Part shown: positions 1 to 64,000 of the stretch, piece by piece
Layout: every line of letters starts with the position of its first letter
How positions within the stretch are numbered: position 1 is the stretch's first letter
DNA from: Candidatus Moraniibacteriota bacterium
GTDB taxonomy: Bacteria > Patescibacteriota > Minisyncoccia > Moranbacterales > UBA1568
Reading direction: 5' to 3'
DNA length: 64,000 bases
NCBI GenBank assembly: GCA_016182385.1
Contig: JACPGV010000002.1
Location: forward strand, 189,190 to 253,189
The notes under the pieces: generated by a model
Told to the model about the DNA's origin: nothing
What the model saw: the letters and a program-made list of their open reading frames with translations, nothing else
The model's database searches: none
Position numbers and translations under genes: made by a program

Positions 1-11
1 TGTTTGTCATC

Positions 12-1541
12 GTGTTTGATATTTATTGGATTCACAAAGCGTTTTATATCTCTCTTTTTTCTTTGGCGGGGAATCGGGATGTTGAAGAAGGTAAGCGTAT
101 TGATTGGTGGGATCGTTGTCAGAATATTACTCATCCGGAAGCTTATAGCGAGCTCCTCAAAACCCGTATCAAAAATCTTTACGACGGGATGCGCGAGATG
201 TCATTGTTTGCTTTTCGTGATCGTCGCACCGTGAGAAAAGAAATTCGTCGTTTGAAAAAGATTCGTCGAGAAACCCGAACGCTTATTCCGCTTAAAGAGG
301 AGATATTGGATTGGCGTGAGATTATTCACGTAGTGCTTTTGCCGACAGCGGGAGAACCGGCTGAGGTGATCGAGCCGGCTATCCAGTCGCTCGCGGAAAA
401 TAATTTTCCCAAAGAGCAGATGATTATTCTTCTTGCTACCGAGGAGCGGGAAAGTGAGGCGACGCGTTTGCCAAAAGTGGAATATTTGAAGAAAAAGTTT
501 GATGGGGTATTTCGTGATTTTCTTGTGACGACGCACATCGTCCAAACGGGAGAGATGAAGTGCAAGGCATCAAACGCGGGGTTCGCGGCGCGTGAATTGA
601 TGAAATATCTGGATGAGCGACATATTGATTACAAACGAGTGCTTTTTTCCAATTTTGATTGTGACAGCGTGGCGCACCGTGAATATTTTGCGGCCCTCAC
701 GTATCATTACATTACCGATCCCAAACGTCTGCAACGCGCCTATCAACCCCTTCCGATGTACCACAATAATTTGTGGGATACCAATGCCTTCGTGCGGCTC
801 GTGGTGACGGGATCGTCTTTTTGGCACTTGTATCAATCGACGCGGCAGGAGATGGTGACGTTTTCATCACATTCAGAACCTTTTGACACATTGGTGAAAG
901 TCGGTTTTTGGCCGGTCAATATGATTAGTGAGGACAGTATCATTTACTGGAAATGCCTTTCTTATTTTCACGGGGACTATCGGGTACAACCTATCCATTT
1001 GCCGATTTCACTCGACGCGGTGCTCGCCGAGACGTATTGGAAAACGGTAAAGAATCAGTACAAGCAGAAGCGTCGTTGGGCATACGGGATCGAGAATTTT
1101 CCCGTGACGATGCGTGCCATCTGGCCGGATACATTGATTCCTCTTTGGACCAAGATGCGCGTGACATTTGAGATGCTCGAAGGACATTATTCATGGGCAA
1201 CCACTTCTTTTATTTTGACATTTCTTGGTTGGTTGCCGCTCATTTTGGGCGGGGCGGCGTTTCGTGAGAGCGTGCTCGCGCACAATTTGCCCTTTGTCAC
1301 CAAAACGCTTATGACTCTCGGGATGATGGGGTTGTTTATTTCCATTCCACTTTCTCTTCTCTCGCTTCCACCGCGTCCCAAGAAGTATCATTGGAGTCGG
1401 CATTTTTTGATGTTTTTTCAGTGGATACTTATTCCGGTTGTAGGTTTCCTTTCAGCATTTCCGGCAATCGATTCGCAGACACGATTGCTTTTTGGTCGTT
1501 ATTTCGGTGAGTTTTGGGTGACAGAAAAAATGCGGAAATAA
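12..1541 (+). CDS. Family 2 glycosyltransferase, membrane-bound (cellulose-synthase-like). GTG start; probably 5'-truncated at the window edge.
   Basis: Q(Q/R)xRW-like motif QYKQKRRWAYG. Acidic DxD-like region SNFDCDS. C-terminal TM helices. No in-frame stop upstream of position 12. Confidence 0.6.
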   Translation: MFDIYWIHKAFYISLFSLAGNRDVEEGKRIDWWDRCQNITHPEAYSELLKTRIKNLYDGMREMSLFAFRDRRTVRKEIRRLKKIRRETRTLIPLKEEILDWREIIHVVLLPTAGEPAEVIEPAIQSLAENNFPKEQMIILLATEERESEATRLPKVEYLKKKFDGVFRDFLVTTHIVQTGEMKCKASNAGFAARELMKYLDERHIDYKRVLFSNFDCDSVAHREYFAALTYHYITDPKRLQRAYQPLPMYHNNLWDTNAFVRLVVTGSSFWHLYQSTRQEMVTFSSHSEPFDTLVKVGFWPVNMISEDSIIYWKCLSYFHGDYRVQPIHLPISLDAVLAETYWKTVKNQYKQKRRWAYGIENFPVTMRAIWPDTLIPLWTKMRVTFEMLEGHYSWATTSFILTFLGWLPLILGGAAFRESVLAHNLPFVTKTLMTLGMMGLFISIPLSLLSLPPRPKKYHWSRHFLMFFQWILIPVVGFLSAFPAIDSQTRLLFGRYFGEFWVTEKMRK

Positions 1542-1557
1542 AGGAAATATCTGACCC

Positions 1558-1586
1558 TTGCCAGGGTGTATTTTTTGTGCTATAAT
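1558..1586 (+). promoter_or_regulatory. Near-consensus sigma70 promoter: TTGCCA, 17-nt spacer, TGc-TATAAT (extended -10).
   Basis: -35 TTGCCA at 1558-1563. -10 TATAAT at 1581-1586 with TG at -15/-14. Followed by GAGGAGG SD and ATG at 1649. Confidence 0.5.
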
Positions 1587-1648
1587 ACACGGTTGTTCTT
1601 TTGTATCTTTTCGTCAATGGTGACGGAAAGTTTTTTGAGGAGGAGTGT

Positions 1649-1921
1649 ATGTGTTATTCGGTTAAGCCCGGACAAAACGGGCGTATTTCTGGCACCATCA
1701 AAACCTCATCGCCCGTCAAGGTGCCGGCACCACAACAAATCGTGGCTGAGCCGCCACCGCAGTACGTGCCGACGCAAATGATGAGCTCGGCGAAGGGAGG
1801 GCGAGACGCCTCCATGATGTCGCAGAAGTCGGCACGTGCGAACACTCGTCCGTCTCGTCCGGACAACAAGCGGCGACACAAGCCTGACTGGCGCGCCACC
1901 GATATTTTTCGTTCGGCATAA
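1649..1921 (+). CDS. Small (90 aa) basic, Pro/Ser-rich hypothetical protein. Strong promoter and SD.
   Basis: ORF 1601..1921 with internal ATG at 1649 placed 7 nt after GAGGAGG. No TM segment and no known motif. Confidence 0.45.
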   Translation: MCYSVKPGQNGRISGTIKTSSPVKVPAPQQIVAEPPPQYVPTQMMSSAKGGRDASMMSQKSARANTRPSRPDNKRRHKPDWRATDIFRSA

Positions 1922-1942
1922 AGCGCCAAGCGGATTCCAAGA

Positions 1943-1970
1943 GGGTAAGACTGCGGTCTTGCCCTTTTTT
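1943..1970 (+). terminator. Rho-independent terminator between the convergent small ORF and recG.
   Basis: Stem GGGTAAGAC/GTCTTGCCC with loop TGCG, followed by TTTTTT. Confidence 0.5.
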
Positions 1971-1984
1971 CATTGTCAAAAATA

Positions 1985-4144
1985 TCATTCCAAGTGAATT
2001 CGTTCCTCGAATCTTTTGAGAGCATCGAGGAGGAGCGGGTGTTTTTTGAGAGCGGAGTCTGATTTGAGAATATTTTTTGCTTCGTTTCGTGAGATTTCGA
2101 CGAGTTTAAGATTGGCGAGATTTTCCATGGCGATGTCGGGAAGACCAGATTGGCGCGTTCCGAGGAAAGCTCCTGGTCCACGGAAGGCGAGATCAGCTTC
2201 GGCAATTTCGAATCCGTTGTGTTTGGTGGCGAGAACTTTCAAGCGTTCGTTTTCGCGTGAGCTTTCTCTGTTTTGTCCCTCGTGACTTTCTGAGGAAGGG
2301 GACTGTTGGTGAGGAAAGAGAAAACAGCATGATTGGTATTCGCCCCGACCCACTCGACCACGGAATTGATGGAGTTGGGCGAGACCAAAGCGTTCGGCTT
2401 CCTCAATGATCATACAGCTTGCGTTCGGTACATCGACACCGACTTCCACGACGGCGGTCGCCACGAGAATATCGTATTTTTTATTTTTGAAATCTTCCAT
2501 CGCCTGTTCTTTTTCTTGGGACTTCATTTTTCCATGGACGAGACCGATGCGAAAATCGGGGAAAATGTGTTCGGCGAGGCGCGTGTGTTCCACGACAGCC
2601 GCCTTCACTTCTTTGAGCGCGAGTGATTCTTCGATGAGTGGAAAGATAATGAACGCTTGCCGGCCTTTTTTTATTTCTTCACGGATGAATTGGTAGACAC
2701 GTTCTTTTTCGCGGTCGTTGAGAGCGACACTCGTGATGATCGGTTTGCGGTTTTTGGGGAGCTCGTCAATGATGGAAACATCGAGATTGCCAAAAAAAGC
2801 GAGCGTGAGCGTGCGTGGTATAGGGGTGGCAGTCATAGTGAGGAAGTGTGGAATGGTGGCGGGACTACCGTCATGACTGTCGAAACTTGTTTCTTGGAGT
2901 TTGGCACGTTGAGCGACACCGAAGCGGTGTTGTTCATCGACGACGACCAAAGCGAGATCACGAAAAATGACATCGTCCTGAAGGAGCGCGTGCGTGCCGA
3001 TGACAATTTTGGGAATGCCGGCGGCAAGGGCCTTGAGGAGGGTGGTACGCGTGACACTGCGTCCATCAAGGATTCGGTAGCTTTTGGTAAGAAGGGCGAT
3101 GCTTTGGCCGCTTTTGCCGAAAAAGCGGGTGATGCTTTCTAAGTGTTGACGGGCGAGAATTTCGGTCGGCGCGAGAAAGGCGGTTTGCAGTCCGTTTTCG
3201 GCGACGGAAAAAGCGGCGAGTGCGGCAACGAGCGTCTTGCCCGAACCGACATCACCGTTTAAAAGGCGATTCATCGATCGGGGACGTTCCAAGTCACGAA
3301 GAATCTCGTAGCTTGTTTTGCGTTGGGCGTCGGTAAGAGAAAAAGGGAGAGAGGCTACAAGGCTCTTGATACGTTCCTCGTCAAAAGGAATGGGTGTTGC
3401 TGCCGATTTTTCGTAGAGCGTGCGTATCTGGAGGGCTTTGAGTTGAACGAAAAACATTTCCTCGAAGGCGAAGCGTTTGCGAGCGAGAAGTTCATGTTTT
3501 TTACTTTCGGGAAAATGGATGTAGTAAAGGGCGGCTTTGAGCGAGGGGAGATGGAGGCGTTTCAAAATATCTTCAGGAATGGGATCGGGGAAGTCTTTGA
3601 GATTTTTGAAAGCATTGACTAGTTGCCATCGGAAAAAACGTGAAGTAAGTCCGCGAGTTTCCGGATAGATGGGAACAAGACGACCGGTATGTGTGGCATC
3701 ACGTTCGGCGCGTTCATAGGCCGGATTGGTCATAGAGAGACCCTGTTTGTCACGCGATACTTTGCCGCTGAGACGTACATGCATTCCCTCGCGAAGGGTT
3801 TGGGCGACAAAACGTTGATTGAACCAGAGAGCGCGCAACGTTCCCGATCCATCGGACACGGTGATATCAGTCAGGAACATTTTTTTCTTCCATGTCCGAC
3901 CGGCTTGAAGACTGGTTATTTTTCCTTCGACGGTATATTTGCCGTCGGGGACGAGATCGCTTATTGGTGAGAGATCCGCGTAGTCTTCATAGCGATGAGG
4001 GAAATGATGAAGAAGATCATGCACGGAAAAAATGTCCAAGTGTGCAAGTTTGGACAGTGTTGGTTTCTTGATAGACCCGATGGAGGAAAGCGGAGTATCA
4101 AAGGTGAGCATAGTTGAGGCATGAAAGAGTCCGTCTTTTTTCAT
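1985..4144 (-). CDS. recG: ATP-dependent DNA helicase RecG.
   Basis: 719 aa. Walker A GSGKT, DEQHRFG (DEAH-like box), wedge/OB N-terminal region, helicase C-terminal motifs. Confidence 0.9.
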   Translation of the reverse strand: MKKDGLFHASTMLTFDTPLSSIGSIKKPTLSKLAHLDIFSVHDLLHHFPHRYEDYADLSPISDLVPDGKYTVEGKITSLQAGRTWKKKMFLTDITVSDGSGTLRALWFNQRFVAQTLREGMHVRLSGKVSRDKQGLSMTNPAYERAERDATHTGRLVPIYPETRGLTSRFFRWQLVNAFKNLKDFPDPIPEDILKRLHLPSLKAALYYIHFPESKKHELLARKRFAFEEMFFVQLKALQIRTLYEKSAATPIPFDEERIKSLVASLPFSLTDAQRKTSYEILRDLERPRSMNRLLNGDVGSGKTLVAALAAFSVAENGLQTAFLAPTEILARQHLESITRFFGKSGQSIALLTKSYRILDGRSVTRTTLLKALAAGIPKIVIGTHALLQDDVIFRDLALVVVDEQHRFGVAQRAKLQETSFDSHDGSPATIPHFLTMTATPIPRTLTLAFFGNLDVSIIDELPKNRKPIITSVALNDREKERVYQFIREEIKKGRQAFIIFPLIEESLALKEVKAAVVEHTRLAEHIFPDFRIGLVHGKMKSQEKEQAMEDFKNKKYDILVATAVVEVGVDVPNASCMIIEEAERFGLAQLHQFRGRVGRGEYQSCCFLFPHQQSPSSESHEGQNRESSRENERLKVLATKHNGFEIAEADLAFRGPGAFLGTRQSGLPDIAMENLANLKLVEISRNEAKNILKSDSALKKHPLLLDALKRFEERIHLE

Positions 4145-4200
4145 TATAATCCATTATAACGTAAAACCTCCCTTTGCGTTGCAAGGGGAGGCTGAAGAAG

Positions 4201-4635
4201 CTAGATGGATCGAGGGAGTGACTTCTCCGACATTGGTCGGTCGAATTTCACAGGCGGACATTTTCCTTTCCGGAGGGAGATATTATCAACCTGTAATTGA
4301 TGTTCGAGGATGATACCGCCCCGGAATCCCAAAACGTATCCACAAACGAGACTGCGGACTTGTTCGAACTTTTCGTTCATTTTCGATCCGCATGACATTT
4401 TGTCATTATTTATAAGGACGTGAACGTCCCTCGATCCGGCACTTGCGTGATAACGAACTTTCATGTTCAGCTTATTTTCTCCTCTTCGGAGAAAGTTCTG
4501 AATTCTTTCGATCAGATTTGACCGCTCCCTTTCCGTGAGCGGTTTGTTTGTTCTGACGCTGAAGACAATCACGTCTTCAGTTTGGTCATGCACTGCCGAC
4601 ATCTCTTCGGCATAGAGTGACGGTATGAACGTCAT
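4201..4635 (-). CDS. Hypothetical protein (144 aa).
   Basis: ORF with AAAGGAGA SD 7 nt upstream of ATG. No recognisable motif. Confidence 0.45.
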   Translation of the reverse strand: MTFIPSLYAEEMSAVHDQTEDVIVFSVRTNKPLTERERSNLIERIQNFLRRGENKLNMKVRYHASAGSRDVHVLINNDKMSCGSKMNEKFEQVRSLVCGYVLGFRGGIILEHQLQVDNISLRKGKCPPVKFDRPMSEKSLPRSI

Positions 4636-4809
4636 TCTTTTTTCTCCTTTGTCTGTTAAAAAAACACCCTTAAAAACAACAGGATGATGGTAAAAACCAC
4701 AAGAAAACTATAAAGGAGGCCACTTCTTTCGTCAAGGGCACGTGCTTCTTTCACAAATTTTTTTTGTCGGATATAATGAAAAGAAGTTTGGAGCTGTTGT
4801 GATAAAAAT

Positions 4810-5655
4810 ATGGAAGAAGTGTCTTCATTTATTTGTTTTTCAGGAAAAGAATTTGTGCCTTTTCACACGCTTTCTCTCCACCCGTATGATATCGGATTGC
4901 TTCGGGGATACACGGTGTTTGATGTGATGCCGACGGAGCATGGCCGGCCTTTTCTTTGGGAGCGACATTATGAGAGACTGGTTCGTTCGGCGGAATCGTT
5001 GGGATTGTCTCTCCCTGTTGATGCCGAAGCGTATCATCATATTCTCGCCGAGCTCATCGCTCGAAATCATCCGAAAAAGATTTCTTTGCGAACAGTGTTG
5101 TCGGGAGGATTGAGTTTTGATACGTTTACTCCTGTATCCGGGGAGGAGAGTTTTTTTGTTTTTGCTGAACCAGCACATGTATATGCGGATGAAGTATATA
5201 CTCATGGCGTGAAGGTGATAACGCTTGAATATGAGCGACCATTGCCTCAAGTAAAGCTTGCCAATCATGTAATGGCGATTCAGGACCTGCCAAGGCGGCG
5301 TGAGGCAAAAGCATTTGAAGTGGTGTATGTGAATAAAGGCGAGGTGTCGGAGGCATCGCAGAGTAATATTTTTGTCATGCGAAATGGGACTCTTGTAACG
5401 ACGTGGGACAATGTGTTGTGGGGGATTACGCAGGGGTTGGTGCTTGAGCTTGCGGAGGCGCTTGGAGTGATAACAGAAAAACGAGCAATAACGATTGAAG
5501 AATTGTTATCAGCGGACGAGATTTTTATTACCGGCTCAAGCAAGCGGATCATTCCGGTCGTACAAGTAGATGAGACTATAATCGGAGAGGGTACTCCTGG
5601 ACCAGTGACGCGGCGGTTGATGAACGTTTTTGATGAATTCGTGAAGAAACATTGA
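4810..5655 (+). CDS. Class IV PLP-dependent aminotransferase (branched-chain/D-amino-acid aminotransferase or aminodeoxychorismate lyase family).
   Basis: 281 aa. N-terminal pattern F.P......G.LRGYTVFDV. Length and overall pattern typical of the IlvE/Dat/PabC fold. Confidence 0.65.
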   Translation: MEEVSSFICFSGKEFVPFHTLSLHPYDIGLLRGYTVFDVMPTEHGRPFLWERHYERLVRSAESLGLSLPVDAEAYHHILAELIARNHPKKISLRTVLSGGLSFDTFTPVSGEESFFVFAEPAHVYADEVYTHGVKVITLEYERPLPQVKLANHVMAIQDLPRRREAKAFEVVYVNKGEVSEASQSNIFVMRNGTLVTTWDNVLWGITQGLVLELAEALGVITEKRAITIEELLSADEIFITGSSKRIIPVVQVDETIIGEGTPGPVTRRLMNVFDEFVKKH

Positions 5656-5927
5656 AAGTAAAATAAAACCCCTCGTTCGAAGTGTTCCTCGAACGGGGGA
5701 AAGCGATTGAGTCTCTTCCGACGGAATGAACTTCAGCAGCGTCCGGCGCTAACATTCCGCAAATCTTTCCCAGAGAAATCTTTTGATGCTGGAAAGACGA
5801 GAGACCTAGCCTTTTGGCTTACCCCTATAGAGGAGAAGAGAGGGGAAGGCGGTTCGCGGGGACCGTCTTTTGATGCGGCGCCGGGAGTAAGGCAGTTGTA
5901 TCAAAAAACAAGAGTGACGTCAATGTG

Positions 5928-5993
5928 ACCTGACGCATACCAAATAGTTGGCATGCTCCGAGAAGAAAAGAGGGTGCGCTCGGCAGGAATCTC
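5928..5993 (-). repeat. About 65-bp partial duplicate of the tRNA-Arg(CCG) 3' end (last ~19 nt) plus its ~45-bp downstream flank.
   Basis: 5928-5993 is nearly identical to 6084-6148, which contains the true tRNA 3' end. The shared sequence includes GATTCCTGCCGAGCGCACC. Confidence 0.7.
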
Positions 5994-6128
5994 CCTCGAC
6001 TAAACTTTTGTCGTCACAAAAGTTTGTCTGGGCACCGTCTCGCGGTTTCGTATGCTTGCGAAACAACGCTCCGACGTCCGATTCCTGACGCATACCAAGC
6101 AGTTGGTATACTCCGAAAAGAAAAGAGG

Positions 6129-6201
6129 GTGCGCTCGGCAGGAATCGGACCTGCGGCCTTCTGGACCGGAACCAGACGCTCTATCCACTGAGCTACAAGC
6201 G
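6129..6201 (-). tRNA. tRNA-Arg (anticodon CCG).
   Basis: Manual cloverleaf fold. Acceptor GCGCTTG/CGAGCGC, D-arm GCTCAGTGGATAGAGC, anticodon stem TCTGG/CCAGA with loop TTCCGGT, T-arm GCAGG-TCCGATT-CCTGC. No encoded CCA. Confidence 0.8.
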
Positions 6202-6273
6202 CGTTTATTGTTTGAGTGAAAAAACAACGCAATCAAATCATAACGGAAAATACAAGCCATCGCAATTTTTCTT

Positions 6274-6323
6274 GAGAAAAAAAACGCCCCGCGAAATTCG
6301 ATGAGACGAATTGATTCGCGGGG
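6274..6323 (-). terminator. Rho-independent terminator downstream of the Nudix gene.
   Basis: On the minus strand: CCCCGCGAA...TTCGCGGGG hairpin followed by an 8-T run. Confidence 0.55.
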
Positions 6324-6343
6324 CATTAAGTGTGGCTAGTTTT

Positions 6344-6919
6344 TTAGCCGCCGGGGTGTATCCCCGCAAAGGACTTGGAGAGGGCATCGTTGGCGACATC
6401 AAGAGCCATGCGATGCAGGCCGACGAGGAGTTTTTCTTTTGTTTCACCTCGTGGCGATAGTTGAGAACCAAGAATGGTTTCAGCTTCTTCCGGAGTTGGT
6501 GTACCGCCGTTTTTGACTCCGGTCACGACCACGACGAAATGCTTTTCCGTCGATTTGTCGGGGGAGTTGAAAAACGGGCCAAAGACACGGCAGTTGCCTT
6601 CTTCTCCGACGCAACCCGTTTCCTCGCGAAGTTCGCGAAGAGCCGCTGCCTGAGGTGTTTCGTCTTTCTTCTTTCCGCCAGCCGGTAAACAGAGGAGTAC
6701 CTGTTCCACGGCCTGCTTGTACTCGCGGATGAGAACGACTTGGTCATCCTCGGTCACCGGAACCACGAGAACAAACTCACCTCGTTTCCAGATGACTCGA
6801 TCGTCTTCGCGATTGTCGACGCGAACTCGCCAATGTTCGAGCCTGAAAAATCCTTCCATTCCCGAACAGGGCGCAGCGAACGCTACGGGCGTTTTGCCCA
6901 AGATTCCGACCTCCATCAT
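6344..6919 (-). CDS. Nudix hydrolase (ADP-ribose pyrophosphatase-like).
   Basis: Nudix box G(x5)E(x7)REUxEExGU present as PAGGKKKDETPQAAALRELREETG. AAGGAGGA SD upstream. Confidence 0.8.
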   Translation of the reverse strand: MMEVGILGKTPVAFAAPCSGMEGFFRLEHWRVRVDNREDDRVIWKRGEFVLVVPVTEDDQVVLIREYKQAVEQVLLCLPAGGKKKDETPQAAALRELREETGCVGEEGNCRVFGPFFNSPDKSTEKHFVVVVTGVKNGGTPTPEEAETILGSQLSPRGETKEKLLVGLHRMALDVANDALSKSFAGIHPGG

Positions 6920-6960
6920 TTCCTCCTTTTAAAGAGCATCAAGCGGAATGCTTGACTGTG

Positions 6961-6989
6961 TATTGTATCATAATTTAATGTTTAAGTCA
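6961..6989 (-). promoter_or_regulatory. Sigma70-like promoter for the Nudix gene: TTGACT, 17 nt, TACAAT.
   Basis: Reverse complement of 6961-6989 reads TTGACTtaaacattaaattatgaTACAAT. Located 40-70 nt upstream of the ATG at 6919. Confidence 0.45.
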
Positions 6990-7057
6990 AGCCTAAAAAA
7001 TTGACAAAAAAAGAAGGGTCGCAAGATTTCTCTCACAACCCTTATGAACAACTCTTA

Positions 7058-7366
7058 CTAGTCAGTGTAGACGCGATTTATGCTGCGGGTTCGGCCGCAG
7101 CAGAGGCAAAGAGCGAGGCAGTCATGTGTGATGTTATCTTCCTGTCTGCCACATTTCTTGCACCGTTTTGTTTGTACTTCTTTGTATCGCGCCATCGGTG
7201 TACCGCAACAGCGAGTAGACCAGTAGGTCTTTTTGCCGAAGACTCCTGGATTTGGCTCGCGCCGCTCGTTGCCGGTGTTTTCCCACTCCGGCCCGTGGTT
7301 CAGGCACATGCCGTGGCGACACTGACTGTGTGTGCACTTCTGGCCTGCAAGATTGCTATGGTCCAT
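7058..7366 (-). CDS. Small (102 aa) Cys/His-rich protein, putative metal-binding. Function unknown.
   Basis: 11 Cys, including a CC pair and CxxC (CKKCGRQ). Strong SD AAAGGAGA 6 nt upstream. Preferred over the overlapping plus-strand ORF 7001..7495. Confidence 0.5.
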   Translation of the reverse strand: MDHSNLAGQKCTHSQCRHGMCLNHGPEWENTGNERREPNPGVFGKKTYWSTRCCGTPMARYKEVQTKRCKKCGRQEDNITHDCLALCLCCGRTRSINRVYTD

Positions 7367-7588
7367 AGCAGTTCTCCTTTCTGGCTACCTGTTTTCTTAG
7401 GTACCAACTACATATATACACAAAATCGCAGAAAGGTCAATAGTTTTGCGGTGAAAGTAAAAAAATCAGCTCGTTCTTGCTTATTGAAGAAGTAAATTTT
7501 TTTAATGGGGTTTGAAGTTAAAATCTATTTGACCCGGCTGCTCGGTACAGGCAGATACCGGTTTTGCAGATGTTGAAGTGCTGAATTG

Positions 7589-7661
7589 TGCGCTCGGCAG
7601 GAATCGAACCTACGACCCTCTGGACCGCAACCAGATGCTCTATCCACTGAGCTACGAGCGC
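7589..7661 (-). tRNA. tRNA-Arg (anticodon GCG), paralog of the CCG copy.
   Basis: Manual fold. Acceptor GCGCTCG/CGAGCGC, same D-arm as the CCG copy, anticodon loop TTGCGGT, T-arm GTAGG-TTCGATT-CCTGC. Confidence 0.75.
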
Positions 7662-7705
7662 AAAATAAAAAATGTTTTCTAATGTGGATTACGAAGAAAA
7701 CATCT

Positions 7706-8212
7706 TTAAATATGCAGTAATTTTTCCAAAGTGTCAATGAGCCCGGGACTATGCTCTTCTTCCGGTATAAATTGCGAGAGGACATCGCGTAATTCGTTGT
7801 TATCAATAGTGGGAACAGGGATATGCGCGTGGGAAAAAAGTTTTCCTTCAGTATGAAGACTGAGAATATTTTGGAATGGCGGTTCGGTATAAATAAAGAA
7901 TGATTGCACGGATTCGAAAGAGTAGAGCTCATTGCCGGCGACGACGCCTTTTGGGGTAACAGAAAAACGTATGATTCGTGGTTCTCGATACAAAGAAAGA
8001 TAGCCGATAATACCGATGAGAATAAAAGTAATGGCCATTAAGGGGCTATTTGTGTAGAGTGCCCAGACAACAATAAGAACGAGGAGTACGGTGACGATGA
8101 CGCGTGATCGCGGGCCGAGCTCAAGGGGCTCGTGTTCTGGGGCCTCCCATTGAAGTAAAATAGTGTTGGGGGAAAGAGGGGAGGTGCTTTGTTGTTCAAA
8201 AGAATCTTGCAT
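7706..8212 (-). CDS. Hypothetical membrane protein with two TM helices, possibly a bacterial PH-like domain.
   Basis: 168 aa. Hydrophobic segments VIVTVLLVLIVVWALY and AITFILIGIIGYLSLY followed by a soluble domain. Confidence 0.45.
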   Translation of the reverse strand: MQDSFEQQSTSPLSPNTILLQWEAPEHEPLELGPRSRVIVTVLLVLIVVWALYTNSPLMAITFILIGIIGYLSLYREPRIIRFSVTPKGVVAGNELYSFESVQSFFIYTEPPFQNILSLHTEGKLFSHAHIPVPTIDNNELRDVLSQFIPEEEHSPGLIDTLEKLLHI

Positions 8213-8333
8213 AAAGAGTTGATGTTTTTATCCTTGTTCACTATAGCACATTTTTTCTTTTGGTGATTTGATTGGATGGAAAAATCTTGCTAGAGTTGTT
8301 GGAGGGGAATTTGTTTTGTTTGTCAAAAAATAG

Positions 8334-8423
8334 GGAGGAGTGGCCGAGTGGTTGAAGGCAACAGTCTTGAAAACTGTCGTACCCGAAAGGGTATCGTGAG
8401 TTCGAATCTCACCTCCTCCGCCA
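8334..8423 (+). tRNA. tRNA-Ser (anticodon TGA), type II with long variable arm and encoded CCA.
   Basis: GGAGGAG acceptor, GCC/GGC D-stem, anticodon loop CTTGAAA, variable arm CGTACCCGAAAGGGTATC, T-arm GTGAG-TTCGAAT-CTCAC, CTCCTCC-G-CCA. Confidence 0.85.
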
Positions 8424-8496
8424 AGTTTTACATTCAGCGAAATTGAAAGATGTTGCCTCGGCGCAAAGCGCCTCGGCATGGTATTTTTCCGCAATT

Positions 8497-8660
8497 TTAA
8501 AGGCATTTTTGAAATCCAAAAACAAAGTGCGGTCGGCAATGCGGAAGTTCGAACCAATCTTTTTGAGAAAATCCCGAAAGGATTCGGGAATTTTTGGCGG
8601 GAACGCGTTTGTGTCGGCGCGAAGCTCGGTGAGGGAATGGTGTTTTAACCACAGTGTCTT
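8497..8660 (+). repeat. Dispersed repeat family R1, copy 1. It contains imperfect palindromes and T-arm-like GTTCGAAC motifs, and its 3' end carries the 33-bp islet direct repeat.
   Basis: 8524-8620 aligns with the reverse complement of 15158-15290. Core GGATTCGGGAATTtTTGGCGGGAAcGCgTTTGTGTCGGCGC is about 90% identical. ORFs 8409..8672(-) and 8443..8700(+) lie within the repeat. Confidence 0.6.
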
Positions 8661-8735
8661 AACCACAGACAATGGACAGAACGCAATTTTTAGTGTATAA
8701 TTTATTAGATTTTCAACTGTTAAAATCTAATAAAA

Positions 8736-9347
8736 ATGTCATTTGAAGGTTATAAAAAAGATTCCAGGGACATACATTTGAATCCTAAAGAAGGCAAAGA
8801 ACAGGCCGGGACTCTGGAATCATTGTTGGAAAAGTACAAGGACCAAAGAGTATTGGTTCTTGCGCCACCGAGTGTTGGAAAAAGTACCATCTTGCAACAT
8901 ATCAAAGATGGCGTTGACTTAGATGTAGTATTTGATGATATGCCAGAAGAGTTTAAAAGACACGTTTTACATCATGAGTGGCCATTCATGTTTGTTGATG
9001 GTGATAGGAAGGCCATAAAATACACTGAAAAGGAATTTGACCCAAATAATATTGAGCACCAAGATTATTTAAGAGAGACGACTGAATTGCTGACGGATTA
9101 TGTTCAAAGCAAGATGAATATCGAAGCGGGACATCCAGGCTTTGGAAGTACTCTTGTAGATTCTGATGTGGTGATATATTTAAAAATTTCTGAAGAGGAG
9201 CTTGAAAAAAGGATTGAGTCTCGTAATAAGAATACTCACAGACTCGTACAGATTGAAAGAGTTAAGGCGATAAAGAAAAATTTAGAAGTAGATTTAGTTA
9301 GGTTTAAATCTGAAGGTGGAGTAGTGGAAGAGATAACTATTGATTAA
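8736..9347 (+). CDS. P-loop NTPase / putative nucleotide or polynucleotide kinase (203 aa).
   Basis: Walker A-like LAPPSVGKST. AT-rich gene inside the putative islet. Immediately followed by a HAD phosphatase gene. Confidence 0.55.
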   Translation: MSFEGYKKDSRDIHLNPKEGKEQAGTLESLLEKYKDQRVLVLAPPSVGKSTILQHIKDGVDLDVVFDDMPEEFKRHVLHHEWPFMFVDGDRKAIKYTEKEFDPNNIEHQDYLRETTELLTDYVQSKMNIEAGHPGFGSTLVDSDVVIYLKISEEELEKRIESRNKNTHRLVQIERVKAIKKNLEVDLVRFKSEGGVVEEITID

Positions 9348-9909
9348 CCATATAACTGAGAAAAATATGAAAATGAAGAAAAAAATAGTTTTCTTAGACG
9401 GAGATGGAACGCTTTGGTATCCAAGTGCTACAAAGCGAACACAAAAACCTCACTGGATTTATCATGACCCCGAAACTAAAGATAACTATCTTGAACATTT
9501 AGAATTAACCCCAAAGACTAAGGAAACTCTAGAATATTTGAATAAGCAAGGTTTACTCCTTGTAGTTCTTTCAGCGAATCCCTATGCAGAAGATATTGCT
9601 ATTAAAGAAATCAAAGAAAGACTAGATCATTTTCAGTTGATTAGTCTTTTCTATACGTATAGATCTTCAGAGGGCAGCGATCCAAATGGTAAAGCATCAA
9701 TTATTCTGGAAATATTATCATCTTTAGGACTCGAGAAGCAGGACGCGCTGATGGTCGGAGATAGTTATTTTTATGATTACCTCGCAGCTAAAGATATTGG
9801 CGTGGATGCTCTCTTTGTAGAGAATAGTGTTTCAAAAATGCCAGATGAAATCCCTCAAGATTTACAGTCAATTAAAGAGATTCACGAATTAGTTGATATA
9901 CTTACCTGA
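9340..9909 (+). CDS. HAD-superfamily phosphatase (DxDGT class, PNK 3'-phosphatase-like).
   Basis: Motif I FLDGDGTLW, motif IV MVGDSYFYDY, intervening motif II/III-like S/K. 189 aa. Confidence 0.7.
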   Translation: MINHITEKNMKMKKKIVFLDGDGTLWYPSATKRTQKPHWIYHDPETKDNYLEHLELTPKTKETLEYLNKQGLLLVVLSANPYAEDIAIKEIKERLDHFQLISLFYTYRSSEGSDPNGKASIILEILSSLGLEKQDALMVGDSYFYDYLAAKDIGVDALFVENSVSKMPDEIPQDLQSIKEIHELVDILT

Positions 9910-9918
9910 TTTCTTCTT

Positions 9919-12900
9919 ATGGATGTGGATGAGAAATCTGTAAGAACAAAAATCTCGAAGTTCAATCAAGAAAGCAACGTGAGCGAATTACTCAGTTTAC
10001 TGAGTGTCACTGATTCTGACTTGGAGAAAATAATATCCTTTATCAATAAATTTATTGATAAAGGATATTTGAAATCGTTTACATTTCTTCCTCTTAAAGT
10101 TACCGATGAATATTTAGTATTTATTAATTCCTCAAATGAGGTTGAGGTGATTGATACGGATACTGTAAGCTTGAGAAAGGCGCTGAATCATATTAAGGCA
10201 TACGATAATAGCAATTTTCAATCTGAAACTGCTAGTTTAGTTTTGCGAAGCGTCCTTCTTGCCGTATCAAAATCAGAGCTCAAGTCTTATGATGTATTTA
10301 CCAGATTTAATACGGAGGTCTCGGATAAGAATACACTGAGACAACTATTGAAGGATGAAAATAATTGGATCGCTGAAAGAAGAGAAATTCAGAAAAATCT
10401 TACAGATTATTTTTATACAAGTGTAGAATCTCTATCACGAAAGATTGCTCATTCAAAACGGATAGAGAAAGGTCTCTACTGTGTTAGGGGACCTATAGCC
10501 TCAGGAAAGTCCTCATTTATTAAGAGCTTGTTAGATCAAAATATAAAGGACATTGAAGGTTTTGATGGTGTACTAAATACTGACGCTGTAAAAAGAAGGT
10601 TTGTATTAAACGCTTCAAATTACACAGGACAGATGCTTTCTGGTTATGTATTTCATGAGGAAGCATCCATTATCGGTGAAAAACTACTTGAAAAAGTTAA
10701 AGAGGCTAATTTTATTTACGTCCTCGATAGGAGAATGCAATCGGTCGATGACCTTGATGAACTTCTGCTTGATGCAGAACGAAGAAACTTGCCAGTTAAT
10801 ATTTTTGATCTAAAAGTTGATTTTATAACATCCGCATTGAGAGTTCTAGAGAGAACAGGTGTGTACCCAAGTGATCCTACACCTGATTTTTTATCACTAT
10901 ACAAAAGTTATAAAAATATAGAGGATTGCAGATTGATTTTCTTAGAGAAATCTTTAGCTTCAAAATTTGTAAAAAATTATTCCACAGTATCCGTTAATAC
11001 TAATGGTGACCCAGTAATCCTCAATCTTAAAAAGAACTATATAGTTAATAAGCAGAACTTAGTTCATGAATCAGAAGCTCGGTATATGTCGAGTATTGAA
11101 AGTTTGAAAAACCTCATTCTTTCAAATGATAAGACGCTTCAAATTACTCTAGACGAGCATTCGCGAAAGGGGCACATTCCTCGGTTATCAAGAAATGAGT
11201 ATCAAGAGGGTCTATTGCGAAATATTAAATGTACAAGTAGGACATTTGATGGAGAGTTAGATGTTTCGGCATCTAAAGATAAGCATAAGATTCTCAACAC
11301 ATCTATTTCAAAGAATGATCTGATAAAGATCACGAAAAATAATATAACAAAAGCTTTTGATTTTGTATATGATAATAAAAACATACCTATATTATCGCCA
11401 CAAGTGCTTAAAGACTTTATTGATCAAATTGCAAGAATTGTAAATCAAGAGATTATAAATGATGAAAAGCTAATAGTAAGAAGCGGAAGTAATTCCCATA
11501 AGTATTTTTATGTAGATACAAAATACGTAGAAAAGTTTTATAAATCATTTGTAAGTCAGTTGTACTATAAGCTTAGTAATCCAGCAGTTAACCCCATAGA
11601 TTTAGCGGCGTGGATTGAATGGAATATAGATTTTTGTGGACATATTTTTAGTGATGGTTGCGGGAGAATTTCAAAAATTTTGAGTACGTGGCTACTGACG
11701 AGATATAATGTTACTTTGCCAAATTATGAAAATGGACAAGATGGATTTGCAACTATTCGAGAATCATACAGAAAGAGATTCGCTATTAAATCGATTATAA
11801 ATCTTCAAATTCCCACTAATACAAAAAGCTTTTACGCTTTCGCAACCTACTATAAGAGATTGTTTGAGCCTAAGAAGACTTATAAGATTCTTGCTTCAGG
11901 CGGGTTAATTTATAATTCAGCGGGTCAGTTCTTAATACTTCAGACTAGTAAGGGTAAGGACTGCGGGAAGTGGGTTGTTCCTGGAGGTAAGCTGGATATC
12001 AATGAAGCTCCAATGGAAGCGTTTGTTCGGGAGGTCTTTGAGGAAACTGGACTTGAGATCAACAATATTCGTTTATTAGGAGTACGTGATTACACAGCAA
12101 AAAGTGGAAACCATTATCATTTTTATGACTATACCTCTTCTGTAATTGATGAAAAAAGAATAAAGATTAACGAGGAGTCCCTCGCTTTTAAGTGGATTAC
12201 GAAAGATCAGATATTAAACTTTACTTTTACGGATTCAATCACAAATTTTATTCATAAATATTTTATTTTTGAATATCTAGATATTTATCAAAAAGTAGTT
12301 AAGATTCCAGATCATAACTTCGACACACCTCATTTAATCGACCATACGATGACAACTTCGCTAGAGAATTATATCAAAAATAAACTACCGATAGATTTGA
12401 TTGATAGTAATCTAAGGATGATAGATAGTTTTGAAATACATGGTATATATCCAGATCTCAATATTTTGAATGAACTGAATCTAGACTTTACTATCACCGA
12501 GGTGCTTCATTCGAGTAAGTTAAAAAAAGACAATAGCAATAGCTTGAGACCGATGTTTTTATTAGGTGAGAGAAATTCAAAGAAGATTTTGATCTGTTGT
12601 GTAACTCCAGGGAGAGACTTACTCATACACTATGCTTCTATGATTAAGTATCATTTAAGAAATTTTCAGATTTCGATAAATGTCTATGCTTATCCTTTGG
12701 CTGAAAAAGATATCGATAAATGGACTGGTCTAGACGAAAAAATGATTATCAAGAATGATATTGTTATTCTTGGCTACAGCACTTTTTTTAAAGATCACTT
12801 TGAAAAAGATTCTGATTTTTCGGTATTAAGTACGTACCAAAACAAGTTTTATTCAGCTACTAGATTTATTTCAAAAAACGGAAAGGTAATAAATTGTCTG

Positions 12901-13455
12901 GAGGCAAACTATGGTCATTGGGGTGATATTAGTGATTTTCTAGCGCAGAAAGTATGTCAGTTGAAAGCACAGGAGATTTTGCATGTAGGAAAAGTGGGTA
13001 CCTTAAAATCTGTAAGTGAAGTATATAAAAGAATATACATACCAAAGTCATTTGTTATAGGTAGAAGAAATGAAATTATGAGCTTAGGCTTAAAGTTAAG
13101 TAATTCTATGGAGTATATAAAAGAGCATTCTTCTTTAGCTCATATTTCTGTAACTACAACAATGGAAGAAACCTTTACTCAGCGTGAACATTTTTCTAAG
13201 CAAAAAGTTCATACGATAGATATCGAATCATCAAAAATTGCTCGTGCAGTTGCTCTATATAATATTACTAACAAGACTAAGATAAAATTTGGAGCAATAC
13301 ATTTCTCTTCAGATTATTTGAAAAAATTAGAGGAGTCAGAGCAGAATGTAGGTATAGATTTATCAACCAATAGAGAGGATTTGAAATATAGAAAGCAAAA
13401 TATACTTAATGAAATCTTTTATATTATTAAGAGGCATATCATTGATAATGGGTAG
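9919..13455 (+). CDS. Multidomain 1178-aa protein: N-terminal unknown domain, zeta-toxin/PNK-like P-loop kinase, Fic/Doc-like domain, Nudix hydrolase domain, and a C-terminal ~380-aa domain possibly nucleosidase-like.
   Basis: Walker A GPIASGKSS (~aa 181). Fic-like HIFSDGCGRISK (~aa 573), close to the Fic core consensus HxFx(D/E)GNGRxxR. Nudix box GGKLDINEAPMEAFVREVFEETGLE (~aa 690). C-terminal ...ILHVGKVGTL... weakly PNP/MTAN-like. About 33% GC. Confidence 0.7.
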   Translation: MDVDEKSVRTKISKFNQESNVSELLSLLSVTDSDLEKIISFINKFIDKGYLKSFTFLPLKVTDEYLVFINSSNEVEVIDTDTVSLRKALNHIKAYDNSNFQSETASLVLRSVLLAVSKSELKSYDVFTRFNTEVSDKNTLRQLLKDENNWIAERREIQKNLTDYFYTSVESLSRKIAHSKRIEKGLYCVRGPIASGKSSFIKSLLDQNIKDIEGFDGVLNTDAVKRRFVLNASNYTGQMLSGYVFHEEASIIGEKLLEKVKEANFIYVLDRRMQSVDDLDELLLDAERRNLPVNIFDLKVDFITSALRVLERTGVYPSDPTPDFLSLYKSYKNIEDCRLIFLEKSLASKFVKNYSTVSVNTNGDPVILNLKKNYIVNKQNLVHESEARYMSSIESLKNLILSNDKTLQITLDEHSRKGHIPRLSRNEYQEGLLRNIKCTSRTFDGELDVSASKDKHKILNTSISKNDLIKITKNNITKAFDFVYDNKNIPILSPQVLKDFIDQIARIVNQEIINDEKLIVRSGSNSHKYFYVDTKYVEKFYKSFVSQLYYKLSNPAVNPIDLAAWIEWNIDFCGHIFSDGCGRISKILSTWLLTRYNVTLPNYENGQDGFATIRESYRKRFAIKSIINLQIPTNTKSFYAFATYYKRLFEPKKTYKILASGGLIYNSAGQFLILQTSKGKDCGKWVVPGGKLDINEAPMEAFVREVFEETGLEINNIRLLGVRDYTAKSGNHYHFYDYTSSVIDEKRIKINEESLAFKWITKDQILNFTFTDSITNFIHKYFIFEYLDIYQKVVKIPDHNFDTPHLIDHTMTTSLENYIKNKLPIDLIDSNLRMIDSFEIHGIYPDLNILNELNLDFTITEVLHSSKLKKDNSNSLRPMFLLGERNSKKILICCVTPGRDLLIHYASMIKYHLRNFQISINVYAYPLAEKDIDKWTGLDEKMIIKNDIVILGYSTFFKDHFEKDSDFSVLSTYQNKFYSATRFISKNGKVINCLEANYGHWGDISDFLAQKVCQLKAQEILHVGKVGTLKSVSEVYKRIYIPKSFVIGRRNEIMSLGLKLSNSMEYIKEHSSLAHISVTTTMEETFTQREHFSKQKVHTIDIESSKIARAVALYNITNKTKIKFGAIHFSSDYLKKLEESEQNVGIDLSTNREDLKYRKQNILNEIFYIIKRHIIDNG

Positions 13456-13477
13456 TTTCTAAGCCTCGCTTTTATGC

Positions 13478-13500
13478 AGATTTTTGAGACACTAGCGTGT
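13478..13500 (+). terminator. Possible hairpin terminator after the 1178-aa ORF.
   Basis: AGACAC-tagc-GTGTCT stem-loop followed by TATTTCCTT. A second hairpin ATGAGACA...TGTCTCAT lies at 13515-13542. Confidence 0.3.
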
Positions 13501-13675
13501 CTTATTTCCTTAATATGAGACATAGCCTGTATTGTGTCTCATTTGTCTCAAAAGCCTGACCCGGACACCTCAATTTGCTATACTCCAAGTACCTCCAAGA
13601 AACCCCTCAACAGCCCTATACTTCAAAGTTCTAGACCGATGTAGCCCGCAATTTTTCGAAAAGGGTTTCAGAACC

Positions 13676-13720
13676 AAAAATATGGTCGGCGTGAAGCTCG
13701 GTGAGGGAATGTGGTTTGAG
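13676..13720 (+). repeat. Partial R1 repeat copy carrying the second 33-bp direct repeat, the putative right boundary of the islet.
   Basis: 13685-13717 GTCGGCGtGAAGCTCGGTGAGGGAATGtgGTTT versus 8613-8646 GTCGGCGcGAAGCTCGGTGAGGGAATGgtGTTTT. Confidence 0.55.
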
Positions 13721-14003
13721 CTATTTCTAAAGTACGCTGTCTTTATAGGAAACCAGCCAATCAAATGTTTCCGACGGGTAATTCTCCTTTCGTTTACTGG
13801 CCGATGGGAAATTCTTTCTTTCTGTTTTTTCGCAGAATGGCCACTTGCTTTTTTTGTCGTTCCGTGCTATGATGGTTATGTTGTAAGTTTTTCTCTCTGG
13901 AGTAACTCGACATAAGGCTCAGGTTGCCAAATCTCGAATCTTCGTCAAGTAGGACCAGAAAAGGGAAGGTCACCTTACACAGTAATCAAGTGAGTAGTTC
14001 GAT

Positions 14004-14330
14004 ATGGCAACCAAATTGTATGTCGGCGGCGTTTCCTACGGTACAACCGAGGACGGTTTGCGCGATGCATTCGCACAGGCTGGTAACGTTGCTTCTGCCA
14101 AAATCATCATCGACAAAATGACTGGTCGCTCACGCGGCTTTGCTTTTGTTGAGATGGCTACCGAAGAAGAAGCCAAAAAGGCTATCGATCTTTGGAATGG
14201 TAAGGAGCTCGATGGACGCACGCTTACTGTCAACGAAGCTCGTCCTATGGAAGAGCGCGCCCCTCGCACTGGTGGATTTCGCGGCAATCGCGATTTCAAC
14301 GGTGGGAATCAAGGCGATAACCGTTGGTAA
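14004..14330 (+). CDS. RRM-type glycine-rich RNA-binding protein.
   Basis: RNP-2 LYVGGV and RNP-1 RGFAFVEM. C-terminal RGG/G-rich tail. 108 aa. Confidence 0.85.
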   Translation: MATKLYVGGVSYGTTEDGLRDAFAQAGNVASAKIIIDKMTGRSRGFAFVEMATEEEAKKAIDLWNGKELDGRTLTVNEARPMEERAPRTGGFRGNRDFNGGNQGDNRW

Positions 14331-14341
14331 GTAGAAAGGAC

Positions 14342-14368
14342 ACCCCGAGTAATCGGGGTGTTTTTTTA
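14342..14368 (+). terminator. Rho-independent terminator.
   Basis: ACCCCGAGTAATCGGGGTG hairpin followed by TTTTTTT. Confidence 0.7.
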
Positions 14369-14516
14369 TTTCCAAAACTTGACAAAAGAAAAAATATTTT
14401 TCTCAAAAGGTGTATACTTGTTGGTAGAAGAGAATCTTTTTTTGCACTTTGATATACGGCAGGGGAAAATGGTCGATACTGTCGCGTTCCTTCATTTTAT
14501 TTTTTATAAATAGAGT

Positions 14517-14888
14517 ATGGAAAAAAATATCATTACCATTCTTGGAGTCGTGTTTCTTGTTGTCGGTGTTCTTGGATTTTTCAATGATCCGTTGTTGGGT
14601 GTTTTTGACGTTGATACGGTTCATAATATCATTCATCTTCTCTCCGGAGCGCTCGCGCTTGTTGTTGTTGGTATGGGAGCGGAAGCTTTGCGCATGTACG
14701 CCAAAATCTTCGGGGCGGTGTATGGTGTGGTGGGAGCAGTCGGCTTCCTTACGTCGGGTGATATGATTTTGGGTCTTTTTATGTCCAATACGGCTGGAGA
14801 TGTCTTGCATCTCGCGTTGGCAGTTGTTTTGTTGTATGTCGGATTCGGTCGACCGTCACATCGTGATCCGATAGTGACTTCTATGTAG
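14517..14888 (+). CDS. Small integral membrane protein (DUF4383-like, 4 TM).
   Basis: 123 aa, four hydrophobic helices, Gly-rich. Confidence 0.55.
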   Translation: MEKNIITILGVVFLVVGVLGFFNDPLLGVFDVDTVHNIIHLLSGALALVVVGMGAEALRMYAKIFGAVYGVVGAVGFLTSGDMILGLFMSNTAGDVLHLALAVVLLYVGFGRPSHRDPIVTSM

Positions 14889-15026
14889 TTGATTCTTGGG
14901 GGAGAATCGGTGATATTTTTGGAAGAATTTGGTTTTGTTTTTCTTGTTTTCACAAGGAATTATTTTGGCTTGATTCAAAAGAAAAAAATTGCTAGGCTAA
15001 AGAATATCAAATCATGAAAAGAATAA

Positions 15027-15117
15027 GGAAAGGTGGCCGAGCTGGCTGAAGGCACCACACTGCTAACGTGGCAGGGGATAAAACCCCTCGAGGGTTCGAA
15101 TCCCTCCCTTTCCGCCA
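15027..15117 (+). tRNA. tRNA-Ser (anticodon GCT), type II with encoded CCA.
   Basis: GGAAAGG acceptor, GCC/GGC D-stem, anticodon stem CCACA/CGTGG with loop CTGCTAA, long variable arm AGGGGATAAAACCCCTC, T-arm GAGGG-TTCGAAT-CCCTC, CCTTTCC-G-CCA. Confidence 0.8.
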
Positions 15118-15300
15118 AAATTGAAAATCGGAATCGGAAGCCGAAATGGGGTCGGCGCGAAGCGCCGACACAAAAGCATTCCCGCCAAGAATTCCCGAAT
15201 CCAAAAGGTTTTTCCACGCTCCGCGTGGCTCAAAAAAGACGGTTCGATCCTTAATTTGAAAGTTCGAACCGACTTTTTTGAACAAATGAAGTTTTGCTTC
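15112..15300 (-). repeat. tRNA-Ser(GCT) 3'-flank repeat (att-like, 15112-15149) followed by an inverted copy of repeat family R1 (15158-15290).
   Basis: 15112-15149 recurs at 19472-19509 (33/38 identical). 15158-15290 is the reverse complement of 8524-8620. Internal imperfect palindrome AAAAAGTCGGTTCGAAC...GATCGAACCGTCTTTTTT. Confidence 0.6.
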
Positions 15301-15587
15301 ATTTGTTCCCTCGTTTGCCAATTCCATATTGTATTTCAAAAACTTTTCCGTAAGTTCGAACCGATTATTCGCTTTTTGCTCAAAAGCCGATAATTTCTCT
15401 TTGAGAAGCTGTTTTTCGTTCATTAACTTATTTTTCATATCTCGATATTCTTCAAGCGACAAGGCGTTTTCGAGATAAGCGCTATGATGTAAGCTCCTAT
15501 CTGGACAAGGAGGGCTTTGAGAAAATGAATAGTAAGCTGAAGTAGTCTGAAATTGGAGAGAAGTCCTCTTTATGCTAAAATGGAACT

Positions 15588-17426
15588 ATGTTTGAAAAAC
15601 ACCCCCTCCACATCAAAAACCCAGAACTGCAGAAATCTGCCGATGTTCAGCATGCCGTTGTTCGTGACCAGCGCCACACCGGCGAGAAAATTCCAAATGA
15701 TCCTAAAGATCGTATTGAGGCATATACTGACCGATTGGAAAATATCTTTCTCAACCCTGATAGCCGAGTACGAGAGCGCAATATTGACCTTCTTCGTCCC
15801 AAGATTTACGACAGCCTCATCATCAAGCGAGGGAATTTTCCCGATTCCTACTTTGAACTCCAAAAAAGAGTGGCCAGAGAACAGGGTCACGGTGACATTG
15901 AAATTTCTCAAGAGATGCGAGAGCAGATGATTGATACGGCTATCGCTGATCAAAGGCACTCTCTTGATGCTTGGATTGACTACCTGTCATCCGAAGATGC
16001 TGTCTATCCAGCCTGGTTTAAGTACTACGCGTGGAATCAAATTACCAAGCTTTCCCAGTTTGATAAAGAGCGCGGCGAATTCAAGAAACGCACCGAAAGC
16101 ACGGTCGCTCCTTTTCCAGATATCTACCGCGAACCACTAGCGCAAATGGCCGACCTGTACGAGCGAGTCAAGCAAGATAATAAGGATCCAGAAGCTAGAG
16201 CTGAATTTGATAAAAAATTCCCTAATCTCTACGCTGAACTCATTGTTAAATCCTTAGAGGCCGGAGTGGGGGGTGGGGAAACCATAGAGGGGGCCTGGGT
16301 AAAGTTTGAACAAGGGGAGGAAGGCGCCGCGGAGAAACTTTTTCAGTCGCTTGATGGCCGAGGGACGGGCTGGTGTACCGCTGGGTATTCAACCGCCCAA
16401 ACCCAAATTGAATCCGGAGATTTCTATGTCTATTACACGAATGATAAAGACGGAAACCCAATACAACCAAGACTCGCCATTCGCATGAATGGTGATACTC
16501 AAATCGGAGAAGTAAGAGGAGTGCTCCCGCAACAAAATGTAGAGCCTTTGATGCAAGAAGTATTAGAGGAAAAACTCCAAGCTTTTGGGAAAGAGGCTGA
16601 TGCGTATCATAAGAGGAGTAGCGATATGAAAATGCTGACCGTTCTGGAAAACAAAAAAAAGCAGGGAATACCTTTTGCTAAAGAAGATCTCACTTTCCTA
16701 TACGAAATCAATTCCACCATTGAAGGCTTTGGCTATCAGGAAGATCCACGCATCGCTGAATTACGGGCTGATCGCAATACCGAAAGAGACATGTTAGTAA
16801 TCTTTGATTGTACCCAGGCAGATATTGCCAGAACCCCAAGTGAAATTCGGCCTACAACCAAAGCCTATGTGGGTCAATTAGAGCCAGGCATCTTCCAAAA
16901 ACTCCCAGCTACTCTAGAACACGTCTATACTGCTTTCCCAGAAGGAAAAGTACGAAGGATAGAATCCAAAGTGGGAGGCAAATCTGCTGGTACTCTTCAA
17001 GAAGAATTGGAAGCTGCTCAAATCAATATTGGGGGCTATGCTGAGAGTATGCTCAAAAACAAAAAGGAATTTATTGCTACTCCAGAATTAGAAGAGATGA
17101 CCCTGATTCGTCTTACGGTAGCTGACCTTGGTTTTAAGTCCTCTGCTACTACTGATCAAATTTACAAACGAGCTGAAGAATTAGGACTTGAACTCTGTCC
17201 AAGCGATGTCGGTCCCACGCTCCGTTTACAATACCAAAATCAACCTCTTGGAGAATGGCTGTATATAGGAATGAAACAAATTGCTGACTCTGACGGCAAT
17301 CCCGGCGTTTTCATGCTGGCGCGCGACGGTGGCGGTTTGTGGTTGGACAGCAGTTGGGCGAGGCCTAGCAGCGGGTGGAATCCGGACGGCGGGTTCGTGT
17401 TCCGTCTCCGCAAATCTGAATCTTAG
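15588..17426 (+). CDS. DGR target (variable) protein, 612 aa. C-terminal ~45 aa is encoded by the VR (C-type-lectin/FGE-like ligand-binding fold inferred). N-terminal ~560 aa of unknown function.
   Basis: 3' end 17283-17410 is an adenine-mismatched copy of the TR. C-terminal motif ...GWNPDGGFVFRLR is typical of DGR variable proteins. Confidence 0.8.
   Translation: MFEKHPLHIKNPELQKSADVQHAVVRDQRHTGEKIPNDPKDRIEAYTDRLENIFLNPDSRVRERNIDLLRPKIYDSLIIKRGNFPDSYFELQKRVAREQGHGDIEISQEMREQMIDTAIADQRHSLDAWIDYLSSEDAVYPAWFKYYAWNQITKLSQFDKERGEFKKRTESTVAPFPDIYREPLAQMADLYERVKQDNKDPEARAEFDKKFPNLYAELIVKSLEAGVGGGETIEGAWVKFEQGEEGAAEKLFQSLDGRGTGWCTAGYSTAQTQIESGDFYVYYTNDKDGNPIQPRLAIRMNGDTQIGEVRGVLPQQNVEPLMQEVLEEKLQAFGKEADAYHKRSSDMKMLTVLENKKKQGIPFAKEDLTFLYEINSTIEGFGYQEDPRIAELRADRNTERDMLVIFDCTQADIARTPSEIRPTTKAYVGQLEPGIFQKLPATLEHVYTAFPEGKVRRIESKVGGKSAGTLQEELEAAQINIGGYAESMLKNKKEFIATPELEEMTLIRLTVADLGFKSSATTDQIYKRAEELGLELCPSDVGPTLRLQYQNQPLGEWLYIGMKQIADSDGNPGVFMLARDGGGLWLDSSWARPSSGWNPDGGFVFRLRKSES
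17283..17410 (+). repeat. DGR variable repeat (VR).
   Basis: 128 bp, about 83% identical to the TR. All ~22 mismatches fall at TR adenines. Shared 3' GC-rich IMH-like end CGTGTTCCGTCTCCG. Confidence 0.85.
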
Positions 17427-17769
17427 AAACTTTGTTTCTTTGTCTTAATTTTTCTTTTGACCCTTGGACTCTTTGATACTTTGGACTTTAGTCTTTTAGC
17501 GGCGTAGCCGCTTGGCGCGATTTTTTTGCTATACTGATTGCAAGCTGGTTACATTGAACGGTTACGGCTTTTCGAGACCAGCCCGGCTCATGTGGATTGA
17601 GAGCGTGGACGGCTACGGTTTTCCACGGAGGATACGCATGCAGTCAACAAAAAAGAAACACTTGGTGCGACACACTGGCTGATTTTCGATCAGAGTTAAA
17701 ATACAGCACGACCTCTGGCATTTCATGCGCTTAGGTCGGCAGTGATCTAGATGGCGTGCCGCACAAAAA

Positions 17770-17897
17770 GCTGACTCTGACGGCAATCCCAACGTTTTCA
17801 AGCTGGAACGCAACGATGACGGTTTGTGGTTGAACAACAATTGGGCGAAGCCTAACAACGAGTGGAATCCGAACAACAAGTTCGTGTTCCGTCTCCG
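17770..17897 (+). repeat. DGR template repeat (TR).
   Basis: Contains 10 AAC (Asn) codons in the target frame. The corresponding VR codons are GGC/GAC/AGC/CGC etc. Confidence 0.85.
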
Positions 17898-17917
17898 AAA
17901 CTGCTTTCTTTCCGCAG

Positions 17918-18241
17918 CTATGTGTTGCGGTTTTTCTTTTCAGGGTTGTCGAGATTCTTCTTCCAGCCACCGAACATGCGGCCAATCTCTTCAAGTTTTG
18001 AGGAAACATTCTCACAGTGGGCGTTTGAAATGAGCTTGCCTTCCCAGGCAACTGAAACGAGAAACTTCAGCGTATCAAGAAGGAGGATACATTCAGAAAT
18101 CTTTTCAGCCTTTTTCTCTTTTTCGGTAAAGTAGGCAGCGTAGGAAAGTTCGAGTAAATCAAGAAACCTATTTTCAATGCGAGAGCCTATCGTATATCTC
18201 GCCCCTTTAGAAATATGCGGAACAATATTCACCCAAATCAA
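17918..18241 (-). CDS. Avd-like accessory variability determinant (four-helix-bundle, 23S rRNA IVS protein family). Antisense to TR and RT.
   Basis: 107 aa. C-terminal ...KFLVSVAWEGKLISNAHCENVSSKLEEIGRMFGGWKKNL resembles the IVS/Avd consensus (...EIGKML.GLIK.L). Basic. Confidence 0.5.
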   Translation of the reverse strand: MIWVNIVPHISKGARYTIGSRIENRFLDLLELSYAAYFTEKEKKAEKISECILLLDTLKFLVSVAWEGKLISNAHCENVSSKLEEIGRMFGGWKKNLDNPEKKNRNT

Positions 18242-18267
18242 ATAGCCCTCTTTGATACGAGCGAGGA

Positions 18268-19326
18268 TTGTGGCCTTCGTATTTCCGAGCGAAGCTCGGG
18301 GGGGGGGGTGAAAACAGGTGCAGTCATATCTACCATGATATCATTTCTGTGGATAACTTGCTCTCGGCCTGGCGCGAGTTTCTCAAAGATAAACGCCGTC
18401 GTAAGGATATTGAACGGTTTGCGCTTCACCTGACCGATAATGTCCTTTCGCTTCACAAGGATCTTACCGACAAAACCTATAAGCATGGCTCGTATCGAGC
18501 TTTTCGGATTAACGACCCGAAGCCACGAGATATTCATAAGGCATCGGTTCGAGACCGACTTCTGCACCATGCGATCTATCGGGTCTTGTATCCCTACTTC
18601 GATCCCAAGTTTATTTTCGACTCCTATTCCTGCCGCCGTGCTAAAGGCACACACCGGGCTATCAATCGCTTTCGGGACTATGCTCGCAAGGTTTCACAAA
18701 ATCATACACGCACCGCTTGGGTTCTCAAGTGTGACATTAGGAAGTTTTTTGCTAACATCGATCACAAAATTCTGGAAGATATCCTGAGGCACCGCATCGG
18801 AGATGGAGAGGTAGTATCGCTTCTGGGCGAAGTAGTAGGAAGCTTTCATACGAAAGACAATCCCGCTGTCGGGCTGCCCCTTGGCAACCTTACGAGCCAG
18901 CTTCTGGTGAACATCTATATGAATGAGTTCGATCACTTTGTGAAGCGGGAATTGAAAGCCGCCTACTACATTAGGTATGCAGATGACTTCGTAATCTTGC
19001 ATGAAGACAAGGAGTATTTGGAAAAGCTTTTGCCCAAGATAGCAGCGTATCTGGCAGCCCGGCTTAGGCTGTCGCTCCACCCGAACAAGGTATTCATAAA
19101 GACGATTGCCTCGGGCGTTGATTTCTTAGGCTGGGTGCATTTTCCGTATCATCGGGTACCAAGAACCTCCACCAAAAAAAGAATGTTCAGAAACCTCAAT
19201 CAGAAGCAGACGGAAGCCACCGTGGCCTCATATCTCGGCCTCCTGAGCCATGGGAACACCTATGGCCTAGCTGAGAAGGTAAAGAGAAGTCTTCCCGAAA
19301 ATTCGAGCGAAAAGGCTACCTTTTGA
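18268..19326 (+). CDS. DGR reverse transcriptase.
   Basis: RT domains with YADD (IRYADDFVIL) and DGR-specific motif LPLGNLTSQ, which replaces QGxxxSP. About 350 aa, no maturase/endonuclease domain. Start uncertain: TTG at 18268 or GTG at 18349. Confidence 0.85.
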   Translation: MWPSYFRAKLGGGGENRCSHIYHDIISVDNLLSAWREFLKDKRRRKDIERFALHLTDNVLSLHKDLTDKTYKHGSYRAFRINDPKPRDIHKASVRDRLLHHAIYRVLYPYFDPKFIFDSYSCRRAKGTHRAINRFRDYARKVSQNHTRTAWVLKCDIRKFFANIDHKILEDILRHRIGDGEVVSLLGEVVGSFHTKDNPAVGLPLGNLTSQLLVNIYMNEFDHFVKRELKAAYYIRYADDFVILHEDKEYLEKLLPKIAAYLAARLRLSLHPNKVFIKTIASGVDFLGWVHFPYHRVPRTSTKKRMFRNLNQKQTEATVASYLGLLSHGNTYGLAEKVKRSLPENSSEKATF

Positions 19327-19471
19327 GACAGTCCCAAAAACGCCCATAACCGTCCCATTAGTCTCATTTGCCAAAAAGCCAAGCCTAGACTCAGGTACCT
19401 CAGTAAAACCCGAGAAACCATGCTAAAATATCCCTTAATAGCCCTATCCCTGGGTACTTAACTCAGGTGGC

Positions 19472-19509
19472 CCGCCAAAATTGGAAATCGGAATCAGAAG
19501 TCGAGATGA
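19472..19509 (+). repeat. Distal direct repeat of the tRNA-Ser(GCT) 3' end plus flank (attR-like).
   Basis: 33/38 identity with 15112-15149, including CCGCCA (acceptor end, discriminator, CCA). Confidence 0.55.
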
Positions 19510-19627
19510 TTTTTACTTAGATATTAAAATAACGCACCAATGATATTGGCGCGTTTTCAAATTCATCGAGAAAATCTATTGCGAGCTAAGACAACAAGTT
19601 TCTGACAGAAGCGTTGGGCATCATGCT

Positions 19628-19936
19628 TTAGTTGCCCGTAAAAAACAATATTGAAACAATAAGCAATACTATCCCTGTGGGAGGCAGAATCGTGCATATC
19701 AGCGCTACACGGTTCTTTGTTGGCGAATCTTCACCCCGCGACGCCCACGTCATTCCAAGCAAAGAAATCAGGGATGCCGTGAAGAGCCCGACGAGCGAAA
19801 TAAATGGTGGATTGACCAGTGATCTGCTACCAGAAAACGCGTCATGTAGCCCGACAAGAGTGAGAATGAGAAATCCGGATATTACTGTTATGATTCCCCA
19901 GAGTATCGCAAACAGCACGCGTTTATTTTTTGACAT
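19628..19936 (-). CDS. Small membrane protein (3 TM), hypothetical.
   Basis: 102 aa with three hydrophobic helices. Overlapping plus-strand ORF 19632..19967 judged less likely. Confidence 0.4.
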   Translation of the reverse strand: MSKNKRVLFAILWGIITVISGFLILTLVGLHDAFSGSRSLVNPPFISLVGLFTASLISLLGMTWASRGEDSPTKNRVALICTILPPTGIVLLIVSILFFTGN

Positions 19937-20150
19937 ATTGTTAATAATGAAGATTTTTCATATATAACAAAAGCATATCAATTAAGAGAATAAGAAACAA
20001 GTTATGAAAACTTGTTTGAAAAAGCTATCAATTCGAGAAAAATGATTCTATCGGATAAGGAGACGATATCTATGGTATTTTTTTTATTTTGTAGTAGAGT
20101 AGAGACAAAGGAAAAATGGAAATCCTTGGTTTAATTGTAATAAAATTAAA

Positions 20151-21542
20151 ATGAACGGATTTTTAAAGTACGGAATCGTTTCTCTCGTTTTTATCTTTGG
20201 AATCTCGTTTTCTTTTTTGACAATATCTTTCGTTTCGGCCGCGAATGGCCCGGTCAAGCGCGTGCTTCTTATCAATTCTTATGATCAGAGCTACAAATGG
20301 ACCGCGCAGATAACGCAGTCGGTAAAGGAAAAACTCGACGTAAGCGGTATCGCGTATGATCTCCAAGTGGAGAATATGGACACCAAACGGGTGAATGACG
20401 AGACATCGCGACAGCTCCTTTTCGAACAATTCAAGTACAAGTTCGGAAAATTCAAATACGATATCGTGCTCACTTCGGATGACGACGCGTTCAATTTCAC
20501 GCTGAAACATCGGGGAGAGCTTTTTCCGGATACCCCGGTGGTTTTTTGCGGGACGAATTTTATACAGAATCGTTTGGATATAATCAAAGATCAGAAACTC
20601 ATAAGCGGTATCAATGAGGACAGTGATATCGAAGCGAGTGTCGATATCGCCCTCAAGCTCCAATCGGGCGTCAGAAATATCTTTTTCATTCGCGACAGTA
20701 CCACGACGGGAAAGATTGTCGGTGACTATATAGACAAGCTCATACCGAAATATGAGAAAGATTACGCGGTTACCGTGTACGATGGGAGCTTGTCCGGTGA
20801 TGAGATTTTAAATGCCGTGAGGCAGATGCCGGAAAACAGCCTGATTTATGTGACGATTTTCAATGCTTCGGATAAGACGGGGAGATATTATGGTTATAGC
20901 GAGCTTTTGAAAGAAATTCGTGCCGAGACGGATGTTCCGATCTATGGAACATGGGATTTCAACTTGGGAGATGGCATCGTCGGCGGAAAACTGACGTCGA
21001 GCAAGGCTCAGGGCGGGGCGATGGCAGATATTGCTGTGCGGGTGCTGAATGGAGAGAATATAGAGAATATCCCGATCGTATTGCAAAGCCCGAACGTTTA
21101 CGCTTTCGATTATCGGGAATTGATCGCTCATAAGAGTGATAGAGCGAATATTCCGCCCGGGAGTGTCATCATAAATCAGCCGGAAAGTTTTTACGCGAAA
21201 TATCGCGAATACGTGTGGGTTGGCGTGGCGGTATTTATCCTTCTCATCGCGTTGGTTGTGGCACTTTTCGTTCGGAACAGGTTTCACGCGCTCAAACTTG
21301 CCCAATCGGTTATTGATCAGGAACAGTTGGAGAAAGTCGTGTCCGAGAGGACGGCCGCATTGCAGACCGCGAACAAGGCTATGCAGGTGGAGATGGAACA
21401 CAGAAAAAGAATTGAAAAAGAGTTGCTTTCGAAAAATGAGGAATTGGAGTCATTCAATACGATAGCGGTCAATCGAGAATTGGAAATGATAAAACTGAAG
21501 AAAAAAGTGCAAGAGTTGGAAAATCAAATCACGAAACCTTGA
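20151..21542 (+). CDS. Membrane-anchored protein with an extracytoplasmic ABC-substrate-binding-like sensor domain, one TM helix and a cytoplasmic coiled coil. No output domain.
   Basis: Signal/anchor segment, ~330-aa periplasmic domain, TM segment VWVGVAVFILLIALVVALFV, then ERTAALQ...coiled coil of the kind that precedes HK/GGDEF domains but ends after ~90 aa. Confidence 0.55.
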   Translation: MNGFLKYGIVSLVFIFGISFSFLTISFVSAANGPVKRVLLINSYDQSYKWTAQITQSVKEKLDVSGIAYDLQVENMDTKRVNDETSRQLLFEQFKYKFGKFKYDIVLTSDDDAFNFTLKHRGELFPDTPVVFCGTNFIQNRLDIIKDQKLISGINEDSDIEASVDIALKLQSGVRNIFFIRDSTTTGKIVGDYIDKLIPKYEKDYAVTVYDGSLSGDEILNAVRQMPENSLIYVTIFNASDKTGRYYGYSELLKEIRAETDVPIYGTWDFNLGDGIVGGKLTSSKAQGGAMADIAVRVLNGENIENIPIVLQSPNVYAFDYRELIAHKSDRANIPPGSVIINQPESFYAKYREYVWVGVAVFILLIALVVALFVRNRFHALKLAQSVIDQEQLEKVVSERTAALQTANKAMQVEMEHRKRIEKELLSKNEELESFNTIAVNRELEMIKLKKKVQELENQITKP

Positions 21543-21572
21543 TTGTGTTTATAAAAAATCGTGAGTAATTTT

Positions 21573-22325
21573 TTATCTCGCGATGACGATGCCGAAGACT
21601 TTGGTGGCGCCGGCACGCTTCAGAATCGTGGCGCATTCCGTGAGAGTAGCTCCAGTGGTAGCGACGTCGTCGATAAGCCAGATATATTTCCCCAAAAGCT
21701 CGTTGCGTCGGGAGTCGTTTATTATGAAGGCGTTTTTAAGATTTTTGAGCCGTTCTTCACGGGAATCGGTTTTTATTTGTGGCTTGGTGTAGTTGATACG
21801 AAGAAGAGCATCGGAAAGAACGGGGAGATGAAGATGTGGAGCAACATGCTGCGCGAGAGCATTTGCAAGAAGCTCGGACTGATTGAATCCACGAAAACGA
21901 AGGCGACGCTTGTGAAGTGGTACGGGAATGACATAATCGGGAAGAGGAAGATCTGTTTTGATCATTTGTTGCGCGAGCCAGAAACCGAGCGGCTCGGCGA
22001 GGAGCGAGATGAAGCGGTATTTATAGGTATGGATAAGTAGCGAGACAAATGGAGAACGATAGAGAGCTGGAGCAAACAATCCATCAAGCGCGGGGGCAAT
22101 ATCACAACAGGCAAAACAGAGCTCGCCATGAGGCGTGGTTGTTTTGTGGCAATGGGGGCAACGTTGTTTGGTGTGAAGAGGGAGTTTTTCGGCGCAGAGA
22201 GAACAAAGGTAGGTATCGGGAGTGCCGCATCCGAAACAAGAGAGAGGAAAAAGAGTATCAAGGAAAAAGGTACTGAGTGTTTCAAGAAATGGAAATCGAC
22301 GAAAAAGTATTTTTGTCAGAGACAC
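21573..22325 (-). CDS. comF: ComF-family competence protein (double zinc ribbon plus phosphoribosyltransferase domain).
   Basis: N-terminal CxxC...CxxC pairs. C-terminal PRTase motif IWLIDDVATTGATL. Confidence 0.75.
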   Translation of the reverse strand: MSLTKILFRRFPFLETLSTFFLDTLFPLSCFGCGTPDTYLCSLCAEKLPLHTKQRCPHCHKTTTPHGELCFACCDIAPALDGLFAPALYRSPFVSLLIHTYKYRFISLLAEPLGFWLAQQMIKTDLPLPDYVIPVPLHKRRLRFRGFNQSELLANALAQHVAPHLHLPVLSDALLRINYTKPQIKTDSREERLKNLKNAFIINDSRRNELLGKYIWLIDDVATTGATLTECATILKRAGATKVFGIVIAR

Positions 22326-24796
22326 AAGAGAGAATTATTTTTAAGAGAAAGTCGCAGGGATTTTTTTTCTGGTGAGTCGAGAAGTTTTTCGGCGATGCTT
22401 TTTTCCACGAGAGTTTGGATGTTTTTTCGTACGAGACGAGCCCCTTGCTCCGGAGTGAAACTTTTTTGCGCGATGAAACGAATGAGAGAAAGCGGATATT
22501 TAAGAGAATATCCTTGGGTTTTCAGTCGGTCGGCAAGGCGAGTGAGTTCAAGTTGGACAATTTTTTCGATAGCTTTTTCATCGAGAGCATCAAAAACAAT
22601 GGTATGGTCGAGTCGTGCAAGAAGTTCGGGGCGTAATTCCTTTTTTAATTCTTGGAGAACACCATGTTTGACGGTCGCGAAACGCGCGCGGAGATCATTT
22701 TCGTTTAAGTGTTTATCGAATCCGATATGAGCCGCTCCCGTGAAGGCAGTCGTGCCGATATTTGAGGTAAGGATAATAAGCGTGTTGCGAAAATTCACTT
22801 TATATCCCTCGGCATCAGTAAGCGTGCCGTCATCGAGGATTTGAAGGAGGATATTGAAAATATCGGGGTGTGCTTTTTCAATTTCATCAAAAAGAATGAC
22901 GGAATAGGGTCGTCGTCGCACGGATTCTGTTAGTTTGCCACCTTCGCCATAGCCGATGTAGCCTGCTGGCGCGCCAAGAATTTGGGCAACGCTGTGACGC
23001 TCCATAAATTCACTCATATCAAGACGAATAAGAGCATCTTTGTCGCCAAAGAATTCTTCCGCGATAATTTTGGCCGCAAGTGTCTTGCCGACGCCGGTTG
23101 GTCCGAGGAAAAGAAATGAGCCAAGTGGTCGGTTGGGATCGTTTATATTGCTCAGCGAGCGAGCGAGCGTTTGCTCGAGCGTTTGGGCAACTTCTTTTTG
23201 TCCGATGAAGAGGCGGTCAAGGGCCTGCCTGAGACGCATGAGCTTTTCGCGAGGTTGTTCTTTAGAGAGCTTGGCAAACGGAACGCGCGCCATGTGTGAG
23301 ACAGTTTTGAGAATATGTTCCGGCGTGACCGCGAGACGTTTTTCTTCGGATGTGATTGTTTGACGAGTTTTGAGGTCGGCTATTTTTTCTAAGAGAATTT
23401 TTTCCTGTTGATGGTATTTGGCGGCGTCGTCGTAACGCTCATTTTTGATAAGAGACTCTTTGTGTTCGTGAGTGGAGCGATACTCTTCTTCAAGATGAAT
23501 GAGTTTTTTTGATGTTTCGGAAATCAAGTGCCCTTGTTTGGCGAGTGCTGAAGCTTCATCGATGATATCGAGCGCCTTATCGGGAAGAAAACGATCCGGG
23601 ATATAGCGTACGGAAAGATCCACGGCCATATCAAGAACATCTTTGGAAAGAGTGATGCGATGAAAATCCTCATAGCTTTTTTTGATGTGTTCGAGAACTT
23701 CTTTGGCTTCCTCAATGCTTGGTTCGGTGATGATGACTGATTGAAAACGTCGCTCGAGAGCGGAATCTTTTTCGATATGGCGTTTGTATTCAGAAAGGGT
23801 TGTCGCGCCTACGCACTGTATTTCACCGCGAGAAAGAGCGGGTTTTAAGATATTGGCTGCATCAAGTCCGCCACTTGTGTTGCCGGCACCGACGATAGTA
23901 TGGATCTCGTCAATAAAAAGGATAACATTTTTGTCACGAATGGCTTCATGAATAATTTCTTTGAGACGTGTTTCGAATTCGCCGCGGAAATTTGTGCCGG
24001 CGACAACGAGGGCAAGATCAAGCGAAAGGACGCGTTTATGGAGAAGAGTGTGTGGAGCGGTGCCGTTCGTGATTGACTTGGCCAAAGCGGCGATAAGGGC
24101 GGTTTTTCCGACACCCGGTTCGCCGATAAGGAGAGGGTTATTTTTTTGTTTCCGCGTGAGTATTTGAATGATGCGATCGAGCTCTTTTTCTCTCCCGATG
24201 AGCATATCGTCTCGATAAGCCTCTGAACGAGCGATGTCGATAGTGTATTGATCAAGGAAGGGGGTGTTGTTTGAGGAGGTCGGCTTATGTTTTGTAAGAA
24301 AGTTTTCCGGTAAATCGAGCATTTTTGACAGTTGGGAAAAATTATCAAAATTGAGATGAGATTCGAGGGTTGATTGTATCTTTTTTTCGTCAATTTTGAG
24401 AGTGTGAAAAATGTCTTCAAGAGTAATCGCTTGTGATTCAAAGAGAGCGTAGAGGAGGTGTTCAGTGCCAACATAGGGGTAATGAAATCGGTTGGCGAGA
24501 AAGAAGGCTCGTCGCAAGATATTTTTTAAAGTATCAGAAAGGGGAATGGTGTGAGAGAGGGGAAGTGCTTTCCCTTTTGTTTTTTTCTTGAGACAAGATT
24601 TGGCGAGCGTTTCCCTTTCAAAACCGATATTTTCCAAGAGAATACTTCCCAAGCTGGATTCTTCGAGAAAAATGGCCATGAGTAAGTGTTCGGGTTCGAT
24701 GTGCTGATGGCGAGTATATCGAGCCATATCTCGCGCCTCTTTGAGGCTGTGACGAGCGTGAAGGGAAAGTTTTTTGCTGAATTCGGTTTCTAACAT
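22316..24796 (-). CDS. Clp/Hsp100 AAA+ chaperone (ClpC/ClpB family).
   Basis: Two AAA+ modules (GEPGVGKTA and GPTGVGKT Walker A). Clp N-domain repeats. 826 aa. Confidence 0.85.
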
Positions 24797-24965
24797 AGAA
24801 AGAAAAAGTATACTAATAGAGTACCATATATCTTATTTTTTCTTTGGTGGTATGTCAACCCCGAACAATGTTTTTTAAGAGTGTTTTTTTAGGTTATATT
24901 TCTTTGTTTTTTTTCTGTGATGTGATAAAATATCATTGAAATGAGACAAAGACAAAAGTGAACAT

Positions 24966-26093
24966 ATGTTTGGTTTTGGAAAATCGTATTTTCTTGGTGT
25001 TGATTTTGGTACGGCTTCTATCAAGGCGGTAGAGTTGAGCGTGAAGGGGAATCGTCCGGTTTTGGAGAATTATGCTTACGTGAGTTTGGCTGACCTTGAA
25101 AAAGGTATTCCTTCGCAAAGTCGTTCGTATGACGAAGAAATCGTTCTTCACTTGAAGGCGCTTCTTGAGCAGATGAGACCAAAAAGTAAAACGGCTCGGG
25201 TGGCAATGCCTGCTTTTAGCGGACTGGTTTCTTTGGCGGAGTTTCCTCTCATGGATGAGGCGGAACTGCAGGAGGCGGTGCGTTTTGAGGCACATAAGTA
25301 TATTCCTTCCCCTCTTGATGAAGTGGCACTCAGTTGGGAAGTGGTCGGCACTCATGATGGTGGAAATGGAGAGAAAAAAATGGAAGTGCTTTTGGTTGCC
25401 GCCCTTAACAAGGAAGTGGTTCGGTATGAGGGATTTGTTCGTGCTGTTGATTTGAAACTTGATTTTTTGGAATTGGAGACATTTTCCATCGCACGTTCGA
25501 TTATTGGCAATACTTTCGGCTTATCGCTTCTTATTGATATCGGATCACGGGCAACCAACTTGGTGTTGATAGAAAATGGATTGGTGAAAGTCAGTCGTAA
25601 TTTGGATGTTGGCGGAAGAGACGTCACTCGTGTTTTGGCTGAAGGATTAAATATTACTCTCGAACGCGCCAAGATGATAAAAAAAGGAACAAAGGATTAT
25701 CTCAACGATAGAGAGTCATCGCTTGTCTTTCCATCTTTGCAGAGAATAGCGAGTGAGGCGGAGCGTATATTGACTACTTATCAAACAAAACATTCTGGTG
25801 TACAATGTAATCAAGTGGTACTCTCGGGTGGAACGGCGCATTTTGTTGGTTTGCTTGAGTATTATGAAAAGATATTGAAACTTCCTGTTGTGCTTGCGGC
25901 GCCGTGGAAAAATATCGAATATGATCCGAAGCTGGAAAAGAAAATACAGTCATTTGACACATCATTTTCTGTCGCCTTGGGATTGGCATTGAGTGGGGCG
26001 GAGAGTGTTTTGAAAAAAGAGAAAAACGAAGCAGTCGTAGCCGTGTCCGAGAAAGAAAATTCTTCTTTCAAAGGATTTTTTTCAAAAAAATAA
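24966..26093 (+). CDS. pilM: Type IV pilus assembly protein PilM (actin-like ATPase).
   Basis: N-terminal FLGVDFGTASIKAVEL actin-fold phosphate-1 motif. 375 aa. Followed by pilN/pilO-like genes. Confidence 0.8.
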   Translation: MFGFGKSYFLGVDFGTASIKAVELSVKGNRPVLENYAYVSLADLEKGIPSQSRSYDEEIVLHLKALLEQMRPKSKTARVAMPAFSGLVSLAEFPLMDEAELQEAVRFEAHKYIPSPLDEVALSWEVVGTHDGGNGEKKMEVLLVAALNKEVVRYEGFVRAVDLKLDFLELETFSIARSIIGNTFGLSLLIDIGSRATNLVLIENGLVKVSRNLDVGGRDVTRVLAEGLNITLERAKMIKKGTKDYLNDRESSLVFPSLQRIASEAERILTTYQTKHSGVQCNQVVLSGGTAHFVGLLEYYEKILKLPVVLAAPWKNIEYDPKLEKKIQSFDTSFSVALGLALSGAESVLKKEKNEAVVAVSEKENSSFKGFFSKK

Positions 26094-26111
26094 ATAATAA
26101 AATAAAAAACA

Positions 26112-26642
26112 ATGGCTGGGATCAATCTTTCTTCATCATCAGTCGGAGAAAAAAAAGTCAAACCTGTCGGTTCCTCGAATGGTTTTCTTGTTGGCGCGAT
26201 AATTCTTTTGGTGCTTCTTTTGGGTGGATGGGGGGGCACTTATGGGTATAAAAAAACCTTAGAAAAAAAACTGGCAACGTATGATGAGATTCTTGAGAAA
26301 AATAGTGTTTTTTTGCGTGGCGAAAAGGTAAATCGAGTAGCTGACTTCGATGCTCGTTTACGTTTGATGGGGGAACAAGCGCAGAAAGGAGAGCTTGTTG
26401 ATAGCCGTACTCTTCTCACGGCGCTTGAGGGACTCATTCTTCAGGAGGTTACATTGAGCAAGTACGAGTACAAGAGAGAAAACAAGTCGGTCACTCTGGA
26501 AGGAAAAACCGATAGTTTCAAGCAGGTAGCACGGCAAATCATTTCTTTGAAAACGGACGCGATGTTTTCCGAAGTGCGTGTATTGTCGCTCGGGTATGAT
26601 GATAACGGAAAAGTTATTTTTACCTTTCAAGCCAAATTTTAA
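26112..26642 (+). CDS. pilN: PilN-like pilus assembly protein (single TM).
   Basis: 176 aa. N-terminal TM FLVGAIILLVLLLGGW. Position after pilM. Confidence 0.55.
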   Translation: MAGINLSSSSVGEKKVKPVGSSNGFLVGAIILLVLLLGGWGGTYGYKKTLEKKLATYDEILEKNSVFLRGEKVNRVADFDARLRLMGEQAQKGELVDSRTLLTALEGLILQEVTLSKYEYKRENKSVTLEGKTDSFKQVARQIISLKTDAMFSEVRVLSLGYDDNGKVIFTFQAKF

Positions 26643-26658
26643 TTTTCTCAATATTATT

Positions 26659-27393
26659 ATGGGATTGAAAATACTTATTGTTCCTCTCCTTCTTGTTGTT
26701 ACGCTTTTCTTGGCTATTGTGAATGTGAAGCCGCTTGTGGAGGAGGTTTTCACAAAAAAAAGTGAAATCAAATTAAAGGAGGCACAGGTAACCAACATCG
26801 ATACTATTGTTTCTAATGTGGAAAAACTTGTTGACGTTCTTGATACGGAGCGTTCTACCGAGGATTTTTCTTATCGATACTTGCCGAAAAGTATCGACCA
26901 AGATCGAACGATTGATTCCTTTAATTATTTGGCTTCTCAATCCGGTCTTTTTATTTCCGCTATGGAACTTAAGGAGGTGCCGGAAGTTGTTCGTGAAGAG
27001 GTGTCGGTGGCTGGTAATGCTAATATTCCCAAGGGAGAAAAAGCCGCCTCAGTTAAAGCGTTTGTTTTTAAAGGGAGTGTTATTGGATCGTATGATAGCA
27101 TCAAGAGCTTTTATGATCGTTTGTCTCATACGGAGCGCTTCCAGAGACTACACTTTTTTTCTTTGGAAAGTAATGAGTCGGCGGAAAAACTTGGTCAAGG
27201 AAGCCTCGAAGGGATATTTGAAGTGGAATATGGGTATTTGCCAGCTCAGTCGGTTCTTTCCGCTCTCAATCTTCCAGTTTTTTCTCGATCAACGATTGAT
27301 CTTTTATCTTCGGAGAATATGATGAAGTGGATGACAAGCGCCGTGCCGCCACTGGAAAGAGGAGTGACGGGGAAACCAAGCCCTTTCCAATGA
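26659..27393 (+). CDS. PilO-like pilus assembly protein (single TM).
   Basis: In-frame ATG at 26659 (MGLKILIVPLLLVVTLFLAIV) just after the pilN stop. The ORF 26578 start overlaps pilN. Confidence 0.5.
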   Translation: MGLKILIVPLLLVVTLFLAIVNVKPLVEEVFTKKSEIKLKEAQVTNIDTIVSNVEKLVDVLDTERSTEDFSYRYLPKSIDQDRTIDSFNYLASQSGLFISAMELKEVPEVVREEVSVAGNANIPKGEKAASVKAFVFKGSVIGSYDSIKSFYDRLSHTERFQRLHFFSLESNESAEKLGQGSLEGIFEVEYGYLPAQSVLSALNLPVFSRSTIDLLSSENMMKWMTSAVPPLERGVTGKPSPFQ

Positions 27394-27421
27394 GATTTTT
27401 GGTGATGAAGGTATTTTTTCT

Positions 27422-29107
27422 TTGATGGGTATGCCAAAGGAAGTAGCACAAAAAAACAAAGGAACATTACAAAGAGCTGATGATATATCAGCTCTTTCGG
27501 CGCGTGCCAAAAGCCTTGGTATTTCTTTGCTTTCCGAAGCGCCAGCAGAAATAGACAAAACGCTTTTTTCTATTATTTCCGAGGATATGGCCAAGCGGTA
27601 TGGTATGGTGCCATTTCGTAGGGTGGATAACGTCTTGTCTATTGCGATGATAAATCCGCAAGATTTTGAAGCATTGAATGCTCTGAGATTTCTTGCCGAA
27701 AAGGAACGGTTAACTATTGATATTTATCTTGTTTCAGAAAAAGTTTTTTTGGATATAGTGAAGCATTATACGGGAACAGATACCGTTTTAAAAGAGGCTA
27801 TTTTTTCTTTGAAAAAAGATTCTGAAGAAGTTACTGAAGTAAAAGAAAAAAAGAGAAGCACGGAAACCGATATTTTTCAGGATGCGCCAATAGCAAAATT
27901 GGTGGAAGTGGTGATCAAACATGCTCTCGATGGACGAGCGAGTGATATTCATATCGAACCGATTGAAGAGAGTTTTCGAGTACGTTTTCGTGTAGATGGT
28001 ATTTTGCGTTCGCAGCTCGTATTTCCGCTTGAGGTGGGGAGGGCCGTTATCTCCCGTATAAAAATTCTTTCTAATTTGAAAATTGATGAAAAGCGTAAAC
28101 CGCAGGACGGGCGTTTCCGTTTTGAAATGGAAAGCGGAAAGTCAGTGGACTTGCGTGTTTCCAGTCTGCCGGTTATTGATGGTGAGAAAATCGTCATGCG
28201 TGTTTTGGACAAAACTTCGAATACTATTGATTTGGAAAAACTAGGATTGTGGGGGCATAATCGTGAAATTTTAGAGAGTCGTATCAGACAACCATTTGGT
28301 ATTATTCTTATTACCGGCCCGACCGGTTCGGGAAAATCAACGACACTGTATTCTTTTTTGCAAATTTTGAATAAAGAAGAACGTAATATTATTACGCTTG
28401 AAGACCCGGTGGAATATTATGTGGAAGGTGTCAATCAAAGTCAGGTAAAACCGGAGATAGGGTATACATTCGCCAGTGGTTTGCGGTCTATTTTGCGTCA
28501 AGATCCGAACGTTATTATGGTAGGAGAGATTCGTGATAGTGAGACAGCCGAACTCGCCATTCACGCGGCGCTCACGGGGCATCTTGTGCTTTCCACGCTC
28601 CATACTAATAGCGCTATTGGGGCTATTCCGCGCTTGATTGATATGAACGTAGAGCCCTTTCTTTTGGCGTCGTCTTTTCAGGCAGTGGCGGCACAGCGTT
28701 TGGTTCGTTGTATTTGTGAAAACTGTCGGGAAGAATTCGTTTTGACTGAAGGGCAGCAATCATCTATTCGTGGGCTCTTTGAAAGTATTCCCGATCAAGA
28801 GAAAAAGGCATACAATTTGTCATCTTCGCAACCGATGAAATTTTATCAAGGAAAGGGCTGTGAAAAGTGTGGTCAATCTGGATTTCGTGGACGCATCGCT
28901 CTTTATGAAGCATTGGAAATCAGCGAAGAAATTCGCGCTATTATTACTGATAAACGAGGAAATGAAGTGGAAGTAAAAGAAGCGGCTTTGCGCCAAGGAA
29001 TGATGAGCATGAAGCAAGACGGTATTCTCAAAGCGCTTAAGGGTATTACGACTCTTTCTGAGATTGAACGTGTAACGGAAGGAAAGGTTCTTACTGATGA
29101 AGGATAG
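27422..29107 (+). CDS. pilB: Type IV pilus assembly ATPase PilB (GspE family).
   Basis: Walker A GPTGSGKSTT, Asp and His boxes, C-terminal tetracysteine CENC...CEKC. 561 aa. Confidence 0.9.
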   Translation: MMGMPKEVAQKNKGTLQRADDISALSARAKSLGISLLSEAPAEIDKTLFSIISEDMAKRYGMVPFRRVDNVLSIAMINPQDFEALNALRFLAEKERLTIDIYLVSEKVFLDIVKHYTGTDTVLKEAIFSLKKDSEEVTEVKEKKRSTETDIFQDAPIAKLVEVVIKHALDGRASDIHIEPIEESFRVRFRVDGILRSQLVFPLEVGRAVISRIKILSNLKIDEKRKPQDGRFRFEMESGKSVDLRVSSLPVIDGEKIVMRVLDKTSNTIDLEKLGLWGHNREILESRIRQPFGIILITGPTGSGKSTTLYSFLQILNKEERNIITLEDPVEYYVEGVNQSQVKPEIGYTFASGLRSILRQDPNVIMVGEIRDSETAELAIHAALTGHLVLSTLHTNSAIGAIPRLIDMNVEPFLLASSFQAVAAQRLVRCICENCREEFVLTEGQQSSIRGLFESIPDQEKKAYNLSSSQPMKFYQGKGCEKCGQSGFRGRIALYEALEISEEIRAIITDKRGNEVEVKEAALRQGMMSMKQDGILKALKGITTLSEIERVTEGKVLTDEG

Positions 29108-29158
29108 GATTTTTGTGATATACTGATAACAAAGAGCATCATATAAAATACAAAAAAA

Positions 29159-30238
29159 ATGGAGGTACTGCACGCTGAACAACGTTTAAAAAATCTTCTT
29201 CTTTTGGTCGGGCAACAAGGTGCCTCCGATCTTCATTTGGTGGTGGGGAGGTATCCGACGCTTCGTATTGATGGAAAACTACATCCTATTACTCAGGAGA
29301 AACTTTTGACACCGGCAGACACAAAGGCGCTTTCTGACGCGCTTCTTACGGAAGATAAGAAGCAGGAGCTCATAGCTGTTGGTCATGCCGATTTTTCTTA
29401 TAACTTTGAAGATCGAGTTCGTTTTCGTACCAATGTTTTTTTTCAGAAAGGATATGTCAGTGTCACGATGCGTTTCGTAATGGATCGTTTGCGTAATTTG
29501 GATGAACTCTCTATTCCCAACTCGCTGTACGGGTTTGCTAATTATTCTCAAGGATTGGTGCTTATTACCGGTCCCGTTGGTCATGGAAAGTCGACGACGC
29601 TTGCGGCAATTATTGATTACATCAATCATAATTTGGAAAAACACATTATTACTATTGAGGATCCGATTGAGTTTATTTATAATCAAGATCGTTGTATTAT
29701 CAATCAACGTGAGATTGGTCGTGATGCCAAGAATTTTCCTGACGCGCTTCGGGCGGTGTTTCGCGAAGATGCAAACGTTGTACTTCTGGGAGAGCTTCGC
29801 GATTTGGAAACGATTAGTACCGCTATGACGGCCGCCGAGACAGGACATCTTATTTTTGCCACACTCCATACCAACGATAGCGCTCAAACTATTGACCGTA
29901 TTATTGATGTTTTTCCGGCACACCAGCAAAATCAGATTCGTTCACAATTGGCGAGCGTTCTTTTGGGGGTTATTTCACAACGTTTACTTCCGAAGACTGG
30001 TGGTGGACGAGTACCAGCGGTGGAGATTATGTTTAAGAATCATGCAGTGGAGAATCTTATTCGTGAAAATAAGATTCATCAGCTTGATTCTGTTATTGAG
30101 ACCGGCATGAAAGAGGGGATGATTTCTCTGGATAGATCACTGGTTGATTTGGTTCGTAGAGGACAAATTTCCGTCAATGATGCTTTTGTATACGCGAAAA
30201 ATCGTGATTATTTGCAAATGCTCATGAGTAAGACTTAA
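29159..30238 (+). CDS. pilT: Twitching motility / pilus retraction ATPase PilT.
   Basis: Walker A GPVGHGKSTT, 359 aa, PilT signature region AIRENLIREN-like (AVENLIRENKIHQ). Confidence 0.9.
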   Translation: MEVLHAEQRLKNLLLLVGQQGASDLHLVVGRYPTLRIDGKLHPITQEKLLTPADTKALSDALLTEDKKQELIAVGHADFSYNFEDRVRFRTNVFFQKGYVSVTMRFVMDRLRNLDELSIPNSLYGFANYSQGLVLITGPVGHGKSTTLAAIIDYINHNLEKHIITIEDPIEFIYNQDRCIINQREIGRDAKNFPDALRAVFREDANVVLLGELRDLETISTAMTAAETGHLIFATLHTNDSAQTIDRIIDVFPAHQQNQIRSQLASVLLGVISQRLLPKTGGGRVPAVEIMFKNHAVENLIRENKIHQLDSVIETGMKEGMISLDRSLVDLVRRGQISVNDAFVYAKNRDYLQMLMSKT

Positions 30239-30264
30239 AAGGGGATTTGAAAGAGAAGTAATAT

Positions 30265-31488
30265 TTGATTGGAAGAAGTATGAAATTTTTATTTAAAGCG
30301 AAAAATAATGCTGGTCAAGAACAGGAAGGCTTGGTGGAAGCGCTTCATTGGGAGGCGGCGGTACAGATCCTTGAGCGAAATGGTTTGACTCCCATTACCG
30401 TAAAAGAGCAACGAAATGAAAATGCTCTTGTTCGAGAGCTTCAAAGAATTTTTGAAGGTGTTGGTCAGAAGGATCTCATGATATTTTTTCATCAATTGGC
30501 GATTCTTATCGAAGCGCGTATGCCTATCGTGACGTCGCTTCGTACTATTGCCGATGATACGGAAAACAAGTATTTAGGTCTTGTTATAAGAGAAATGTCT
30601 GATGATATAGAAGACGGTATGCCGTTTTCCGAAGCTATCGAAAAACATTCGAACGTTTTTTCCTCTCTCACAATTAGCATGATTCGTGCCGGTGAAATAT
30701 CAGGCGGTTTACAGAAATCAATCGGTTTTGTGGCGGAAAGTATCGAGAAAAATTATCAGTTAACGAGCAAGATCAAAGGGGCGCTTTACTATCCTGTTTT
30801 TGTTTTGACCATCGCTTCCATTGTTGGATTTTTGGTGGTTACTTTTATTTTGCCAAAAATTACAGTCATTATCAAAGACATGAATATTCCTATTCCCTGG
30901 TATACGAAAGGACTTATTTTTTTGGGAGATTTTATGAGTGTGTATTGGTGGGCGGTGCTTCTCGTGTTTTTTTCCTTTTTTGGACTTATTATTTATTATT
31001 TTCGTACTGAAGAAGGGCGTCAGGAGTGGGAGATTATAGTATTGAAAATTCCTGTTCTTGGTGGTTTGGCGCGAAGTATTTACATCACTCGTTTTGCAGA
31101 GAATTTAAGTACGCTTTTGATAAGTGGGATTCCGGTAGTACGAGCGCTTACCATAGTGAGTGATGTTATCAACAATCATATTTTTCGCAAGATTATTTTG
31201 CGCGCGGCTGAAGAGGTAAAGTCAGGTGGTGTAATGAGCGCTGTGTTTTTGCGCGCGAATGAAATGCCGCCGATTGTTTCTCAAATTGTTCGTATCGGTG
31301 AAGAAACGGGAACACTTTCGGAGGTTTTGAAAAGTGTAGCGCGTTTTTATAATCAAGAAGTAGAAACAACGACAAAAAACTTGACGACACTTTTGGAACC
31401 AGCTCTTATTGTTCTCTTGGGTATTGGCGTGGCGATTTTGGTTGTGGGGATACTCATGCCTATTTACAATATTGCCGGGCAATTGTAA
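30265..31488 (+). CDS. pilC: Type IV pilus platform protein PilC (GspF family).
   Basis: 407 aa, two GspF repeats, three TM regions. Confidence 0.85.
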
Positions 31489-31564
31489 AATAAAGATGTG
31501 TTTTGGATGTTTTCCAAGATGCACGGAAAGAAATAAAAATAAAAACAGAAAGGAGGTGAGAAGT

Positions 31565-31957
31565 ATGAAAAAAACTCTTCAGGGATTTACTCTCATCGAA
31601 CTTTTGATCGTTATTGCGATCATTGGTATTTTGGCCTCTATCGTGTTAGTGAGCTTAAACAGTGCCCGTACGCGCGCTAACTATGCCGCGTTCAAGGCGA
31701 GTATGCAATCGACAGCCCCAGCCGCTCTCACCTGTCGTGATGCAGGGGGAACAGTAACCGCCGGTGCGGCAGCAGCAGAAATTTGTTCTATTGCTGGATA
31801 TGGTACATGGCCGACATTGCCAACTGGTTGTACTAACGCTGGAAACTACACAGTAGCTAACGGTGGTGCGGATACATGGACTGTTGGTAATACTTGTATT
31901 ACTGGTTCTTGTACAGCATCTTGTTCAGCTACCGGTTGTACATGGACTGGATGTTAG
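31565..31957 (+). CDS. Type IV major pilin (prepilin with class III signal [10 protein letters not shown]).
   Basis: Strong SD AAGGAGGTGA 8 nt upstream of ATG at 31565. N-terminal [24 protein letters not shown]. Cys/Thr/Gly-rich C-terminus. Confidence 0.8.
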
Positions 31958-32012
31958 AGACAAAGTTGCAGATTTCTTTTCCTGCCGATTTTTATCGGCG
32001 GGAAGTTGAAGT

Positions 32013-32444
32013 GTGAAACAGATGAACTATAAAAAAAATTATCTCTCATTAAAGAGGCGTGGATTTACTTTAATTGAGCTCCTTATCGTTATTGCTATCA
32101 TTGGTATTCTGGTTTCGGTAGTAATGGTGAGTTTGAGTTCGGCACGTACAAGGGCCCGGGATGGGTCTTTTAAGATGACCGCACGAAGTATTTTTGGTGC
32201 GTCAACAATTTGCTGTGATCAGTATACGGGAAGCCTTAATGTTACTTTGAGTGCCGATGTTTGTACGCCGGCAGTGGAGAGTCTTTATCCTGATGCTACC
32301 AAAATAGGAACGGTTACCATTGATCAGGATTGTGCCGGTGACGGGTCATTTCAAATGACGATAACACCAGGAACGGAAAATACTGGTAATTGTACTGATG
32401 CCGTATTAAATCAAAATGGTGTTGTTAGCTTTGGTGGTTGTTAG
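32013..32444 (+). CDS. Type IV pilin (second paralog).
   Basis: Prepilin leader [20 protein letters not shown]. Confidence 0.75.
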   Translation: MKQMNYKKNYLSLKRRGFTLIELLIVIAIIGILVSVVMVSLSSARTRARDGSFKMTARSIFGASTICCDQYTGSLNVTLSADVCTPAVESLYPDATKIGTVTIDQDCAGDGSFQMTITPGTENTGNCTDAVLNQNGVVSFGGC

Positions 32445-33268
32445 ACAAAAAAACACTTGATATGATTCTTTCTTTTTCTTTTTTCTTGCTCGGTATTATT
32501 ATTGGGAGTTTTTTGAACGTGCTCGTATGTCGTCTCCACGAAGAAGAAACGCTTTTGGGACGATCATTTTGTCGAGTATGTAAACATCAGATACGTTGGT
32601 ATGATAATATTCCGCTGGTAAGTTTTATTTTTTTGAAAGGAAAATGTCGAGATTGTAAAGGAGGAATCTCTTGGCAATATCCGATACTTGAGTTTTTTAG
32701 TGGCGTTTTTTTTCTTTTAGTAGGGAAGTATTTTTTTTCTTTTGAAGAGAATTTTTCGTGGGGAGAAACTTCCTGGCTTCTTTTTGTCGGGAGCATTTTT
32801 CTTGTTATTGCGGCATATGATATGCGTCATATGGAGATTCCTCTCGTTCTTCTTCTCATTGCTTTTATTGCTACCGGAATCTTTTTGATTTTTTGTTTAT
32901 TGTTTACCACCGAATCATTTTTTGTTTCTCGTCTTTGGCAGAGTTTGTTGGGCGGGACAATAGTAGCTTCTTTTTTCTTTTTTCTTGTTTTTGTATCACG
33001 GGAAACGTGGATGGGCTGGGGGGATGTTTGGTTGGGCATGGTAGGGGGCATGGTGGTTGGCTTGCCATTGGCGCTTCCGATGCTCACGCTCTCTTTCGGT
33101 TCTGGCGCCCTGGTTGGTATTTTTGCTCTGTTGTATAAAAAGAAAGATTTACGCAGTCAGATACCTTTTGCCCCCTTTCTTGTTTTTGGTATTTTGTCTG
33201 TTCTTTTTTTGGCGCGCGCGTTCCCTTTCTTCTTTGATTTCTTCTTCCCGTATTTTTTGGTAGAATAA
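32438..33268 (+). CDS. pilD: Prepilin peptidase PilD (A24 family).
   Basis: N-terminal tetracysteine CRLH...CRVC...CRDC zinc motif. Multiple TM helices. 276 aa. Confidence 0.8.
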   Translation: MLDKKTLDMILSFSFFLLGIIIGSFLNVLVCRLHEEETLLGRSFCRVCKHQIRWYDNIPLVSFIFLKGKCRDCKGGISWQYPILEFFSGVFFLLVGKYFFSFEENFSWGETSWLLFVGSIFLVIAAYDMRHMEIPLVLLLIAFIATGIFLIFCLLFTTESFFVSRLWQSLLGGTIVASFFFFLVFVSRETWMGWGDVWLGMVGGMVVGLPLALPMLTLSFGSGALVGIFALLYKKKDLRSQIPFAPFLVFGILSVLFLARAFPFFFDFFFPYFLVE

Positions 33269-33289
33269 AGAGAGAGTATACAATACTTT

Positions 33290-33841
33290 ATGATGTTTTC
33301 GAAAACAAAAAAAGGCGTAACAATGGTAGAAATTATGATTGTTGTTGCTATCATCAGTATCGTAACGACGATTTCCATTTCTCTTCTTGGCAATGGCCGT
33401 ACATTGAGAGAGCTTGAAACAAATGCTCGTGAATTTGCCGGTGTTGTGCGAGAAGCACAAAATTATGCTTTGACCGGGAAAGCGGTCACGGGAAGCGGCA
33501 TCCCCGCAACGGCTGTGCCATGTTTTTATGTTCTGAGCTGGTCTGGTAGCACGTATACGCTGACACATGTTTATAAAAATAGTGTGAGCGTGCCTTGTGA
33601 TATTGGCGGTCCATCCGCTTCGGTAGGAGTGTACACTCTCAAAAATGGCGTAACGTTTAACAGTGCCAGCTCTTTTTATTTTTCCTTACCGCACGCAAAG
33701 TTGTCTTTTAATAGTGGGAGCGTGGCAGCCCCTTTGGGAAAAGGAGGATTTTCTCACACGGTGTGCGTGTATGCTACCGATTCGGCAAGTGTTTTGGTAA
33801 ATGATTACCCCAGTACAGCGGTGTGTCCGGTGACACCGTAA
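33290..33841 (+). CDS. Minor pilin / pseudopilin with prepilin-type N-terminal domain.
   Basis: N-terminal KKG-VTMVEIMIVVAIISIV. Confidence 0.55.
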   Translation: MMFSKTKKGVTMVEIMIVVAIISIVTTISISLLGNGRTLRELETNAREFAGVVREAQNYALTGKAVTGSGIPATAVPCFYVLSWSGSTYTLTHVYKNSVSVPCDIGGPSASVGVYTLKNGVTFNSASSFYFSLPHAKLSFNSGSVAAPLGKGGFSHTVCVYATDSASVLVNDYPSTAVCPVTP

Positions 33842-33848
33842 ACGTATT

Positions 33849-34400
33849 ATGAAAATGCAAAAATATATTCAGAAAGGTTTTTCTTTAGGCGAGGTACTTC
33901 TCTCCGGTTTTGTGTTGACGACTGGTTTGGTGGCGGTTGCCGCACTTATTTCGAGTAGTATGCAGGAATCTTTTCGGAGTCGGGATGTTATTGCTGCCAC
34001 GCAGTTGTCTCAGGAAGGAGTGGAACTTGTGCGAAACGTGCGGGACAATAATTTTGCTTCCGGAGGAAATGGTTTTGGAGTTGGTTTTAGCACAAATCAT
34101 CACTGTCGGGTTGATTATAGTCCGACAGCTTTTAGTTGTGGTAATCAAGACCCGACCAACAATAGTTCTCGGTATACGTTGCAATATGTAAGCGGATTTT
34201 ATCGTCATAATAATACTTCGGGTGAGAAATTCTCTCGTTACATTTACGTTGACTTTAATGGGAGTGATGCCGCTACAGTGAAAAGTTTTGTGTATTGGGG
34301 AAGCGCGTCGCCTTCGGGTATCGATAGTGGTACCACGACGAATTGCGTTACTTCCAATAAATGCGTATACACGGAAGTATCTTTGACTTCTTGGCTATAA
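33849..34400 (+). CDS. Pseudopilin (prepilin-type N-terminal methylation domain).
   Basis: N-terminal QKG-FSLGEVLLSGFVLTTGL. Confidence 0.55.
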   Translation: MKMQKYIQKGFSLGEVLLSGFVLTTGLVAVAALISSSMQESFRSRDVIAATQLSQEGVELVRNVRDNNFASGGNGFGVGFSTNHHCRVDYSPTAFSCGNQDPTNNSSRYTLQYVSGFYRHNNTSGEKFSRYIYVDFNGSDAATVKSFVYWGSASPSGIDSGTTTNCVTSNKCVYTEVSLTSWL

Positions 34401-34407
34401 GATTTTT

Positions 34408-34947
34408 ATGAAAATGAAAAAAGGTTTTACATTGGTGGAGGTAACGGTGGCGCTGGCTGTTTTTACTATTCTTATGTCGGCGGTTGCTGGTATTTTTTCT
34501 TCAGCCTTTTCCGGTTATCGTTTTGCGCGTGGCACACAGAAAGATCTTGAAGCGGCGCAATTTGCCATAAATACGCTTGCCAAGGAATTGCGTACCAGCA
34601 CTATTGTTGCTAGTAGCGCCAGTCACGTGAAATTCTTTGATTATTCACGAGGGAAATGCGTGCGGTACGAATTTGTTGGCAGTGGTTTGTATACCAGGCA
34701 GATGACATCGCCTGATGTTACCACTTGCGCGGCTACGGGTATTCCTTCGGCATCGACGATGGTTGTGACGACAGGTACCGTATCGGGGAGTTTCTCTGTA
34801 GTGATGTCGACACAATCCCCGAAAGGTATTGGAAAGGTGACTGTCTCTATGGATATTTGTGATCATGATTGTGGTAATCCGACGGCTCATCACGCTCGTA
34901 TTCAGAGCACTTCTTCATTGCGTGATTACGAATATGTCGGTTTGTAG
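34408..34947 (+). CDS. Pseudopilin (prepilin-type N-terminal methylation domain).
   Basis: N-terminal KKG-FTLVEVTVALAVFTIL. Confidence 0.55.
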   Translation: MKMKKGFTLVEVTVALAVFTILMSAVAGIFSSAFSGYRFARGTQKDLEAAQFAINTLAKELRTSTIVASSASHVKFFDYSRGKCVRYEFVGSGLYTRQMTSPDVTTCAATGIPSASTMVVTTGTVSGSFSVVMSTQSPKGIGKVTVSMDICDHDCGNPTAHHARIQSTSSLRDYEYVGL

Positions 34948-35031
34948 GGGAAGAAAAAATTATTGAGGTTTTTGTGAAATTTGTTGCTAAAACAAATTTC
35001 TTTTATTGTAGGAAAACATGCGGTATAATAG

Positions 35032-37188
<2,157 letters not shown>

Positions 37189-37191
37189 AGT

Positions 37192-37479
37192 ATGCTTTCT
37201 CAAGATGAGGTAAAACATATTGCTTTGCTTGCTCGTGTCGGCGTAAGGGATGAAGAAGTCGAGAAATATCAAAAGGATCTTTCGGCGGTTTTGGATTTTT
37301 TTCGAGAACTTGAAGAGCTTGATACGGAGAATGTCGCGCTGATTGACCACAGCGCTGAAGCAACGAACGTTGCTCGCACGGACATGATGGCAAACGATAC
37401 AAAGGTTACGAAAGAGGCTCTTCTTTCCAATGTTCCGGAGACACGAAATGGTTTTGTGAAGGTAAAGTCTGTTTTTTGA
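37192..37479 (+). CDS. gatC: Glu/Asp-tRNA amidotransferase subunit C.
   Basis: 95 aa. GatC-like VKHIALLARVGV...E. Immediately precedes gatA. Confidence 0.8.
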   Translation: MLSQDEVKHIALLARVGVRDEEVEKYQKDLSAVLDFFRELEELDTENVALIDHSAEATNVARTDMMANDTKVTKEALLSNVPETRNGFVKVKSVF

Positions 37480-38954
37480 TTTCAGATGTTTTTATGATTC
37501 GAGAATTACATCAAAAATTAGTGACCGGTGAAACAACGGCAACGGCTCTTGCGGAAGAATATTTGCGACGTATAGAAGAGAACGACGGATCCATTGGCGC
37601 TTATTTGACAGTGATGCGTGAGGATGCCCTTTCGAATGCTCGTCTTGTTGATGAACAGTTGAAACGTGGTGAAACCATTGATATACTTGCCGGAATTCCG
37701 GGGGCGCTTAAGGATAATATTTGTGTGGCGGGTGTGCGCGCCACCGCGGGTTCGAAGATCCTTGACAATTATATCGCGCCGTATGATGCGACCGTCGTGG
37801 AAAAATTACGCGCTTTACGAGGAACGATACTCGGGAAAACGAATATGGATGAATTTGCGATGGGATCATCCACGGAATCGAGCGCTTATCAGAAAACAAA
37901 GAATCCTTTTGATGGAGAGCGGGTACCAGGTGGATCTTCCGGTGGATCGGCAGCGGCGGTGGCTGCTTTGGAGGCCGTGTGGGCTCTCGGATCAGATACC
38001 GGAGGGTCGATTAGGCAGCCAGCGGCATTTTGTGGATTGGTTGGACTGAAACCGACGTATGGACGCGTATCGCGCTATGGGTTGATGGCGATGGCGTCAA
38101 GTTTGGATCAGATTGGTCCTTTCGGAACTAGCGTAGAAGATGTGGCGATTGTTTTTTCGCGTATTGCTGGGCATGACACGATGGATGCGACGACGGCTGA
38201 AGGTGGTTTCGGTAAACGGTTTGAAGAATATTTGACTGGTGATATCAGGGGAGTAAAAATTGGTGTGCCAAAAGAATATTTTTCTGAAAATCTTGATTCT
38301 CAAGTACGCGACTTTGCCAATGAGGCTCTCAAGCGTTTTCAAGAACTTGGCGCGGAAGTGGTGGAGATTTCCTTACCACATAGTCGATACGCGCTTCCTG
38401 TGTATTATATTTTGATGCCTGCGGAGGTAAGCTCCAATTTGGCGCGCTTTGATGGTATCAAATATGGTTTGCGAATAAATGACGATAAGGACTCTCTTTC
38501 TCAAACAAACTCTCTTTTGGAAACGTATCTCGATACGCGAAGAATCGGTTTTGGTAATGAGGTGAAGCGACGAATTATGCTTGGGACCTACGCGCTTTCG
38601 GCGGGATATTATGATGCTTATTATCGCAAGGCGCAGAAGGTGCGAGCGCTTATAAGAAAGGATTTTGAAGAAGCCTTTGAGAAGGTGGATGTTATTTTTT
38701 CACCGACGACACCTGGACCGGCGTTTCGTTTTGGTGAAAAAAGTGAAGACCCTTTGGAGATGTATCTTTCTGACATATATACCGTAACGGCTAACTTAGC
38801 GGGTATACCGGCGATTTCTTTTCCGATAGGAACGATGAAGGAAGGCAGTGCATCATTGCCGCTTGGTGGACAGCTTCAGGGAAAATGGTTCGACGAAGAG
38901 ACACTTCTTCGCGTAGCAGATGCTTATGAGCGTAAAACCGCGAGCGCCGGGTAA
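37476..38954 (+). CDS. gatA: Glu/Asp-tRNA amidotransferase subunit A.
   Basis: Amidase signature GGSSGGSAAAVA. 492 aa. Confidence 0.9.
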   Translation: MISDVFMIRELHQKLVTGETTATALAEEYLRRIEENDGSIGAYLTVMREDALSNARLVDEQLKRGETIDILAGIPGALKDNICVAGVRATAGSKILDNYIAPYDATVVEKLRALRGTILGKTNMDEFAMGSSTESSAYQKTKNPFDGERVPGGSSGGSAAAVAALEAVWALGSDTGGSIRQPAAFCGLVGLKPTYGRVSRYGLMAMASSLDQIGPFGTSVEDVAIVFSRIAGHDTMDATTAEGGFGKRFEEYLTGDIRGVKIGVPKEYFSENLDSQVRDFANEALKRFQELGAEVVEISLPHSRYALPVYYILMPAEVSSNLARFDGIKYGLRINDDKDSLSQTNSLLETYLDTRRIGFGNEVKRRIMLGTYALSAGYYDAYYRKAQKVRALIRKDFEEAFEKVDVIFSPTTPGPAFRFGEKSEDPLEMYLSDIYTVTANLAGIPAISFPIGTMKEGSASLPLGGQLQGKWFDEETLLRVADAYERKTASAG

Positions 38955-38973
38955 AGATTTTATTTTTTGAAAT

Positions 38974-39504
38974 ATGAATGTTGATATCTTTTTTCTTCTT
39001 TCAGAGTTTGGCGAGCGGGCTGTTTCGTTTTTTTCAAATTCTTTTTTCATAACAGCGATCAAGTTTTTTCTTTTTGTTTATGTGATGATCCTTCTTGCTG
39101 ATATTGTCATGTTATTTTTATTACGTGGATTTTCTTCTGATTTAAAGCAAGCGTTATTCGCCGCCAATCGACCTCTTTTGTTGCGTTCCACAGTGATTAC
39201 TCGTTGGGAAAAAATACGCACTCGTTTGCACAGCGACAATCCGTCCCAGTATAAAGTAGCTCTTTTGGAAGCGGACGCTTTTGCTGACGAAGTTCTTGCC
39301 GGTATCGGATATATTGGCGCAACGATGGGGGAAAAAATTGAAAATATCGTTGATGGACAATTGGAAACAAAAGCCATGCTTGTGGAAGCGCATCAGATTC
39401 GCAATCGTATAGTGCGTGAACCCGATTTTTCTCCTTCAAAGGAAGAGGTGGAAAAATGGTTGGAGCAGTATAAGAAATTTTTTGATGAATTGGAACTTTT
39501 TTAA
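38974..39504 (+). CDS. Hypothetical membrane protein.
   Basis: 176 aa. N-terminal hydrophobic helices. No motif recognised. Confidence 0.4.
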   Translation: MNVDIFFLLSEFGERAVSFFSNSFFITAIKFFLFVYVMILLADIVMLFLLRGFSSDLKQALFAANRPLLLRSTVITRWEKIRTRLHSDNPSQYKVALLEADAFADEVLAGIGYIGATMGEKIENIVDGQLETKAMLVEAHQIRNRIVREPDFSPSKEEVEKWLEQYKKFFDELELF

Positions 39505-39645
39505 AAGAAGTATCTTTTTGTGAAGAGGGATTGCACATCCATTATTTTTTTTGAGAAAATCATTTTTTATCGATTGACAGAAAAGATATTCCCTGTTATT
39601 ATCGTTTCATAAAGCCCTCGGGGCTTTTTTTAAGAGGGAAAATTT

Positions 39646-39855
39646 TTGAGTGTTTACTTTGTTTATTCTATGAACAATCCCTTTTCCTTTTTAACAGAAG
39701 TGAGAGCCGAGCTCACTCGTGTCAATTGGCCTACTCGGAAATTACTGGTCCGTTATACGGTACTGGTTATCGGTATTAGTATCGCGGTAGCTGTTTTTTT
39801 GGGAAGTTTGGATTTTTTGTTTAGTTTTTTGGTAGAAAATTTTCTTTTGAAATAA
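39646..39855 (+). CDS. secE: Preprotein translocase subunit SecE.
   Basis: ELTRVNWPTRK motif followed by a single TM helix. Immediately upstream of nusG. The true start may be at 39670. Confidence 0.6.
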   Translation: MSVYFVYSMNNPFSFLTEVRAELTRVNWPTRKLLVRYTVLVIGISIAVAVFLGSLDFLFSFLVENFLLK

Positions 39856-39874
39856 TTTTTCCTAACGCATATTT

Positions 39875-40420
39875 ATGGCGAAACAAAGTCAACATCACGG
39901 TCGCGCTTGGTACGTGCTTCATACATATTCCGGTTATGAGGACAATGTGGCAAGAAACCTCAAACAACGTATCGAATCAATGGACATGCAAGAGCTTATT
40001 TTTGATGTGCTTGTACCGAAAGAGAAAAAGATAAAGATCAAGGGCGGTAAACGTGTCGTTGTGGAAGAACGTATTTACCCGGGATATGTACTTGTTGATA
40101 TGATGGTGACGGATGCGTCGTGGTATGTGGTGCGTAATACGCCCAACGTGACTGGTTTTATTGGTCTGGGTACGACGCCGACCCCGATTGATCCGAAAGA
40201 GATCGAGTCACTCAAGAAACGTATGGGCGTGGCCGAACCGAAATATAAAATTGATGTGCACGTGGGTGACGCGGTAAAGATCGTTGATGGCCCGTTCAAA
40301 GAATTTGATGGCAAAGTGCAGGAAGTTGACGAAGAAAAGGGTAAGCTCAAAGTGTTTGTGTCTATTTTTGGACGTGAAACGCCGGTGGAGCTTGATTTTT
40401 TGCAAGTAAAGAAAGTATAA
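39875..40420 (+). CDS. nusG: Transcription termination/antitermination factor NusG.
   Basis: NGN domain start WYVLHTYSGYE. C-terminal KOW motif. Confidence 0.85.
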   Translation: MAKQSQHHGRAWYVLHTYSGYEDNVARNLKQRIESMDMQELIFDVLVPKEKKIKIKGGKRVVVEERIYPGYVLVDMMVTDASWYVVRNTPNVTGFIGLGTTPTPIDPKEIESLKKRMGVAEPKYKIDVHVGDAVKIVDGPFKEFDGKVQEVDEEKGKLKVFVSIFGRETPVELDFLQVKKV

Positions 40421-40485
40421 AGGTAAATTTTTCAAATTATCAATTTTCAGATGCGCTTCTCATTTGAATATTGATCACATAATGT

Positions 40486-40911
40486 ATGGCTAAAGCAGTA
40501 AAAACCGTTATTAAATTGCAGATTGCCGCTGGGAAAGCCAATCCGGCTCCTCCGGTTGGTCCGGCGCTTGGACAACACGGTCTTAATATTCAGGATTTTT
40601 GTACGAAGTTCAATGAGGCATCCAAAGATCGAATGGGTGAGATTGTTCCGGCGGAAATTACTGTATATGAAGATCGTACGTTTTCTTTTGTACTCAAAAC
40701 TTCTCCGGCTTCCGATCTCTTGAAAAAGGCGGCAAAAATTGAGAAGGGCGCTGGTAATCCGTTGAAAGACAAGGCGGGCACGGTAACCAAAGCACAGGTA
40801 CGAGAGATTGCCGAAAAGAAAATGGCCGATCTTAATGCGAATGATGTGGAGATGGCTATGCGGATTATTGAAGGTTCAGCGCGTTCGATGGGAATTAAAG
40901 TGGTGGAATAA
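40486..40911 (+). CDS. rplK: 50S ribosomal protein L11.
   Basis: [32 protein letters not shown] consensus. Confidence 0.9.
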
Positions 40912-40988
40912 TTTTATTTAATAATTATTGTGGGAGTTTGTTGTTTACGAGGAGGCAAAGAACAGGCGTTTGTACCACGAACAAGAGT

Positions 40989-41678
40989 ATGAAATACGGT
41001 AAAAAATATCGGGGCGTTATTGCTAAAGTTGAAGAGAAAAAGGAATACAGTCCGGAAGAGACTTTCGCGTTTCTTTTGGAGAACAAAACGGCAAAATTTG
41101 ATGAGTCTGTTGAGGTGCATATTCGTTTGGGTATCAATACCAAGAAATCTGATGAGATGGTGCGTGCGACTGTTATTTTGCCCCATGGCACCGGCCGAGC
41201 TCAGAAAGTAGCCGTAGTAACGATGACAAAGGAAAAGGAAGCGGCGGAAGCGCAAGCGGATCTTGTTGGCGGTGAGGAGCTTATAGCTGATATCAAAAAT
41301 GGCAAGGTGGTTCCTGGTGTCGGGTTTAGCGTGCTTTTGGCAACGCCGGAAATGATGCCGAAACTTGCGGTTATCGCGAAGATTTTGGGTCCGAAGGGTA
41401 TGATGCCTTCTCCGAAAACAGAAACGGTAACACCGAAAATCAAAGAGGCCGTCGAAATGCTCAAGAAAGGAAAAAAAGTAAGTTTTAAAAATGATGATAC
41501 GGGTAATGTGCATCAGGTAATCGGCAAACTTTCTTTTTCCTCCGAAGCATTACACGAAAATTATAAGACCTTTCGTGAGGCCTTGGATAAGGCTAGACCG
41601 GAAAATATGAAGGGGAAGTTTATCAAATCTATCACTGTATGCTCAACGATGGGCCCGGGTCTTTCCGTGAAAATCTAA
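40989..41678 (+). CDS. rplA: 50S ribosomal protein L1.
   Basis: L1 fold signature. Probable start MKYGKKYRG at 40989, within the longer ORF 40938..41678. Confidence 0.8.
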   Translation: MKYGKKYRGVIAKVEEKKEYSPEETFAFLLENKTAKFDESVEVHIRLGINTKKSDEMVRATVILPHGTGRAQKVAVVTMTKEKEAAEAQADLVGGEELIADIKNGKVVPGVGFSVLLATPEMMPKLAVIAKILGPKGMMPSPKTETVTPKIKEAVEMLKKGKKVSFKNDDTGNVHQVIGKLSFSSEALHENYKTFREALDKARPENMKGKFIKSITVCSTMGPGLSVKI

Positions 41679-41733
41679 TTATGAAAACAGGCCTTTTGGT
41701 CTGTTTTTCTCACGCGCTTTTCTATTTAGGTTT

Positions 41734-42294
41734 ATGATTCTCTCAGATCGTGACATTAAGAAAGAAATAAGAAACGGCGAAATAACGCTCAAGCCATTTA
41801 AGCCGGAATATGTACAGCCGGCAAGCATTGATCTTCATCTTGATAAACATTTTCTCATTTTTGACACAACGAGAAACTTTGTTATTGATCCGAAGAGTCC
41901 TACAAAGAACCTCATGAAGGCCGTGGAAATAAGAAAAGATGAACCATTTATTCTTCATCCGAATGAGTTCGCGCTCGGTCTTATTTATGAAGAGACGGGT
42001 GTATCCGACAAAGTCGTTGGTCGACTCGAGGGAAAAAGTTCGCTTGGCCGTCTCGGTCTTATTATCCATACGACTGCGGGGTATCTTGATCCGGGGAATT
42101 CGCTCAAGATGACACTCGAGCTTTATAATGCTGGTAAGCTTCCTATTAAGCTTTATTACAAAATGCCCATTGGACAGATGGCGTTTGAATATCTTTCTTC
42201 GCGTTGCGAGCGCCCGTACGGCTCTAAAGGCCTCAACAGTAAGTATCTCGGCGATAAAAAGCCAGAGGCTTCCAAGATGCATTTGAATTTTTAG
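41734..42294 (+). CDS. dcd: dCTP deaminase.
   Basis: MILSDRDIKK...PASIDLHLD matches the dCTP deaminase/dUTPase-fold N-terminus. 186 aa. Confidence 0.8.
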   Translation: MILSDRDIKKEIRNGEITLKPFKPEYVQPASIDLHLDKHFLIFDTTRNFVIDPKSPTKNLMKAVEIRKDEPFILHPNEFALGLIYEETGVSDKVVGRLEGKSSLGRLGLIIHTTAGYLDPGNSLKMTLELYNAGKLPIKLYYKMPIGQMAFEYLSSRCERPYGSKGLNSKYLGDKKPEASKMHLNF

Positions 42295-43269
42295 TTGGGA
42301 TATGAGAAAATGCCCTATACGGAGGATTTTCGTTCTTTTAAGGAGAAAGATATGCGACAGTATTTGGATCTTTTGAAACACATTATGGATACCGGCGCGG
42401 TGAAAACCGATCGGACCGGTGTAGGAACGAAGAGCGTGTTTGGCTATCAGATGCGTTTTGATCTTTCGGAAGGATTTCCGCTTCTGACGACTAAGAAGAT
42501 GTTTGTTCGTGGCATTATTGAGGAGCTTATTTGGTTCTTGAATGGTGATACGAATTTGAAGTATCTTGCCGATCGCGATGTGCACATCTGGGATTCATGG
42601 CCATATAAGGCGTATTTACAAAAAATCGGACAACCAGTGCCGTCGAACGACTCTGAAGAATGGAATACGGGAATGATAGCATTTCTCGGAAAGATTAAAT
42701 CAGATGAGGCGTTTGCTCGTGAGTACGGTAATTTGGGACCGATCTATGGCTATCAGTGGCGCAGTTGGCCAGCGCCGGACGGACGACACATCGATCAAAT
42801 AACGGATGTGATTGAACAACTTCGGAAATCGCCCGATTCGCGGCGAATGGTTGTGTCGGCGTGGAATGTGGCTGACATTGGTGAGATGGCCAAAGCAGGT
42901 CTGCCGCCGTGTCATTGTCTTTTTCAGTTTTACGTGGCGAATGGGAAATTATCGTGTCAGCTTTATCAGCGGAGCTGTGATACGTTCCTTGGTGTGCCGT
43001 TCAATATCGCGTCCTACGCGCTTCTTACGATGATGATGGCACAGGTATGCGATCTGGAGCTTGGCGAATTTGTTTGGACGGGCGGTGATGTACATGTTTA
43101 CGGCAACCACTTTGAACAAACGAAACTCCAACTTTCGCGCGAGCCATTGCCACTTCCGAAGATGAGACTCAATCCGGAAGTGAAGGATATTTTCGCATTT
43201 ACCATCGATGATTTTACGCTCGAAGGCTACCAGTCGCACGACGCTATAAAAGCCACTGTCGCGGTATGA
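42295..43269 (+). CDS. thyA: Thymidylate synthase (ThyA).
   Basis: Active-site region [12 protein letters not shown] with catalytic Cys. 324 aa. Confidence 0.9.
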
Positions 43270-43503
43270 ACGCATCAGTTTTTACTCCCAAGAAAACCTT
43301 GGGAGTTTTTATACTCGTTTGTTCTCTCGGGAAGACGAACCAATTGCCCTCGCGTCAGTGACAGATCTGGCTAGGACCATGATGGTACCTGAGACAGGTT
43401 GGGCGGGAATCATATTTTGAGTATGTATCAGGATGTTTATAATAGCTGAGATCAATAAAATATTGTTTGAACGAATATGGAAAAGAGGCTACAATAAAAA
43501 AGT

Positions 43504-44001
43504 ATGGATACGTCACAACCTCGCATCAGTCTTATTTCCGCCATCGCTAAAAAGAATCGTGCTATTGGTAAGAGTAACGCGCTTTTGTGGCATATTCCGG
43601 AAGATTTTAAGCATTTTAAAGATCTTACAAGCGGACACACGGTTGTAATGGGGGAGAATACGTATTATTCTATCGGTCGACCGCTCCCCAATCGTATGAA
43701 CATTGTCTTGTCGCTCGATGACGGTTTCGCTCCGGAAGGGTGCGTGGTGGTTCGTTCTATTCAGGAAGCGCTTGATGTGGCAAAAAAATACGAAAGAGAA
43801 GAGATTTTTATTATTGGTGGCGCGAGTATTTATAAACAATTTATTCCGTTTGCTAATCGTTTGTATTTGACGCTTGTGGATGGAGAATATGAGGCGGACA
43901 CATTTTTTCCCGAATATGAAGAGTTTACGAAAATACTGGATAAAAAAGAATGTGATAATGGAAAATATCAATTTACTTTTGTAACGTTGGAACGGAAATG
44001 A
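43504..44001 (+). CDS. folA: Dihydrofolate reductase.
   Basis: ISLISAIAKNRAIGK...LLWHIPEDFKHFK...VVMGENTY. 165 aa. Confidence 0.85.
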   Translation: MDTSQPRISLISAIAKKNRAIGKSNALLWHIPEDFKHFKDLTSGHTVVMGENTYYSIGRPLPNRMNIVLSLDDGFAPEGCVVVRSIQEALDVAKKYEREEIFIIGGASIYKQFIPFANRLYLTLVDGEYEADTFFPEYEEFTKILDKKECDNGKYQFTFVTLERK

Positions 44002-44564
44002 AGACCGATAAAAAAATTATTATAGGAATAACTGGCGAGATGGCCTCGGGCAAGGATACGGTAACGAAATATCTGGTAGAGAAATATAATGCCAGACAAT
44101 ATCGTTTTTCTGATTCTTTGCGCGATATTCTCGATCGACTGCATCTTCCTCAAATACGAAAACATTTGTCATCTCTTTCATATGCTTTACGTCAGGTTTT
44201 TGGTGAAGATATTCTCGCATATGTTATTGAGAACGATGCTCAAAAAGGGAAACATTCTCTTGTGGTTATCGACGGTATTCGTCGAGCGTTTGATATTGAA
44301 CGAATCAAAAAGATGTCAGAATTTACTCTAGTATACGTTGAAGCTGATATGGAGCGACGATACGAGAGATTGATTAAGCGTCGACAAAATGCGGATGATT
44401 CCACAAAGACTTTTGATGAATTTAAACAGGATCATTTGTTGGAAACGGAGGTCGCTGTGCCGTCCCTTCGTGTTGATGCTCAATATATTCTCAATAATGA
44501 TGGCACACTCAAACAATTGCATGAAAAAATAGATAAGATGATGGAAGAACTCAAAACCAAGTAA
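43998..44564 (+). CDS. P-loop nucleoside/nucleotide kinase (dNMP-kinase or dephospho-CoA-kinase-like).
   Basis: Walker A GITGEMASGKDT. 188 aa. Overlaps the folA stop. Confidence 0.5.
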   Translation: MKTDKKIIIGITGEMASGKDTVTKYLVEKYNARQYRFSDSLRDILDRLHLPQIRKHLSSLSYALRQVFGEDILAYVIENDAQKGKHSLVVIDGIRRAFDIERIKKMSEFTLVYVEADMERRYERLIKRRQNADDSTKTFDEFKQDHLLETEVAVPSLRVDAQYILNNDGTLKQLHEKIDKMMEELKTK

Positions 44565-44575
44565 ACAATTTTTTT

Positions 44576-45169
44576 ATGACGGGGAAGATGATCGCATTTT
44601 ACGGTATCAACGGTATCGGCAAGACAACGCAGACGGAGCTTTTGGTGGAATATCTTCGTTCGCGGGGCATATCGGCGAGTCGGCTGAAATATCCGGTATA
44701 TGATCTTGAACCGGAGGGGCCGTTCATCTATAAGTATCTGCGCGATGCGGAATTTCGGTTGAAAAATGAGCTCTCGACGGAAGATTTGCAGAAAAAATAT
44801 GCCGATAACCGCAAGCGGTACGAGCCGGAGCTCCTAAAGCGTTTGGAAACGGGGGAATGGATTGTGGCGGAAGATTATACCGGCACCGGTATCGCGTGGG
44901 GGCTCTCGTGGGGAGCGGACCTTTCGTATCTTGAGGATATCAATAAGAATCTTCATCGGCCGGATCTCGATATTCTTATGGACGGAGAGCGTTTCGATAC
45001 CGCAATCGAGGTTGGACACAGAAATGAGACGAATGATGAGCGTATCCGGATTTGTCGGAATTTTCATCTGTTGCTCGGCGCACGATACGGTTGGAAGCGG
45101 GCGGATGCCAATCAAAGTATTGAACAAGTAAAAGAAGATATTTTAATTCTTATAAAGGAAGTTTTATGA
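44576..45169 (+). CDS. Thymidylate kinase-like P-loop kinase.
   Basis: Walker A FYGINGIGKTTQ. DRY-like EDYTGTGIAW. 197 aa. Confidence 0.6.
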   Translation: MTGKMIAFYGINGIGKTTQTELLVEYLRSRGISASRLKYPVYDLEPEGPFIYKYLRDAEFRLKNELSTEDLQKKYADNRKRYEPELLKRLETGEWIVAEDYTGTGIAWGLSWGADLSYLEDINKNLHRPDLDILMDGERFDTAIEVGHRNETNDERIRICRNFHLLLGARYGWKRADANQSIEQVKEDILILIKEVL

Positions 45170-45495
45170 ATTTTAACGAATATCAGGAACAATCGCGTGT
45201 GACGGCAAAGTATCCTCAAGTAGGAAACAATTTTGTTTATCCGACATTAGGATTATCCGGTGAAGCTGGTGAAGTGGCGGAAAAAATTAAAAAAGTTATT
45301 CGTGATAAAAACGGTATTGTCGACGATAATACAAAGGAAGAAATAAAAAAAGAATTGGGCGATGTGTTGTGGTATGTCGCGCAATTGTCTGCCGAGCTTC
45401 AGATATCTCTTGATGATGTCGCGCAGAGTAATCTCAAAAAGTTGTATGATAGAATGGAAAGAGATGTTCTTCATGGGGAGGGCGATAATCGATAA
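45166..45495 (+). CDS. MazG-like nucleoside triphosphate pyrophosphohydrolase.
   Basis: EAGEVAE...ELGDVLWYV (MazG EExxE/EExGD motifs). 109 aa. Confidence 0.7.
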   Translation: MNFNEYQEQSRVTAKYPQVGNNFVYPTLGLSGEAGEVAEKIKKVIRDKNGIVDDNTKEEIKKELGDVLWYVAQLSAELQISLDDVAQSNLKKLYDRMERDVLHGEGDNR

Positions 45496-45498
45496 AGT

Positions 45499-46983
45499 GT
45501 GTTTATGAAATACGGTGTTACCATAGGCATGGAAGTGCACGCGGAGTTGAAAACCGACTCCAAGATGTTTTGCGCGTGTAAGAATGGATTGGGATTGGAG
45601 GCGGAGCCAAATACGCATATTTGTCCAGTGTGTACCGCTCAACCGGGAACTTTGCCGGTGCCTAATCGTCAAGCGATCGAATCGGTTCAACGAGTGGGAC
45701 TTGCTTTGGAATGCACGCTTCGGTTGCACTCGAAGTTTGATCGCAAGAATTATTTTTATCCAGATATTCCCAAAGGATATCAGATTTCTCAGTACGATGA
45801 ACCGTTTTGCGAGAAAGGAAAAATGAAAATAGACGGAAAGACCTTTGGTATTACACGCATTCATCTTGAGGAAGATACGGGAAAATCGATGCATCCCTCC
45901 GACGCAGATTATACGCTTGTTGATTTCAATCGTGCCGGTGTACCGCTTATGGAACTGGTGACAGAACCAGATTTCTCTACCGGTCGAGACGCGAGTCTCT
46001 TCTGTCAGAAATTGCGTCAGATATTGCGATATCTTGATGTATCGGATGCTGATATGGAAAAGGGGCAAATGCGTTGCGAGGTGAATATCTCATTATATTC
46101 TGAAGGAACTGATCGGCTTTCCGGTACAAAGGTGGAGATAAAAAATTTGAACTCTTTTCGAAGCGTGGAGCGGGCGATTGAGTATGAGATTACGCGACAA
46201 ACGGAAGTGCTTGAAAAAGGAGAAAAAGTTATTCAAGAAACACGTGGTTGGGACGAAGGAAAAAACGAAACCGTTTCTCAACGAAAAAAAGAATCGGCTC
46301 ATGATTATCGATATTTTCCAGAACCGGATATTCCGCCATTTACTTTTATTGAAGATGATATTGCCAAACTCCGACTTTCGCTTCCCGAATTACCTGATGT
46401 AAAATGTGATCGTTTTGTTCAAGAATACGCGTTGCCCGAAGCGGATATCATCATATTGACGGAAGAGAGGCTTTTGGCGGAGTATTTTGAAGCGGTGATG
46501 AGCGAGCTTGGAAATAAGGTGCAGGCCAAAGAAATTGCCACGCCTTTTGAACGTGTCGCCAAACTCGCCGCTAACTATATGTTGACGGAGTTGCGCAAAT
46601 ATCTTGCCGATAAGAATCAATCAATCGCGCACGTTCCAATTACGGCGGAAAACTACGCGGAATTTATCGGCATTGTGGCGGACGGGAAGATTAATTCGAG
46701 TGCGGCACAAATCGTGCTTGCGGAAATGTACAAGGGTGGTGATAATGACCCATCGCACATTGTGGAGAGATTGAATCTCGCACAAGTTTCAGATACCAAA
46801 ATATTGGAACAGGTTGTTGATCGAGTCCTTGCAATGAACACTCAATCCGTTGTTGATTATAAAGCGGGTAAACAAAACGCTTTGCAATATCTTATGGGAC
46901 AAGTAATGAAGGAGACAAAAGGAAAAGCGAACCCTCCCATGGTTATGGAATTGTTACGAGAAAAAATGAAAAACGGATCTTAG
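45499..46983 (+). CDS. gatB: Glu/Asp-tRNA amidotransferase subunit B.
   Basis: N-terminal GMEVHAEL...CAC...CPVC. 494 aa. C-terminal YqeY-like tail. Confidence 0.9.
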   Translation: MFMKYGVTIGMEVHAELKTDSKMFCACKNGLGLEAEPNTHICPVCTAQPGTLPVPNRQAIESVQRVGLALECTLRLHSKFDRKNYFYPDIPKGYQISQYDEPFCEKGKMKIDGKTFGITRIHLEEDTGKSMHPSDADYTLVDFNRAGVPLMELVTEPDFSTGRDASLFCQKLRQILRYLDVSDADMEKGQMRCEVNISLYSEGTDRLSGTKVEIKNLNSFRSVERAIEYEITRQTEVLEKGEKVIQETRGWDEGKNETVSQRKKESAHDYRYFPEPDIPPFTFIEDDIAKLRLSLPELPDVKCDRFVQEYALPEADIIILTEERLLAEYFEAVMSELGNKVQAKEIATPFERVAKLAANYMLTELRKYLADKNQSIAHVPITAENYAEFIGIVADGKINSSAAQIVLAEMYKGGDNDPSHIVERLNLAQVSDTKILEQVVDRVLAMNTQSVVDYKAGKQNALQYLMGQVMKETKGKANPPMVMELLREKMKNGS

Positions 46984-47031
46984 ATATCGCCGTCTCTATA
47001 CAAAAAGTGTTTTTTGGTATAGAATGTAACG

Positions 47032-47562
47032 TTGTTCTTTTATTTCATTTACATGGGGGTAAATATGACAATACGCATAAGCGCTATTGTGGTTGTGGAT
47101 TCAGAGAGAAGATTGGTTCGGGGACAAGATGGATTTCCTGGACAATCACCGAAAGAAAGACGACGGGTGAAAAAGCTTGTTAGCGGGCACGCTGTTCTTG
47201 TGGGTAAGGCTACCTACGAAAAGATGGCACTTGGAAACTTTTCTTTGCCAAAAGGTACCTTGCTTGTTGTTCTTACGAGTGATCGGAAGTTTAAGGCCCC
47301 GGGATGTGCGGTGGTTCGCTCTATTGGTGAGGCAGGTCTTTTTCTGCGGTCACGGAAAGGGATCAAAGAGATTTTTGTTATCGGAGGGAATTCGGTTTAT
47401 AGGCAGTTGTGGAAACATTTTGACCGTCTGTATCTTACTGTGACTTCCGATAAAGCGATATTTGACCAGCCATTGTTTCCGGAGTACGATGGCGATTTTC
47501 CAAAGGTAACAAAAAAGAAAAAAGAAAAAAATGGAACATTTTTTGTTCTGGAAAGGAAATGA
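47032..47562 (+). CDS. DHFR-family reductase (RibD C-terminal domain-like), second folate-type reductase paralog.
   Basis: ISAIVVVD...LVSGHAVLVGKATYE...VIGG pattern of PF01872. Start may be at 47053 or 47065. Confidence 0.55.
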   Translation: MFFYFIYMGVNMTIRISAIVVVDSERRLVRGQDGFPGQSPKERRRVKKLVSGHAVLVGKATYEKMALGNFSLPKGTLLVVLTSDRKFKAPGCAVVRSIGEAGLFLRSRKGIKEIFVIGGNSVYRQLWKHFDRLYLTVTSDKAIFDQPLFPEYDGDFPKVTKKKKEKNGTFFVLERK

Positions 47563-47670
47563 TCGGATGTCGTGTAAAAGGGTTCAGGCTGAAAATAAGC
47601 ATGAACCTTTTATTTTTTGTGATTTTTTTGAAAATAAAACGTAATCCGAAATGATGGTTGTTGGCTCGGG

Positions 47671-48579
47671 TTACATTTTGGAAATGAGGCTCTCGGCTTT
47701 TTTTGGGTCGGAGATCCAGTGAATTGCAAGACCGGAGCGTTCCAAGCGACGGAGGAAGGTGAGCTGGCGTTTGGCGTATCGGCGAATTTCCATTTCCAGC
47801 TGTTTTTTCATTTCTTCGAGGGCTAACCTTTTTTGTAAAAAAAGTGAAACGAATCTATATTCTAATCCGAAACTTTCCAGACGTTTAAAACTCACGCCGT
47901 TTTTGCGAAGCGTTTCGACCTCCTCGATCATTCCCTGCGCGAATCTTTTGTCCAGACGGAGGTTGATATTTTTGTGCAGTGTTTCTTGTGGCGGTACAAG
48001 CGCGATAACGAGGCATTCTTTGTTGATCGTTGATCGTTGATTACTGGTAAGTGGGGGAACTTTTCCAAGAAATTCAATTATTTCGAGAGCTCGTATGAGG
48101 CGCACTTTATTGTACTGGTCGATGGTTGCGGCACGCGCTGGATCTTCTTGTTTAAGCATCAAGAAAAGTTTTTCCGTCGAGAGTTTCTCGAGTTTTTTTC
48201 GAAGAGCGGGAATCGGCTTTACTTTGGGAAAATTTTTTTCAAAAAGCAGAGCCTCAACCCAGAATCCCGTACCGCCACAAATAATTGCAAGTTTTCTTCT
48301 TTTTTGTATATGAGCAATTATTTTTTTGGCATCGCGAATAAAATGAGTGACATTATAGCTTCGTTTTGGACTGGCGACGTCAAGAAGCCAATGACGAACA
48401 AGCTCTTGTTCGTTTTTTGTTACTTTTCCTGTGCCGATATCCATTCCGCGATATACCTGCCGACTGTCAGCGGAGATGATTTCACCGTCATATTTTTGTG
48501 CCAGAGCAATGGCTAAATCCGACTTTCCCGAAGCCGTCGGCCCGACAATAACGATGGTTTTCCGAAGAGGTTGCTTCAT
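47671..48579 (-). CDS. miaA: tRNA dimethylallyltransferase MiaA.
   Basis: VIVGPTASGKS P-loop, DSRQVYRGMDIGTGK. 302 aa. Confidence 0.9.
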   Translation of the reverse strand: MKQPLRKTIVIVGPTASGKSDLAIALAQKYDGEIISADSRQVYRGMDIGTGKVTKNEQELVRHWLLDVASPKRSYNVTHFIRDAKKIIAHIQKRRKLAIICGGTGFWVEALLFEKNFPKVKPIPALRKKLEKLSTEKLFLMLKQEDPARAATIDQYNKVRLIRALEIIEFLGKVPPLTSNQRSTINKECLVIALVPPQETLHKNINLRLDKRFAQGMIEEVETLRKNGVSFKRLESFGLEYRFVSLFLQKRLALEEMKKQLEMEIRRYAKRQLTFLRRLERSGLAIHWISDPKKAESLISKM

Positions 48580-48582
48580 AAA

Positions 48583-49404
48583 TCAATCTAACGGACTCTT
48601 GATTCTTTTTAGATTCGGATGAGTCACTTTTGTGTAGAGTTGTGTGGTTCGTATATTGCTGTGTCCGAGGAGCTCTTGCACATAGCGTACGTCGACGCCG
48701 TTTTCGAGCAGGTGAGTGGCGAAACTATGTCGTAGAGAATGGAAAGTCGCGTCTTTTTTGATCTCTGCGGCCTCGAGCGCTTTTTCAAAGACGATCTGTG
48801 CTGTTCGTTCAGTCAATTTCCCACCCCGAGCGCTTTCAAAAATATAGTCATCTTTTTCACGAAGTACTATAATTTCAGCGAGGGCCAACTTCAATTTTTC
48901 AGGGAAAACAGTGATTCTATCCTTCTTTCCTTTGGCGTCTTTGATATGGATGGTGAGTTCTTCCAGATTGATATCTTTGATTTTGAGATTGATTGCTTCG
49001 CTCACTCGTAGACCGGCACCATAAGACAGAGAAATAATCAGTTGATGTTTTTTATTATTTATAACATCGATAATTTTTTCAATTTCTGTTCGTGACAGCA
49101 CCACTGGCAACTTGTTGGATGTTTTAGCGAATTTCAAATCAACAAGGACACTACTTTTGAAAATTTCACGATAGAAATATTTGATGGCATTGAGGTAGAG
49201 ATTGATAGTTTGAGGGGATTGTCCGCGCGCTTGTTTTTCCAGCAGATATGTTTTGATGCGCGATATATCCGGATTTCTCTTGACATCCTTGATATATCGA
49301 AAATAATCAGACAGGCAAACCAGATAACCTTTCACGGTTTTTTGGCTGTAGTTTTTGAGCTTCAGTTCGCCTTCTATCCGCTGTAAAAGTTCTTGAAGAT
49401 TCAT
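48583..49404 (-). CDS. Tyrosine site-specific recombinase XerC/XerD family.
   Basis: C-terminal HSLRHSFATHLLENGVDVRYVQELLGH...LYT with catalytic R-H-R-Y residues. 273 aa. Confidence 0.85.
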   Translation of the reverse strand: MNLQELLQRIEGELKLKNYSQKTVKGYLVCLSDYFRYIKDVKRNPDISRIKTYLLEKQARGQSPQTINLYLNAIKYFYREIFKSSVLVDLKFAKTSNKLPVVLSRTEIEKIIDVINNKKHQLIISLSYGAGLRVSEAINLKIKDINLEELTIHIKDAKGKKDRITVFPEKLKLALAEIIVLREKDDYIFESARGGKLTERTAQIVFEKALEAAEIKKDATFHSLRHSFATHLLENGVDVRYVQELLGHSNIRTTQLYTKVTHPNLKRIKSPLD

Positions 49405-49504
49405 AAATAGAGTGCTAACATGCGAGTGTACTCACGAAGATAAGTGTAGTATATGTTCGCACAATAGACAAGATAATGATGTTTATAAGTAAACATTACG
49501 CATA

Positions 49505-49600
49505 AAACCGAGTTCTGCGACATCGCTTCGCTCGTCGCAGAATGGGCGGCGGCTTCGCCTCGTTCCGCTCGTCGCTTCGCGACATCGCAGAACTCGGTAT
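49505..49600. repeat. GC-rich nested palindromic element upstream of xerC.
   Basis: CCGAGTTCTGCG...CGCAGAACTCGG outer arms enclose rotated units GCGACATCGC/CTCGTCGC around TTCG. A further GTATATCC...GGATATAC inverted repeat follows at 49601-49650. Confidence 0.4.
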
Positions 49601-49848
49601 ATCCAAAATGTCTGTCGCCGAGCAAGGCTCGACTCCACCCACTTCGGATATACGCAATTCAAAAAATATTTTTCTAACGGAGAATAAGGAATGATAGGCT
49701 TTCAAAGGAGAATAAATTTGATTTTTTCTTTATTTAAAGAGGGGGATAATAATGTGTTTTCTCCACTCCGTTCCGAAAACGATTTATTTATAAATCAATT
49801 TGAATAGTATAAAATAAATGAGCTTTATTAAATTAAATTTGGTGAAAT

Positions 49849-50649
49849 ATGTATAAAAGTATTTTTATAGTGAAAAAGATGGACTGTCCATCTGAAAAAA
49901 GTCTGATTGAAATAAGACTTGGTTCAATTCAAACAATTAAAAAACTTGATTTTGACCTTGATAAAAGAAAACTCACTGTTTTTCATTTAGAAAAAGATGA
50001 AAAAATTGGAAAGTATTTAGATGAGCTGAAATTAGATTCTAAACTTGAGAAAACTATTAAACTTCAAGATAAAAATAATGAATTTGTAGACGATTCTCAA
50101 AGTCAGAAAAAACTTCTAAAAACCGTTCTTTATATTAATTTCGGATTTTTTCTCTTTGAAATAGTTGCTGGGATTATCGCAAATTCGATGGGGCTTGTTG
50201 CAGATAGCTTGGACATGCTTTCAGACTCAATAGTTTATTCAATTAGCCTTTTTGCTGTCGGTGGGAGCATTCTTCTTAAAAAGAAAGTTACAAAACTCGC
50301 GGGATCTTTTCAAATGCTTCTTGCAGTAATTGGATTTATTGAAGTATTAAGGAGATTTTTGGGATTTGAAAAAATGCCTGATTTTATCTCAATGATTGGT
50401 GTAGCAAGTCTTGCGTTTATTGCAAATATGTATTGCTTATATTTATTTAATAAATCAAAAAGTGAAGACGCTCATATGAAAGCAAGCTGGATTTTTACAT
50501 CAAACGATTTAATAGTAAACATAGGAGTCATAATTTCAGGATTTTTAGTTTATCTTTTTAACTCAAGTAAACCAGACTTAATAATTGGAGGTATTGTATT
50601 TATTGTAGTGATTAATGGTGCAATAAAGATTTTAAAATTATCCAAATAA
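49849..50649 (+). CDS. Cation diffusion facilitator (CDF) family metal efflux transporter with an N-terminal ~75-aa HMA-like extension.
   Basis: CDF signature VADSLDMLSDS in TM2, several TM helices, 266 aa. Located in an AT-rich (~30% GC) segment. Confidence 0.55.
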   Translation: MYKSIFIVKKMDCPSEKSLIEIRLGSIQTIKKLDFDLDKRKLTVFHLEKDEKIGKYLDELKLDSKLEKTIKLQDKNNEFVDDSQSQKKLLKTVLYINFGFFLFEIVAGIIANSMGLVADSLDMLSDSIVYSISLFAVGGSILLKKKVTKLAGSFQMLLAVIGFIEVLRRFLGFEKMPDFISMIGVASLAFIANMYCLYLFNKSKSEDAHMKASWIFTSNDLIVNIGVIISGFLVYLFNSSKPDLIIGGIVFIVVINGAIKILKLSK

Positions 50650-50946
50650 GGAGTTTTGAAAAATGAAATTCACCCCTAACCCCTCTTTCATTTTTCAAAA
50701 CGGAAAAAATCAAATTTATAATTAATGAGGAAAGCCTATCTGATAAATGAAGACGAAAAATATTTTTTGAACTCACTCCGCTTCGCTCCGTGCCACGCTG
50801 CGCTCTCCTCCTTTCAGTCGTCGGGGCGTATAACAGCGGATATGAGGTTCGCCCCTCGGCTCGGGGCTCACCCAAATTGCTCCCTACGGTCGCAACTTCT
50901 CATATCCGCAAACGTTATATGAAATAAATTTTTTTACTACAACCAT

Positions 50947-51228
50947 ATGGAATTCAAAGAAAAACCGTTTGAGCAAAAATCAACATTTGAAGCAGATAAA
51001 GACGGCTTCGTTAAATTTGGCGATGTATCAAGGAAGCTTCTTAATAAACAGTGCCAATATGGCGTTACTTACGCCTTTGGTGATGAAAGCTGTGACTGCC
51101 CAAATTTAGGAGAAGGTCTTCGTATTACGGGAAATCCAGGTAATTATCATGATGTTAAAATTCACAAAGATGATATAGATGAATTTGTCAGGAGATACGA
51201 AGCCTATAAGAACGAACAAAAATTTTAA
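50947..51228 (+). CDS. Hypothetical small protein (93 aa) with a CDCP motif.
   Basis: ORF in the AT-rich segment. No recognised motif. Confidence 0.35.
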   Translation: MEFKEKPFEQKSTFEADKDGFVKFGDVSRKLLNKQCQYGVTYAFGDESCDCPNLGEGLRITGNPGNYHDVKIHKDDIDEFVRRYEAYKNEQKF

Positions 51229-51376
51229 AATTATTTTTTACATCCGATAACACGGCACATGCGGTTAAAAAATTTTGCTCAATTATACGATAGCGGAATG
51301 CAAAATTTTTTAACCCAAATTTCGCTTTTATTATGATAAAATTTTTCTACCCTAACAGTGTACGGCATATCTGAAT

Positions 51377-54300
51377 CTATTTTACGGATTCTACTCCTTC
51401 TATCATTCGTATTTGCGTCAGAGATTCTTCGGTCGGGGCGATTGAAAATGTGGTCTCGATCGTCGCGCCCTGGATTTTTACGGCAACTTTTTTTGATCCG
51501 GCAGGGAAGGTCTTGAGAAGATGTGAGAGGTGTTCGATAATTTTTGGTGGAGCGTCATTTTTGATTATAAGAATAAGACGATCATTTGAGGGATTCTGAG
51601 GGGGCGTAGGAGGGGAAGTTGGACGAGAGAGTTTGGCACGGGTGGCTTCAGCACGGGCAAATTGTTGAACGTCATTATTTGAGATGCGACGGACGCCTTC
51701 AGCAATAGAACGCACTTGGCCGTCTTTGTGCGAAATACGTGCATCGATAATGACGACTTCGTCTTCGACCCATGATTCTCCCGTGCGTTCGGCAGTTTTT
51801 CCAAAAACAAGAAGTTCGGTACGACCAGTCATATCTTCGAGACCAACGAAATACATCGTGCTCCCATTTTTGGTGAGAACTTTTCGAACAGCGGTGATAA
51901 CGCCTCCAACATTGATACGGCTACCGTCTGGTTTTTTTTCGATATCGCTCAGCGGTGTTATTGTTTTATTAAAGTATTCTTGGTAGTCAGAAACGGGATG
52001 GTCGCTCACGTAAAGACCGAGGAGTTCTTTTTCCCAGTCGAGACGCATTTTTTTGGTGGCGGGGAGAGCGTGGGAAAGTTGGATTGTACTTTCGGGCATT
52101 GCCATTTCACCGAAGAGGCTATTTTGGTGAGTATCGGCGAGTGTTTTGAGATTTTTTGCGTGACGCAAAATGTCATCGAGACTGACGACAAGTCTGTTTC
52201 GTTCATCGAAATCTTCGAGAGCGCCTACTTTAATGAGTGCTTCGAGTGAACGTTTATTTAAATCTTTGGTTTGGACACGTTCGACGAAATTTTCGATTGT
52301 TTTAAATGTCCCATCTTTTTTACGTGCCTTGACGATTTCTTCCGCGCAGATTGAGCCGACGTTTTTGATGGCGCTTAGTCCGAAGCGGATTCTTTCTTTT
52401 TTATCATCGCCTACAATAACGGCAAAATCTTCAAAACTTTCGTTTACAGACGGCGGAAGAACTTCAAGGCCGATTTCACGAGCTTCGCGAACTTCGATGG
52501 CGACGCGGTCGGTGTCGTGTTGGTCGCTCGTGAGAAGGGCGGCCATGAATTCGGCTGGGTAGTGTGCTTTGAGGTAAGCCGTTTGGTAACCAATGAGCGC
52601 GTAACAAGCGGCATGAGAACGATTGAAACCGTAGCCGGCGAATGGTTCGATGAACGCGAAGATTTTTTCACCGATAGTTTTTCCTACACCCGTTTTTACA
52701 CATCCTTCAATGAATTTTTCACGTTGTTCGGCGACAAGTTCTTTAATTTTTTTTCCGACTGCTTTACGAAGCACGTCTGCTTCACCGAGGGAAAATCCGG
52801 CAAGATCACGCGCGATTTGCATGAGTTGTTCTTGATAAACAGCGACGCCGTAAGTGTTCTTGAGAATCGGTTCGAGTTTTGGGTGAAGGTATTTGACTTG
52901 TTTGGTGCCGTGTTTGCCGCCGATGAAATCAGGAATGTATTCCATCGGACCCGGTCGGTAGAGGGCGACCATCGCGATAATGTCTTCGAAGACGGAAGGT
53001 TTGAGTTGTTTCAGGTAACGTTTCATTCCAGTTGATTCAAGTTGAAAAACACCGGTAGTGTGGGCATCTTGCAGGAGTCTGTAGGTCATTTCATCATCAA
53101 GCGGGAGTCGACTCATGATATCGGCGACAGTAGCCGTTTCGGGATTTAATTTTAATTTTTCCAGAAGCGGTGGCAATTTTCCCAAGGCGCGAACAATACG
53201 GAGGGTGTTTTGAATGATAGTAAGGTTTTTGAGTCCCAAGAAATCCATTTTAAGAAGACCGATTTTTTCTACGGCGTTGGCTTTTGTGCTGGCGGCGTAT
53301 TGAGTAACAACACCTTCACGACTTCCCGCGACGCGTTGGAGCGGAGTATATTCAGTGACGGGATCTTTGGTAATGACGACACCGCAGGCGTGCATCGAGG
53401 CATGACGAGCCAAACCCTCGATAGTTTGAGCGGCATCGATTAGGCGTTTGGCGTCAGGGTTTTTTTCATAGTGTTGTTTGAATTCCGGTACTTCCTCGAG
53501 CGCTTTCTTGATCGAAGTGAACATGGGGATCATTTTGGCGGTTTGATCGCAAAGCGGAAGAGGAATACCAAGCGCGCGACCGACGTCACGAATGGCTCCG
53601 CGGGCGGCCATCGTTCCAAACGTGATGATTTGAGCGACGTGATCGTTACCGTATTTTTGTCTGACGTATTCCAGTACTGCTTCACGGCGGTCATCAGCGA
53701 AATCCATATCGACATCGGGCATGGAGATACGCTCAGGATTGAGGAATCGTTCAAAGAGGAGATCGTATGCGATCGGATCGAGATCGGTAATACCAGTAAG
53801 GTAGGCGACAAATGATCCGGCAGCCGAACCACGACCGGGTCCGACAATGACGCCGTTTTGTTTTGCCCAATTGACGAAGTCTTGCACGATCAAGAAGTAA
53901 GAAGCAAAGCCCGTTTTTTCAATGACGGACAATTCATAACGAAGACGCTCTTTTTGTTCATTGGTGGGCATCTGTCCGGGGAAACGCTTGGTAAGTCCCA
54001 CGACACAGAGCTCATGAAGGTATTCGTCGGCGGTTTTCTCGTTGGGAAGAGGGAAGGCGGGAAGGTGATTCTCACCCATTTGGATTGTCAGTGTGCAGGC
54101 TTGGGCGATTTTTTGCGTGTTTTCGATGGCCTCAGGAACATCTTTGAAAATTGTTTTCATCTCTTCCGCTGAGCGGAGGGAAAGGTCGAGTCCTTTCATG
54201 CTGAATCGTTCAGTGTCGGTCACTTTTTTGTTATCACGAATACAGAGGAGAATGTCTTGTATTTCGGCATCTTCTTTTTTGAGGTAGTGAACATCGACCG

Positions 54301-54907
54301 CGGCGACGAGCGGGATATCGGTCTCGCGAGAAATGGCAACAAGTCCTTGGTTTATTGTTACTTGATTTTCGTTATCTAGGTGAGGGCCAAGCTCAAGATA
54401 AAAATTTTCTTTACCGAAAATGTTTTGGTATTCGAGAGCGGTTGCTTTGGCGCGTTCATAGTTGCCATAGATAATTTCTGAGGGAACTTCTCCTTGCATT
54501 GAGCCAGAGAGAGCGATGAGTCCTTCGGCATATTGACGGAGAAGTTTTTTGTCGGCACGTGCTTTGTAATAAAAACCTTCAAGTTGAGCGATAGAGATAA
54601 TTTTCATCAGATTTTTATAACCAGTCTCATTTTTGGCGAGGAGCACGAGTTGAGAACGGCGTCTGTCTTCGGCAGTATTATTTTTACTGTGGAGATCTTT
54701 ACAGACGAAAATTTCCGCGCCGATGATTGGCTTGATGCCATATTCTTTGGCCTTACTATAAAATTCAATCGCGCCATAAAGTGCGGAAGTATCGGTGATT
54801 GCCAGTGAAGTCATTCCGAGTTCTTGCGCACGTTTCAAAAGCTCCTCGGTTTTTGGGAGTGCTGTAAGAAGAGAGTAGTGTGAGTGAACGTGAAGATGAG
54901 TGAACAT
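51377..54907 (-). CDS. dnaE: DNA polymerase III alpha subunit DnaE.
   Basis: N-terminal PHP domain FTHLHVHSHYSLL. 1176 aa. Palm/fingers motifs and OB C-terminus. Confidence 0.95.
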   Translation of the reverse strand: MFTHLHVHSHYSLLTALPKTEELLKRAQELGMTSLAITDTSALYGAIEFYSKAKEYGIKPIIGAEIFVCKDLHSKNNTAEDRRRSQLVLLAKNETGYKNLMKIISIAQLEGFYYKARADKKLLRQYAEGLIALSGSMQGEVPSEIIYGNYERAKATALEYQNIFGKENFYLELGPHLDNENQVTINQGLVAISRETDIPLVAAVDVHYLKKEDAEIQDILLCIRDNKKVTDTERFSMKGLDLSLRSAEEMKTIFKDVPEAIENTQKIAQACTLTIQMGENHLPAFPLPNEKTADEYLHELCVVGLTKRFPGQMPTNEQKERLRYELSVIEKTGFASYFLIVQDFVNWAKQNGVIVGPGRGSAAGSFVAYLTGITDLDPIAYDLLFERFLNPERISMPDVDMDFADDRREAVLEYVRQKYGNDHVAQIITFGTMAARGAIRDVGRALGIPLPLCDQTAKMIPMFTSIKKALEEVPEFKQHYEKNPDAKRLIDAAQTIEGLARHASMHACGVVITKDPVTEYTPLQRVAGSREGVVTQYAASTKANAVEKIGLLKMDFLGLKNLTIIQNTLRIVRALGKLPPLLEKLKLNPETATVADIMSRLPLDDEMTYRLLQDAHTTGVFQLESTGMKRYLKQLKPSVFEDIIAMVALYRPGPMEYIPDFIGGKHGTKQVKYLHPKLEPILKNTYGVAVYQEQLMQIARDLAGFSLGEADVLRKAVGKKIKELVAEQREKFIEGCVKTGVGKTIGEKIFAFIEPFAGYGFNRSHAACYALIGYQTAYLKAHYPAEFMAALLTSDQHDTDRVAIEVREAREIGLEVLPPSVNESFEDFAVIVGDDKKERIRFGLSAIKNVGSICAEEIVKARKKDGTFKTIENFVERVQTKDLNKRSLEALIKVGALEDFDERNRLVVSLDDILRHAKNLKTLADTHQNSLFGEMAMPESTIQLSHALPATKKMRLDWEKELLGLYVSDHPVSDYQEYFNKTITPLSDIEKKPDGSRINVGGVITAVRKVLTKNGSTMYFVGLEDMTGRTELLVFGKTAERTGESWVEDEVVIIDARISHKDGQVRSIAEGVRRISNNDVQQFARAEATRAKLSRPTSPPTPPQNPSNDRLILIIKNDAPPKIIEHLSHLLKTFPAGSKKVAVKIQGATIETTFSIAPTEESLTQIRMIEGVESVK

Positions 54908-55292
54908 AGAGTGTTGAACAGAGAATATCGAATGTTGAATTTTGAAAATTCTCCATTCAACATTCTTTCAAAATAAAAAACGCCAATCAGAATGAAAGGC
55001 GGGATGTTTGAAAAAATGAAAACGTGGTCATAGATTTAAGTTCCCTCATAGCCCGGAATCAATCCTTGGGTTTTGCAGGGAAAATTAGTACACGTTTAGT
55101 ATACTCGGCAGCACGATTTTGAACAAGTTTTAGGTGTTTTTTATTGTTTTTTATGCGCATTATATAATTTCTGACCGCAGAGAATAGTTCGCGTGATGGA
55201 AAAATGAGGGCGGAAAAAATAAAAAAAAGAACAAAGTAGAAGATAAAAAAAGACCCGCTGGCGCAGCACGCAAGCGGGGAATGAGGTGGATC

Positions 55293-55988
55293 TTACATCC
55301 AGCTGTGAAACCGGTGGTGGATTCGGGCGAGCATTTCGTAGGGGAGCCAGTAGCTTGGACTCCTGGTCCATTTTTGGACCGAGGCCTTATCGAACCACTC
55401 GCTGTCCGAGGCGTGAGCCACGTCTATCGCGACCGGTTTTCCGAAGATTTTCCGAGCGATGAAGAAACAGCGTTGGATGTGTTCGGGATGGGCGATGAGG
55501 AGTGGTTTTTTGAGGCCGTGTCCGTCAGCGATGTCCTTGGCGATCCGAAACACGCCGTGAGTGGTTAGGTAATCGATGATTGGCGGCCAAATGGGAGTGA
55601 GCAGATTCTGATGCTTCGCGTACCAGTCCGGTTCATAGAGCCACATGGCATAGAGCACTTCCCATTGGCCGATGACGGGGCGGATGGTATCAGTGTTATC
55701 AAAAAACGGGTGGATGAGTTTTGCAAATCGGATAGAGCGAAGTGCGAGGATCTTGTTCGGATGACCAGGGTCGAAGCCCCGTGCCCCGAGCCGCACGAAC
55801 CTATCGACGACGTTGTCACTGAGGTCGATGATCGAATTGACAACTGTCCCGACCTCTTTGTCGGAATAGGTGTTACGGCCGAAGGCTTGCGGACAGATGA
55901 AATCGGCTTCGCTCGCGTAGGCGCGATGGGTTTTCCAGAACGATTCCGGCAGGAACCACGAGTTGATTAGGTCGTTACGGATGGACAT
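55293..55988 (-). CDS. Conserved hypothetical protein (232 aa).
   Basis: Start chosen at the internal ATG (MSIRNDL) preceded by AAAAGGAGGT SD. The longer ORF to 56297 lacks an SD and has a low-complexity N-terminus. Confidence 0.45.
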   Translation of the reverse strand: MSIRNDLINSWFLPESFWKTHRAYASEADFICPQAFGRNTYSDKEVGTVVNSIIDLSDNVVDRFVRLGARGFDPGHPNKILALRSIRFAKLIHPFFDNTDTIRPVIGQWEVLYAMWLYEPDWYAKHQNLLTPIWPPIIDYLTTHGVFRIAKDIADGHGLKKPLLIAHPEHIQRCFFIARKIFGKPVAIDVAHASDSEWFDKASVQKWTRSPSYWLPYEMLARIHHRFHSWM

Positions 55989-56094
55989 AATAAACCTCCT
56001 TTTTGGCTGGTTGTTCGGTGTTGTTAAAGAATATAGCATTATGTCAGATAAGCGAAAAAAAGTAAATTTTTTGGTGTGATGGTATACTGAAGCT

Positions 56095-56817
56095 ATGCAA
56101 AAAACAACTTTTGAAAAAGAGCGGGAACGAATAATACTTGGACATCGGTATGTGATCGGGATAGATGAGGTAGGACGCGGACCGCTTGCTGGTCCGGTCG
56201 TCGCATGCGCGGCGATGTTGAAGAATATCGAATACAGAATATCGAATATTGAAAAAGAGGAAGAAGACAAGAGATGGGATCTGATCCGGGATTCCAAGAA
56301 GCTTTCAGAGAAACAACGAGAAAAAATATGCGAGTTTATTCAGGAACATTTTGAAGTTGGCATTGGTATTATTGCGGCCGAGACGATCGATCGGGTGAAT
56401 ATTCTTGAGGCAACGTTTCTCGCGATGAAGAGTGCTCTTTCACAGCTTTTGAAAAAACTTCCACGCGAAGCGGCGGAGCAGTGTTATATTCTTATTGATG
56501 GCAATCAAAAGATTCCGAACTGTTCCTATCATCAGGAATGTTTGATCGGTGGCGATGGGATCGTGAAGTCAATCGCGGCGGCATCGATTGTCGCCAAAGT
56601 GACGCGGGACCGGATGATGGATGAATACGAAAAACAGTATGGAGGATATGGGCTCGGCAAGCACAAGGGCTACGGGACGAAGGTGCATATGGACGCGCTC
56701 CGGCGCCTCGGCCCGTGTCCGATCCATCGAATGTCGTTTCGGCCGGTTTTTCTGTCTCTTCCTGAAAACGCCAATAAGCGATTTGCGAATGTGCTGAAAC
56801 CAAAAAAGGCTAAGTGA
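56095..56817 (+). CDS. rnhB: Ribonuclease HII.
   Basis: GIDEVGRGPLAGPVV catalytic motif. 240 aa with a ~25-aa Glu/Lys-rich insertion. Confidence 0.85.
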   Translation: MQKTTFEKERERIILGHRYVIGIDEVGRGPLAGPVVACAAMLKNIEYRISNIEKEEEDKRWDLIRDSKKLSEKQREKICEFIQEHFEVGIGIIAAETIDRVNILEATFLAMKSALSQLLKKLPREAAEQCYILIDGNQKIPNCSYHQECLIGGDGIVKSIAAASIVAKVTRDRMMDEYEKQYGGYGLGKHKGYGTKVHMDALRRLGPCPIHRMSFRPVFLSLPENANKRFANVLKPKKAK

Positions 56818-56947
56818 AAATAGGGGATGTGAAAAAGAAGAGGTTTTCGATAGGGAATGCTTGTTGTCTTTTAATTGATGCTTGTCAAAATAAAAAAGAA
56901 CTGATATAGTGGCTTCATTGAGTAATTCTTGCTAATCGTACGAAATT

Positions 56948-57151
56948 ATGGCATTGCCCAAACAAAGACATACTCGTCACCGTCGCGACCGTGCTCGCAA
57001 ACAATATGATGTGAAATTGGTAACCATGAAGGAATGCCCGCAGTGTAAGGCACCGGTTTTACCGCATCGCATCTGTAAAAAATGTGGGACATATAAAGGA
57101 AGAGAAATAAAGGGAGTTGTGAAAACAGCAAAAACCCCAAAAAAGAAATAA
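56948..57151 (+). CDS. rpmF: 50S ribosomal protein L32.
   Basis: MALPKQRHTRHRRDRAR start typical of bL32. CxxC...CxxC zinc ribbon. 67 aa. Confidence 0.7.
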   Translation: MALPKQRHTRHRRDRARKQYDVKLVTMKECPQCKAPVLPHRICKKCGTYKGREIKGVVKTAKTPKKK

Positions 57152-57217
57152 CCTACCAAGAGGTATCAGGAACAACGGATTTTTTCATACATCGGTTGTT
57201 TTTGAATAAAAAACAAA

Positions 57218-57763
57218 ATGGCAAATCGGCACCTTCAGAGATCAGTAGCGATGCAATCACTCTTCGAGTGGGATTTTCAGGGTAGGAATGATGAGCATTC
57301 ACGAGAGATTTTGAAGCGTAATATTGCGGAGTTTGCTCCCGGTCTTGAAGATACGATTTTTGCCGAACATTTGATGGAGGGTACACTTCGTGAGCGTGGA
57401 ACAATTGATAAGCTTATTGAGAAATGCGCGCCAGAGTGGCCGCTTGAACAAGTGACGGTGATGGACAGAAACATCTTGCGTTTGGGTATTTATGAGCTTA
57501 TGTTCGGAAATTATGATGAAGTACCACCAAAAGTGGCCATCAATGAAGCGATTGAACTTGCTAAAACGTTTGGAAGTGATAGTAGTCCACGATTTGTTAA
57601 TGGGGTTTTGGGAACGATTTATCGTGAGATGGGTGAACCGATGAAAGATGATATATCCGAAAATCATAAGTATAACTTGGAAAAACAGGAAAAAAAGACG
57701 GGAGAGGAAAAAGAAAAAAAGGTTCAGAAGGCGGTAAAAAAAAGCACGAAAAAAGGCGCATAG
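57218..57763 (+). CDS. nusB: Transcription antitermination factor NusB (Lys-rich C-terminal tail).
   Basis: NusB fold motifs ([19 protein letters not shown]). Confidence 0.8.
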
Positions 57764-57774
57764 AGCGCTTTTTC

Positions 57775-58500
57775 TTGAGTTGTTGTTCTCGATGCATTAT
57801 GAAAGATGAATTTGATAGAAAGAAATTGCAATCAACGTTTGATATCGCTATTACCGATGCCAATCTTTTTCAAGAGGCGTTGACACATCGCTCCTATTTG
57901 AATGAACATCGAGGATATCCGTATTCGCATAACGAGCGATTGGAGTTTCTGGGTGACGCGGTGCTCGAACTTGTAGTAACACGGTATCTTTTTGATCATT
58001 TTTCTGAAAAACCAGAAGGTGAACTGACAAGTTTTCGTGCGGCGCTTGTGAATGGCGATATGTTGGGAAAAATTGGTTGTGATCTTGGTGTGCAAGAATT
58101 TCTTCTTATGAGTCGTGGCGAGGCTAAGGATACCGGTCGGGCACGCAGCTATCTTATTGCCAATGCCATGGAAGCAATCATCGGGGCTATTTATCTTGAT
58201 CAGGGATATGAAGCCGCTGGGCATTTTATCGAACAACACGTTCTTTCTCATCTTGATGAAGTGATTGCCGAAGGTCTCCATACTGATCCCAAGAGTCGTT
58301 TTCAGGAACTTGCTCAAGAAAAAACGTCTATTACGCCAGGGTATCGTATTTTGAAGGAATGGGGTCCGGATCATGACCGCCATTTTATTGCCGGTGTATT
58401 TCTCGGTGAAGAACTTGTCGCTGAGGGCGAGGGGATATCCAAACAGGATGCTCAACGTGAAGCTGCCAAGAATGCCTTAGGGAAGAAGGGTTGGCAGTAA
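57775..58500 (+). CDS. rnc: Ribonuclease III.
   Basis: RNase III signature ERLEFLGDAVL. C-terminal dsRBD. 241 aa. Confidence 0.85.
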   Translation: MSCCSRCIMKDEFDRKKLQSTFDIAITDANLFQEALTHRSYLNEHRGYPYSHNERLEFLGDAVLELVVTRYLFDHFSEKPEGELTSFRAALVNGDMLGKIGCDLGVQEFLLMSRGEAKDTGRARSYLIANAMEAIIGAIYLDQGYEAAGHFIEQHVLSHLDEVIAEGLHTDPKSRFQELAQEKTSITPGYRILKEWGPDHDRHFIAGVFLGEELVAEGEGISKQDAQREAAKNALGKKGWQ

Positions 58501-58715
58501 ACCGTTGGAGATTTTGATGCTTTGTATCAACACAAGGAAAACTTCTTTGTGTTTTTTGATGTGTTTAATAGTTTGCATGAGAATAGGGAGGATAGAGGGG
58601 ATTTTTTTCTTTTGGTTTAGAATAGGGTATACTTGGCTTAGAGGAAGAAAACCATTTTTTCTGTTTTTGTTTATTGTAAAGTAGAGGATTTTCGTGGTTG
58701 TTTGTTGATTGACCT

Positions 58716-61028
58716 ATGTATTTGAAAAAATTGGAAATGAGCGGATTTAAATCTTTCGCCAATAAAATGGTGTTGGATTTTTTGCCGGATTGTGATATCG
58801 CGAATGGTGGGCGTTGCGGAATCACAGCAATTGTCGGACCGAATGGTTCCGGTAAGTCAAACGTGGCTGACGCTATTCGTTTTGCTATTGGTGAACAATC
58901 TTCTAAAAATTTACGCGGTAAAAAATCAGAGGATGTTATTTTTGCCGGTACGGACAAGAAAACACGCTTGGGTGTGGCGTCGGTAACGCTTCATTTTGAC
59001 AATAGCGATAAACGTATTCCTATCGAATTTGCCGAAGTTTTGATAACTCGCAAAGTGTATCGGAGCGGAGAGAGTGAGTATCTTATCAATGGCGCGCATG
59101 TACGCTTGATGGATATTGTCGATCTCCTTGCCCAAGCAGGTATTGGCAAAGATAGTTATTGTGTCATTACGCAGGGTATGAGTGACGCCGTACTCAATGC
59201 TTCGCCTGTGGAACGCCGCTCTATTTTTGAAGATGCGGCCGGCGTGAAGCAGTACCAAATTGAAAAAGAGCGCGCTTTGCGCAAACTGGAAAGTACGCGT
59301 GAAAACGTGGAGCGGGCCGATGGATTGATCGCGGAAATTGAACCGCATTTGAAAAATTTACGTCGGCAAGCAGAAAAGGCATCGCAAGGAAAAGATGTTG
59401 CGCAAAAGCTTCGTGAGAAGCAACTTTTACTGTATGGATTTTTATGGAACAGTTTTCAGGGCGAAAGAGGGGCGCTCGTTACAGAGCGTGACGGTATGCA
59501 AAAAGAAGTTTTTGATCTTGAGGTGGAAACCAATACGCTTTCACGTGAAGTAACGGAGGTGTCAAAAATGATGGAGGATCAGAGTGGGGAAGAGATTGCC
59601 AACCATGAGCTTATGAAATTACGTGAAGAGGCGAATACTTTTTTGCGTGACCGGAGTATTATTGAGGGAAAGATAGAAATTGAGAAAGAAAAACAAAAAG
59701 AACAGGAGGTTGTGCGGGTGATTCCGGTGGATCTGGAGTACGTACGCAAGGCGCTTGAAGAAATTCGTGCCAATCAACAAGAGCTCATTGAACGTATTCG
59801 TAGCGTGGAGAAACTTGAGGATTTGCAGGATATTCGTGAATTTGCCCAAGTGATCAAACAAAAACTTCATGATCTTGATGAAAAAGCAAGCGAAGGAAGT
59901 GTTAAGGAAAAAAGAATTATTGCTCTTCCGGATGAAGAAAAAAAAGAAAGTGATAAGCGTTTGACCGCTTTAACGGAAGAGAGGGAGCGTCTTAATAAAC
60001 ATTTGGAGGTTCTGCAAAAAACTCTTACAGAAAAGGAAGCCTCTCTGGTTGCTTTGCGTGAAGCAGGTCGTAAAAGTCGAGAGATGTTTTTTGTGAAGGA
60101 AAAGGAATGGCGAGAGAAAGAGTTTCGTTTGACGAAGCTTAAGGATGCGCTTAATGAGGTGCGGGTGCGTTTGGCACGTGTCGAGGTACGCGAAGAGGAT
60201 TTGGTGACACTGGTACGCGAAGAGCTTGCGATGGATGCGAGTGAGCTTACGTATAAGGAAGCGCCTGTTCACGAGACAACACAACCGATCGAGCGAGAGC
60301 GACTGGAGCGAGAGATTGCGCGATTGAAAGTAGAGGTGGAGCATATCGGTACGATTGATCCGCTTGTGGTGGAAGAGTATCAGGAAACAGAAAAACGTTT
60401 TGTCTTTCTTACGCATGAGTCGACGGATTTGAAACAGGCGATGGAGTCGCTTCGGACAGTCGTGAAGGAAATGGATCAAAAAATAGACGAAGCTTTTGAT
60501 GAGGCTTTTAAGGAGATTCGTACAAAGTTTTCTGAATATTTTAAAATTATTTTTGGTGGTGGAAAAGCAGAATTGGAGATAGTGAAAATAAAAAGACGTG
60601 TTCGTTTGTCTCAAGATACCGATGAGAACGAAGAAGACGGGGAAGACGATAAAGAACAAGAGGGAGAGACGGAGCTGGGAATTGAGATTTTTGCTTGTCC
60701 GCCCGGAAAAAAAATCACCCATCTTTCAATGCTTTCTGGTGGTGAGCGTTCGCTTACCTCGTTGGCACTTCTTTTTGCTATTATTTCCCATAATCCGCCG
60801 CCGTTTGCCATACTTGATGAGGTGGAGGCTGCTTTGGATGAAGCTAATTCGCGTCGTTTTTCCAAGATGCTTCAGGAACTTTCGACACATACGCAATTCA
60901 TTGCCATCACGCATAATCGTGAGACGATGTCACAGGCCGGACTTCTCTACGGTGTCACGATGGGTGCTGACGGCGTTTCTCAACTTCTTTCTATTCGTCT
61001 TGATCAGGCTGAAAAATTGAAATCCTAG
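58716..61028 (+). CDS. smc: SMC-family chromosome segregation ATPase, unusually short (770 aa).
   Basis: N-terminal Walker A IVGPNGSGKSNVADA. Coiled coils. C-terminal signature LSGGERSLTSLALLFA and Walker B AILDEVEAALD. Confidence 0.75.
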   Translation: MYLKKLEMSGFKSFANKMVLDFLPDCDIANGGRCGITAIVGPNGSGKSNVADAIRFAIGEQSSKNLRGKKSEDVIFAGTDKKTRLGVASVTLHFDNSDKRIPIEFAEVLITRKVYRSGESEYLINGAHVRLMDIVDLLAQAGIGKDSYCVITQGMSDAVLNASPVERRSIFEDAAGVKQYQIEKERALRKLESTRENVERADGLIAEIEPHLKNLRRQAEKASQGKDVAQKLREKQLLLYGFLWNSFQGERGALVTERDGMQKEVFDLEVETNTLSREVTEVSKMMEDQSGEEIANHELMKLREEANTFLRDRSIIEGKIEIEKEKQKEQEVVRVIPVDLEYVRKALEEIRANQQELIERIRSVEKLEDLQDIREFAQVIKQKLHDLDEKASEGSVKEKRIIALPDEEKKESDKRLTALTEERERLNKHLEVLQKTLTEKEASLVALREAGRKSREMFFVKEKEWREKEFRLTKLKDALNEVRVRLARVEVREEDLVTLVREELAMDASELTYKEAPVHETTQPIERERLEREIARLKVEVEHIGTIDPLVVEEYQETEKRFVFLTHESTDLKQAMESLRTVVKEMDQKIDEAFDEAFKEIRTKFSEYFKIIFGGGKAELEIVKIKRRVRLSQDTDENEEDGEDDKEQEGETELGIEIFACPPGKKITHLSMLSGGERSLTSLALLFAIISHNPPPFAILDEVEAALDEANSRRFSKMLQELSTHTQFIAITHNRETMSQAGLLYGVTMGADGVSQLLSIRLDQAEKLKS

Positions 61029-61092
61029 TTGACAGGGATAAGAAAACGGGATAGACTGGGTTTTGTATATATGTAAAGTTGTCTATTTGAAT

Positions 61093-61497
61093 ATGTTGAT
61101 TATCCGTCTCAATCGCACAGGTAAAAGGAATCGCGCGCATTTTCGTGTTGTTTTGCAGGAGCACACGAAGGCTCCGGGCAAGCGTCACGTGGAGATATTG
61201 GGAAGTGTTGATCCCCACAAAAAGACGACTATTTTGAAAAAAGACCGAATTTTGTATTGGATTGGACAAGGGGTACAAACCTCTGATACGGTGCACAATA
61301 TTTTTGTTCGAGAAGGAGTTATCGATGGGAAAAAGATTGTTAAAAAGATGCCGCGCCCCGCTTCATCTCAGAATGAACAGGGAGAACCAGTAAAAGAGTC
61401 GGAAGCAAAACAAGAAGAATCAAAATCCGAAGTGGTTACCGAAAAACCGACAGAAGAAGTAAAAAAGGAAGAGAAAAAGGAAGAGGTGGCCGCGTAG
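61093..61497 (+). CDS. rpsP: 30S ribosomal protein S16 with Lys/Glu-rich C-terminal extension.
   Basis: MLIIRLNRTGKRNRAHFRVV consensus start. Internal start of ORF 61063..61497. Confidence 0.75.
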   Translation: MLIIRLNRTGKRNRAHFRVVLQEHTKAPGKRHVEILGSVDPHKKTTILKKDRILYWIGQGVQTSDTVHNIFVREGVIDGKKIVKKMPRPASSQNEQGEPVKESEAKQEESKSEVVTEKPTEEVKKEEKKEEVAA

Positions 61498-61697
61498 GTG
61501 TTGACGGAAGTCTTTTTTTTCGGTAGTATTGAAGTACAACTAAATATTCCGCAGATATGAGGCTTTTTTTAGAAAAACTGTAAGTCCTCACGAGGAAGAA
61601 TCATTTGATGGTAGTCGCAAAAGATAGCGTCGAGTGGTTTTTAAAGAGTATTCTTATCTGCGTTTTTACGCAGATTTTTTGTTTAATATATACGTGT

Positions 61698-62219
61698 ATG
61701 CAAACAAGACAGCAAAAAGAAACGTTGGTCACTAGTGTAACGACGAAGATTAAGAATTCAAAAGCGCTTGTTTTTGCCAATTTCAAGGGAGTATCCGTGA
61801 AGGATGTTACAACAGTACGAAAGGAGCTTGGTAAAAATGGTTCTGGATGGCAAGTGTTGAAGAAAACGCTTCTTAATATTGCCCTCAAAGAGGCTGGCGT
61901 CTTGGTTGACGTGAGGAAATTTGACGGACAGGTTGGCGTAGCATTTTCTTATGACGAAGTGACTGCCGCCAAAGTGCTTTCCAATTTTGTTAAGGCTAAC
62001 AAAGAAGTACCGCTTACCATTGAAGGAGGAGCGCTTGGTGTCAAAGAGCTTTCCGTTCAAGAGGTGACCGCTCTTGCGAAGTTGCCGAGCCGGGATGAGT
62101 TGCGTGCCACATTGGCGGGAACTCTGCAGGCGCCGATTTCTGGATTTGTTCGCGCTTTGAGTGGCAATTTGAGTGGTTTGGTGCGAGTGCTTAAGGCGAT
62201 AGAGGGAAAGAAGGTGTAA
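61698..62219 (+). CDS. rplJ: 50S ribosomal protein L10.
   Basis: L10 fold. Precedes rplL. Probable start MQTRQQKETLV within ORF 61605..62219. Confidence 0.75.
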   Translation: MQTRQQKETLVTSVTTKIKNSKALVFANFKGVSVKDVTTVRKELGKNGSGWQVLKKTLLNIALKEAGVLVDVRKFDGQVGVAFSYDEVTAAKVLSNFVKANKEVPLTIEGGALGVKELSVQEVTALAKLPSRDELRATLAGTLQAPISGFVRALSGNLSGLVRVLKAIEGKKV

Positions 62220-62323
62220 TTTTTATTCCATCGCTTTACCGCTTAATGATTGAAAAATTTTGATTGTTAAGCGGTCAAGCGATGAAGTTTATTAATACTG
62301 TAATTATTTAATTATATAATGTT

Positions 62324-62731
62324 ATGACAGAGGAAAAGAAAGAAGTTGTCGTGCCAGAGAAATTCGAAAAACTCGTGGCCGAAATCGAAAAGATGAGCGT
62401 ACTCGACCTTTCCGAGCTCGTGAAAGTGCTTGAGGATAAGTTTGGTGTTTCAGCCGCCGCGCCGATGATGATGGGTGCGATGCCAGCAGCCGCCGGTGCC
62501 GCGGAAGTCGCGGAAGAGAAGACTGATTTTGATGTTGAGCTTACTGCCGCCGGTGCGCAGAAAATCAACGCCATTAAGGCTGTTCGTGAGGTGACTGGCT
62601 TGGGTCTTAAAGAAGCCAAAGATCTCGTCGATGGTGCTCCGAAGGTGATCAAGGAAAAGGTGGCTAAGGCTGATGCTGAGGCGATGAAAAAGAAACTTGA
62701 GGAAGCTGGTGCAACGGTTACGTTGAAGTAA
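62324..62731 (+). CDS. rplL: 50S ribosomal protein L7/L12.
   Basis: Ala-rich hinge plus C-terminal domain [28 protein letters not shown]. Confidence 0.9.
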
Positions 62732-62744
62732 TTTTTGTGGCAGT

Positions 62745-62779
62745 ATATCACCCGCTTTAAAGCGGGTGATATTTTTTTT
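62745..62779 (+). terminator. Rho-independent terminator after rplL.
   Basis: ATATCACCCGC-TTTAA-AGCGGGTGATAT hairpin followed by TTTTTTTT. Confidence 0.7.
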
Positions 62780-62892
62780 GACAAAAAGAAGAGATGGGTT
62801 CATACTATTTTCGTTGTTTATTCTTGTAATAAAAAATAGATAATTTTCCGAACCCTGAGTGCGGAAACTTTGTTTTATTGAGAAAAAATATT

Positions 62893-64000
62893 ATGTCGCT
62901 TGAAACGGTACTTTCTTTTTTCGTTCTTATTTTTATTTCTTTGGGAATATATTTTATCGCGCAACGTTTTCGTTTGCCGTATACGGTACTTTTGGTTTTG
63001 ACGGGATCGTTGCTTGTGCCGCTGACCGCATTGCCATTTCTTTCTTTTCTTCCGGCTTTCCAGTTGACTCCTGAGCTCTTATTTTATCTTTTTTTGCCAA
63101 TACTTATTTTCGAATCGGCGTATAATATGCGGGTGAGAGATCTGATGGAAAACGTCCGTGCTGTAACGTGGTTTTCCGTCGGAAGTCTTCTTATTTCGAT
63201 GTTTTTTATTGCTGGAGTTCTTTTTTTTGTTTTGGATGCTATTGGTATGCCGGTGCCTTTCTTGGTAACGCTTCTTTTTGGTGCTCTTATTTCTGCTACC
63301 GATCCAGTGGCGGTTTTGGCGCTTTTCAAAGAATTTGGCGTACCGCGCCGATTGACGTTTCTTTTTGAAGGGGAAAGTCTTTTTAATGATGGTACCGCCC
63401 TGGCGGCTTTTTTGGTGATTCTGGAAATTATTATGCACGGTTTTTCAGGAATAAGCACCGTGCTTGAGGGATTGTTTATTTTTTTCACAATGGTTTTTGG
63501 CGGAATCGTTTTTGGTATTTTTATGGGATTTCTTTTCGCTAAAATCATTGAAAAAGTACAAGAAAACGAGCACGTTGAGGTTACTCTAACGATGCTTGCG
63601 GCACATTTGACGTTTATTTTTTCTGAAGTTTTTTCCCATCACGTCGTTTTATTCGGTGAACATATTCGACTTTCTTCGATCATCGCGACGGTTATGGCGG
63701 CGATGGTTATTGGAAATTACGGTCGTTCCAAACTTTCTTCATCGAGTTATCATTTTATGGAAGGCTTTTGGGGATATTTTGCTTTTTTGGCGAATTCTCT
63801 TGTTTTTATTACGATGGGTTTTTTGTTCGCCAGTTTGCCGATTGAACTCCAGTATTTTTTTGTCCCGATTCTTTTGACAGTACTTGTCGTTATGATAGCA
63901 AGAGCGTGTTCTATTTACCCGATTGCTTGGTGGCTCAACATCGGAAAAAAGGAAAAAAACATCCCCATGACATGGCAACACCTTCTTTCTTGGGGGAGTT
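62893..64000 (+). CDS. Na+/H+ antiporter, CPA1 (NhaP) family, 3'-partial. Runs off the window end and is not in the supplied ORF track.
   Basis: Open frame from ATG 62893 to the window end. Multiple TM helices. CPA1 motif ISATDPVAVLALFKEFGVPRRL. Confidence 0.7.
   Translation, partial: MSLETVLSFFVLIFISLGIYFIAQRFRLPYTVLLVLTGSLLVPLTALPFLSFLPAFQLTPELLFYLFLPILIFESAYNMRVRDLMENVRAVTWFSVGSLLISMFFIAGVLFFVLDAIGMPVPFLVTLLFGALISATDPVAVLALFKEFGVPRRLTFLFEGESLFNDGTALAAFLVILEIIMHGFSGISTVLEGLFIFFTMVFGGIVFGIFMGFLFAKIIEKVQENEHVEVTLTMLAAHLTFIFSEVFSHHVVLFGEHIRLSSIIATVMAAMVIGNYGRSKLSSSSYHFMEGFWGYFAFLANSLVFITMGFLFASLPIELQYFFVPILLTVLVVMIARACSIYPIAWWLNIGKKEKNIPMTWQHLLSWGS

Follow-up and report, generated by a model that had tools for sequence, protein, structure and literature searches.

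What brought an AT-rich, three-gene segment next to a tRNA-Ser gene in a Candidatus Moraniibacteriota bacterium, and where does that segment begin and end? The source belongs to the Moranbacteria, which are uncultured and very small. In the window, by which we mean the whole stretch of 64,000 nucleotides that was analysed, a sequence-only reading had seen a horizontally acquired cargo island bounded by two 33-bp direct repeats, with no integrase or transposase and an unclear mechanism of mobilisation. The explanation we consider probable is that 8424-~13650 is a decayed integrative element, belonging to a family common in Patescibacteria, that was inserted at the 3' end of the tRNA gene by a large serine recombinase.

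The tRNA boundary and the recombinase remnants beside it

The tRNA-Ser(tga) gene called by ARAGORN (8334-8423, + strand) would be the integration target and marks the left boundary of the island. The tRNA-Ser(tga) genes of relatives match the window as far as 8421-8424 and no further, and the island DNA, a sequence that these relatives do not have, starts at 8424 on the same strand as the tRNA gene and directly 3' of it.

The composition changes as well. The GC content is 0.336 in 8646-13650 compared with 0.435 ± 0.021 (minimum 0.390) in the other 5-kb windows (z = -4.6), so the contrast first put at about 33% against about 47% GC becomes, when computed, 33.6% against 43.5% elsewhere. By tetranucleotide composition the same interval lies at a distance of 0.45 from the rest of the window, twice the maximum among the other 5-kb windows (0.164 ± 0.024, maximum 0.227), and GC3 is 0.28-0.33 in the three cargo genes versus 0.43-0.56 in the neighbouring genes. 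The proposed GC and tetranucleotide profile thus shows an island clearly unlike the rest of the window, and both properties expected of a tRNA island are found: an atypical composition and a patchy presence in relatives. The Logan contigs of this organism agree exactly with the window and break at 8450, 13662, 15108 and 15166, which suggests repeats or variants but is not decisive.

The foreign DNA opens with a piece of a recombinase gene. Adjoining the 3' end of tRNA-Ser(tga) is the tail of R1 (8424-8593, - strand), the 3'-terminal stub of a large serine recombinase gene, approximately 57 codons long (..PE.FRDFLKKIGSNFRIADRTLFLDFKNAFKIAEKYHAEALCAEATSFNFAECKTW). An HMM built from recombinase C-termini matches 8493-8585 (E = 7.7e-5); the region is 87.5% identical over 176 nt to locus L103 (9405-9230) and 89% identical over 133 nt to L027, and the 106 protein homologues reach identities of up to 96%. 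R1 is followed by R2 (8594-8620, + strand), a short fragment from another type of recombinase that runs in the opposite orientation (sense ..GGNAFVSA) and does not belong to the natural R1 sequence. A palindrome (8572-8589) sits at the joint of R1 and R2, and 8580-8620 forms an inverted repeat, I1, with 15162-15202 (41 nt, 93%). The left 33-bp repeat, DR1 (8613-8645, + strand), is made up, in this order, of the hairpin arm GTCGGCGC, GAAGC and a further 20 nt; its distance from the tRNA gene, earlier put at about 190 bp, is 190 bp from the ARAGORN call. Between DR1 and the conserved cassette lie 22 nt of filler (TAACCACAGTGTCTTAACCACA, 8646-8667), delimited by the homology to L004, which starts at 8665.

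The recombinase remnants of the window are pseudogene stubs, and a Resolvase catalytic domain with its active-site serine is absent from them. The claim that no integrase or transposase is present holds in that no such ORF is intact between the repeats, but not in that remnants of recombinase genes lie at or beside both repeats and the foreign DNA from 8424 begins with R1. What adjoins the tRNA gene here as a stub of ~57 codons is present as an intact layout in L007. The extreme C-terminus of these recombinases (KKxGSNF..ALRAD..tail) is unusually conserved in DNA throughout the phylum, and contains a perfect 8-bp hairpin (GTCGGCGC GAA GCGCCGAC, 15151-15169). To our knowledge, no such C-terminal hairpin has been described for large serine recombinases.

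The right end and the 33-bp repeats

At its right end the island carries a conserved terminal module of ~200 nt (13456-13650, + strand): GAGACA/TGTCTC terminator hairpins, including a terminator-like hairpin at 13485-13504, and then ~100 nt ending ..CAAAGTTCTAGACCGATGTAGCCCGCA. A search of Rfam gives nothing meaningful for a tRNA-like or known RNA in this 3' non-coding module. The module aligns with L004, L009, L092, L019, L103 and the right end of a second island in the window, and is thus common to islands with other cargo (a methyltransferase and other genes in L019, a protease and other genes in L103, and the window's second island). Homology to L004 spans 8665-13649, limits that differ from the positions of the repeats. 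On these alignments the right end of the island is placed near 13647-13650 and not at the right repeat, DR2 (13685-13717, + strand), which begins 35 bp past 13649, where homology to other island copies stops.

Beyond the module lies R3 (13651-13697, - strand), which comprises the tail (..LHADHIFGSETLFEKLR) of an older recombinase remnant together with its first hairpin arm; the 13-aa tail is identical to that of the proteins P0031, P0035 and P0066. The stretch 13646-13697 is 92% identical to 493-544 of L022, a relative without the cassette, in which it lies 65 nt after tRNA-Ser(tga); beyond this shared flank L022 continues ..GGGTATGGTGT and the window has GGGAATGGTGT. Because cassette-free L022 has the same stretch downstream of its tRNA-Ser(tga), R3 and the DR2 region are best read as the ancestral flank of this gene, and not as part of the island. 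What marks the distal end is an old recombinase tail with homology to L022's tRNA flank, rather than a copy of the tRNA: no displaced tRNA fragment was significant at 13560-13720, where only ..CCCGCA is seen, and the left and right segments of tRNA end plus tail of this island show only marginal similarity, at the 99th percentile of shuffles. Both points count against the preferred explanation.

The repeats are nevertheless real. DR1 and DR2 are identical at 30 of 33 nt, and the 27-mer GTCGGCGYGAAGCTCGGTGAGGGAATG has exactly two copies in the window and none in 100 dinucleotide-preserving shuffles. The sequence-only reading had located both of them correctly, but they do not bound the island. 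Could they still be the attL/attR core of a 5.07-kb element without integrase (8646-13684 plus one repeat), mobilised in trans by an enzyme encoded elsewhere and targeted to a copy of the 33-mer within recombinase debris? The repeats are far above chance and sharp-edged, they lie 20-35 bp from the conserved cassette ends, there is a tyrosine recombinase gene at 48583-49404, and in a sister sample one Logan contig begins at 13662, close to the right end. That start, however, fits neither 13685 nor 13693, and what adjoins the left repeat is a recombinase fragment in inverted orientation, an arrangement not made by simple integration. The tail and the right repeat are contiguous near tRNA-Ser(tga) in cassette-free L022, so the right 33-mer predates the cassette, and the element would need to import a second copy of the host flank. 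No comparable flanking repeats surround the other cassette copies, and the 33-mer is found nowhere else: there are no matches in the 185,579 GTDB species genomes or in IMG/VR, the five matches in JGI metagenomes have unrelated flanks and a GC content of 0.48-0.67 and are attributed to chance, and none of these three collections yielded a single-copy 33-mer site. Since DR2 lies in an old flank that L022 also has, the 33-mers are probably not attachment sites, and we regard such a trans-mobilised element as quite improbable.

Three other identities for the repeats were rejected. Judged by inspection, the 33-mer lacks dyad symmetry and does not resemble a dif (Xer, IMEX) site. Several explicit recombination and inversion schemes were also tried, and none of them arrives in a single step at the order and orientation that are seen. 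For a transposon with target-site duplication there is no transposase domain and there are no inverted repeats at 8646.. and ..13684; furthermore, DR2 is not a duplicated target, since the recombinase tail runs naturally into it. We infer instead a duplication private to this genome, in which old flank would have been copied into the scar. One observation counts against a scar: the 33-mer is sharply delimited on either side, as a recombination core would be as well.

The decayed integrative element could have arisen as follows. A serine recombinase would catalyse the insertion, crossing over close to where the tRNA ends in ..CGC(C)A. Only the last ~57 codons of the recombinase gene (8424-8593) are left, and short copied segments, the left 33-mer among them, would have taken the place of the rest as a patchwork (8594-8667). 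The cargo is intact and the island ends in the terminal module, beyond which lies the DNA that would have been downstream of the tRNA before insertion: the older recombinase tail (13651-13697) and the adjacent DNA with the right 33-mer. The left 33-mer would be a copy of part of this old flank; the simplest route, which we offer as conjecture, is that the 8-bp hairpin arm GTCGGCGC served for template switching or illegitimate recombination.

Cassette copies in other genomes and a second island

The operon of kinase, HAD phosphatase and ~1175-aa protein is found, with its order kept, in nine unrelated Patescibacteria contexts at 45-76% protein identity; viral contigs contain no relatives of it. 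A same-strand tRNA gene lies at most 5 kb upstream in five of the nine: Ser(tga) in the window, Arg(tct)/Ser(gct) in L004, Asp in L007, Ser(gga) in L009 and Gln in L100. In L092, L094, L101 and L102 the cassette is away from any tRNA. The surroundings of the cassette are unrelated from one copy to the next, mobile-element genes are often among them, and a relative with a syntenic backbone has the cassette at a different place. None of the relatives carries it after tRNA-Ser(tga), where other genes are found instead. Horizontally acquired cargo at a tRNA gene, as originally proposed, is thus borne out, and these comparisons show the three genes to be a mobile cassette.

The proposed synteny comparison gave a mixed answer: the cassette is indeed variable among relatives, but an empty site with a single 33-mer was not found. 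The search for empty sites was anchored on RecG, and the relatives' data, in which RecG identity is no higher than 66-70% even for the nearest genomes, contain no clean empty site; because of this distance the insertion is read from the architecture and not from a before/after pair.

The same data bear on the possibility that nothing was transferred, i.e., that three native genes are AT-rich by codon or amino-acid usage and the repeats are local debris. The cassette has a lower GC content than its flanks in every genome profiled (five of five contexts), and the skew could be partly intrinsic. However, the position of the cassette differs between syntenic relatives and most relatives do not have it, its neighbourhoods are unrelated and often carry mobile-element genes, and the tetranucleotide distance is twice the highest value among the other 5-kb windows. 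Transfer is also indicated by the terminal module, shared as it is with other islands, and by the stub of a recombinase gene. A history without transfer is largely refuted by the synteny data, and we give it hardly any weight.

An intact recombinase is seen in L007/L008, where a 519-aa protein (Resolvase + Recombinase + Zn_ribbon_recom) is encoded by a gene overlapping tRNA-Asp, with the cassette 3.4 kb beyond it. Specifically, in L007 the recombinase gene is on the opposite strand with its 3' end abutting or overlapping the tRNA gene, and is followed by the cargo. This recombinase is of a different subfamily from the window remnants and is missed by their HMM, a point against the preferred explanation. 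L102 has a 558-aa Resolvase-domain protein nearby. Most of the islands of this family that were compared (L019, L103, L100, L009 and L004) have no recombinase of their own, which fits decay, and equally mobilisation in trans.

The second island (15027-19508, + strand) is built like the first: tRNA-Ser(gct) (15027-15117), a recombinase C-terminal remnant (15118-15462, - strand), a 612-aa protein, a reverse transcriptase (18268-19326), a diverged version of the terminal module, and CCGCCA with an old tail. Direct repeats of 37 bp, made of CCGCCA plus recombinase tail, enclose this island (15112-15148 and 19472-19508). The remnant has 248 homologues at 60-95% identity across Patescibacteria, some of them with a Zn ribbon (Zn_ribbon_recom, E = 7e-6), and for the homologue P0005 the alignment covers residues 296-461 of the L007 recombinase (E = 1e-10). 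Judged by these homologies, the remnant is the C-terminal part (Zn ribbon/coiled coil) of a large serine recombinase. The reverse transcriptase suggests that both tRNA-Ser genes are hot spots for cargo or defence genes.

A further alternative is capture in trans, somewhat in the manner of an integron. Cargo and terminal module would then be a cassette without recombinase, inserted at the junction of tRNA 3' end and recombinase tail by a resident or trans-acting large serine recombinase, and the recombinase debris would be the platform rather than incoming DNA. Consistent with this, the module is kept across islands with four different cargos and is always followed by ..CGC(C)A and a recombinase tail in both window islands, L004 and L103; in L103, L019 and L100 no recombinase stub separates the tRNA from the cargo, which follows it immediately; and public recombinase tails run into either a tRNA or the module (..WRASSV*). 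Both window islands, however, have a stub between tRNA and cargo, the position expected for the leftover of a self-encoded recombinase, and L007 shows that layout intact. In addition, the L092, L094, L101 and L102 cassettes lie away from any tRNA, and neither a circular form of the cassette nor a trans-acting enzyme was identified. We consider capture in trans unlikely and retain the decayed element with its own recombinase as the preferred explanation.

The cargo operon and its known counterparts

The cargo is a self-contained, intact operon with its own promoter and terminators, and its three ORFs are present as first described. The promoter (TGGACA-17-TATAAT, 8673-8701, + strand) matches the consensus at 11 of 12 positions and is kept in the other cassette copies; the 77 nt upstream are 95% identical to L004. 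Gene 1 (8736-9347, + strand), found in all nine cassette copies, encodes a P-loop kinase-like protein of 203 aa with weak Pfam matches to dNK and AAA_18 (E ~ 4e-5, under the curated cutoff). Gene 2 (9340-9909, + strand), which begins 8 nt before gene 1 ends, encodes a HAD-family phosphatase (Pfam HAD_2, E = 7e-13; PDB HAD hydrolases, E = 6e-8).

Gene 3 (9919-13455, + strand) encodes the 1178-aa multidomain protein, with Pfam matches to NUDIX (E = 8e-18) and Zeta_toxin (E = 2e-4). An N-terminal domain is followed by an AvrRxo1/zeta-toxin-like kinase (~141-401) with a P-loop kinase fold and Walker A motif, a Fic-like domain (~404-650) with a Fic fold and the HxFx(D/E)GNGRxxR type of motif in the form HIFSDGCGR, a NUDIX domain (~655-780) with a Nudix fold and the GX5EX7REUXEEXGU box, and a C-terminal domain (~790-1175). 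The latter belongs to an unnamed family that is common as a stand-alone protein, and neither it nor its stand-alone homologues have a Pfam or PDB sequence match. Its model, computed for the domain alone, had a pLDDT of 47 and was too poor for use; a suspected resemblance to a nucleoside phosphorylase or MTA nucleosidase was rejected after hhalign against E. coli MtnN. No Arc1- or epsilon-type antitoxin gene is evident beside gene 3, the neighbours being the kinase-like protein and the HAD phosphatase. No PADLOC defence system was matched, with only partial hits at the level of domains (VakA, E = 6e-6 over 50 aa; PDC-S07 over the NUDIX domain only). Our best guess, made with low confidence, is that the cargo is a nucleotide- or NAD-modifying conflict module, either toxin or defence.

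More tentatively, and with a rather low probability, the islands may reflect a cassette-capture system of Patescibacteria that is not yet described. Cargo units without a recombinase, each ending in the conserved ~200-nt module, would join at the tRNA 3' end/recombinase 3' tail, the att site would overlap the end of the recombinase coding sequence (hairpin and tail), and the operon of kinase, HAD phosphatase and AvrRxo1-kinase/Fic/NUDIX protein would be one such circulating cassette, encoding a new NAD- or nucleotide-directed system of defence or toxin immunity in hosts that are reduced and symbiotic.

As a whole, the island is of a well-known type, in which foreign cargo has settled at a tRNA gene and the integrase is dead, and its mobilisation need not rank as a mystery. 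Patescibacteria, with their very small and little-understood genomes, appear to share a family of tRNA-targeting serine-recombinase elements, whose conserved 3' stubs make up hundreds of 'hypothetical, partial' database proteins. Together, the stubs and the end module provide a practical way of delimiting islands and cargo in Patescibacteria, and account for many assembly breaks. The three-gene cargo is a rare, intact and widely transferred operon, and a reasonable candidate for a nucleotide-directed conflict system.

The closest known elements are the tRNA islands mapped by Islander (PMC4383910) and the tycheposons of Prochlorococcus (bioRxiv 10.1101/2020.12.28.424599). Tycheposons insert at tRNA 3' ends, including that of tRNA-Ser(tga), with the integrase beside the tRNA and a cargo of odd composition; successive insertions at a single tRNA displace the older remains inward, and there are fragmented integrases, att scars, some forms without integrase and a minority with large serine recombinases (bioRxiv 10.1101/2020.12.28.424599). 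The window island is alike in its position at a tRNA 3' end, where a recombinase stub adjoins the tRNA, and in its atypical cargo, stacked insertions and integrase/att debris. It differs in having a large serine recombinase where theirs is usually a tyrosine integrase, in a far-end repeat made of the last tRNA bases and the recombinase 3' tail with no sizeable tRNA fragment, in its Patescibacteria host, and in the absence of replication or packaging genes. A literature search, covering titles and the openings of abstracts of its top-ranked papers, found no such elements in Patescibacteria among them.

Compared with phage-type large serine recombinases (Resolvase + Recombinase + Zn_ribbon_recom + coiled coil), the window remnants are homologous to the C-terminal part, but nothing catalytic is left. 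Unlike AvrRxo1-ORF1 and the zeta-toxin kinases (PMC4938570; PDB 4z8q), the kinase here forms part of a five-domain protein, in which it is joined to Fic, NUDIX and uncharacterised C-terminal domains, with the small kinase and the HAD phosphatase as partners. Integron gene cassettes, finally, resemble these units in carrying cargo without a recombinase, in a conserved terminal module that looks like a recombination site, and in accumulating at one locus. The units described here differ from them in having neither an IntI-type tyrosine recombinase nor attC/attI sites, in carrying their own promoter, and in using a tRNA gene as the locus.

A mobile three-gene cassette behind tRNA-Ser(tga)

The tRNA-Ser gene, the paired repeats and the three genes described in a sequence-only reading are all found at this place by ARAGORN, repeat comparison and gene calls. 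Specifically, tRNA-Ser(tga) lies at 8334–8423, the left and right 33-mers at 8613–8645 and 13685–13717 (30 of 33 bases identical), and the genes between them encode a 203-aa P-loop kinase-like protein (8736–9347), a HAD phosphatase (9340–9909) and an 1178-aa protein (9919–13455). The first 27 bases of the 33-mer occur exactly twice in the window, which none of 100 dinucleotide-preserving shuffles reproduced. The segment is AT-rich, as claimed: the GC content of 8646–13650 is 0.336, compared with 0.435 ± 0.021 in other 5-kb windows (z = −4.6), and its tetranucleotide distance to the rest of the window is 0.45, twice the maximum among other 5-kb windows (0.227). GC3 is 0.28–0.33 in the three cargo genes and 0.43–0.56 in neighbouring genes. 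The operon is compact, genes 1 and 2 overlapping by 8 nt and gene 3 following after 9 nt, and has its own predicted promoter and terminator hairpin.

Full-length relatives of the 1178-aa protein form only about 29 clusters (45–76% identity). We fetched nine independent genomic contexts, and the same three genes stand in the same order in 9/9. Among the Patescibacteria loci compared (L numbers), the cassette adjoins a ribosomal-protein/SecY cluster (L004) or a transposase (L094), lies downstream of pyruvate kinase (L009), in a defence-like patch with a ParB-methylase and Schlafen/AlbA_2 (L092) or among relaxase- and coupling-protein-like genes (L101, L102), or is separated by 3.4 kb from an intact large serine recombinase of 519 aa that overlaps tRNA-Asp (L007/L008). 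A same-strand tRNA is present at most 5 kb upstream in five of the nine contexts (Ser(tga), Arg(tct)/Ser(gct), Asp, Ser(gga) and Gln), and cassette GC is below that of the flanks in all five contexts profiled. For the closest copy, L004 (76%), nucleotide homology spans window positions 8665–13649, starting at the conserved promoter TGGACA-17-TATAAT (8673–8701) and ending just past a conserved non-coding tail of ~200 nt. The three-gene cassette is a mobile unit, and the claim of horizontally acquired cargo next to a tRNA is borne out by the same operon in unrelated neighbourhoods and by its odd composition: island 1 (8424 to ~13650) is real, and an ordinary kind of element.

The proposed check for an empty site with a single 33-mer in related genomes yielded none that is clean in the data, where RecG of the nearest available genomes is only 66–70% identical. 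A backbone of a 509-aa protein, RecG, an aminotransferase, two tRNA-Arg genes, a 168-aa protein and tRNA-Ser(tga) is kept in relatives, and beyond the tRNA two of them, L018 and L013, carry housekeeping genes (an ABC transporter and others) followed by an RRM protein. The L013 genome has the cassette ~14 kb further on, 2.5 kb from a MatE-ComF-ClpB-PilM block that is also found in the window. Because partial 3'-half copies of tRNA-Ser(tga) lie just behind the tRNA in several relatives (L017, 7198–7249; L032, 7303–7354; L019, 3590–3619; L022, ~446–490), a few dozen bases behind the full gene, this tRNA is a recurrent insertion site; a further tRNA-Ser 3'-half copy lies at 6132–6149 of L004, and such copies record previous insertion or excision events at this site. 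Relative to RecG, tRNA-Ser(tga) is oriented differently in L013, L019, L021, L022 and L038 than in the window, L012 and L016–L018, and in L013 the orientation of the 168-aa gene differs as well; there have therefore been inversions around this tRNA.

Recombinase remnants beside the tRNA genes

Island 1 has no intact integrase, as the earlier reading stated, but a decayed recombinase stub, R1 (8424–8593), adjoins tRNA-Ser(tga), and this stub is the integrase that seemed to be missing. It is of the same kind as a 115-codon fragment on the minus strand at 15118–15462, next to tRNA-Ser(gct) (15027–15117), and belongs to a second recombinase subtype. R1 matches the recombinase HMM with E = 7.7e-5, shares 87.5% identity with a relative's copy over 176 nt, and has 106 protein relatives, the best of them 96% identical. 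The 15118–15462 fragment has 248 database relatives at 60–95% identity in many Patescibacteria classes, nearly all short or labelled 'partial'; the longer ones contain the recombinase zinc ribbon, and one relative aligns to residues 296–461 of the complete L007 recombinase (E = 1e-10). Since the ORFs of these relatives read through into the antisense of the adjoining tRNA (..FWRRGRDSNPR), the 3' tail of the recombinase gene abuts the tRNA 3' end. Read on the window's plus strand, the natural end of the gene runs from this tail through a hairpin, GTCGGCGC-GAA-GCGCCGAC (15151–15169), to the GGNAFV codons; the hairpin is perfect, with 8 bp, and lies within the codons ..SALRAD.. by the 3' end of the gene.

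The hairpin is kept across the phylum, and old remnants tend to stop at or near it; its arms also occur at 8613–8620 and 13685–13692, with a variant at 8457–8479. More generally, the databases hold hundreds of 50–200-aa 'hypothetical/partial' proteins from many Patescibacteria classes that are recombinase 3' stubs, 60–96% identical, and that read on into tRNA antisense (..RRGRDSNPR), into a terminal module (..WRASSV*) or, as a third recurring continuation, into ..RCVLNEVRMYFELNPDD / ..RYSLYKIRTFFESNPDEE. Two sister samples (SRR12113420/21) contain Logan contigs of this organism that match the window at 100% identity and break at 8450, 13662, 15108 and 15166, all of which are tRNA or recombinase-remnant sequence.

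The fragment at tRNA-Ser(gct) belongs to a second element of the same build, island 2 (15027–19508), bracketed by 37-bp direct repeats (15112–15148 and 19472–19508) in which CCGCCA is joined to the recombinase tail. These are 89% identical and score above 1000 of 1000 shuffles, and are real end repeats of this element family. Besides the remnant, island 2 encodes a 612-aa protein that matches nothing in Pfam, together with a reverse transcriptase of 352 aa (RVT_1, E = 6e-23). The two could form a candidate reverse-transcriptase-based defence system; homologues of both adjoin the 168-aa gene in L083. A 138-nt direct repeat (17276–17413 and 17763–17900, 83% identical) covers the 3' end of the 612-aa gene together with the following spacer. 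Elsewhere in the window (48583–51300), a 273-aa tyrosine recombinase of Xer-like size (Phage_integrase, E = 4e-43) adjoins miaA and is followed by a second low-GC stretch (0.33–0.36 at 49–51 kb) with a cation-efflux gene.

The ends of island 1 and the origin of the 33-bp repeats

Three observations place the right boundary of island 1 near 13647–13650: the point where homology to other cassette copies stops (..GACCGATGNNGCCCGC), a terminal stretch common to other islands, and the old flank beyond. This terminal module consists of two GAGACA/TGTCTC hairpins and then ~100 conserved nt ending CAAAGTTCTAGACCGATGNNGCCCG, has no match in Rfam, and is the end piece of islands whose cargos are of at least four kinds; it may be a recombination site, an RNA or both. 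Copies lie at 13456–13650 in the window, 13575–13751 in L004, 13576–13746 in L009 and 13556–13735 in L092. In L019 (6337–6430) the terminal stretch, with 84% identity over 64 nt, ends an island at tRNA-Ser(tga) that bears a methyltransferase and has no recombinase; the L103 protease island at tRNA-Ser(gct) has the whole ~200-nt module, GAGACA/TGTCTC hairpins included (9394–9600, reverse complement), and a diverged copy ends island 2 (19318–19477). Because most islands of this family examined here are without a recombinase of their own, cargo islands may alternatively have been captured in trans, inserted via the conserved module, which we consider unlikely.

Beyond the boundary, window positions 13646–13697 consist of CCCGCA, the recombinase tail HIFGSETLFEKLR, the hairpin arm and GAAGC, and are 92% identical to 493–544 of L022, a cassette-free relative in which the stretch lies 65 nt downstream of tRNA-Ser(tga). 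After the shared stretch L022 continues ..GGGTATGGTGT, compared with GGGAATGGTGT in the window repeats. Because the cassette-free relative has the matching stretch, the tail and right 33-mer are pre-existing flank of tRNA-Ser(tga) in this lineage, left over from the truncation of an even older recombinase gene. Island 1 would have been inserted between the tRNA and this flank, and the proposed boundaries imply an uninterrupted site in which tRNA-Ser(tga) would be followed directly by ..CGCA-ATTTTTCGAAAAGGG.. Sequence shared with L018 and L013 does not begin again until ~13843, upstream of the gene for the RRM protein.

On the left, R1 relatives show the natural upstream sequence to be ..AEKYAQQENPERIRDFLKKIGSNF, from which the window diverges at ~8594, with a palindrome at the joint (8572–8589). 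There follow 27 nt of the other recombinase subtype in opposite orientation, part of a 41-nt inverted match (93%) with 15162–15202, then the left 33-mer, 22 bases and the cassette promoter, so that the 33-mer sits in a mosaic of 20–40-nt pieces joined at palindromes and microhomologies. The right 33-mer is preceded by the recombinase tail, in natural continuity; the left one is preceded by GGNAFV codons, naturally continuous with the arm but inverted; and both run on with the same 20–25 bases of non-recombinase sequence. Since the arm-GAAGC-X junction already exists in L022, the left repeat must be a copy of the right repeat (or its ancestor), joined at the 8-bp arm. The pattern suggests that template switching or illegitimate recombination, during destruction of the recombinase gene, produced the left mosaic. 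A single site-specific integration or inversion was also considered as the source of the repeats, and the observed arrangement could not be derived from either.

Neither 185,579 species genomes nor IMG/VR contain the 33-mer, its five matches in JGI metagenomes are all chance, and no comparable repeats flank any other cassette copy; it is therefore not an attachment core common to the whole family. The 33-bp repeats are a scar peculiar to this genome, and the proposal that they bound the island does not hold, since the right copy is old flank beyond the end at 13647–13650 and the left copy sits within the mosaic.

Cargo proteins and likeness to known elements

The large protein was analysed with a profile built on 20 homologues and with an AlphaFold model (mean pLDDT 77.9), neither of which gave a match for its C-terminal domain of ~385 residues; Pfam has no model for this family. 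Ahead of that domain come an AvrRxo1/zeta-toxin-like kinase (Walker A K197), a Fic-like domain (H575) and a NUDIX domain (E708/E709). When 1.84 billion representative proteins were searched exhaustively, the full architecture appeared in only 3–4 representatives, but the C-terminal domain is common as a stand-alone protein of ~400 aa (~100 homologues); it also occurs in fusions with prenyltransferase-like repeats, DUF4062 or an oxidoreductase. AvrRxo1 phosphorylates NAD. It is a zeta-family toxin (PMC4938570). PADLOC gave domain-level matches only. We tentatively regard the cargo, with low confidence, as a putative nucleotide- or NAD-directed conflict module, whose product the HAD phosphatase, small kinase and NUDIX domain might modulate or reverse; a role in nucleotide salvage is possible. 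What deserves further study here is the large cargo protein and the end module that recurs across the family.

The layout of island 1 is like that of classical tRNA-associated islands, and its closest likeness is to the tycheposons, in which repeated insertion at a tRNA pushes older elements inward, integrases may be fragmented or absent, and a minority of elements have large serine recombinases (bioRxiv 10.1101/2020.12.28.424599). A text search for such elements in Patescibacteria listed none among its top-ranked papers. Compared with classical islands and tycheposons, the element family in the window uses a serine recombinase, its end repeats are the recombinase's own tail and not a tRNA fragment, and its host is a Patescibacteria genome.

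Follow-up and report, generated by a model that had tools for sequence, protein, structure and literature searches.

Genes and features of the locus

The window, by which we mean the whole stretch of 64,000 nucleotides that was analysed, comes from a Candidatus Moranbacteria genome and carries three consecutive genes, for a small P-loop kinase, a HAD-superfamily phosphatase and a giant protein of four enzyme domains. The features of the locus are:

8334-8423, + strand: tRNA-Ser(tga), called by ARAGORN, directly upstream of the island
8613-8645, no strand: 33-nt direct repeat, left copy; the two copies enclose the low-GC island
8673-8701, + strand: best sigma-70-like promoter match, TGGACA-17-TATAAT, 11/12, a consensus match only, 35 nt upstream of the kinase ATG
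8736-9347, + strand: small P-loop kinase, 203 aa (ORF listing, profile and structure comparisons)
8859-8888, + strand: its Walker A motif LAPPSVGKST, kinase aa 42-51 (sequence)
9367-9909, + strand: HAD-superfamily phosphatase, 180 aa, minimal cap (ORF listing, profiles)
9391-9417, + strand: HAD motif I, FLDGDGTLW, with the nucleophile Asp and the Asp two residues on (sequence; invariant in 37 homologues)
9919-13455, + strand: giant protein, 1178 aa, four enzyme domains (ORF listing, profiles)
10291-11118, + strand: AvrRxo1/zeta-toxin-type P-loop kinase domain, aa 125-400 (NF041405 3e-26; PDB 4z8q 9e-8)
11356-11868, + strand: Fic-like domain, aa about 480-650, with the variant motif HIFSDGCGRISK at 11641-11676 (Pfam, PDB profile matches)
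11893-12246, + strand: Nudix hydrolase domain, aa 659-776; its Nudix box, GGKLDINEAPMEAFVREVFEETGL, is intact (PF00293 7.6e-18; PDB Nudix matches)
12301-13452, + strand: nucleoside phosphorylase-I (PNP/UDP)-fold domain, aa 795-1178 (AF2 model and Foldseek)
13485-13504, + strand: terminator-like hairpin and T-run, 30 nt past the giant stop
13685-13717, no strand: right copy of the 33-nt direct repeat

The initial annotation had placed separate genes for a P-loop kinase and a DxDGT HAD protein ahead of the giant gene, and both open reading frames are as it described them, with motifs invariant in 22-37 homologues. The kinase gene ends with the stop codon at 9345-9347. The HAD reading frame is open from a TTG at 9340; because homologues measure 178-180 aa, the ATG at 9367 is the likely start. 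Spacers of 19 nt between kinase stop and HAD start and 9 nt between HAD stop and giant start, together with the promoter-like site and the terminator-like hairpin, indicate that the three genes are read as one operon.

The two repeat copies are identical at 30 of 33 positions and bound a low-GC segment within which the HAD gene falls; the 26-nt core of the repeat occurs exactly twice in the window (0 of 100 shuffles). Comparable flanking direct repeats were not found at four homologous loci (L001, L005, L018 and L020), and the core is absent from all other loci. The repeat is thus peculiar to the window and cannot be generalised as an attachment site. A 1176-aa open reading frame at 51377-54907 was considered as a second copy of the giant gene and rejected.

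Conservation, distribution and mobility of the operon

The order kinase-HAD-giant holds over 21 distinct loci of Patescibacteria, whose pairwise nucleotide identity is at most 85.5%, and this synteny bears out the earlier suggestion of a nucleotide-processing module that travels together. A check of co-occurrence across genomes, proposed at the same time, placed the HAD gene directly upstream of the giant gene at 17 of 17 distinct loci and found the small kinase at 15 of 16. Across 15-17 loci, each with its own flanks, the gene order is kept with spacers of 9-30 nt, even where identity of the giant protein has fallen to 43%. GC content lies below that of the flanks at every locus compared (15/15). 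Large serine recombinase genes adjoin the operon at L005 and L019, and TraG/TrwB-like and Replic_Relax genes do so at L011 and L013. The three-gene operon is horizontally mobile and confined to Patescibacteria. Other neighbours include SIR2_2 and DUF87 genes (SIR2-HerA) next to the operon in L005, a Schlafen AlbA_2 gene at L018, and genes of nucleotide metabolism (Nuc_deoxyrib_tr, thymidylate kinase-like, NAD synthase, Nudix, MazG) near several loci, with nucleotide or NAD genes close by at L011, L012, L020 and L031. No RNA/DNA ligase, RtcB, Hen1, anticodon nuclease or other nuclease lies beside the genes in the annotated neighbourhoods of any locus.

Homologue searches returned 45 sequences for the small kinase, 260 for the HAD and 29 for the giant protein. 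The kinase family is very small, with 81 cluster representatives among 1.84 billion proteins, and occurs in only 8 of 185,579 species representatives. The giant gene was never found without the HAD gene, whereas the HAD gene stands by itself in L008-L010 and is joined by the kinase gene, with no giant gene, in L023. Lone HADs of other Patescibacteria genomes are highly similar (63-67% identity), and a neighbour-joining tree intermingles stand-alone HADs with those of the operon. Relative to the window copy, identity runs from 66 to 91% for the HAD, 47 to 87% for the kinase and 43 to 76% for the giant, the HAD being the slowest-evolving of the three. No match to the HAD was found by tblastn among 50,697 phage records. 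At L031 and L029 separate proteins of 670, 136 and 399 aa replace the giant, the breaks falling exactly at domain borders; at L025 and L030 the reading frame of the tblastn match shifts within the PNP-fold region of the giant.

Affinities of the three proteins

In the small kinase, G48, K49, T51, D61, D63, D144, R159, R163 and R169 are invariant across 22-23 homologues. Pfam gives only dNK (23.8 against a cut-off of 27) and AAA_18 (24.3 against 29.4), both sub-threshold at about 4e-5, and PDB sequence searches, with the single sequence and with a profile, gave nothing significant. At aa 80-98 a beta-hairpin insert stands where the NMP-binding region usually lies. The part that matches dNK, adenylate-kinase and UMP-CMP-kinase models is the C-terminal LID segment, DSDVVIYLKISEEELEKRIESRN, which also draws a partial, weak match (6e-6) to the PADLOC model VakA, a name for which a literature search gave no usable result. 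Foldseek searches with the kinase model returned archaeal adenylate kinase, CMP and UMP kinases, deoxynucleoside kinases and the Clostridium thermocellum Pnkp, all at TM 0.35-0.45 and none favoured, with the Pnkp kinase at rank 13 (TM 0.40/0.46); a viral structure library gave the same mixture, with a putative phage Pnk at rank 7. The phrog_415 family "polynucleotide kinase" is a weak match (E 1.3e-3), and hhalign against T4 Pnk aligned 42 columns around the P-loop only, at a probability of 53%, pairing the kinase ExxK segment with the D35xxR38 segment of T4 Pnk. A paralogous relationship to the AvrRxo1-like domain of the giant was also considered and rejected, since the P-loop alone aligns (probability 11%). 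Overall, the small kinase is a divergent member of the P-loop kinases, has a LID of nucleoside/nucleotide-kinase type and is predicted to be active on small molecules.

Of the kinase's distant relatives, 25 of 45 match AAA_28, 27 match AAA_18 and nine match dNK. Pfam AAA_28 includes the nicotinamide-riboside kinase domain of NadR. Single distant relatives are fused to Ham1 or to isochorismatase, the fold of nicotinamidases.

The HAD carries all four motifs of its superfamily, I (DxDxT), II (S/T), III (K) and IV (GDxxxD), as D11/D13/T15, S69, K109 and G131-D132...D137, invariant in 37 homologues. Pfam HAD_2 (PF13419) matches at 7e-13, with 49.5 bits against a cut-off of 23.8, and Hydrolase at 2.5e-11. 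Further matches, all weak, are TIGR01662, TIGR02254 and TIGR01685, of which TIGR01662 (HAD-IIIA, the subfamily containing the PNKP phosphatases) aligns over its full length at 1.2e-8 and scores 35.2 bits, below its cut-off of 44.6. The PADLOC "Hydrolase" model gives a partial, weak match (1e-4). The top matches of the HAD profile to PDB sequences are 3ib6, 4ygq and 2om6; neither PNKP nor T4 Pnk appears among the PDB matches at E<=1. Against the T4 Pnk phosphatase (aa 157-214) hhalign gives the profile a probability of 12.8% over 58 columns; against E. coli GmhB the figure is 67% over 121 columns, spanning motifs I-IV. With GmhB and the other small-molecule phosphatases of HAD-IIIA and HAD-IA type (YjjG-type nucleotidases, MDP-1) the protein shares its four motifs and short length; unlike them, it falls under every curated family cut-off and has an insert of its own between motifs I and II, WYPxxTxRxxKPHWxY, invariant in and unique to these HADs. 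We predict an active minimal-cap, Mg-dependent phosphomonoesterase acting on small molecules.

The giant protein had been described as a kinase-Fic-Nudix protein. That description is correct, the second domain being Fic-like, but it was incomplete, for a fourth domain with the PNP fold occupies aa 795-1178. The AvrRxo1/XopAJ kinase core keeps Walker A, GPIASGKSS, opposite NTATGKT of 4z8q, and a catalytic Asp in LNTD opposite VNPD, the equivalent of D193, which with T167 makes up the catalytic residues of AvrRxo1 (PMC5491322); the NF041405 match, despite its E value, reaches 92 bits against a cut-off of 300. In the Fic-like region, Pfam PF02661 gives E=0.07 (14.4 bits against a cut-off of 24), and 12 of 12 PDB profile matches are Fic proteins, but at E 0.4-1.1; the motif is a variant, invariant in homologues, of the canonical HxFx(D/E)GNGRxxR. 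The Nudix box GX5EX7REUXEEXGU is intact, and PF00293 scores 65.2 bits against 21.1; PADLOC PDC-S07 is a partial, weak match to this domain. No sensor or regulatory domain is recognisable in the giant.

The fourth domain, which has no Pfam or PDB match by sequence, is the best-conserved part of the giant (NCLEANYGHWG, TTMEETF, TIDIESSK, HFSSDY). Its AF2 model (pLDDT 75, with lower confidence at model aa 240-300) has 358 Foldseek matches in the PDB at E<=1e-3, with TM to target of 0.5-0.6, and the best 50 of these 358 are all PNP, uridine phosphorylase, AMP nucleosidase or futalosine hydrolase. Judged by this model, it is a previously unrecognised PNP-fold domain. Cap17 and Detocs DtcC, which are PNP-fold ATP nucleosidases, likewise place a nucleoside-phosphorylase fold in a conflict or mobile-element context (bioRxiv 10.1101/2023.01.24.525353), but the domain found here has no sequence match to the PADLOC models and no CD-NTase or two-component relay partner.

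The literature search found no description of an AvrRxo1 + Nudix + Fic + PNP architecture. The nearest relatives are the AvrRxo1-Arc1 systems, of the zeta/epsilon toxin-antitoxin type, to which the giant is linked by its NF041405 and 4z8q matches and its retained Walker A and catalytic Asp, and the long AvrRxo1 homologues of Parcubacteria and Ca. Saccharimonas, in which a central AvrRxo1 kinase is likewise followed by Fic/Doc, a combination noted in Patescibacteria (PMC4938570). The latter are 742-893 aa long with an Arc1-like ORF next to them (Triplett et al. 2016, PMC4938570). In contrast, the kinase here lies inside a four-domain protein, with the additional Nudix and PNP-fold domains, is preceded by genes for two enzymes, and has no Arc1: no Arc1-like or conserved short ORF follows the giant gene, the downstream genes varying among the loci examined, and inspection by eye of the first 125 aa of the giant showed no Arc1-like motif KExFD...YExxYY.

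Candidate functions of the cassette

The initial annotation had also proposed that the kinase and HAD mimic the two halves of a split polynucleotide kinase-phosphatase and hint at RNA repair; the small kinase would phosphorylate 5'-OH ends and the HAD would strip 3'-phosphates of RNA/DNA, as T4 Pnk and mammalian PNKP do. Those enzymes, too, have a P-loop kinase and a DxDGT HAD phosphatase encoded together, and a few details fit: the short, cap-poor build of the HAD, resembling HAD-IIIA, the weak phrog_415 match, the positions of the bacterial Pnkp and the putative phage Pnk in the structural rankings, the pairing of ExxK with D35xxR38, and the recurrence of kinase-HAD pairs in distant relatives. 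The proposal was not supported by the comparison with Pnkp, PNKP and GmhB. The sub-threshold TIGR01662 score, the hhalign probabilities and the PDB matches draw the HAD nearer to GmhB than to PNKP, and NMP and deoxynucleoside kinases match the kinase as well as or better than Pnk does, its LID being of dNK/NMPK type. T4 Pnk and PNKP are bifunctional 5'-kinases and HAD 3'-phosphatases, whereas the proteins here are separate, in another order, show no specific sequence or fold affinity to them and have neither a ligase nor a ribotoxin in their surroundings; the domains conserved alongside them are all small-molecule nucleotide enzymes. There is also a cautionary precedent in AvrRxo1, whose structure at first led to the name polynucleotide kinase, until the enzyme proved to phosphorylate NAD but not the dinucleotide UpA (PMC5087710). 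End healing is therefore very improbable, and the locus very probably encodes a small-molecule nucleotide cassette instead; once again, a P-loop kinase plus a DxDGT HAD has proved an insufficient signature from which to infer polynucleotide end-healing.

Our best explanation, to which we give somewhat less than an even chance, is a conflict cassette directed at nucleotides or NAD, where the HAD, with the kinase, would be a metabolite-level safeguard replacing the Arc1 antitoxin. The characterised AvrRxo1 enzyme phosphorylates the adenosine 3'-OH of NAD. As an NAD 3'-kinase AvrRxo1 is toxic, and Arc1 restrains it (PMC5491322, PMC5087710, PMC4938570); ATP nucleosidases with the PNP fold are established as immune effectors (bioRxiv 10.1101/2023.01.24.525353). 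The kinase and HAD genes, the first two cistrons of the mobile operon, would then serve the third. The giant, which unites in one polypeptide a kinase of AvrRxo1 type with a Fic-like domain, a Nudix pyrophosphohydrolase and a PNP-fold, N-ribosyl-cleaving domain, would phosphorylate, split and de-base adenine nucleotides or NAD-type dinucleotides, not RNA/DNA ends, and its activity may be of the toxin or abortive-infection type, borne by the mobile element. The HAD, aided by the small kinase, would remove an aberrant phosphate or recycle products, and would thereby stand in for the Arc1 protein antitoxin of simpler AvrRxo1 homologues. The occurrence of the HAD without the giant, but never of the giant without the HAD, is the pattern expected of orphan immunity genes, and the slow evolution of the HAD is consistent with an enzyme whose target is an unchanging metabolite and not a toxin surface with which it co-evolves. 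The layout of the genes, the integrity of their catalytic motifs, the folds of the domains, the strict synteny and the marks of mobility are observed; the substrates, the toxicity and the safeguard role are inferred, and we hold the specific pairing of toxin with enzymatic safeguard in some doubt. Six intact enzymes and a giant split at domain borders suggest a multi-step pathway no less than a toxin, and the HAD, common as a lone gene, may be no more than a housekeeping phosphatase of Patescibacteria. Further observations counter to a conflict role are the distant kinase-HAD pairs with their different HADs, the lack of a recognisable sensor or regulatory domain in the giant, the confinement of the flanking repeat to the window, the nucleotide-metabolism genes near several loci, and the PADLOC results, which hold partial, weak matches only and no significant match to any defence-system protein model.

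The main rival, somewhat unlikely in our judgement, is constructive salvage, in which the six enzymes would rebuild or interconvert nucleotides or NAD from breakdown products. In one possible order, Nudix cleavage of ADP-ribose or a dinucleotide would come first, and the PNP-fold domain would then link a base to a ribose phosphate. The mononucleotide would be the work of the small kinase, followed by transfer of AMP by Fic and removal of a phosphate by the HAD; the setting would be an auxotrophic Patescibacterium host or a mobile-element counter-measure against NAD-depleting defences. Such a pathway accords with the intactness of every catalytic motif, with the fusion of the enzymes and their separation at domain borders in one lineage, with the AAA_28, AAA_18 and dNK matches and the isochorismatase and Ham1 fusions of distant kinase relatives, with kinase-HAD pairs beside housekeeping genes, with the four loci near nucleotide or NAD genes and with the SIR2-HerA neighbour in L005. 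Phage NAD-rebuilding operons with kinases, one with a phosphatase, are also known: NARP1-AP (Adpp phosphatase) and NARP3 (NadR-like kinase) are small mobile-element operons built around a nucleotide kinase, sometimes with a phosphatase as well, and process NAD-derived metabolites, but their folds differ (Adpp is a Macro domain, Adps is PRPP-synthetase-like) and the likeness is conceptual only. However, every characterised AvrRxo1/zeta kinase is a toxin with a dead-end product (PMC5087710, PMC5491322), eight species representatives are far too few for core metabolism, low GC and variable locations speak against it, no NMN adenylyltransferase or transporter is recognisable, and a co-dependent pathway would not predict a HAD that occurs without the giant but never the reverse. 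The lone HADs of other Patescibacteria genomes could also mean that a housekeeping HAD is merely adjacent to the kinase and giant genes with no functional link, but the synteny data already contradict this, order and short spacers being kept amid differing flanks as the giant diverges, and the window HAD lies within the repeat-bounded low-GC segment; we give it almost no credence.

Two concrete designs can be drawn from the conflict and rebuilding readings, and even taken together they are unlikely to capture the system: a NAD/adenine-nucleotide conflict module of new design guarded by a metabolite-repairing HAD and kinase or, alternatively, an unknown NAD-rebuilding pathway on Patescibacteria mobile elements. 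In the repair design, the HAD would take off an aberrant ribose phosphate, with the nucleoside/nucleotide kinase alongside and no binding antitoxin. In the rebuilding one, a kinase might, for example, make ADP-ribose-1''-phosphate, which the PNP-fold domain would condense with nicotinamide.

If the conflict reading is true, the cassette would be a toxin/effector system whose safeguard acts on the metabolite, not on the toxin, and would extend the NAD/ATP-centred arms race, so far one of phage and bacterium, to mobile elements of ultra-small episymbiotic bacteria. The locus also brings to light a tiny P-loop kinase family, a divergent PNP-fold domain invisible to sequence searches, and a recurrent kinase-HAD gene pair, each a new subject for study. 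The HADs paired with distant relatives of the small kinase are other HADs, and one such pair, with no giant protein nearby, sits between a VIT1 gene and a malic-enzyme gene.

A three-gene operon in a low-GC segment

The window derives from a metagenome-assembled Candidatus Moranbacteria genome and has a chromosomal setting, with DnaE, MiaA and a Xer-type recombinase encoded. Both small genes that the initial annotation placed ahead of a giant protein gene, for a P-loop kinase and a HAD phosphatase, are present as ORFs.

Features of the operon and its borders (window positions)
8613-8645 and 13685-13717: 33-nt direct repeat, two copies flanking the low-GC segment
8673-8701: promoter-like sequence, the region's best match (11/12 positions)
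8736-9347, same strand as the HAD: small P-loop kinase ORF, 203 aa, Walker A LAPPSVGKST
9340-9909, same strand as the kinase: HAD open reading, motif I FLDGDGTLW
9919-13455: giant ORF, 1178 aa, beginning nine bases past the HAD ORF
13485-13504: hairpin, then a T-run

Because of the promoter-like match ahead, the hairpin and T-run behind and the nine-base spacing between HAD and giant, the three genes are read from the sequence as a single operon. The true start of the HAD is probably the ATG at 9367, since its homologues measure 178-180 aa. GC content is 33% in the operon segment versus 44% in the remaining window, and a tRNA-Ser(tga) gene ends about 300 nt ahead of the low-GC segment. The window has exactly two occurrences of the repeat's 26-nt core; 100 shuffles gave none.

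Domains of the giant protein (residues)
125-400: AvrRxo1/XopAJ zeta-toxin-type kinase (NF041405, 3e-26; PDB 4z8q, 9e-8)
~480-650: Fic-like domain with an invariant variant motif, HIFSDGCGRISK (Pfam Fic, E 0.07)
659-776: canonical Nudix domain, box intact
795-1178: nucleoside phosphorylase-I (PNP) fold domain (AF2 model, pLDDT 75, and Foldseek)

The make-up of the giant as kinase, Fic and Nudix, proposed initially, stands for all three domains, weakly for the Fic-like one, but omits the C-terminal PNP-fold domain. The kinase domain keeps Walker A as well as an Asp at the position of catalytic D193, and all twelve PDB profile matches of the Fic-like domain are Fic proteins, albeit at E 0.4-1.1. 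Residues 795-1178 are the best-conserved portion of the giant and have no sequence match in Pfam or PDB; Foldseek returned 358 matches to their model at E<=1e-3, the best 50 of which are all purine/uridine phosphorylases, AMP nucleosidase or futalosine hydrolase. We take TIDIESSK...HFSSDY in the giant to correspond to the E. coli PNP signature EMEAA...VSDH. At two of the homologous loci, L025 (~7902-7909) and L030 (~5855-5858), the giant's tblastn match shifts frame within this domain, about 50 residues of which are additionally missing in L030; these changes could be pseudogenisation or assembly error.

Long AvrRxo1-Fic/Doc homologues, each followed by an ORF like the antitoxin gene Arc1, have been described in Parcubacteria and Saccharimonas (Triplett et al. 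2016, PMC4938570). That account includes neither the extension by Nudix and PNP-fold domains nor the enzyme pair upstream, and the window operon, unlike those homologues, has no Arc1-like ORF.

The small enzymes and the polynucleotide kinase-phosphatase reading

All family-model matches of the small kinase are sub-threshold: AAA_18 spans its full length, and the LID segment, DSDVVIYLKISEEELEKRIESRN, is the part matched by dNK, adenylate-kinase and UMP-CMP-kinase models. In its AF2 model, which is confident (pLDDT 83.8), residues 80-98 form a beta-hairpin inserted into a P-loop kinase core. Foldseek matches of this model in PDB are archaeal adenylate kinases, CMP, UMP and deoxynucleoside kinases, and the Pnkp kinase of Clostridium thermocellum, each at TM 0.35-0.45 and E of about 1e-3 to 1e-2; a viral structure library likewise gave mixed, undifferentiated kinases. 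The family is tiny: when 1.84 billion cluster representatives were searched with its profile, 81 proteins came up at E<=1e-3, some ten of them full-length, and among 185,579 species representatives just 8 carry it. In distant relatives, with a length of about 155 aa, the hairpin is missing; among 45 scanned, Pfam matches are to AAA_18 (27), AAA_28 (25) and otherwise AAA_33 or dNK.

The HAD protein matches Pfam HAD_2 (7e-13) and Hydrolase (2.5e-11). All four HAD motifs are invariant across 37 homologues, and the same is true of WYPxxTxRxxKPHWxY, an unusual insert lying between motif I and motif II; given the length of 178-180 aa, a large helical cap will not fit. The nearest NCBIfam model, HAD-IIIA, scores below its cut-off (35.2 vs 44.6 bits), and matches of comparable strength are to YjjG-type nucleotidases, YqeG, phosphoglycolate phosphatase and MDP-1.

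Kinase and HAD had been likened to a split polynucleotide kinase-phosphatase, an enzyme that heals RNA or DNA ends. T4 pseT, taken from the T4 genome record, and E. coli gmhB served as comparators. Against the T4 Pnk phosphatase, the HAD profile aligns at motifs I-II alone (58 columns, probability 12.8%); against the sugar-phosphate phosphatase GmhB, all four motifs align (121 columns, probability 67%). Matches among PDB sequences are 3ib6, 4ygq, 2om6 and other generic HADs, with neither PNKP nor T4 Pnk at E<=1. The likeness in motif class to the T4 enzyme therefore holds at superfamily level. The kinase profile aligns with T4 Pnk only in the surroundings of the P-loop (42 columns, probability 53%), and no ligase, RtcB, Hen1 or anticodon nuclease was found in any examined locus. 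AvrRxo1 offers a precedent, once called a polynucleotide kinase from its structure and later found to phosphorylate NAD and NAAD but not the dinucleotide UpA (PMC5087710). These comparisons, the loci free of repair partners and the AvrRxo1 precedent together leave membership of the Pnk/PNKP family without support, and healing of polynucleotide ends by the pair is very improbable; that the two are instead small-molecule enzymes is well supported. GmhB outranks Pnk for the HAD, as the initial annotation expected if its reading were wrong, whereas the lack of conserved co-occurrence expected alongside was not seen: co-occurrence is conserved.

Co-occurrence and candidate function

Twenty-one distinct loci were collected, with pairwise nucleotide identity of at most 85.5%. 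The HAD gene immediately precedes the giant in 17/17 loci with DNA available upstream of the giant, the small kinase lies ahead of the HAD in 15 of 16, and gene order is kept even with giants as little as 43% identical. In loci L031 (7001-10612) and L029 (1-1984) the giant is three genes cut exactly at domain borders: kinase-Fic (670 aa), Nudix (136 aa) and PNP-like (399 aa). L031 has a second HAD-family protein, of 257 aa, in place of the small kinase, with genes for NAD synthase and HD_4 just upstream.

The two small genes also occur apart from the giant. Locus L023 (8974-10089) has kinase and HAD without it, and may hold a remnant or orphan pair; an unrelated 500-aa ORF follows on the opposite strand. 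All three distant kinase relatives with readable context (P0201, P0203 and P0205; E 3e-30 to 2e-18 against the kinase profile) adjoin a HAD gene, the genes overlapping or abutting (L032, 200-1512; L033, 52-958; L034, 522-1909), with the HAD upstream and 246-248 aa long in two cases and downstream in one. One such pair sits between VIT1 and malic-enzyme genes. This points to a gene pair conserved more widely than the operon, so the operon took up a couple older than itself. Solitary HADs, 63-67% identical, are found in other Patescibacteria and, in a neighbour-joining tree, are intermingled with those of operons. One of them (67% identity; L008, 7001-11247) is followed directly by genes for a DUF8128-DUF87-TrwB-like ATPase and for Replic_Relax, and conjugation genes of these kinds also stand beside the complete operon of L013.

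That the operon is conserved, horizontally mobile and made up of six nucleotide-directed catalytic domains is well supported. As to its role, we tentatively favour an effector with a safeguard: the giant would poison and degrade nucleotides or NAD, and the HAD, aided by the kinase, would protect at the metabolite level in Arc1's stead. In the loci examined the giant never lacks the HAD, while the HAD often occurs where the giant is missing, and the HAD is also the best conserved of the three genes; every characterised AvrRxo1/zeta kinase is toxic (PMC5087710, PMC5491322), and ATP nucleosidases with a PNP fold are among known immune effectors (bioRxiv 10.1101/2023.01.24.525353). Against this stand the housekeeping contexts of some kinase-HAD pairs, the lack of a recognisable sensor domain in the giant, PADLOC matches that are weak only, and a multi-enzyme layout, fused in some loci and split in others, that looks like a pathway. 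The same layout favours the main rival, a constructive route for NAD or nucleotide salvage or rebuilding, which we consider rather unlikely; its kinship with the phage NAD reconstitution pathways (NARP) is one of concept only.

All components come from known superfamilies, and the fusion of AvrRxo1 with Fic in Patescibacteria is already reported. The six-activity operon, the PNP-fold domain of the giant, the tiny kinase family and the strict HAD partnership without Arc1 did not come up in the literature searched.

Mobility and genomic surroundings

Flanking genes differ at every locus, and GC content is lower than in the flanks in 15/15 loci. With gene order kept amid such differing flanks, the suggestion that the three genes travel together as a nucleotide-processing module is borne out. 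In L005 as well as L019, large serine recombinases adjoin the operon; TraG/TrwB-like ATPase genes occur in L011, together with a resolvase, and in L013, together with a Replic_Relax gene and an IS1595 transposase. The L005 surroundings look like a mobile or defence island, with the recombinase and an HTH_17 gene upstream and a SIR2-HerA-type pair, SIR2_2 and HerA-like DUF87, immediately downstream (12812-15686). L018 has a Schlafen AlbA_2 gene, and in L001 and L020 the operon is placed between core genes.

Some operon-bearing assemblies among L017-L020 are titled "uncultured Bdellovibrionales" or "Gammaproteobacteria", and the partial kinase P0162 is labelled Caldilineaceae. Everything else indicates Patescibacteria, so these names may reflect wrong labels, errors in binning or horizontal transfer.

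Two similar minus-strand ORFs in the window, at 8409-8672 and 15007-15462, each lie just 3' of a tRNA-Ser gene (8334-8423 and 15027-15117). They are related in sequence (...GSNF(R/Q)I(A/K)DRT(L/V)F...), the DNA of both regions aligns too, and the left copy of the 33-nt repeat falls within the first; they may be integrase or recombinase remnants at tRNA attachment sites. A complete diversity-generating retroelement occupies 15588-19326.

Components of the retroelement (window positions)
15588-17426: target ORF, 612 aa, without Pfam match; variable repeat at 17276-17413
17763-17900: template repeat
18268-19326: reverse transcriptase (RVT_1, 5.6e-23)

All mismatches between its repeats sit on template adenines.

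Follow-up and report, generated by a model that had tools for sequence, protein, structure and literature searches.

A conserved bacterial operon encodes a four-domain protein combining an AvrRxo1-like kinase-Fic tandem with Nudix and nucleoside-phosphorylase-fold domains

Introduction

In Xanthomonas, the AvrRxo1 (XopAJ) kinase serves as a type III effector and is also a toxin that Arc1 neutralises, and AvrRxo1-Fic fusions were described in Ca. Saccharimonas and Parcubacteria by Triplett et al. in 2016, so that the kinase and Fic half of the protein presented here had previously been noted in CPR genomes (PMC4938570). The products of AvrRxo1 are 3'-NADP and 3'-NAADP, ATP and ADP are phosphorylated slowly, and the D193N variant is catalytically impaired (PMC5087710). 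Nucleotide ribose-3'-phosphorylating toxins opposed by a hydrolase are also found in toxSAS/SAH pairs and among (p)ppApp toxins. Depletion of ATP by effectors of the nucleoside-phosphorylase-I (NP-I) fold is an established means of defence (bioRxiv 10.1101/2023.01.24.525353). In aminonucleoside pathways (puromycin, A201A, cystocin, and ADG), a 3'-modified nucleotide is handled by a Nudix enzyme and a phosphatase.

The locus described here is an operon of three genes, A, B, and C, in a 64,000-nucleotide stretch of DNA (the window), and its features are listed in Table 1. As in AvrRxo1:Arc1, the operon is low in GC, its flanks are variable, and its kinase belongs to the same family with conserved Walker A and catalytic Asp; as in the CPR homologues, a Fic-like domain follows the kinase. 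Unlike AvrRxo1:Arc1, the cassette has no Arc1-like antitoxin gene, gene C adds Nudix and NP-I-like domains, and a HAD phosphatase is the obligate partner. Unlike toxSAS, it encodes a P-loop kinase and a Fic domain, not a RelA/SpoT synthetase, and HAD replaces the small alarmone hydrolase (SAH).

Table 1. Positions of the operon genes, gene C domains, and flanking elements in the window
Feature	Position	Strand	Remarks
Direct repeat, left copy, 33 nt, operon-bracketing	8613..8645	+	91% identical to 13685-13717
Sigma-70-like promoter candidate	8673..8701	+	TGGACA-17-TATAAT; 11/12 consensus positions; best site of the region; upstream of gene A
Gene A, 203-aa P-loop protein, NMP/deoxynucleoside-kinase-like	8736..9347	+	Walker A APPSVGKST
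Gene B, capless HAD-superfamily phosphatase	9340..9909	+	motif I FLDGDGT
Gene C, four-domain protein, 1178 aa	9919..13455	+	ATG start; stop codon within coordinates
Gene C, N-terminal extension, aa 1-124	9919..10290	+	least conserved part; matches no known family
Gene C, AvrRxo1/zeta-toxin-type P-loop kinase, aa 125-400	10291..11118	+	NCBIfam, PDB, invariant motifs
Gene C, divergent Fic (Fido) domain, aa 405-650	11131..11868	+	active-site motif H575-x-F-x-D-G-C-G-R-x-x-K586
Gene C, Nudix hydrolase domain, aa 655-785	11881..12273	+	complete box G690-x5-E696-x7-R704-E705-x2-E708-E709-x-G711
Gene C, nucleoside-phosphorylase-I (PNP/UDP/MTAN) fold domain, aa 786-1178	12274..13452	+	extra N-terminal subdomain; large unannotated family
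Terminator-like hairpin and T-rich tail	13485..13504	+	30 nt past gene C stop; consensus scan only
Direct repeat, right copy, 33 nt	13685..13717	+	pairs with 8613..8645

Gene C and its homologues

The ORF of gene C contains no internal stops. Databases contain the identical protein as P0001 (1176 aa, on a 318-kb contig), and about 28 further homologue clusters cover its full length at 45 to 76% identity, so the possibility that gene C is a fusion artefact of several genes was rejected and the intact ORF of the initial annotation stands. Gene C is confirmed as a real, conserved bacterial protein with four enzyme-type domains. The family is rare, with about 29 clusters in 5.8 billion sequences. 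In an alignment of 21 sequences, all motifs listed for gene C were invariant, and the domains were all constrained (mean identity 0.54 to 0.70), with the lowest conservation in the N-terminal extension (mean pairwise identity 0.38). The split version in locus L019 encodes kinase-Fic (670 aa), Nudix (136 aa), and NP-I-like (399 aa) proteins in the same order, which confirms the domain boundaries; on the basis of this operon, the four parts of gene C work as one unit.

The four domains first called from the sequence (Walker-A kinase, Fic, Nudix, and nucleosidase-like) were all recovered in profile or structure searches, and the motifs named with them, GPIASGKSS, the Fic-type motif, and the Nudix box, were all present. 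The fusion had been regarded as possibly undescribed; no paper uniting a Fic domain, Nudix, and zeta toxin was found in the literature library searched, and database sources name the protein solely as a NUDIX protein.

Domains of gene C

The kinase domain aligned with positions 3 to 282 of the 324 in NCBIfam model NF041405 (XopAJ/AvrRxo1) at 92.3 bits (E=3.2e-26), below the family cut-off of 300 bits, and the simple kinase-Fic relative P0043 reached 222 bits against this model. PDB entry 4z8q (AvrRxo1-ORF1) was matched at E=8e-8, with NTD of gene C aligned with NPD of 4z8q. The score against Pfam Zeta_toxin (PF06414) was 21.5 bits (E=1.7e-4), slightly under the gathering score of 22.3 bits, and a precomputed PF06414 match exists for family member P0023. 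Both the Walker A P-loop (aa 191-199, G191 to S199) and the equivalent of AvrRxo1 D193 in the sequence alignment, the putative catalytic D222 in motif LNTDAVK, are present, and G191, K197, and D222 were invariant in the 21 sequences. The zeta-toxin/PNK-like call was correct as to a Walker-A kinase, but by sequence the enzyme is specifically of the AvrRxo1-like (NAD 3'-kinase) type, and neither a PNK nor a zeta toxin of the general kind. Because it scores 92 bits against a cut-off of 300, its acceptor substrate may differ from that of AvrRxo1. An unassigned N-terminal part does exist, although it is shorter than the ~180 aa without motif noted before, as the AvrRxo1 model aligns from residue 125. 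Residues ~25-124 form a conserved extension common to other AvrRxo1-Fic tandem proteins, in which profile matches begin from about position 25 and which the Nterm HMM also matches.

The second domain has the Fido fold, as expected from its Fic-type call, though its score against Pfam PF02661 was 14.4 bits (E=0.069) with a gathering score of 24 bits, and PF02661 matches were weak in 9 of 12 family members (best E=0.011). The Fic-type motif HIFSDGCGRISK (aa 575-586) reads H575-I-F-S-D-G-C-G-R-I-S-K586 and takes the form HxFxDGCG[K/R]xxK in the wider family. Compared with HxFx[D/E]GNGRxxR of the Fic/Doc (Fido) AMPylators and kinases (FICD, BT_2513/3cuc, VbhT, and Doc), the His, Phe, Asp, and GxG are retained, while Cys stands in for Asn and Lys for the final Arg. 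Gene C further differs from these proteins in the tandem arrangement with a zeta-type kinase, and no inhibitory helix was identified for its Fic domain.

The Nudix domain is canonical, with 65.2 bits against Pfam NUDIX (PF00293; E=7.6e-18, cut-off 21.1) and a best PDB match of E=1.7e-9. The Nudix box GGKLDINEAPMEAFVREVFEETGL (aa 689-712) is complete as Gx5Ex7REUxEExGU from G690 to L712, and its residues were invariant in the 21-sequence alignment.

The C-terminal domain, in which a weak PNP/MTA-nucleosidase resemblance had been seen, has the NP-I alpha/beta fold with no PF01048 (PNP_UDP_1) match at E<=10 in any of 12 members, and hhalign against E. coli MTAN found no match (probability 0.1%). 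As PF01048 is not matched at all, the NP-I-like family falls outside those PNP clades that have been surveyed. Residues D1132, E1103, and D1101 were invariant in 41 sequences and follow the strands carrying MTAN D197 and E174, as judged by secondary-structure order; going by this order and by motif resemblance, they may include the counterparts of the catalytic Asp and ribose-binding Glu of NP-I enzymes. The catalytic motifs were also invariant across the wider NP-I-like family, and an extra N-terminal subdomain of ~100 aa contains an invariant H-T-M motif. The fold is shared with the immune ATP nucleosidases (Cap17 and Detocs DtcC) and with MTAN, PNP, Udp, and AMP nucleosidase, and NP-I-like relatives lie near defence and conflict genes. 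Unlike Cap17, DtcC, and the housekeeping NP-I enzymes, gene C has the extra subdomain, and its fusion partner is a Nudix domain in place of a sensor domain. Membership of the Cap17/DtcC clade was rejected, as there was no PF01048 match, no match to the PADLOC Detocs or Cap17 models, and no sensor domain.

Operon partners and genomic context

Gene C is the last gene of the operon. Gene B precedes it in 15/15 cassette loci and, at 65-83% identity, is conserved better than any other component. Its score above the gathering threshold of Pfam HAD_2 (49.5 bits, E=7e-13, cut-off 23.8) and its motif I of the form DxDx[TV] place it in the HAD superfamily, with further matches to Pfam Hydrolase (E=2.5e-11), NCBIfam HAD-IIIA (E=1e-8, under cut-off), and PDB 4ygq (E=5.5e-8). 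The listed ORF begins at TTG 9340, although the true start is probably ATG 9367 or 9373. Gene A lies upstream of the HAD gene in 13 of the 15 loci (47-80% identity) and is missing from L013 and L019; its matches were weak both to Pfam dNK and AAA_18, each under its own cut-off, and to adenylate kinase and dGK in the PDB.

The GC content of the cassette was below that of its flanks in every locus. These flanks vary and include genes for a TraG/VirD4-like ATPase, resolvase, IS transposase, and relaxase. The cassette was kept at the same chromosomal site in three genomes that share only 40-68% identity in their housekeeping proteins, and gene C was as conserved as ClpB. Defence and TA cassettes are not usually retained vertically in this way, and such retention fits a physiological role equally well as one in toxicity or defence. 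Sources were mostly labelled as CPR (Moranbacteria and Patescibacteria, with Saccharibacteria for the tandem family), and taxon labels are unreliable. No cassette copy was found on viral contigs, and no riboswitch and no sensor or regulatory domain were found for the cassette. In PADLOC-DB v2 the cassette matched no defence system, the only matches being that of the Nudix domain to candidate PDC-S07 and weak ones for A and B; among relatives, only the cNMP-binding part of P0146 gave a match.

Modular ancestry and partner replacement

Gene C is a weld of two older modules that recur separately, the AvrRxo1-kinase and Fic tandem and the Nudix and NP-I-like pair. At loci with sufficient flank, simple kinase-Fic genes had an Arc1-like partner in 11/11 cases and an SAH/Mesh1-type hydrolase in 8/11, and HAD, gene A, and NP-I were found in none of the 68 simple kinase-Fic loci. 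The tandem also forms the C-terminal end of proteins of 1.1-2.6 kaa, once after a Pycsar-type cNMP-binding domain, and it behaves like a toxin module. Neither a family HMM nor a scan for the motif KExFD...(Y/L)ExxYY detected an Arc1-like ORF at 7-16 kb of the window or in any cassette locus, and SAH was present among cassette loci in L019 only. The cassette shows partner replacement, with HAD where the simple systems have SAH and Arc1. On Klebsiella plasmids, and also in Paenibacillus and Streptomyces, the Nudix and NP-I-like pair is accompanied by a DegT aminotransferase, a GFO/IDH/MocA oxidoreductase, and DMT/EamA transporters, and in P0053 the NP-I domain is fused to GFO/IDH/MocA.

Proposed function and alternatives

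The first proposal, a nucleotide-modifying toxin/defence or signalling enzyme, is the leading class of explanation for gene C, and the operon resembles an undescribed enzyme line for the processing of adenine nucleotides. For its substrate, order of steps, and biological role, as for the part of HAD, we infer the following scheme. Gene C would be the catalytic core, composed of a toxin-type module (AvrRxo1-like ribose-3'-kinase and Fic-like domain with HxFxDGCG[K/R]) and a nucleotide-dismantling module (Nudix pyrophosphatase and NP-I-fold nucleosidase or phosphorylase). With ATP, the kinase would phosphorylate NAD+ or a different adenine nucleotide at the 3'-OH of its adenosine ribose, a reaction demonstrated for AvrRxo1, and the Fic-like domain would transfer a second group, phosphoryl or nucleotidyl, to the same class of molecule or to a protein target. 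The Nudix domain would cleave the pyrophosphate bridge or 5'-polyphosphate of the 3'-phosphorylated product, and the NP-I domain would remove the base, with adenine (di)nucleotides consumed irreversibly as the net outcome. The obligate HAD phosphatase, which occupies the position of the Arc1 antitoxin and the SAH (a ribose-3'-(pyro)phosphohydrolase) in simpler systems, would be a counter-enzyme stripping the 3'-phosphate and so limiting or resetting the reaction. Most likely, the system would serve in conflict, by depleting nucleotides or by acting in a toxin-like way from a mobile cassette. This reading of the operon as a toxin-derived line that 3'-phosphorylates and then dismantles adenine (di)nucleotides under a HAD counter-enzyme is tentative, and we give it a probability of roughly one in three. 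A toxin fused 1:1 to enzymes that destroy its own product does not follow addiction-module logic; the arrangement is closer in appearance to a metabolic or biosynthetic route in which intermediates are channelled.

The fusion of consecutive enzymes and their identical order in the split operon suggest a pathway. Such a line could exist for its product and not for depletion, and would make a modified nucleoside or nucleotide that serves as an antimetabolite, a chain terminator, or a signal. The 3'-modification would then come from the kinase and Fic domains; Nudix would trim the 5'-polyphosphate and HAD would take a phosphate off, steps performed by Pur7 and Pur3 in aminonucleoside pathways, and NP-I would swap or release the base. 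The aminotransferase, oxidoreductase, and transporter neighbours of the Nudix and NP-I-like pair and the P0053 fusion agree with this; these enzyme classes match those of Pur10, Pur4, Pur7, and Pur3, the builders of 3'-amino nucleosides (PMC11641026), a resemblance at the level of enzyme class only. Genes for thymidylate-kinase-like, deoxyribosyltransferase-like, and His-phosphatase proteins are added in L004. With a kinase-Fic half of toxin ancestry associated with the Arc1 antitoxin, and with no oxidoreductase (dehydrogenase), aminotransferase, exporter, or self-resistance gene in the window's cassette, such biosynthesis is credible but unlikely. Somewhat less probable is a housekeeping salvage or catabolism hub of a reduced-genome, host-dependent CPR bacterium, in which the enzymes would convert scavenged dinucleotide cofactors and nucleotides to bases and ribose phosphates and re-phosphorylate nucleosides, the toxin-type domains having been domesticated. 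The CPR labels of most carriers, syntenic retention with ClpB-like conservation, a constitutive-looking promoter with no sensor domain or riboswitch found, and the typical salvage enzyme classes of A (NMP/dNK-like) and B (nucleotidase-like) argue for it; the low GC, the unrelated and partly mobile contexts, and the unreliable labels argue against it, and the rarity of the family means that there is no general CPR requirement. We know of no salvage role for an AvrRxo1-type 3'-kinase or a Fic domain.

An effector translocated into a host or prey cell, where all four domains would act together to sabotage both the nucleotide pools and proteins while A and B protect the producer, is improbable. 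Its precedents are AvrRxo1 itself and the frequency of Fic and Nudix domains in effectors (PMC4938570; PMC5675462), and carriers are labelled as episymbiotic CPR. VirD4/TraG-like coupling ATPases adjoin the cassette in L004 and L012, but they are equally explained by a cassette riding conjugative elements, and in most loci secretion genes are not nearby. The giant proteins tipped by the kinase-Fic tandem had no recognised polymorphic-toxin markers, and neither a secretion signal nor a known translocation domain was detected.

Flanking elements

The promoter candidate upstream of gene A is suggestive only, because the total of such sites in the region was not above the shuffled expectation. The operon is bracketed by the two copies of the direct repeat, and a 41-nt inverted copy overlaps the left one, with positions 8580-8620 pairing with 15162-15202.

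Gene C encodes an intact four-domain protein

The open reading frame of gene C, the last gene of the A-B-C operon (here called the cassette), is continuous, and its kinase, Fic-like and Nudix motifs are invariant (table below), so the single 1178-aa protein proposed in the initial annotation stands. A 318-kb contig labelled Candidatus Moranbacteria encodes a recorded protein identical to the gene C product, and full-length homologues with 45-76% identity form a further 28 clusters. All domains are under constraint, with a mean pairwise identity of 0.54 for the kinase, 0.58 for the Fic-like domain, 0.68 for the Nudix domain and 0.70 for the core of the nucleoside phosphorylase-I (NP-I)-like domain; the sole loose part is the first 124 residues (0.38). 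At one locus, L019, the system is split over three genes, whose products of 670 aa (kinase-Fic), 136 aa (Nudix) and 399 aa (NP-I-like) follow the domain order of gene C, an independent confirmation of the domain borders. These split genes, the 28 full-length clusters, the identical protein and the domain constraint together rule out a frameshift, assembly or fusion artefact of several genes, the outcome that would have undone the earlier interpretation.

Features of the cassette in the window and of loci carrying the NP-I-like family (nucleotide positions unless marked aa)
Feature	Position	Location	Description
Gene A	8736-9347	same strand as gene C, upstream	203-aa P-loop protein, weakly NMP/deoxynucleoside kinase-like
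Gene B	9340-9909	same strand as gene C, upstream	capless HAD phosphatase, Pfam HAD_2 E = 7e-13
Gene C	9919-13455	+ strand	ATG start, 1178 codons without interruption
Walker A	aa 191-199	gene C	invariant in 21-sequence alignment
Fic-like motif HIFSDGCGRISK	aa 575-586	gene C	invariant in 21-sequence alignment
Complete Nudix box	aa 689-712	gene C	invariant in 21-sequence alignment
Promoter candidate	8673-8701	upstream of gene A	sigma-70-like, near-consensus
Hairpin	13485-13504	downstream of gene C	T-rich tail
Short repeat element	8580-8645, 13685-13717, 15162-15202	after both tRNA-Ser genes	
Klebsiella IncFIB conjugative plasmid NZ_CP055107.1 (L091)	6013-9499		four-gene operon
Klebsiella IncFIB conjugative plasmid NZ_CP103421.1 (L092)	4989-8499		four-gene operon
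Paenibacillus planticolens (L020)	6093-9416		Nudix (upstream), GFO/IDH/MocA, EamA; GmrSD and AAA_15/DUF3696 close by
Streptomyces sp. NBC_00105 (L021)	7001-9640		GFO/IDH/MocA; EACC1 and TCAD9 close by
Plasmid-like contig (L017)			DegT; Shedu-type gene close by

Domain identities

Against the NCBIfam XopAJ/AvrRxo1 model, the kinase region (aa 125-400) scored 92 bits (E = 3.2e-26), short of the 300-bit cut-off; it also matched the sequence of the AvrRxo1-ORF1 crystal structure 4z8q (E = 8e-8) and came slightly below threshold with Pfam Zeta_toxin. The zeta/PNK-like kinase named in the initial annotation is thus retained as a kinase of the AvrRxo1 type, the zeta-toxin label falling just short. 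The 'NPD' of AvrRxo1 containing the catalytic Asp193, whose D193N variant is impaired (PMC5087710), aligns to an invariant 'NTD' (D222) in gene C. The AvrRxo1 catalytic residues are therefore present in a protein that lies below the family cut-off and has no Arc1 (AvrRxo1 antitoxin) partner.

The Fic-like domain has the Fido fold, a departure from the canonical Fic motif and a score below the Pfam cut-off, and over the Fic regions of all family members Pfam gave sub-threshold matches only; the earlier Fic call holds for the fold. Inspection of the gene C family by eye gave no convincing conserved match to the canonical (S/T)xxxE(G/N) inhibitory helix. A canonical Nudix domain, first noted from its box, spans residues 655-785 (Pfam E = 7.6e-18), and gene B is a HAD phosphatase by family membership.

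For aa 786-1178, no Pfam, NCBIfam or PADLOC match was found in any family member. Its AF2 model (pLDDT 80.6) gave 347 Foldseek matches at E ≤ 1e-3 with probability 1.0, and two methods including Foldseek predict the NP-I fold. The sequence profile of the region returned only spurious asparaginase and Fab matches against the PDB, and hhalign gave no match to E. coli MTAN (MTAN sequence 100% identical to 3o4v). The PNP/MTA-nucleosidase resemblance noticed earlier is accordingly one of fold, outside the Pfam sequence family. D1132 and E1103 are invariant in 41 sequences with a median identity of 31%; because the MTAN comparison was negative, we infer from this invariance and from the place in the strand order that they correspond to the catalytic Asp and the ribose-binding Glu, respectively. 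In PADLOC, PHROGs and NCBIfam nothing was found except the Nudix, HAD and AvrRxo1 matches, and the cassette matched none of the known defence-system models.

Two older modules are joined in gene C

An exhaustive profile search separated three families, the full-length proteins with their split forms, module I and module II, and the gene C protein is two older modules welded together. Module I, the AvrRxo1-like kinase and Fic-like tandem, covers profile positions ~25-650 and was found as 600-900-aa proteins or as the C-terminal end of 1.1-2.6-kaa proteins without other Pfam match. One member reaches 222 bits on the AvrRxo1 model and another has the record name 'zeta toxin family protein [Ca. 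Saccharibacteria]'. The signature HxFxDGCG[K/R]xxK is common to all module I proteins and defines a distinct Fic clade.

In the 68 metagenomic neighbourhoods of module I (L022-L089), the cassette HAD, gene A and the NP-I domain were absent (0/68), which rules out the HAD as a universal kinase-Fic partner. Two other same-strand partners recur, a ~200-aa HD protein of the small alarmone hydrolase (SAH)/Mesh1 type (PDB 6yvc, E = 2.8e-7; 6z3n/6z3o, 3nqw) and a ~115-aa protein bearing the signature of Arc1 (KExF[D/N] in 18/25, [Y/L]ExxYY in 19/25). Among loci flanked by 1.2 kb or more on each side, the Arc1-like partner accompanied 11/11 kinase-Fic tandems, 6/8 kinase-only genes and 1/9 Fic-only genes, and the SAH partner 8/11, 3/8 and 5/9, respectively; the Arc1-like partner goes with the kinase, and SAH is found beside Fic-only genes too. 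The three-gene operon of kinase-Fic, SAH and Arc1-like genes was also seen conserved, e.g., at L029:7395-10705 and L022:7269-10614.

AvrRxo1 homologues with predicted C-terminal Fic/Doc domains, followed by arc1-like ORFs, were reported from Ca. Saccharimonas and Parcubacteria by Triplett et al. 2016, who also demonstrated that AvrRxo1 and Arc1 act as toxin and antitoxin (PMC4938570). Their observations make the kinase-Fic half a noted, uncharacterised toxin-type module. In comparison to these simple systems, the cassette lacks the Arc1 partner entirely, has SAH in L019 only and has an obligate HAD.

Module II, the NP-I-like family, has >100 representatives, among them 'hypothetical proteins' of Streptomyces, Paenibacillus, Actinomadura and Methylobacterium. 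The ~400-aa domain occurs alone or fused to terpenoid-cyclase/TED-like repeats, DUF4062 or a GFO/IDH/MocA oxidoreductase, the last as one protein in P0053. The operon on the two Klebsiella plasmids encodes an NP-I-like 'hypothetical protein', a DMT transporter, NUDIX and a DegT/DnrJ/EryC1 aminotransferase, enzyme classes that recall aminonucleoside core pathways, the likeness being by class. The recurring neighbours show that Nudix and the NP-I-like domain are paired repeatedly and independently of module I. An 'RHS' annotation on Klebsiella oxytoca plasmid AP014952.1, considered as a polymorphic-toxin tip, was too weak, being a 296-aa ORF beside IS elements.

The cassette across loci

Among the 15 cassette-carrying loci, gene B was present in all and is the best-conserved protein (65-83% identity), and gene A was present in 13, its position being taken by an unrelated 160-aa gene in L013 and by a second HAD in L019. 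Cassette GC is below that of the flanks in every locus (33% vs 44% for the remainder of the window), and the flanks differ wholly among most loci. Genes for VirD4/TraG-like ATPase, resolvase, IS1595 transposase, relaxase and Xre-type regulators flank it in several of them, and in L014 ruvA lies on one side and ruvB on the other. In the window it is placed between two tRNA-Ser genes; 33-nt direct repeat copies (91% identical) flank the operon on both sides, and past the second tRNA-Ser there is an inverted copy of 41 nt (93%); the element may be a scar of recombination or else a small intergenic repeat.

Two loci are syntenic with the window (1985-8212 and 22316-26093), L006 sharing RecG (40%) and a tRNA array, and L007 sharing ClpB (66%) and PilM (68%), and gene C is as conserved (67%) as ClpB. 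The distribution of the cassette is therefore partly vertical. The records of L006 and L007 are titled 'Gammaproteobacteria' and 'Bdellovibrionales', whereas the gene C protein of the window is labelled 'Ca. Moranbacteria'; these labels are inconsistent and unreliable, and since synteny contradicts them, we rejected phylum-wide spread as a reading of MAG labels and claim no cross-phylum spread. Neither viral contigs nor the phage genome collection yielded a cassette copy, the sole relative being one Nudix-only match.

Proposed function and alternatives

Nudix enzymes cut nucleoside-diphosphate-X bonds, NP-I enzymes cut N-glycosidic bonds, and SAH enzymes take off ribose-3'-(pyro)phosphates. 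All four predicted catalytic domains of gene C have intact signature residues. AvrRxo1 adds a phosphate to NAD and NAAD at the 3'-OH of the adenosine ribose and does so slowly with ATP and ADP (PMC5087710), and some NP-I enzymes deplete ATP in immunity (bioRxiv 10.1101/2023.01.24.525353). From these analogies, the ribose 3' position of adenine nucleotides appears as the common theme of the cassette enzymes and, reading the fusions as a Rosetta stone, is probably where their activities share one substrate stream. The reading that we favour, at a probability of about 0.35, is that the kinase would produce a 3'-phosphorylated adenine (di)nucleotide, the Fic-like domain would make a further phosphoryl or nucleotidyl transfer, the Nudix domain would split the product at the pyrophosphate and the NP-I domain would remove the base. 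The HAD, in the place of the SAH of simpler systems, would strip the 3'-phosphate and restrain the reaction. The consumption of NAD or ATP-type pools that would follow points to a role in conflict, carried on a mobile cassette.

Against a conflict role, the 1:1 fusion of a toxin with product-removing enzymes resembles a pathway and not an addiction module, and the cassette is stably inherited in one lineage. It is conceivable, and put forward tentatively, that the AvrRxo1-type kinase and the Cys-containing Fic variant make 3'-(pyro)phosphorylated or 3'-nucleotidylated adenine nucleotides (3'-NADP, pppAp(p)-like), which Nudix, NP-I and HAD convert to a defined product or destroy, by a previously unknown enzymatic route. 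Synthesis of a modified nucleotide or nucleoside is a rival that is doubtful at present; in its favour, enzyme classes like those of Pur10/Pur4/Pur7/Pur3 (PMC11641026) are encoded near relatives of the NP-I-like domain. That the cassette is a salvage hub domesticated in reduced genomes is unlikely, and a translocated effector is quite improbable. If phosphorylation and dismantling is the true route, it would be a new means to deplete or transform NAD and ATP; a biosynthetic line would yield a new modified nucleotide; and the previously unknown route would bring new nucleotide-based toxin, immunity or signalling chemistry and first functions for two large families that lack annotation, one being the HxFxDGCGK Fic clade and the other the NP-I-like clade.

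The superfamilies of all gene C domains are known, and the fusion of the kinase-Fic half was noticed in 2016, so the 'possibly undescribed' fusion of the initial annotation applies to the whole and not to that half (PMC4938570). In the literature, we found neither Fic, Nudix and zeta toxin in combination nor an account of the four-domain architecture and its constant HAD partner. The same holds for the exchange in which HAD, Nudix and NP-I stand in for Arc1 and SAH, for SAH as a companion of simple tandems, and for the NP-I-like family itself; Aravind-group papers name PNPase and Nudix effectors in general terms only. One polypeptide joins an NAD 3'-kinase toxin type, Fic, Nudix and a nucleosidase-like domain, always beside a phosphatase (15/15 loci), and this fusion links several uncharacterised families. 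It offers a handle on the HxFxDGCG[K/R] Fic clade, whose members form tandems with AvrRxo1-like kinases and have alarmone-hydrolase and Arc1-like genes as partners. A second handle is on the large NP-I-like family, which, being invisible to Pfam, has been missed in surveys of immune PNP effectors, although clinical Klebsiella plasmids, Streptomyces and Paenibacillus all carry it.

Further observations

An Rfam scan for a riboswitch or known leader of the operon found only the two tRNAs. At the distant cassette locus L004 (11763-14075), the operon extends with thymidylate-kinase-like, weak nucleoside 2-deoxyribosyltransferase-like and His_Phos_1 phosphatase genes and one more gene, which extends the nucleotide-chemistry theme. 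Six giant proteins (P0046, P0051, P0052, P0103, P0130, and P0175; 1.6-2.6 kaa) have a kinase-Fic or Fic-like C-terminal end and 1000-2000 remaining residues without Pfam match. P0146 (L016:7001-9769, 922 aa) combines a cNMP-binding domain, matching the sensor part of Pycsar TIR-effector models, with a zeta-type kinase and a Fic-like domain, and may be a cyclic-nucleotide-triggered version of module I; no cyclase gene is apparent beside its gene in L016.

A perfect 38-bp palindrome (window 10032-10069; halves AATATCCTTTATCAATAAA and TTTATTGATAAAGGATATT) lies within the N-terminal coding part of gene C, scores as a terminator-like hairpin on the minus strand and encodes a peptide that is not conserved among homologues. 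Downstream of the second tRNA-Ser, a 612-aa ORF (15588-17426) had no match in Pfam or PADLOC and a faint NCBIfam RecX match (E = 0.076). Four tRNA genes, Arg-CCG, Arg-GCG, Ser-TGA, and Ser-GCT (window 6128-8423 and 15027-15117), surround the cassette, and tRNA genes also adjoin the cassettes in L001, L006, and L008.
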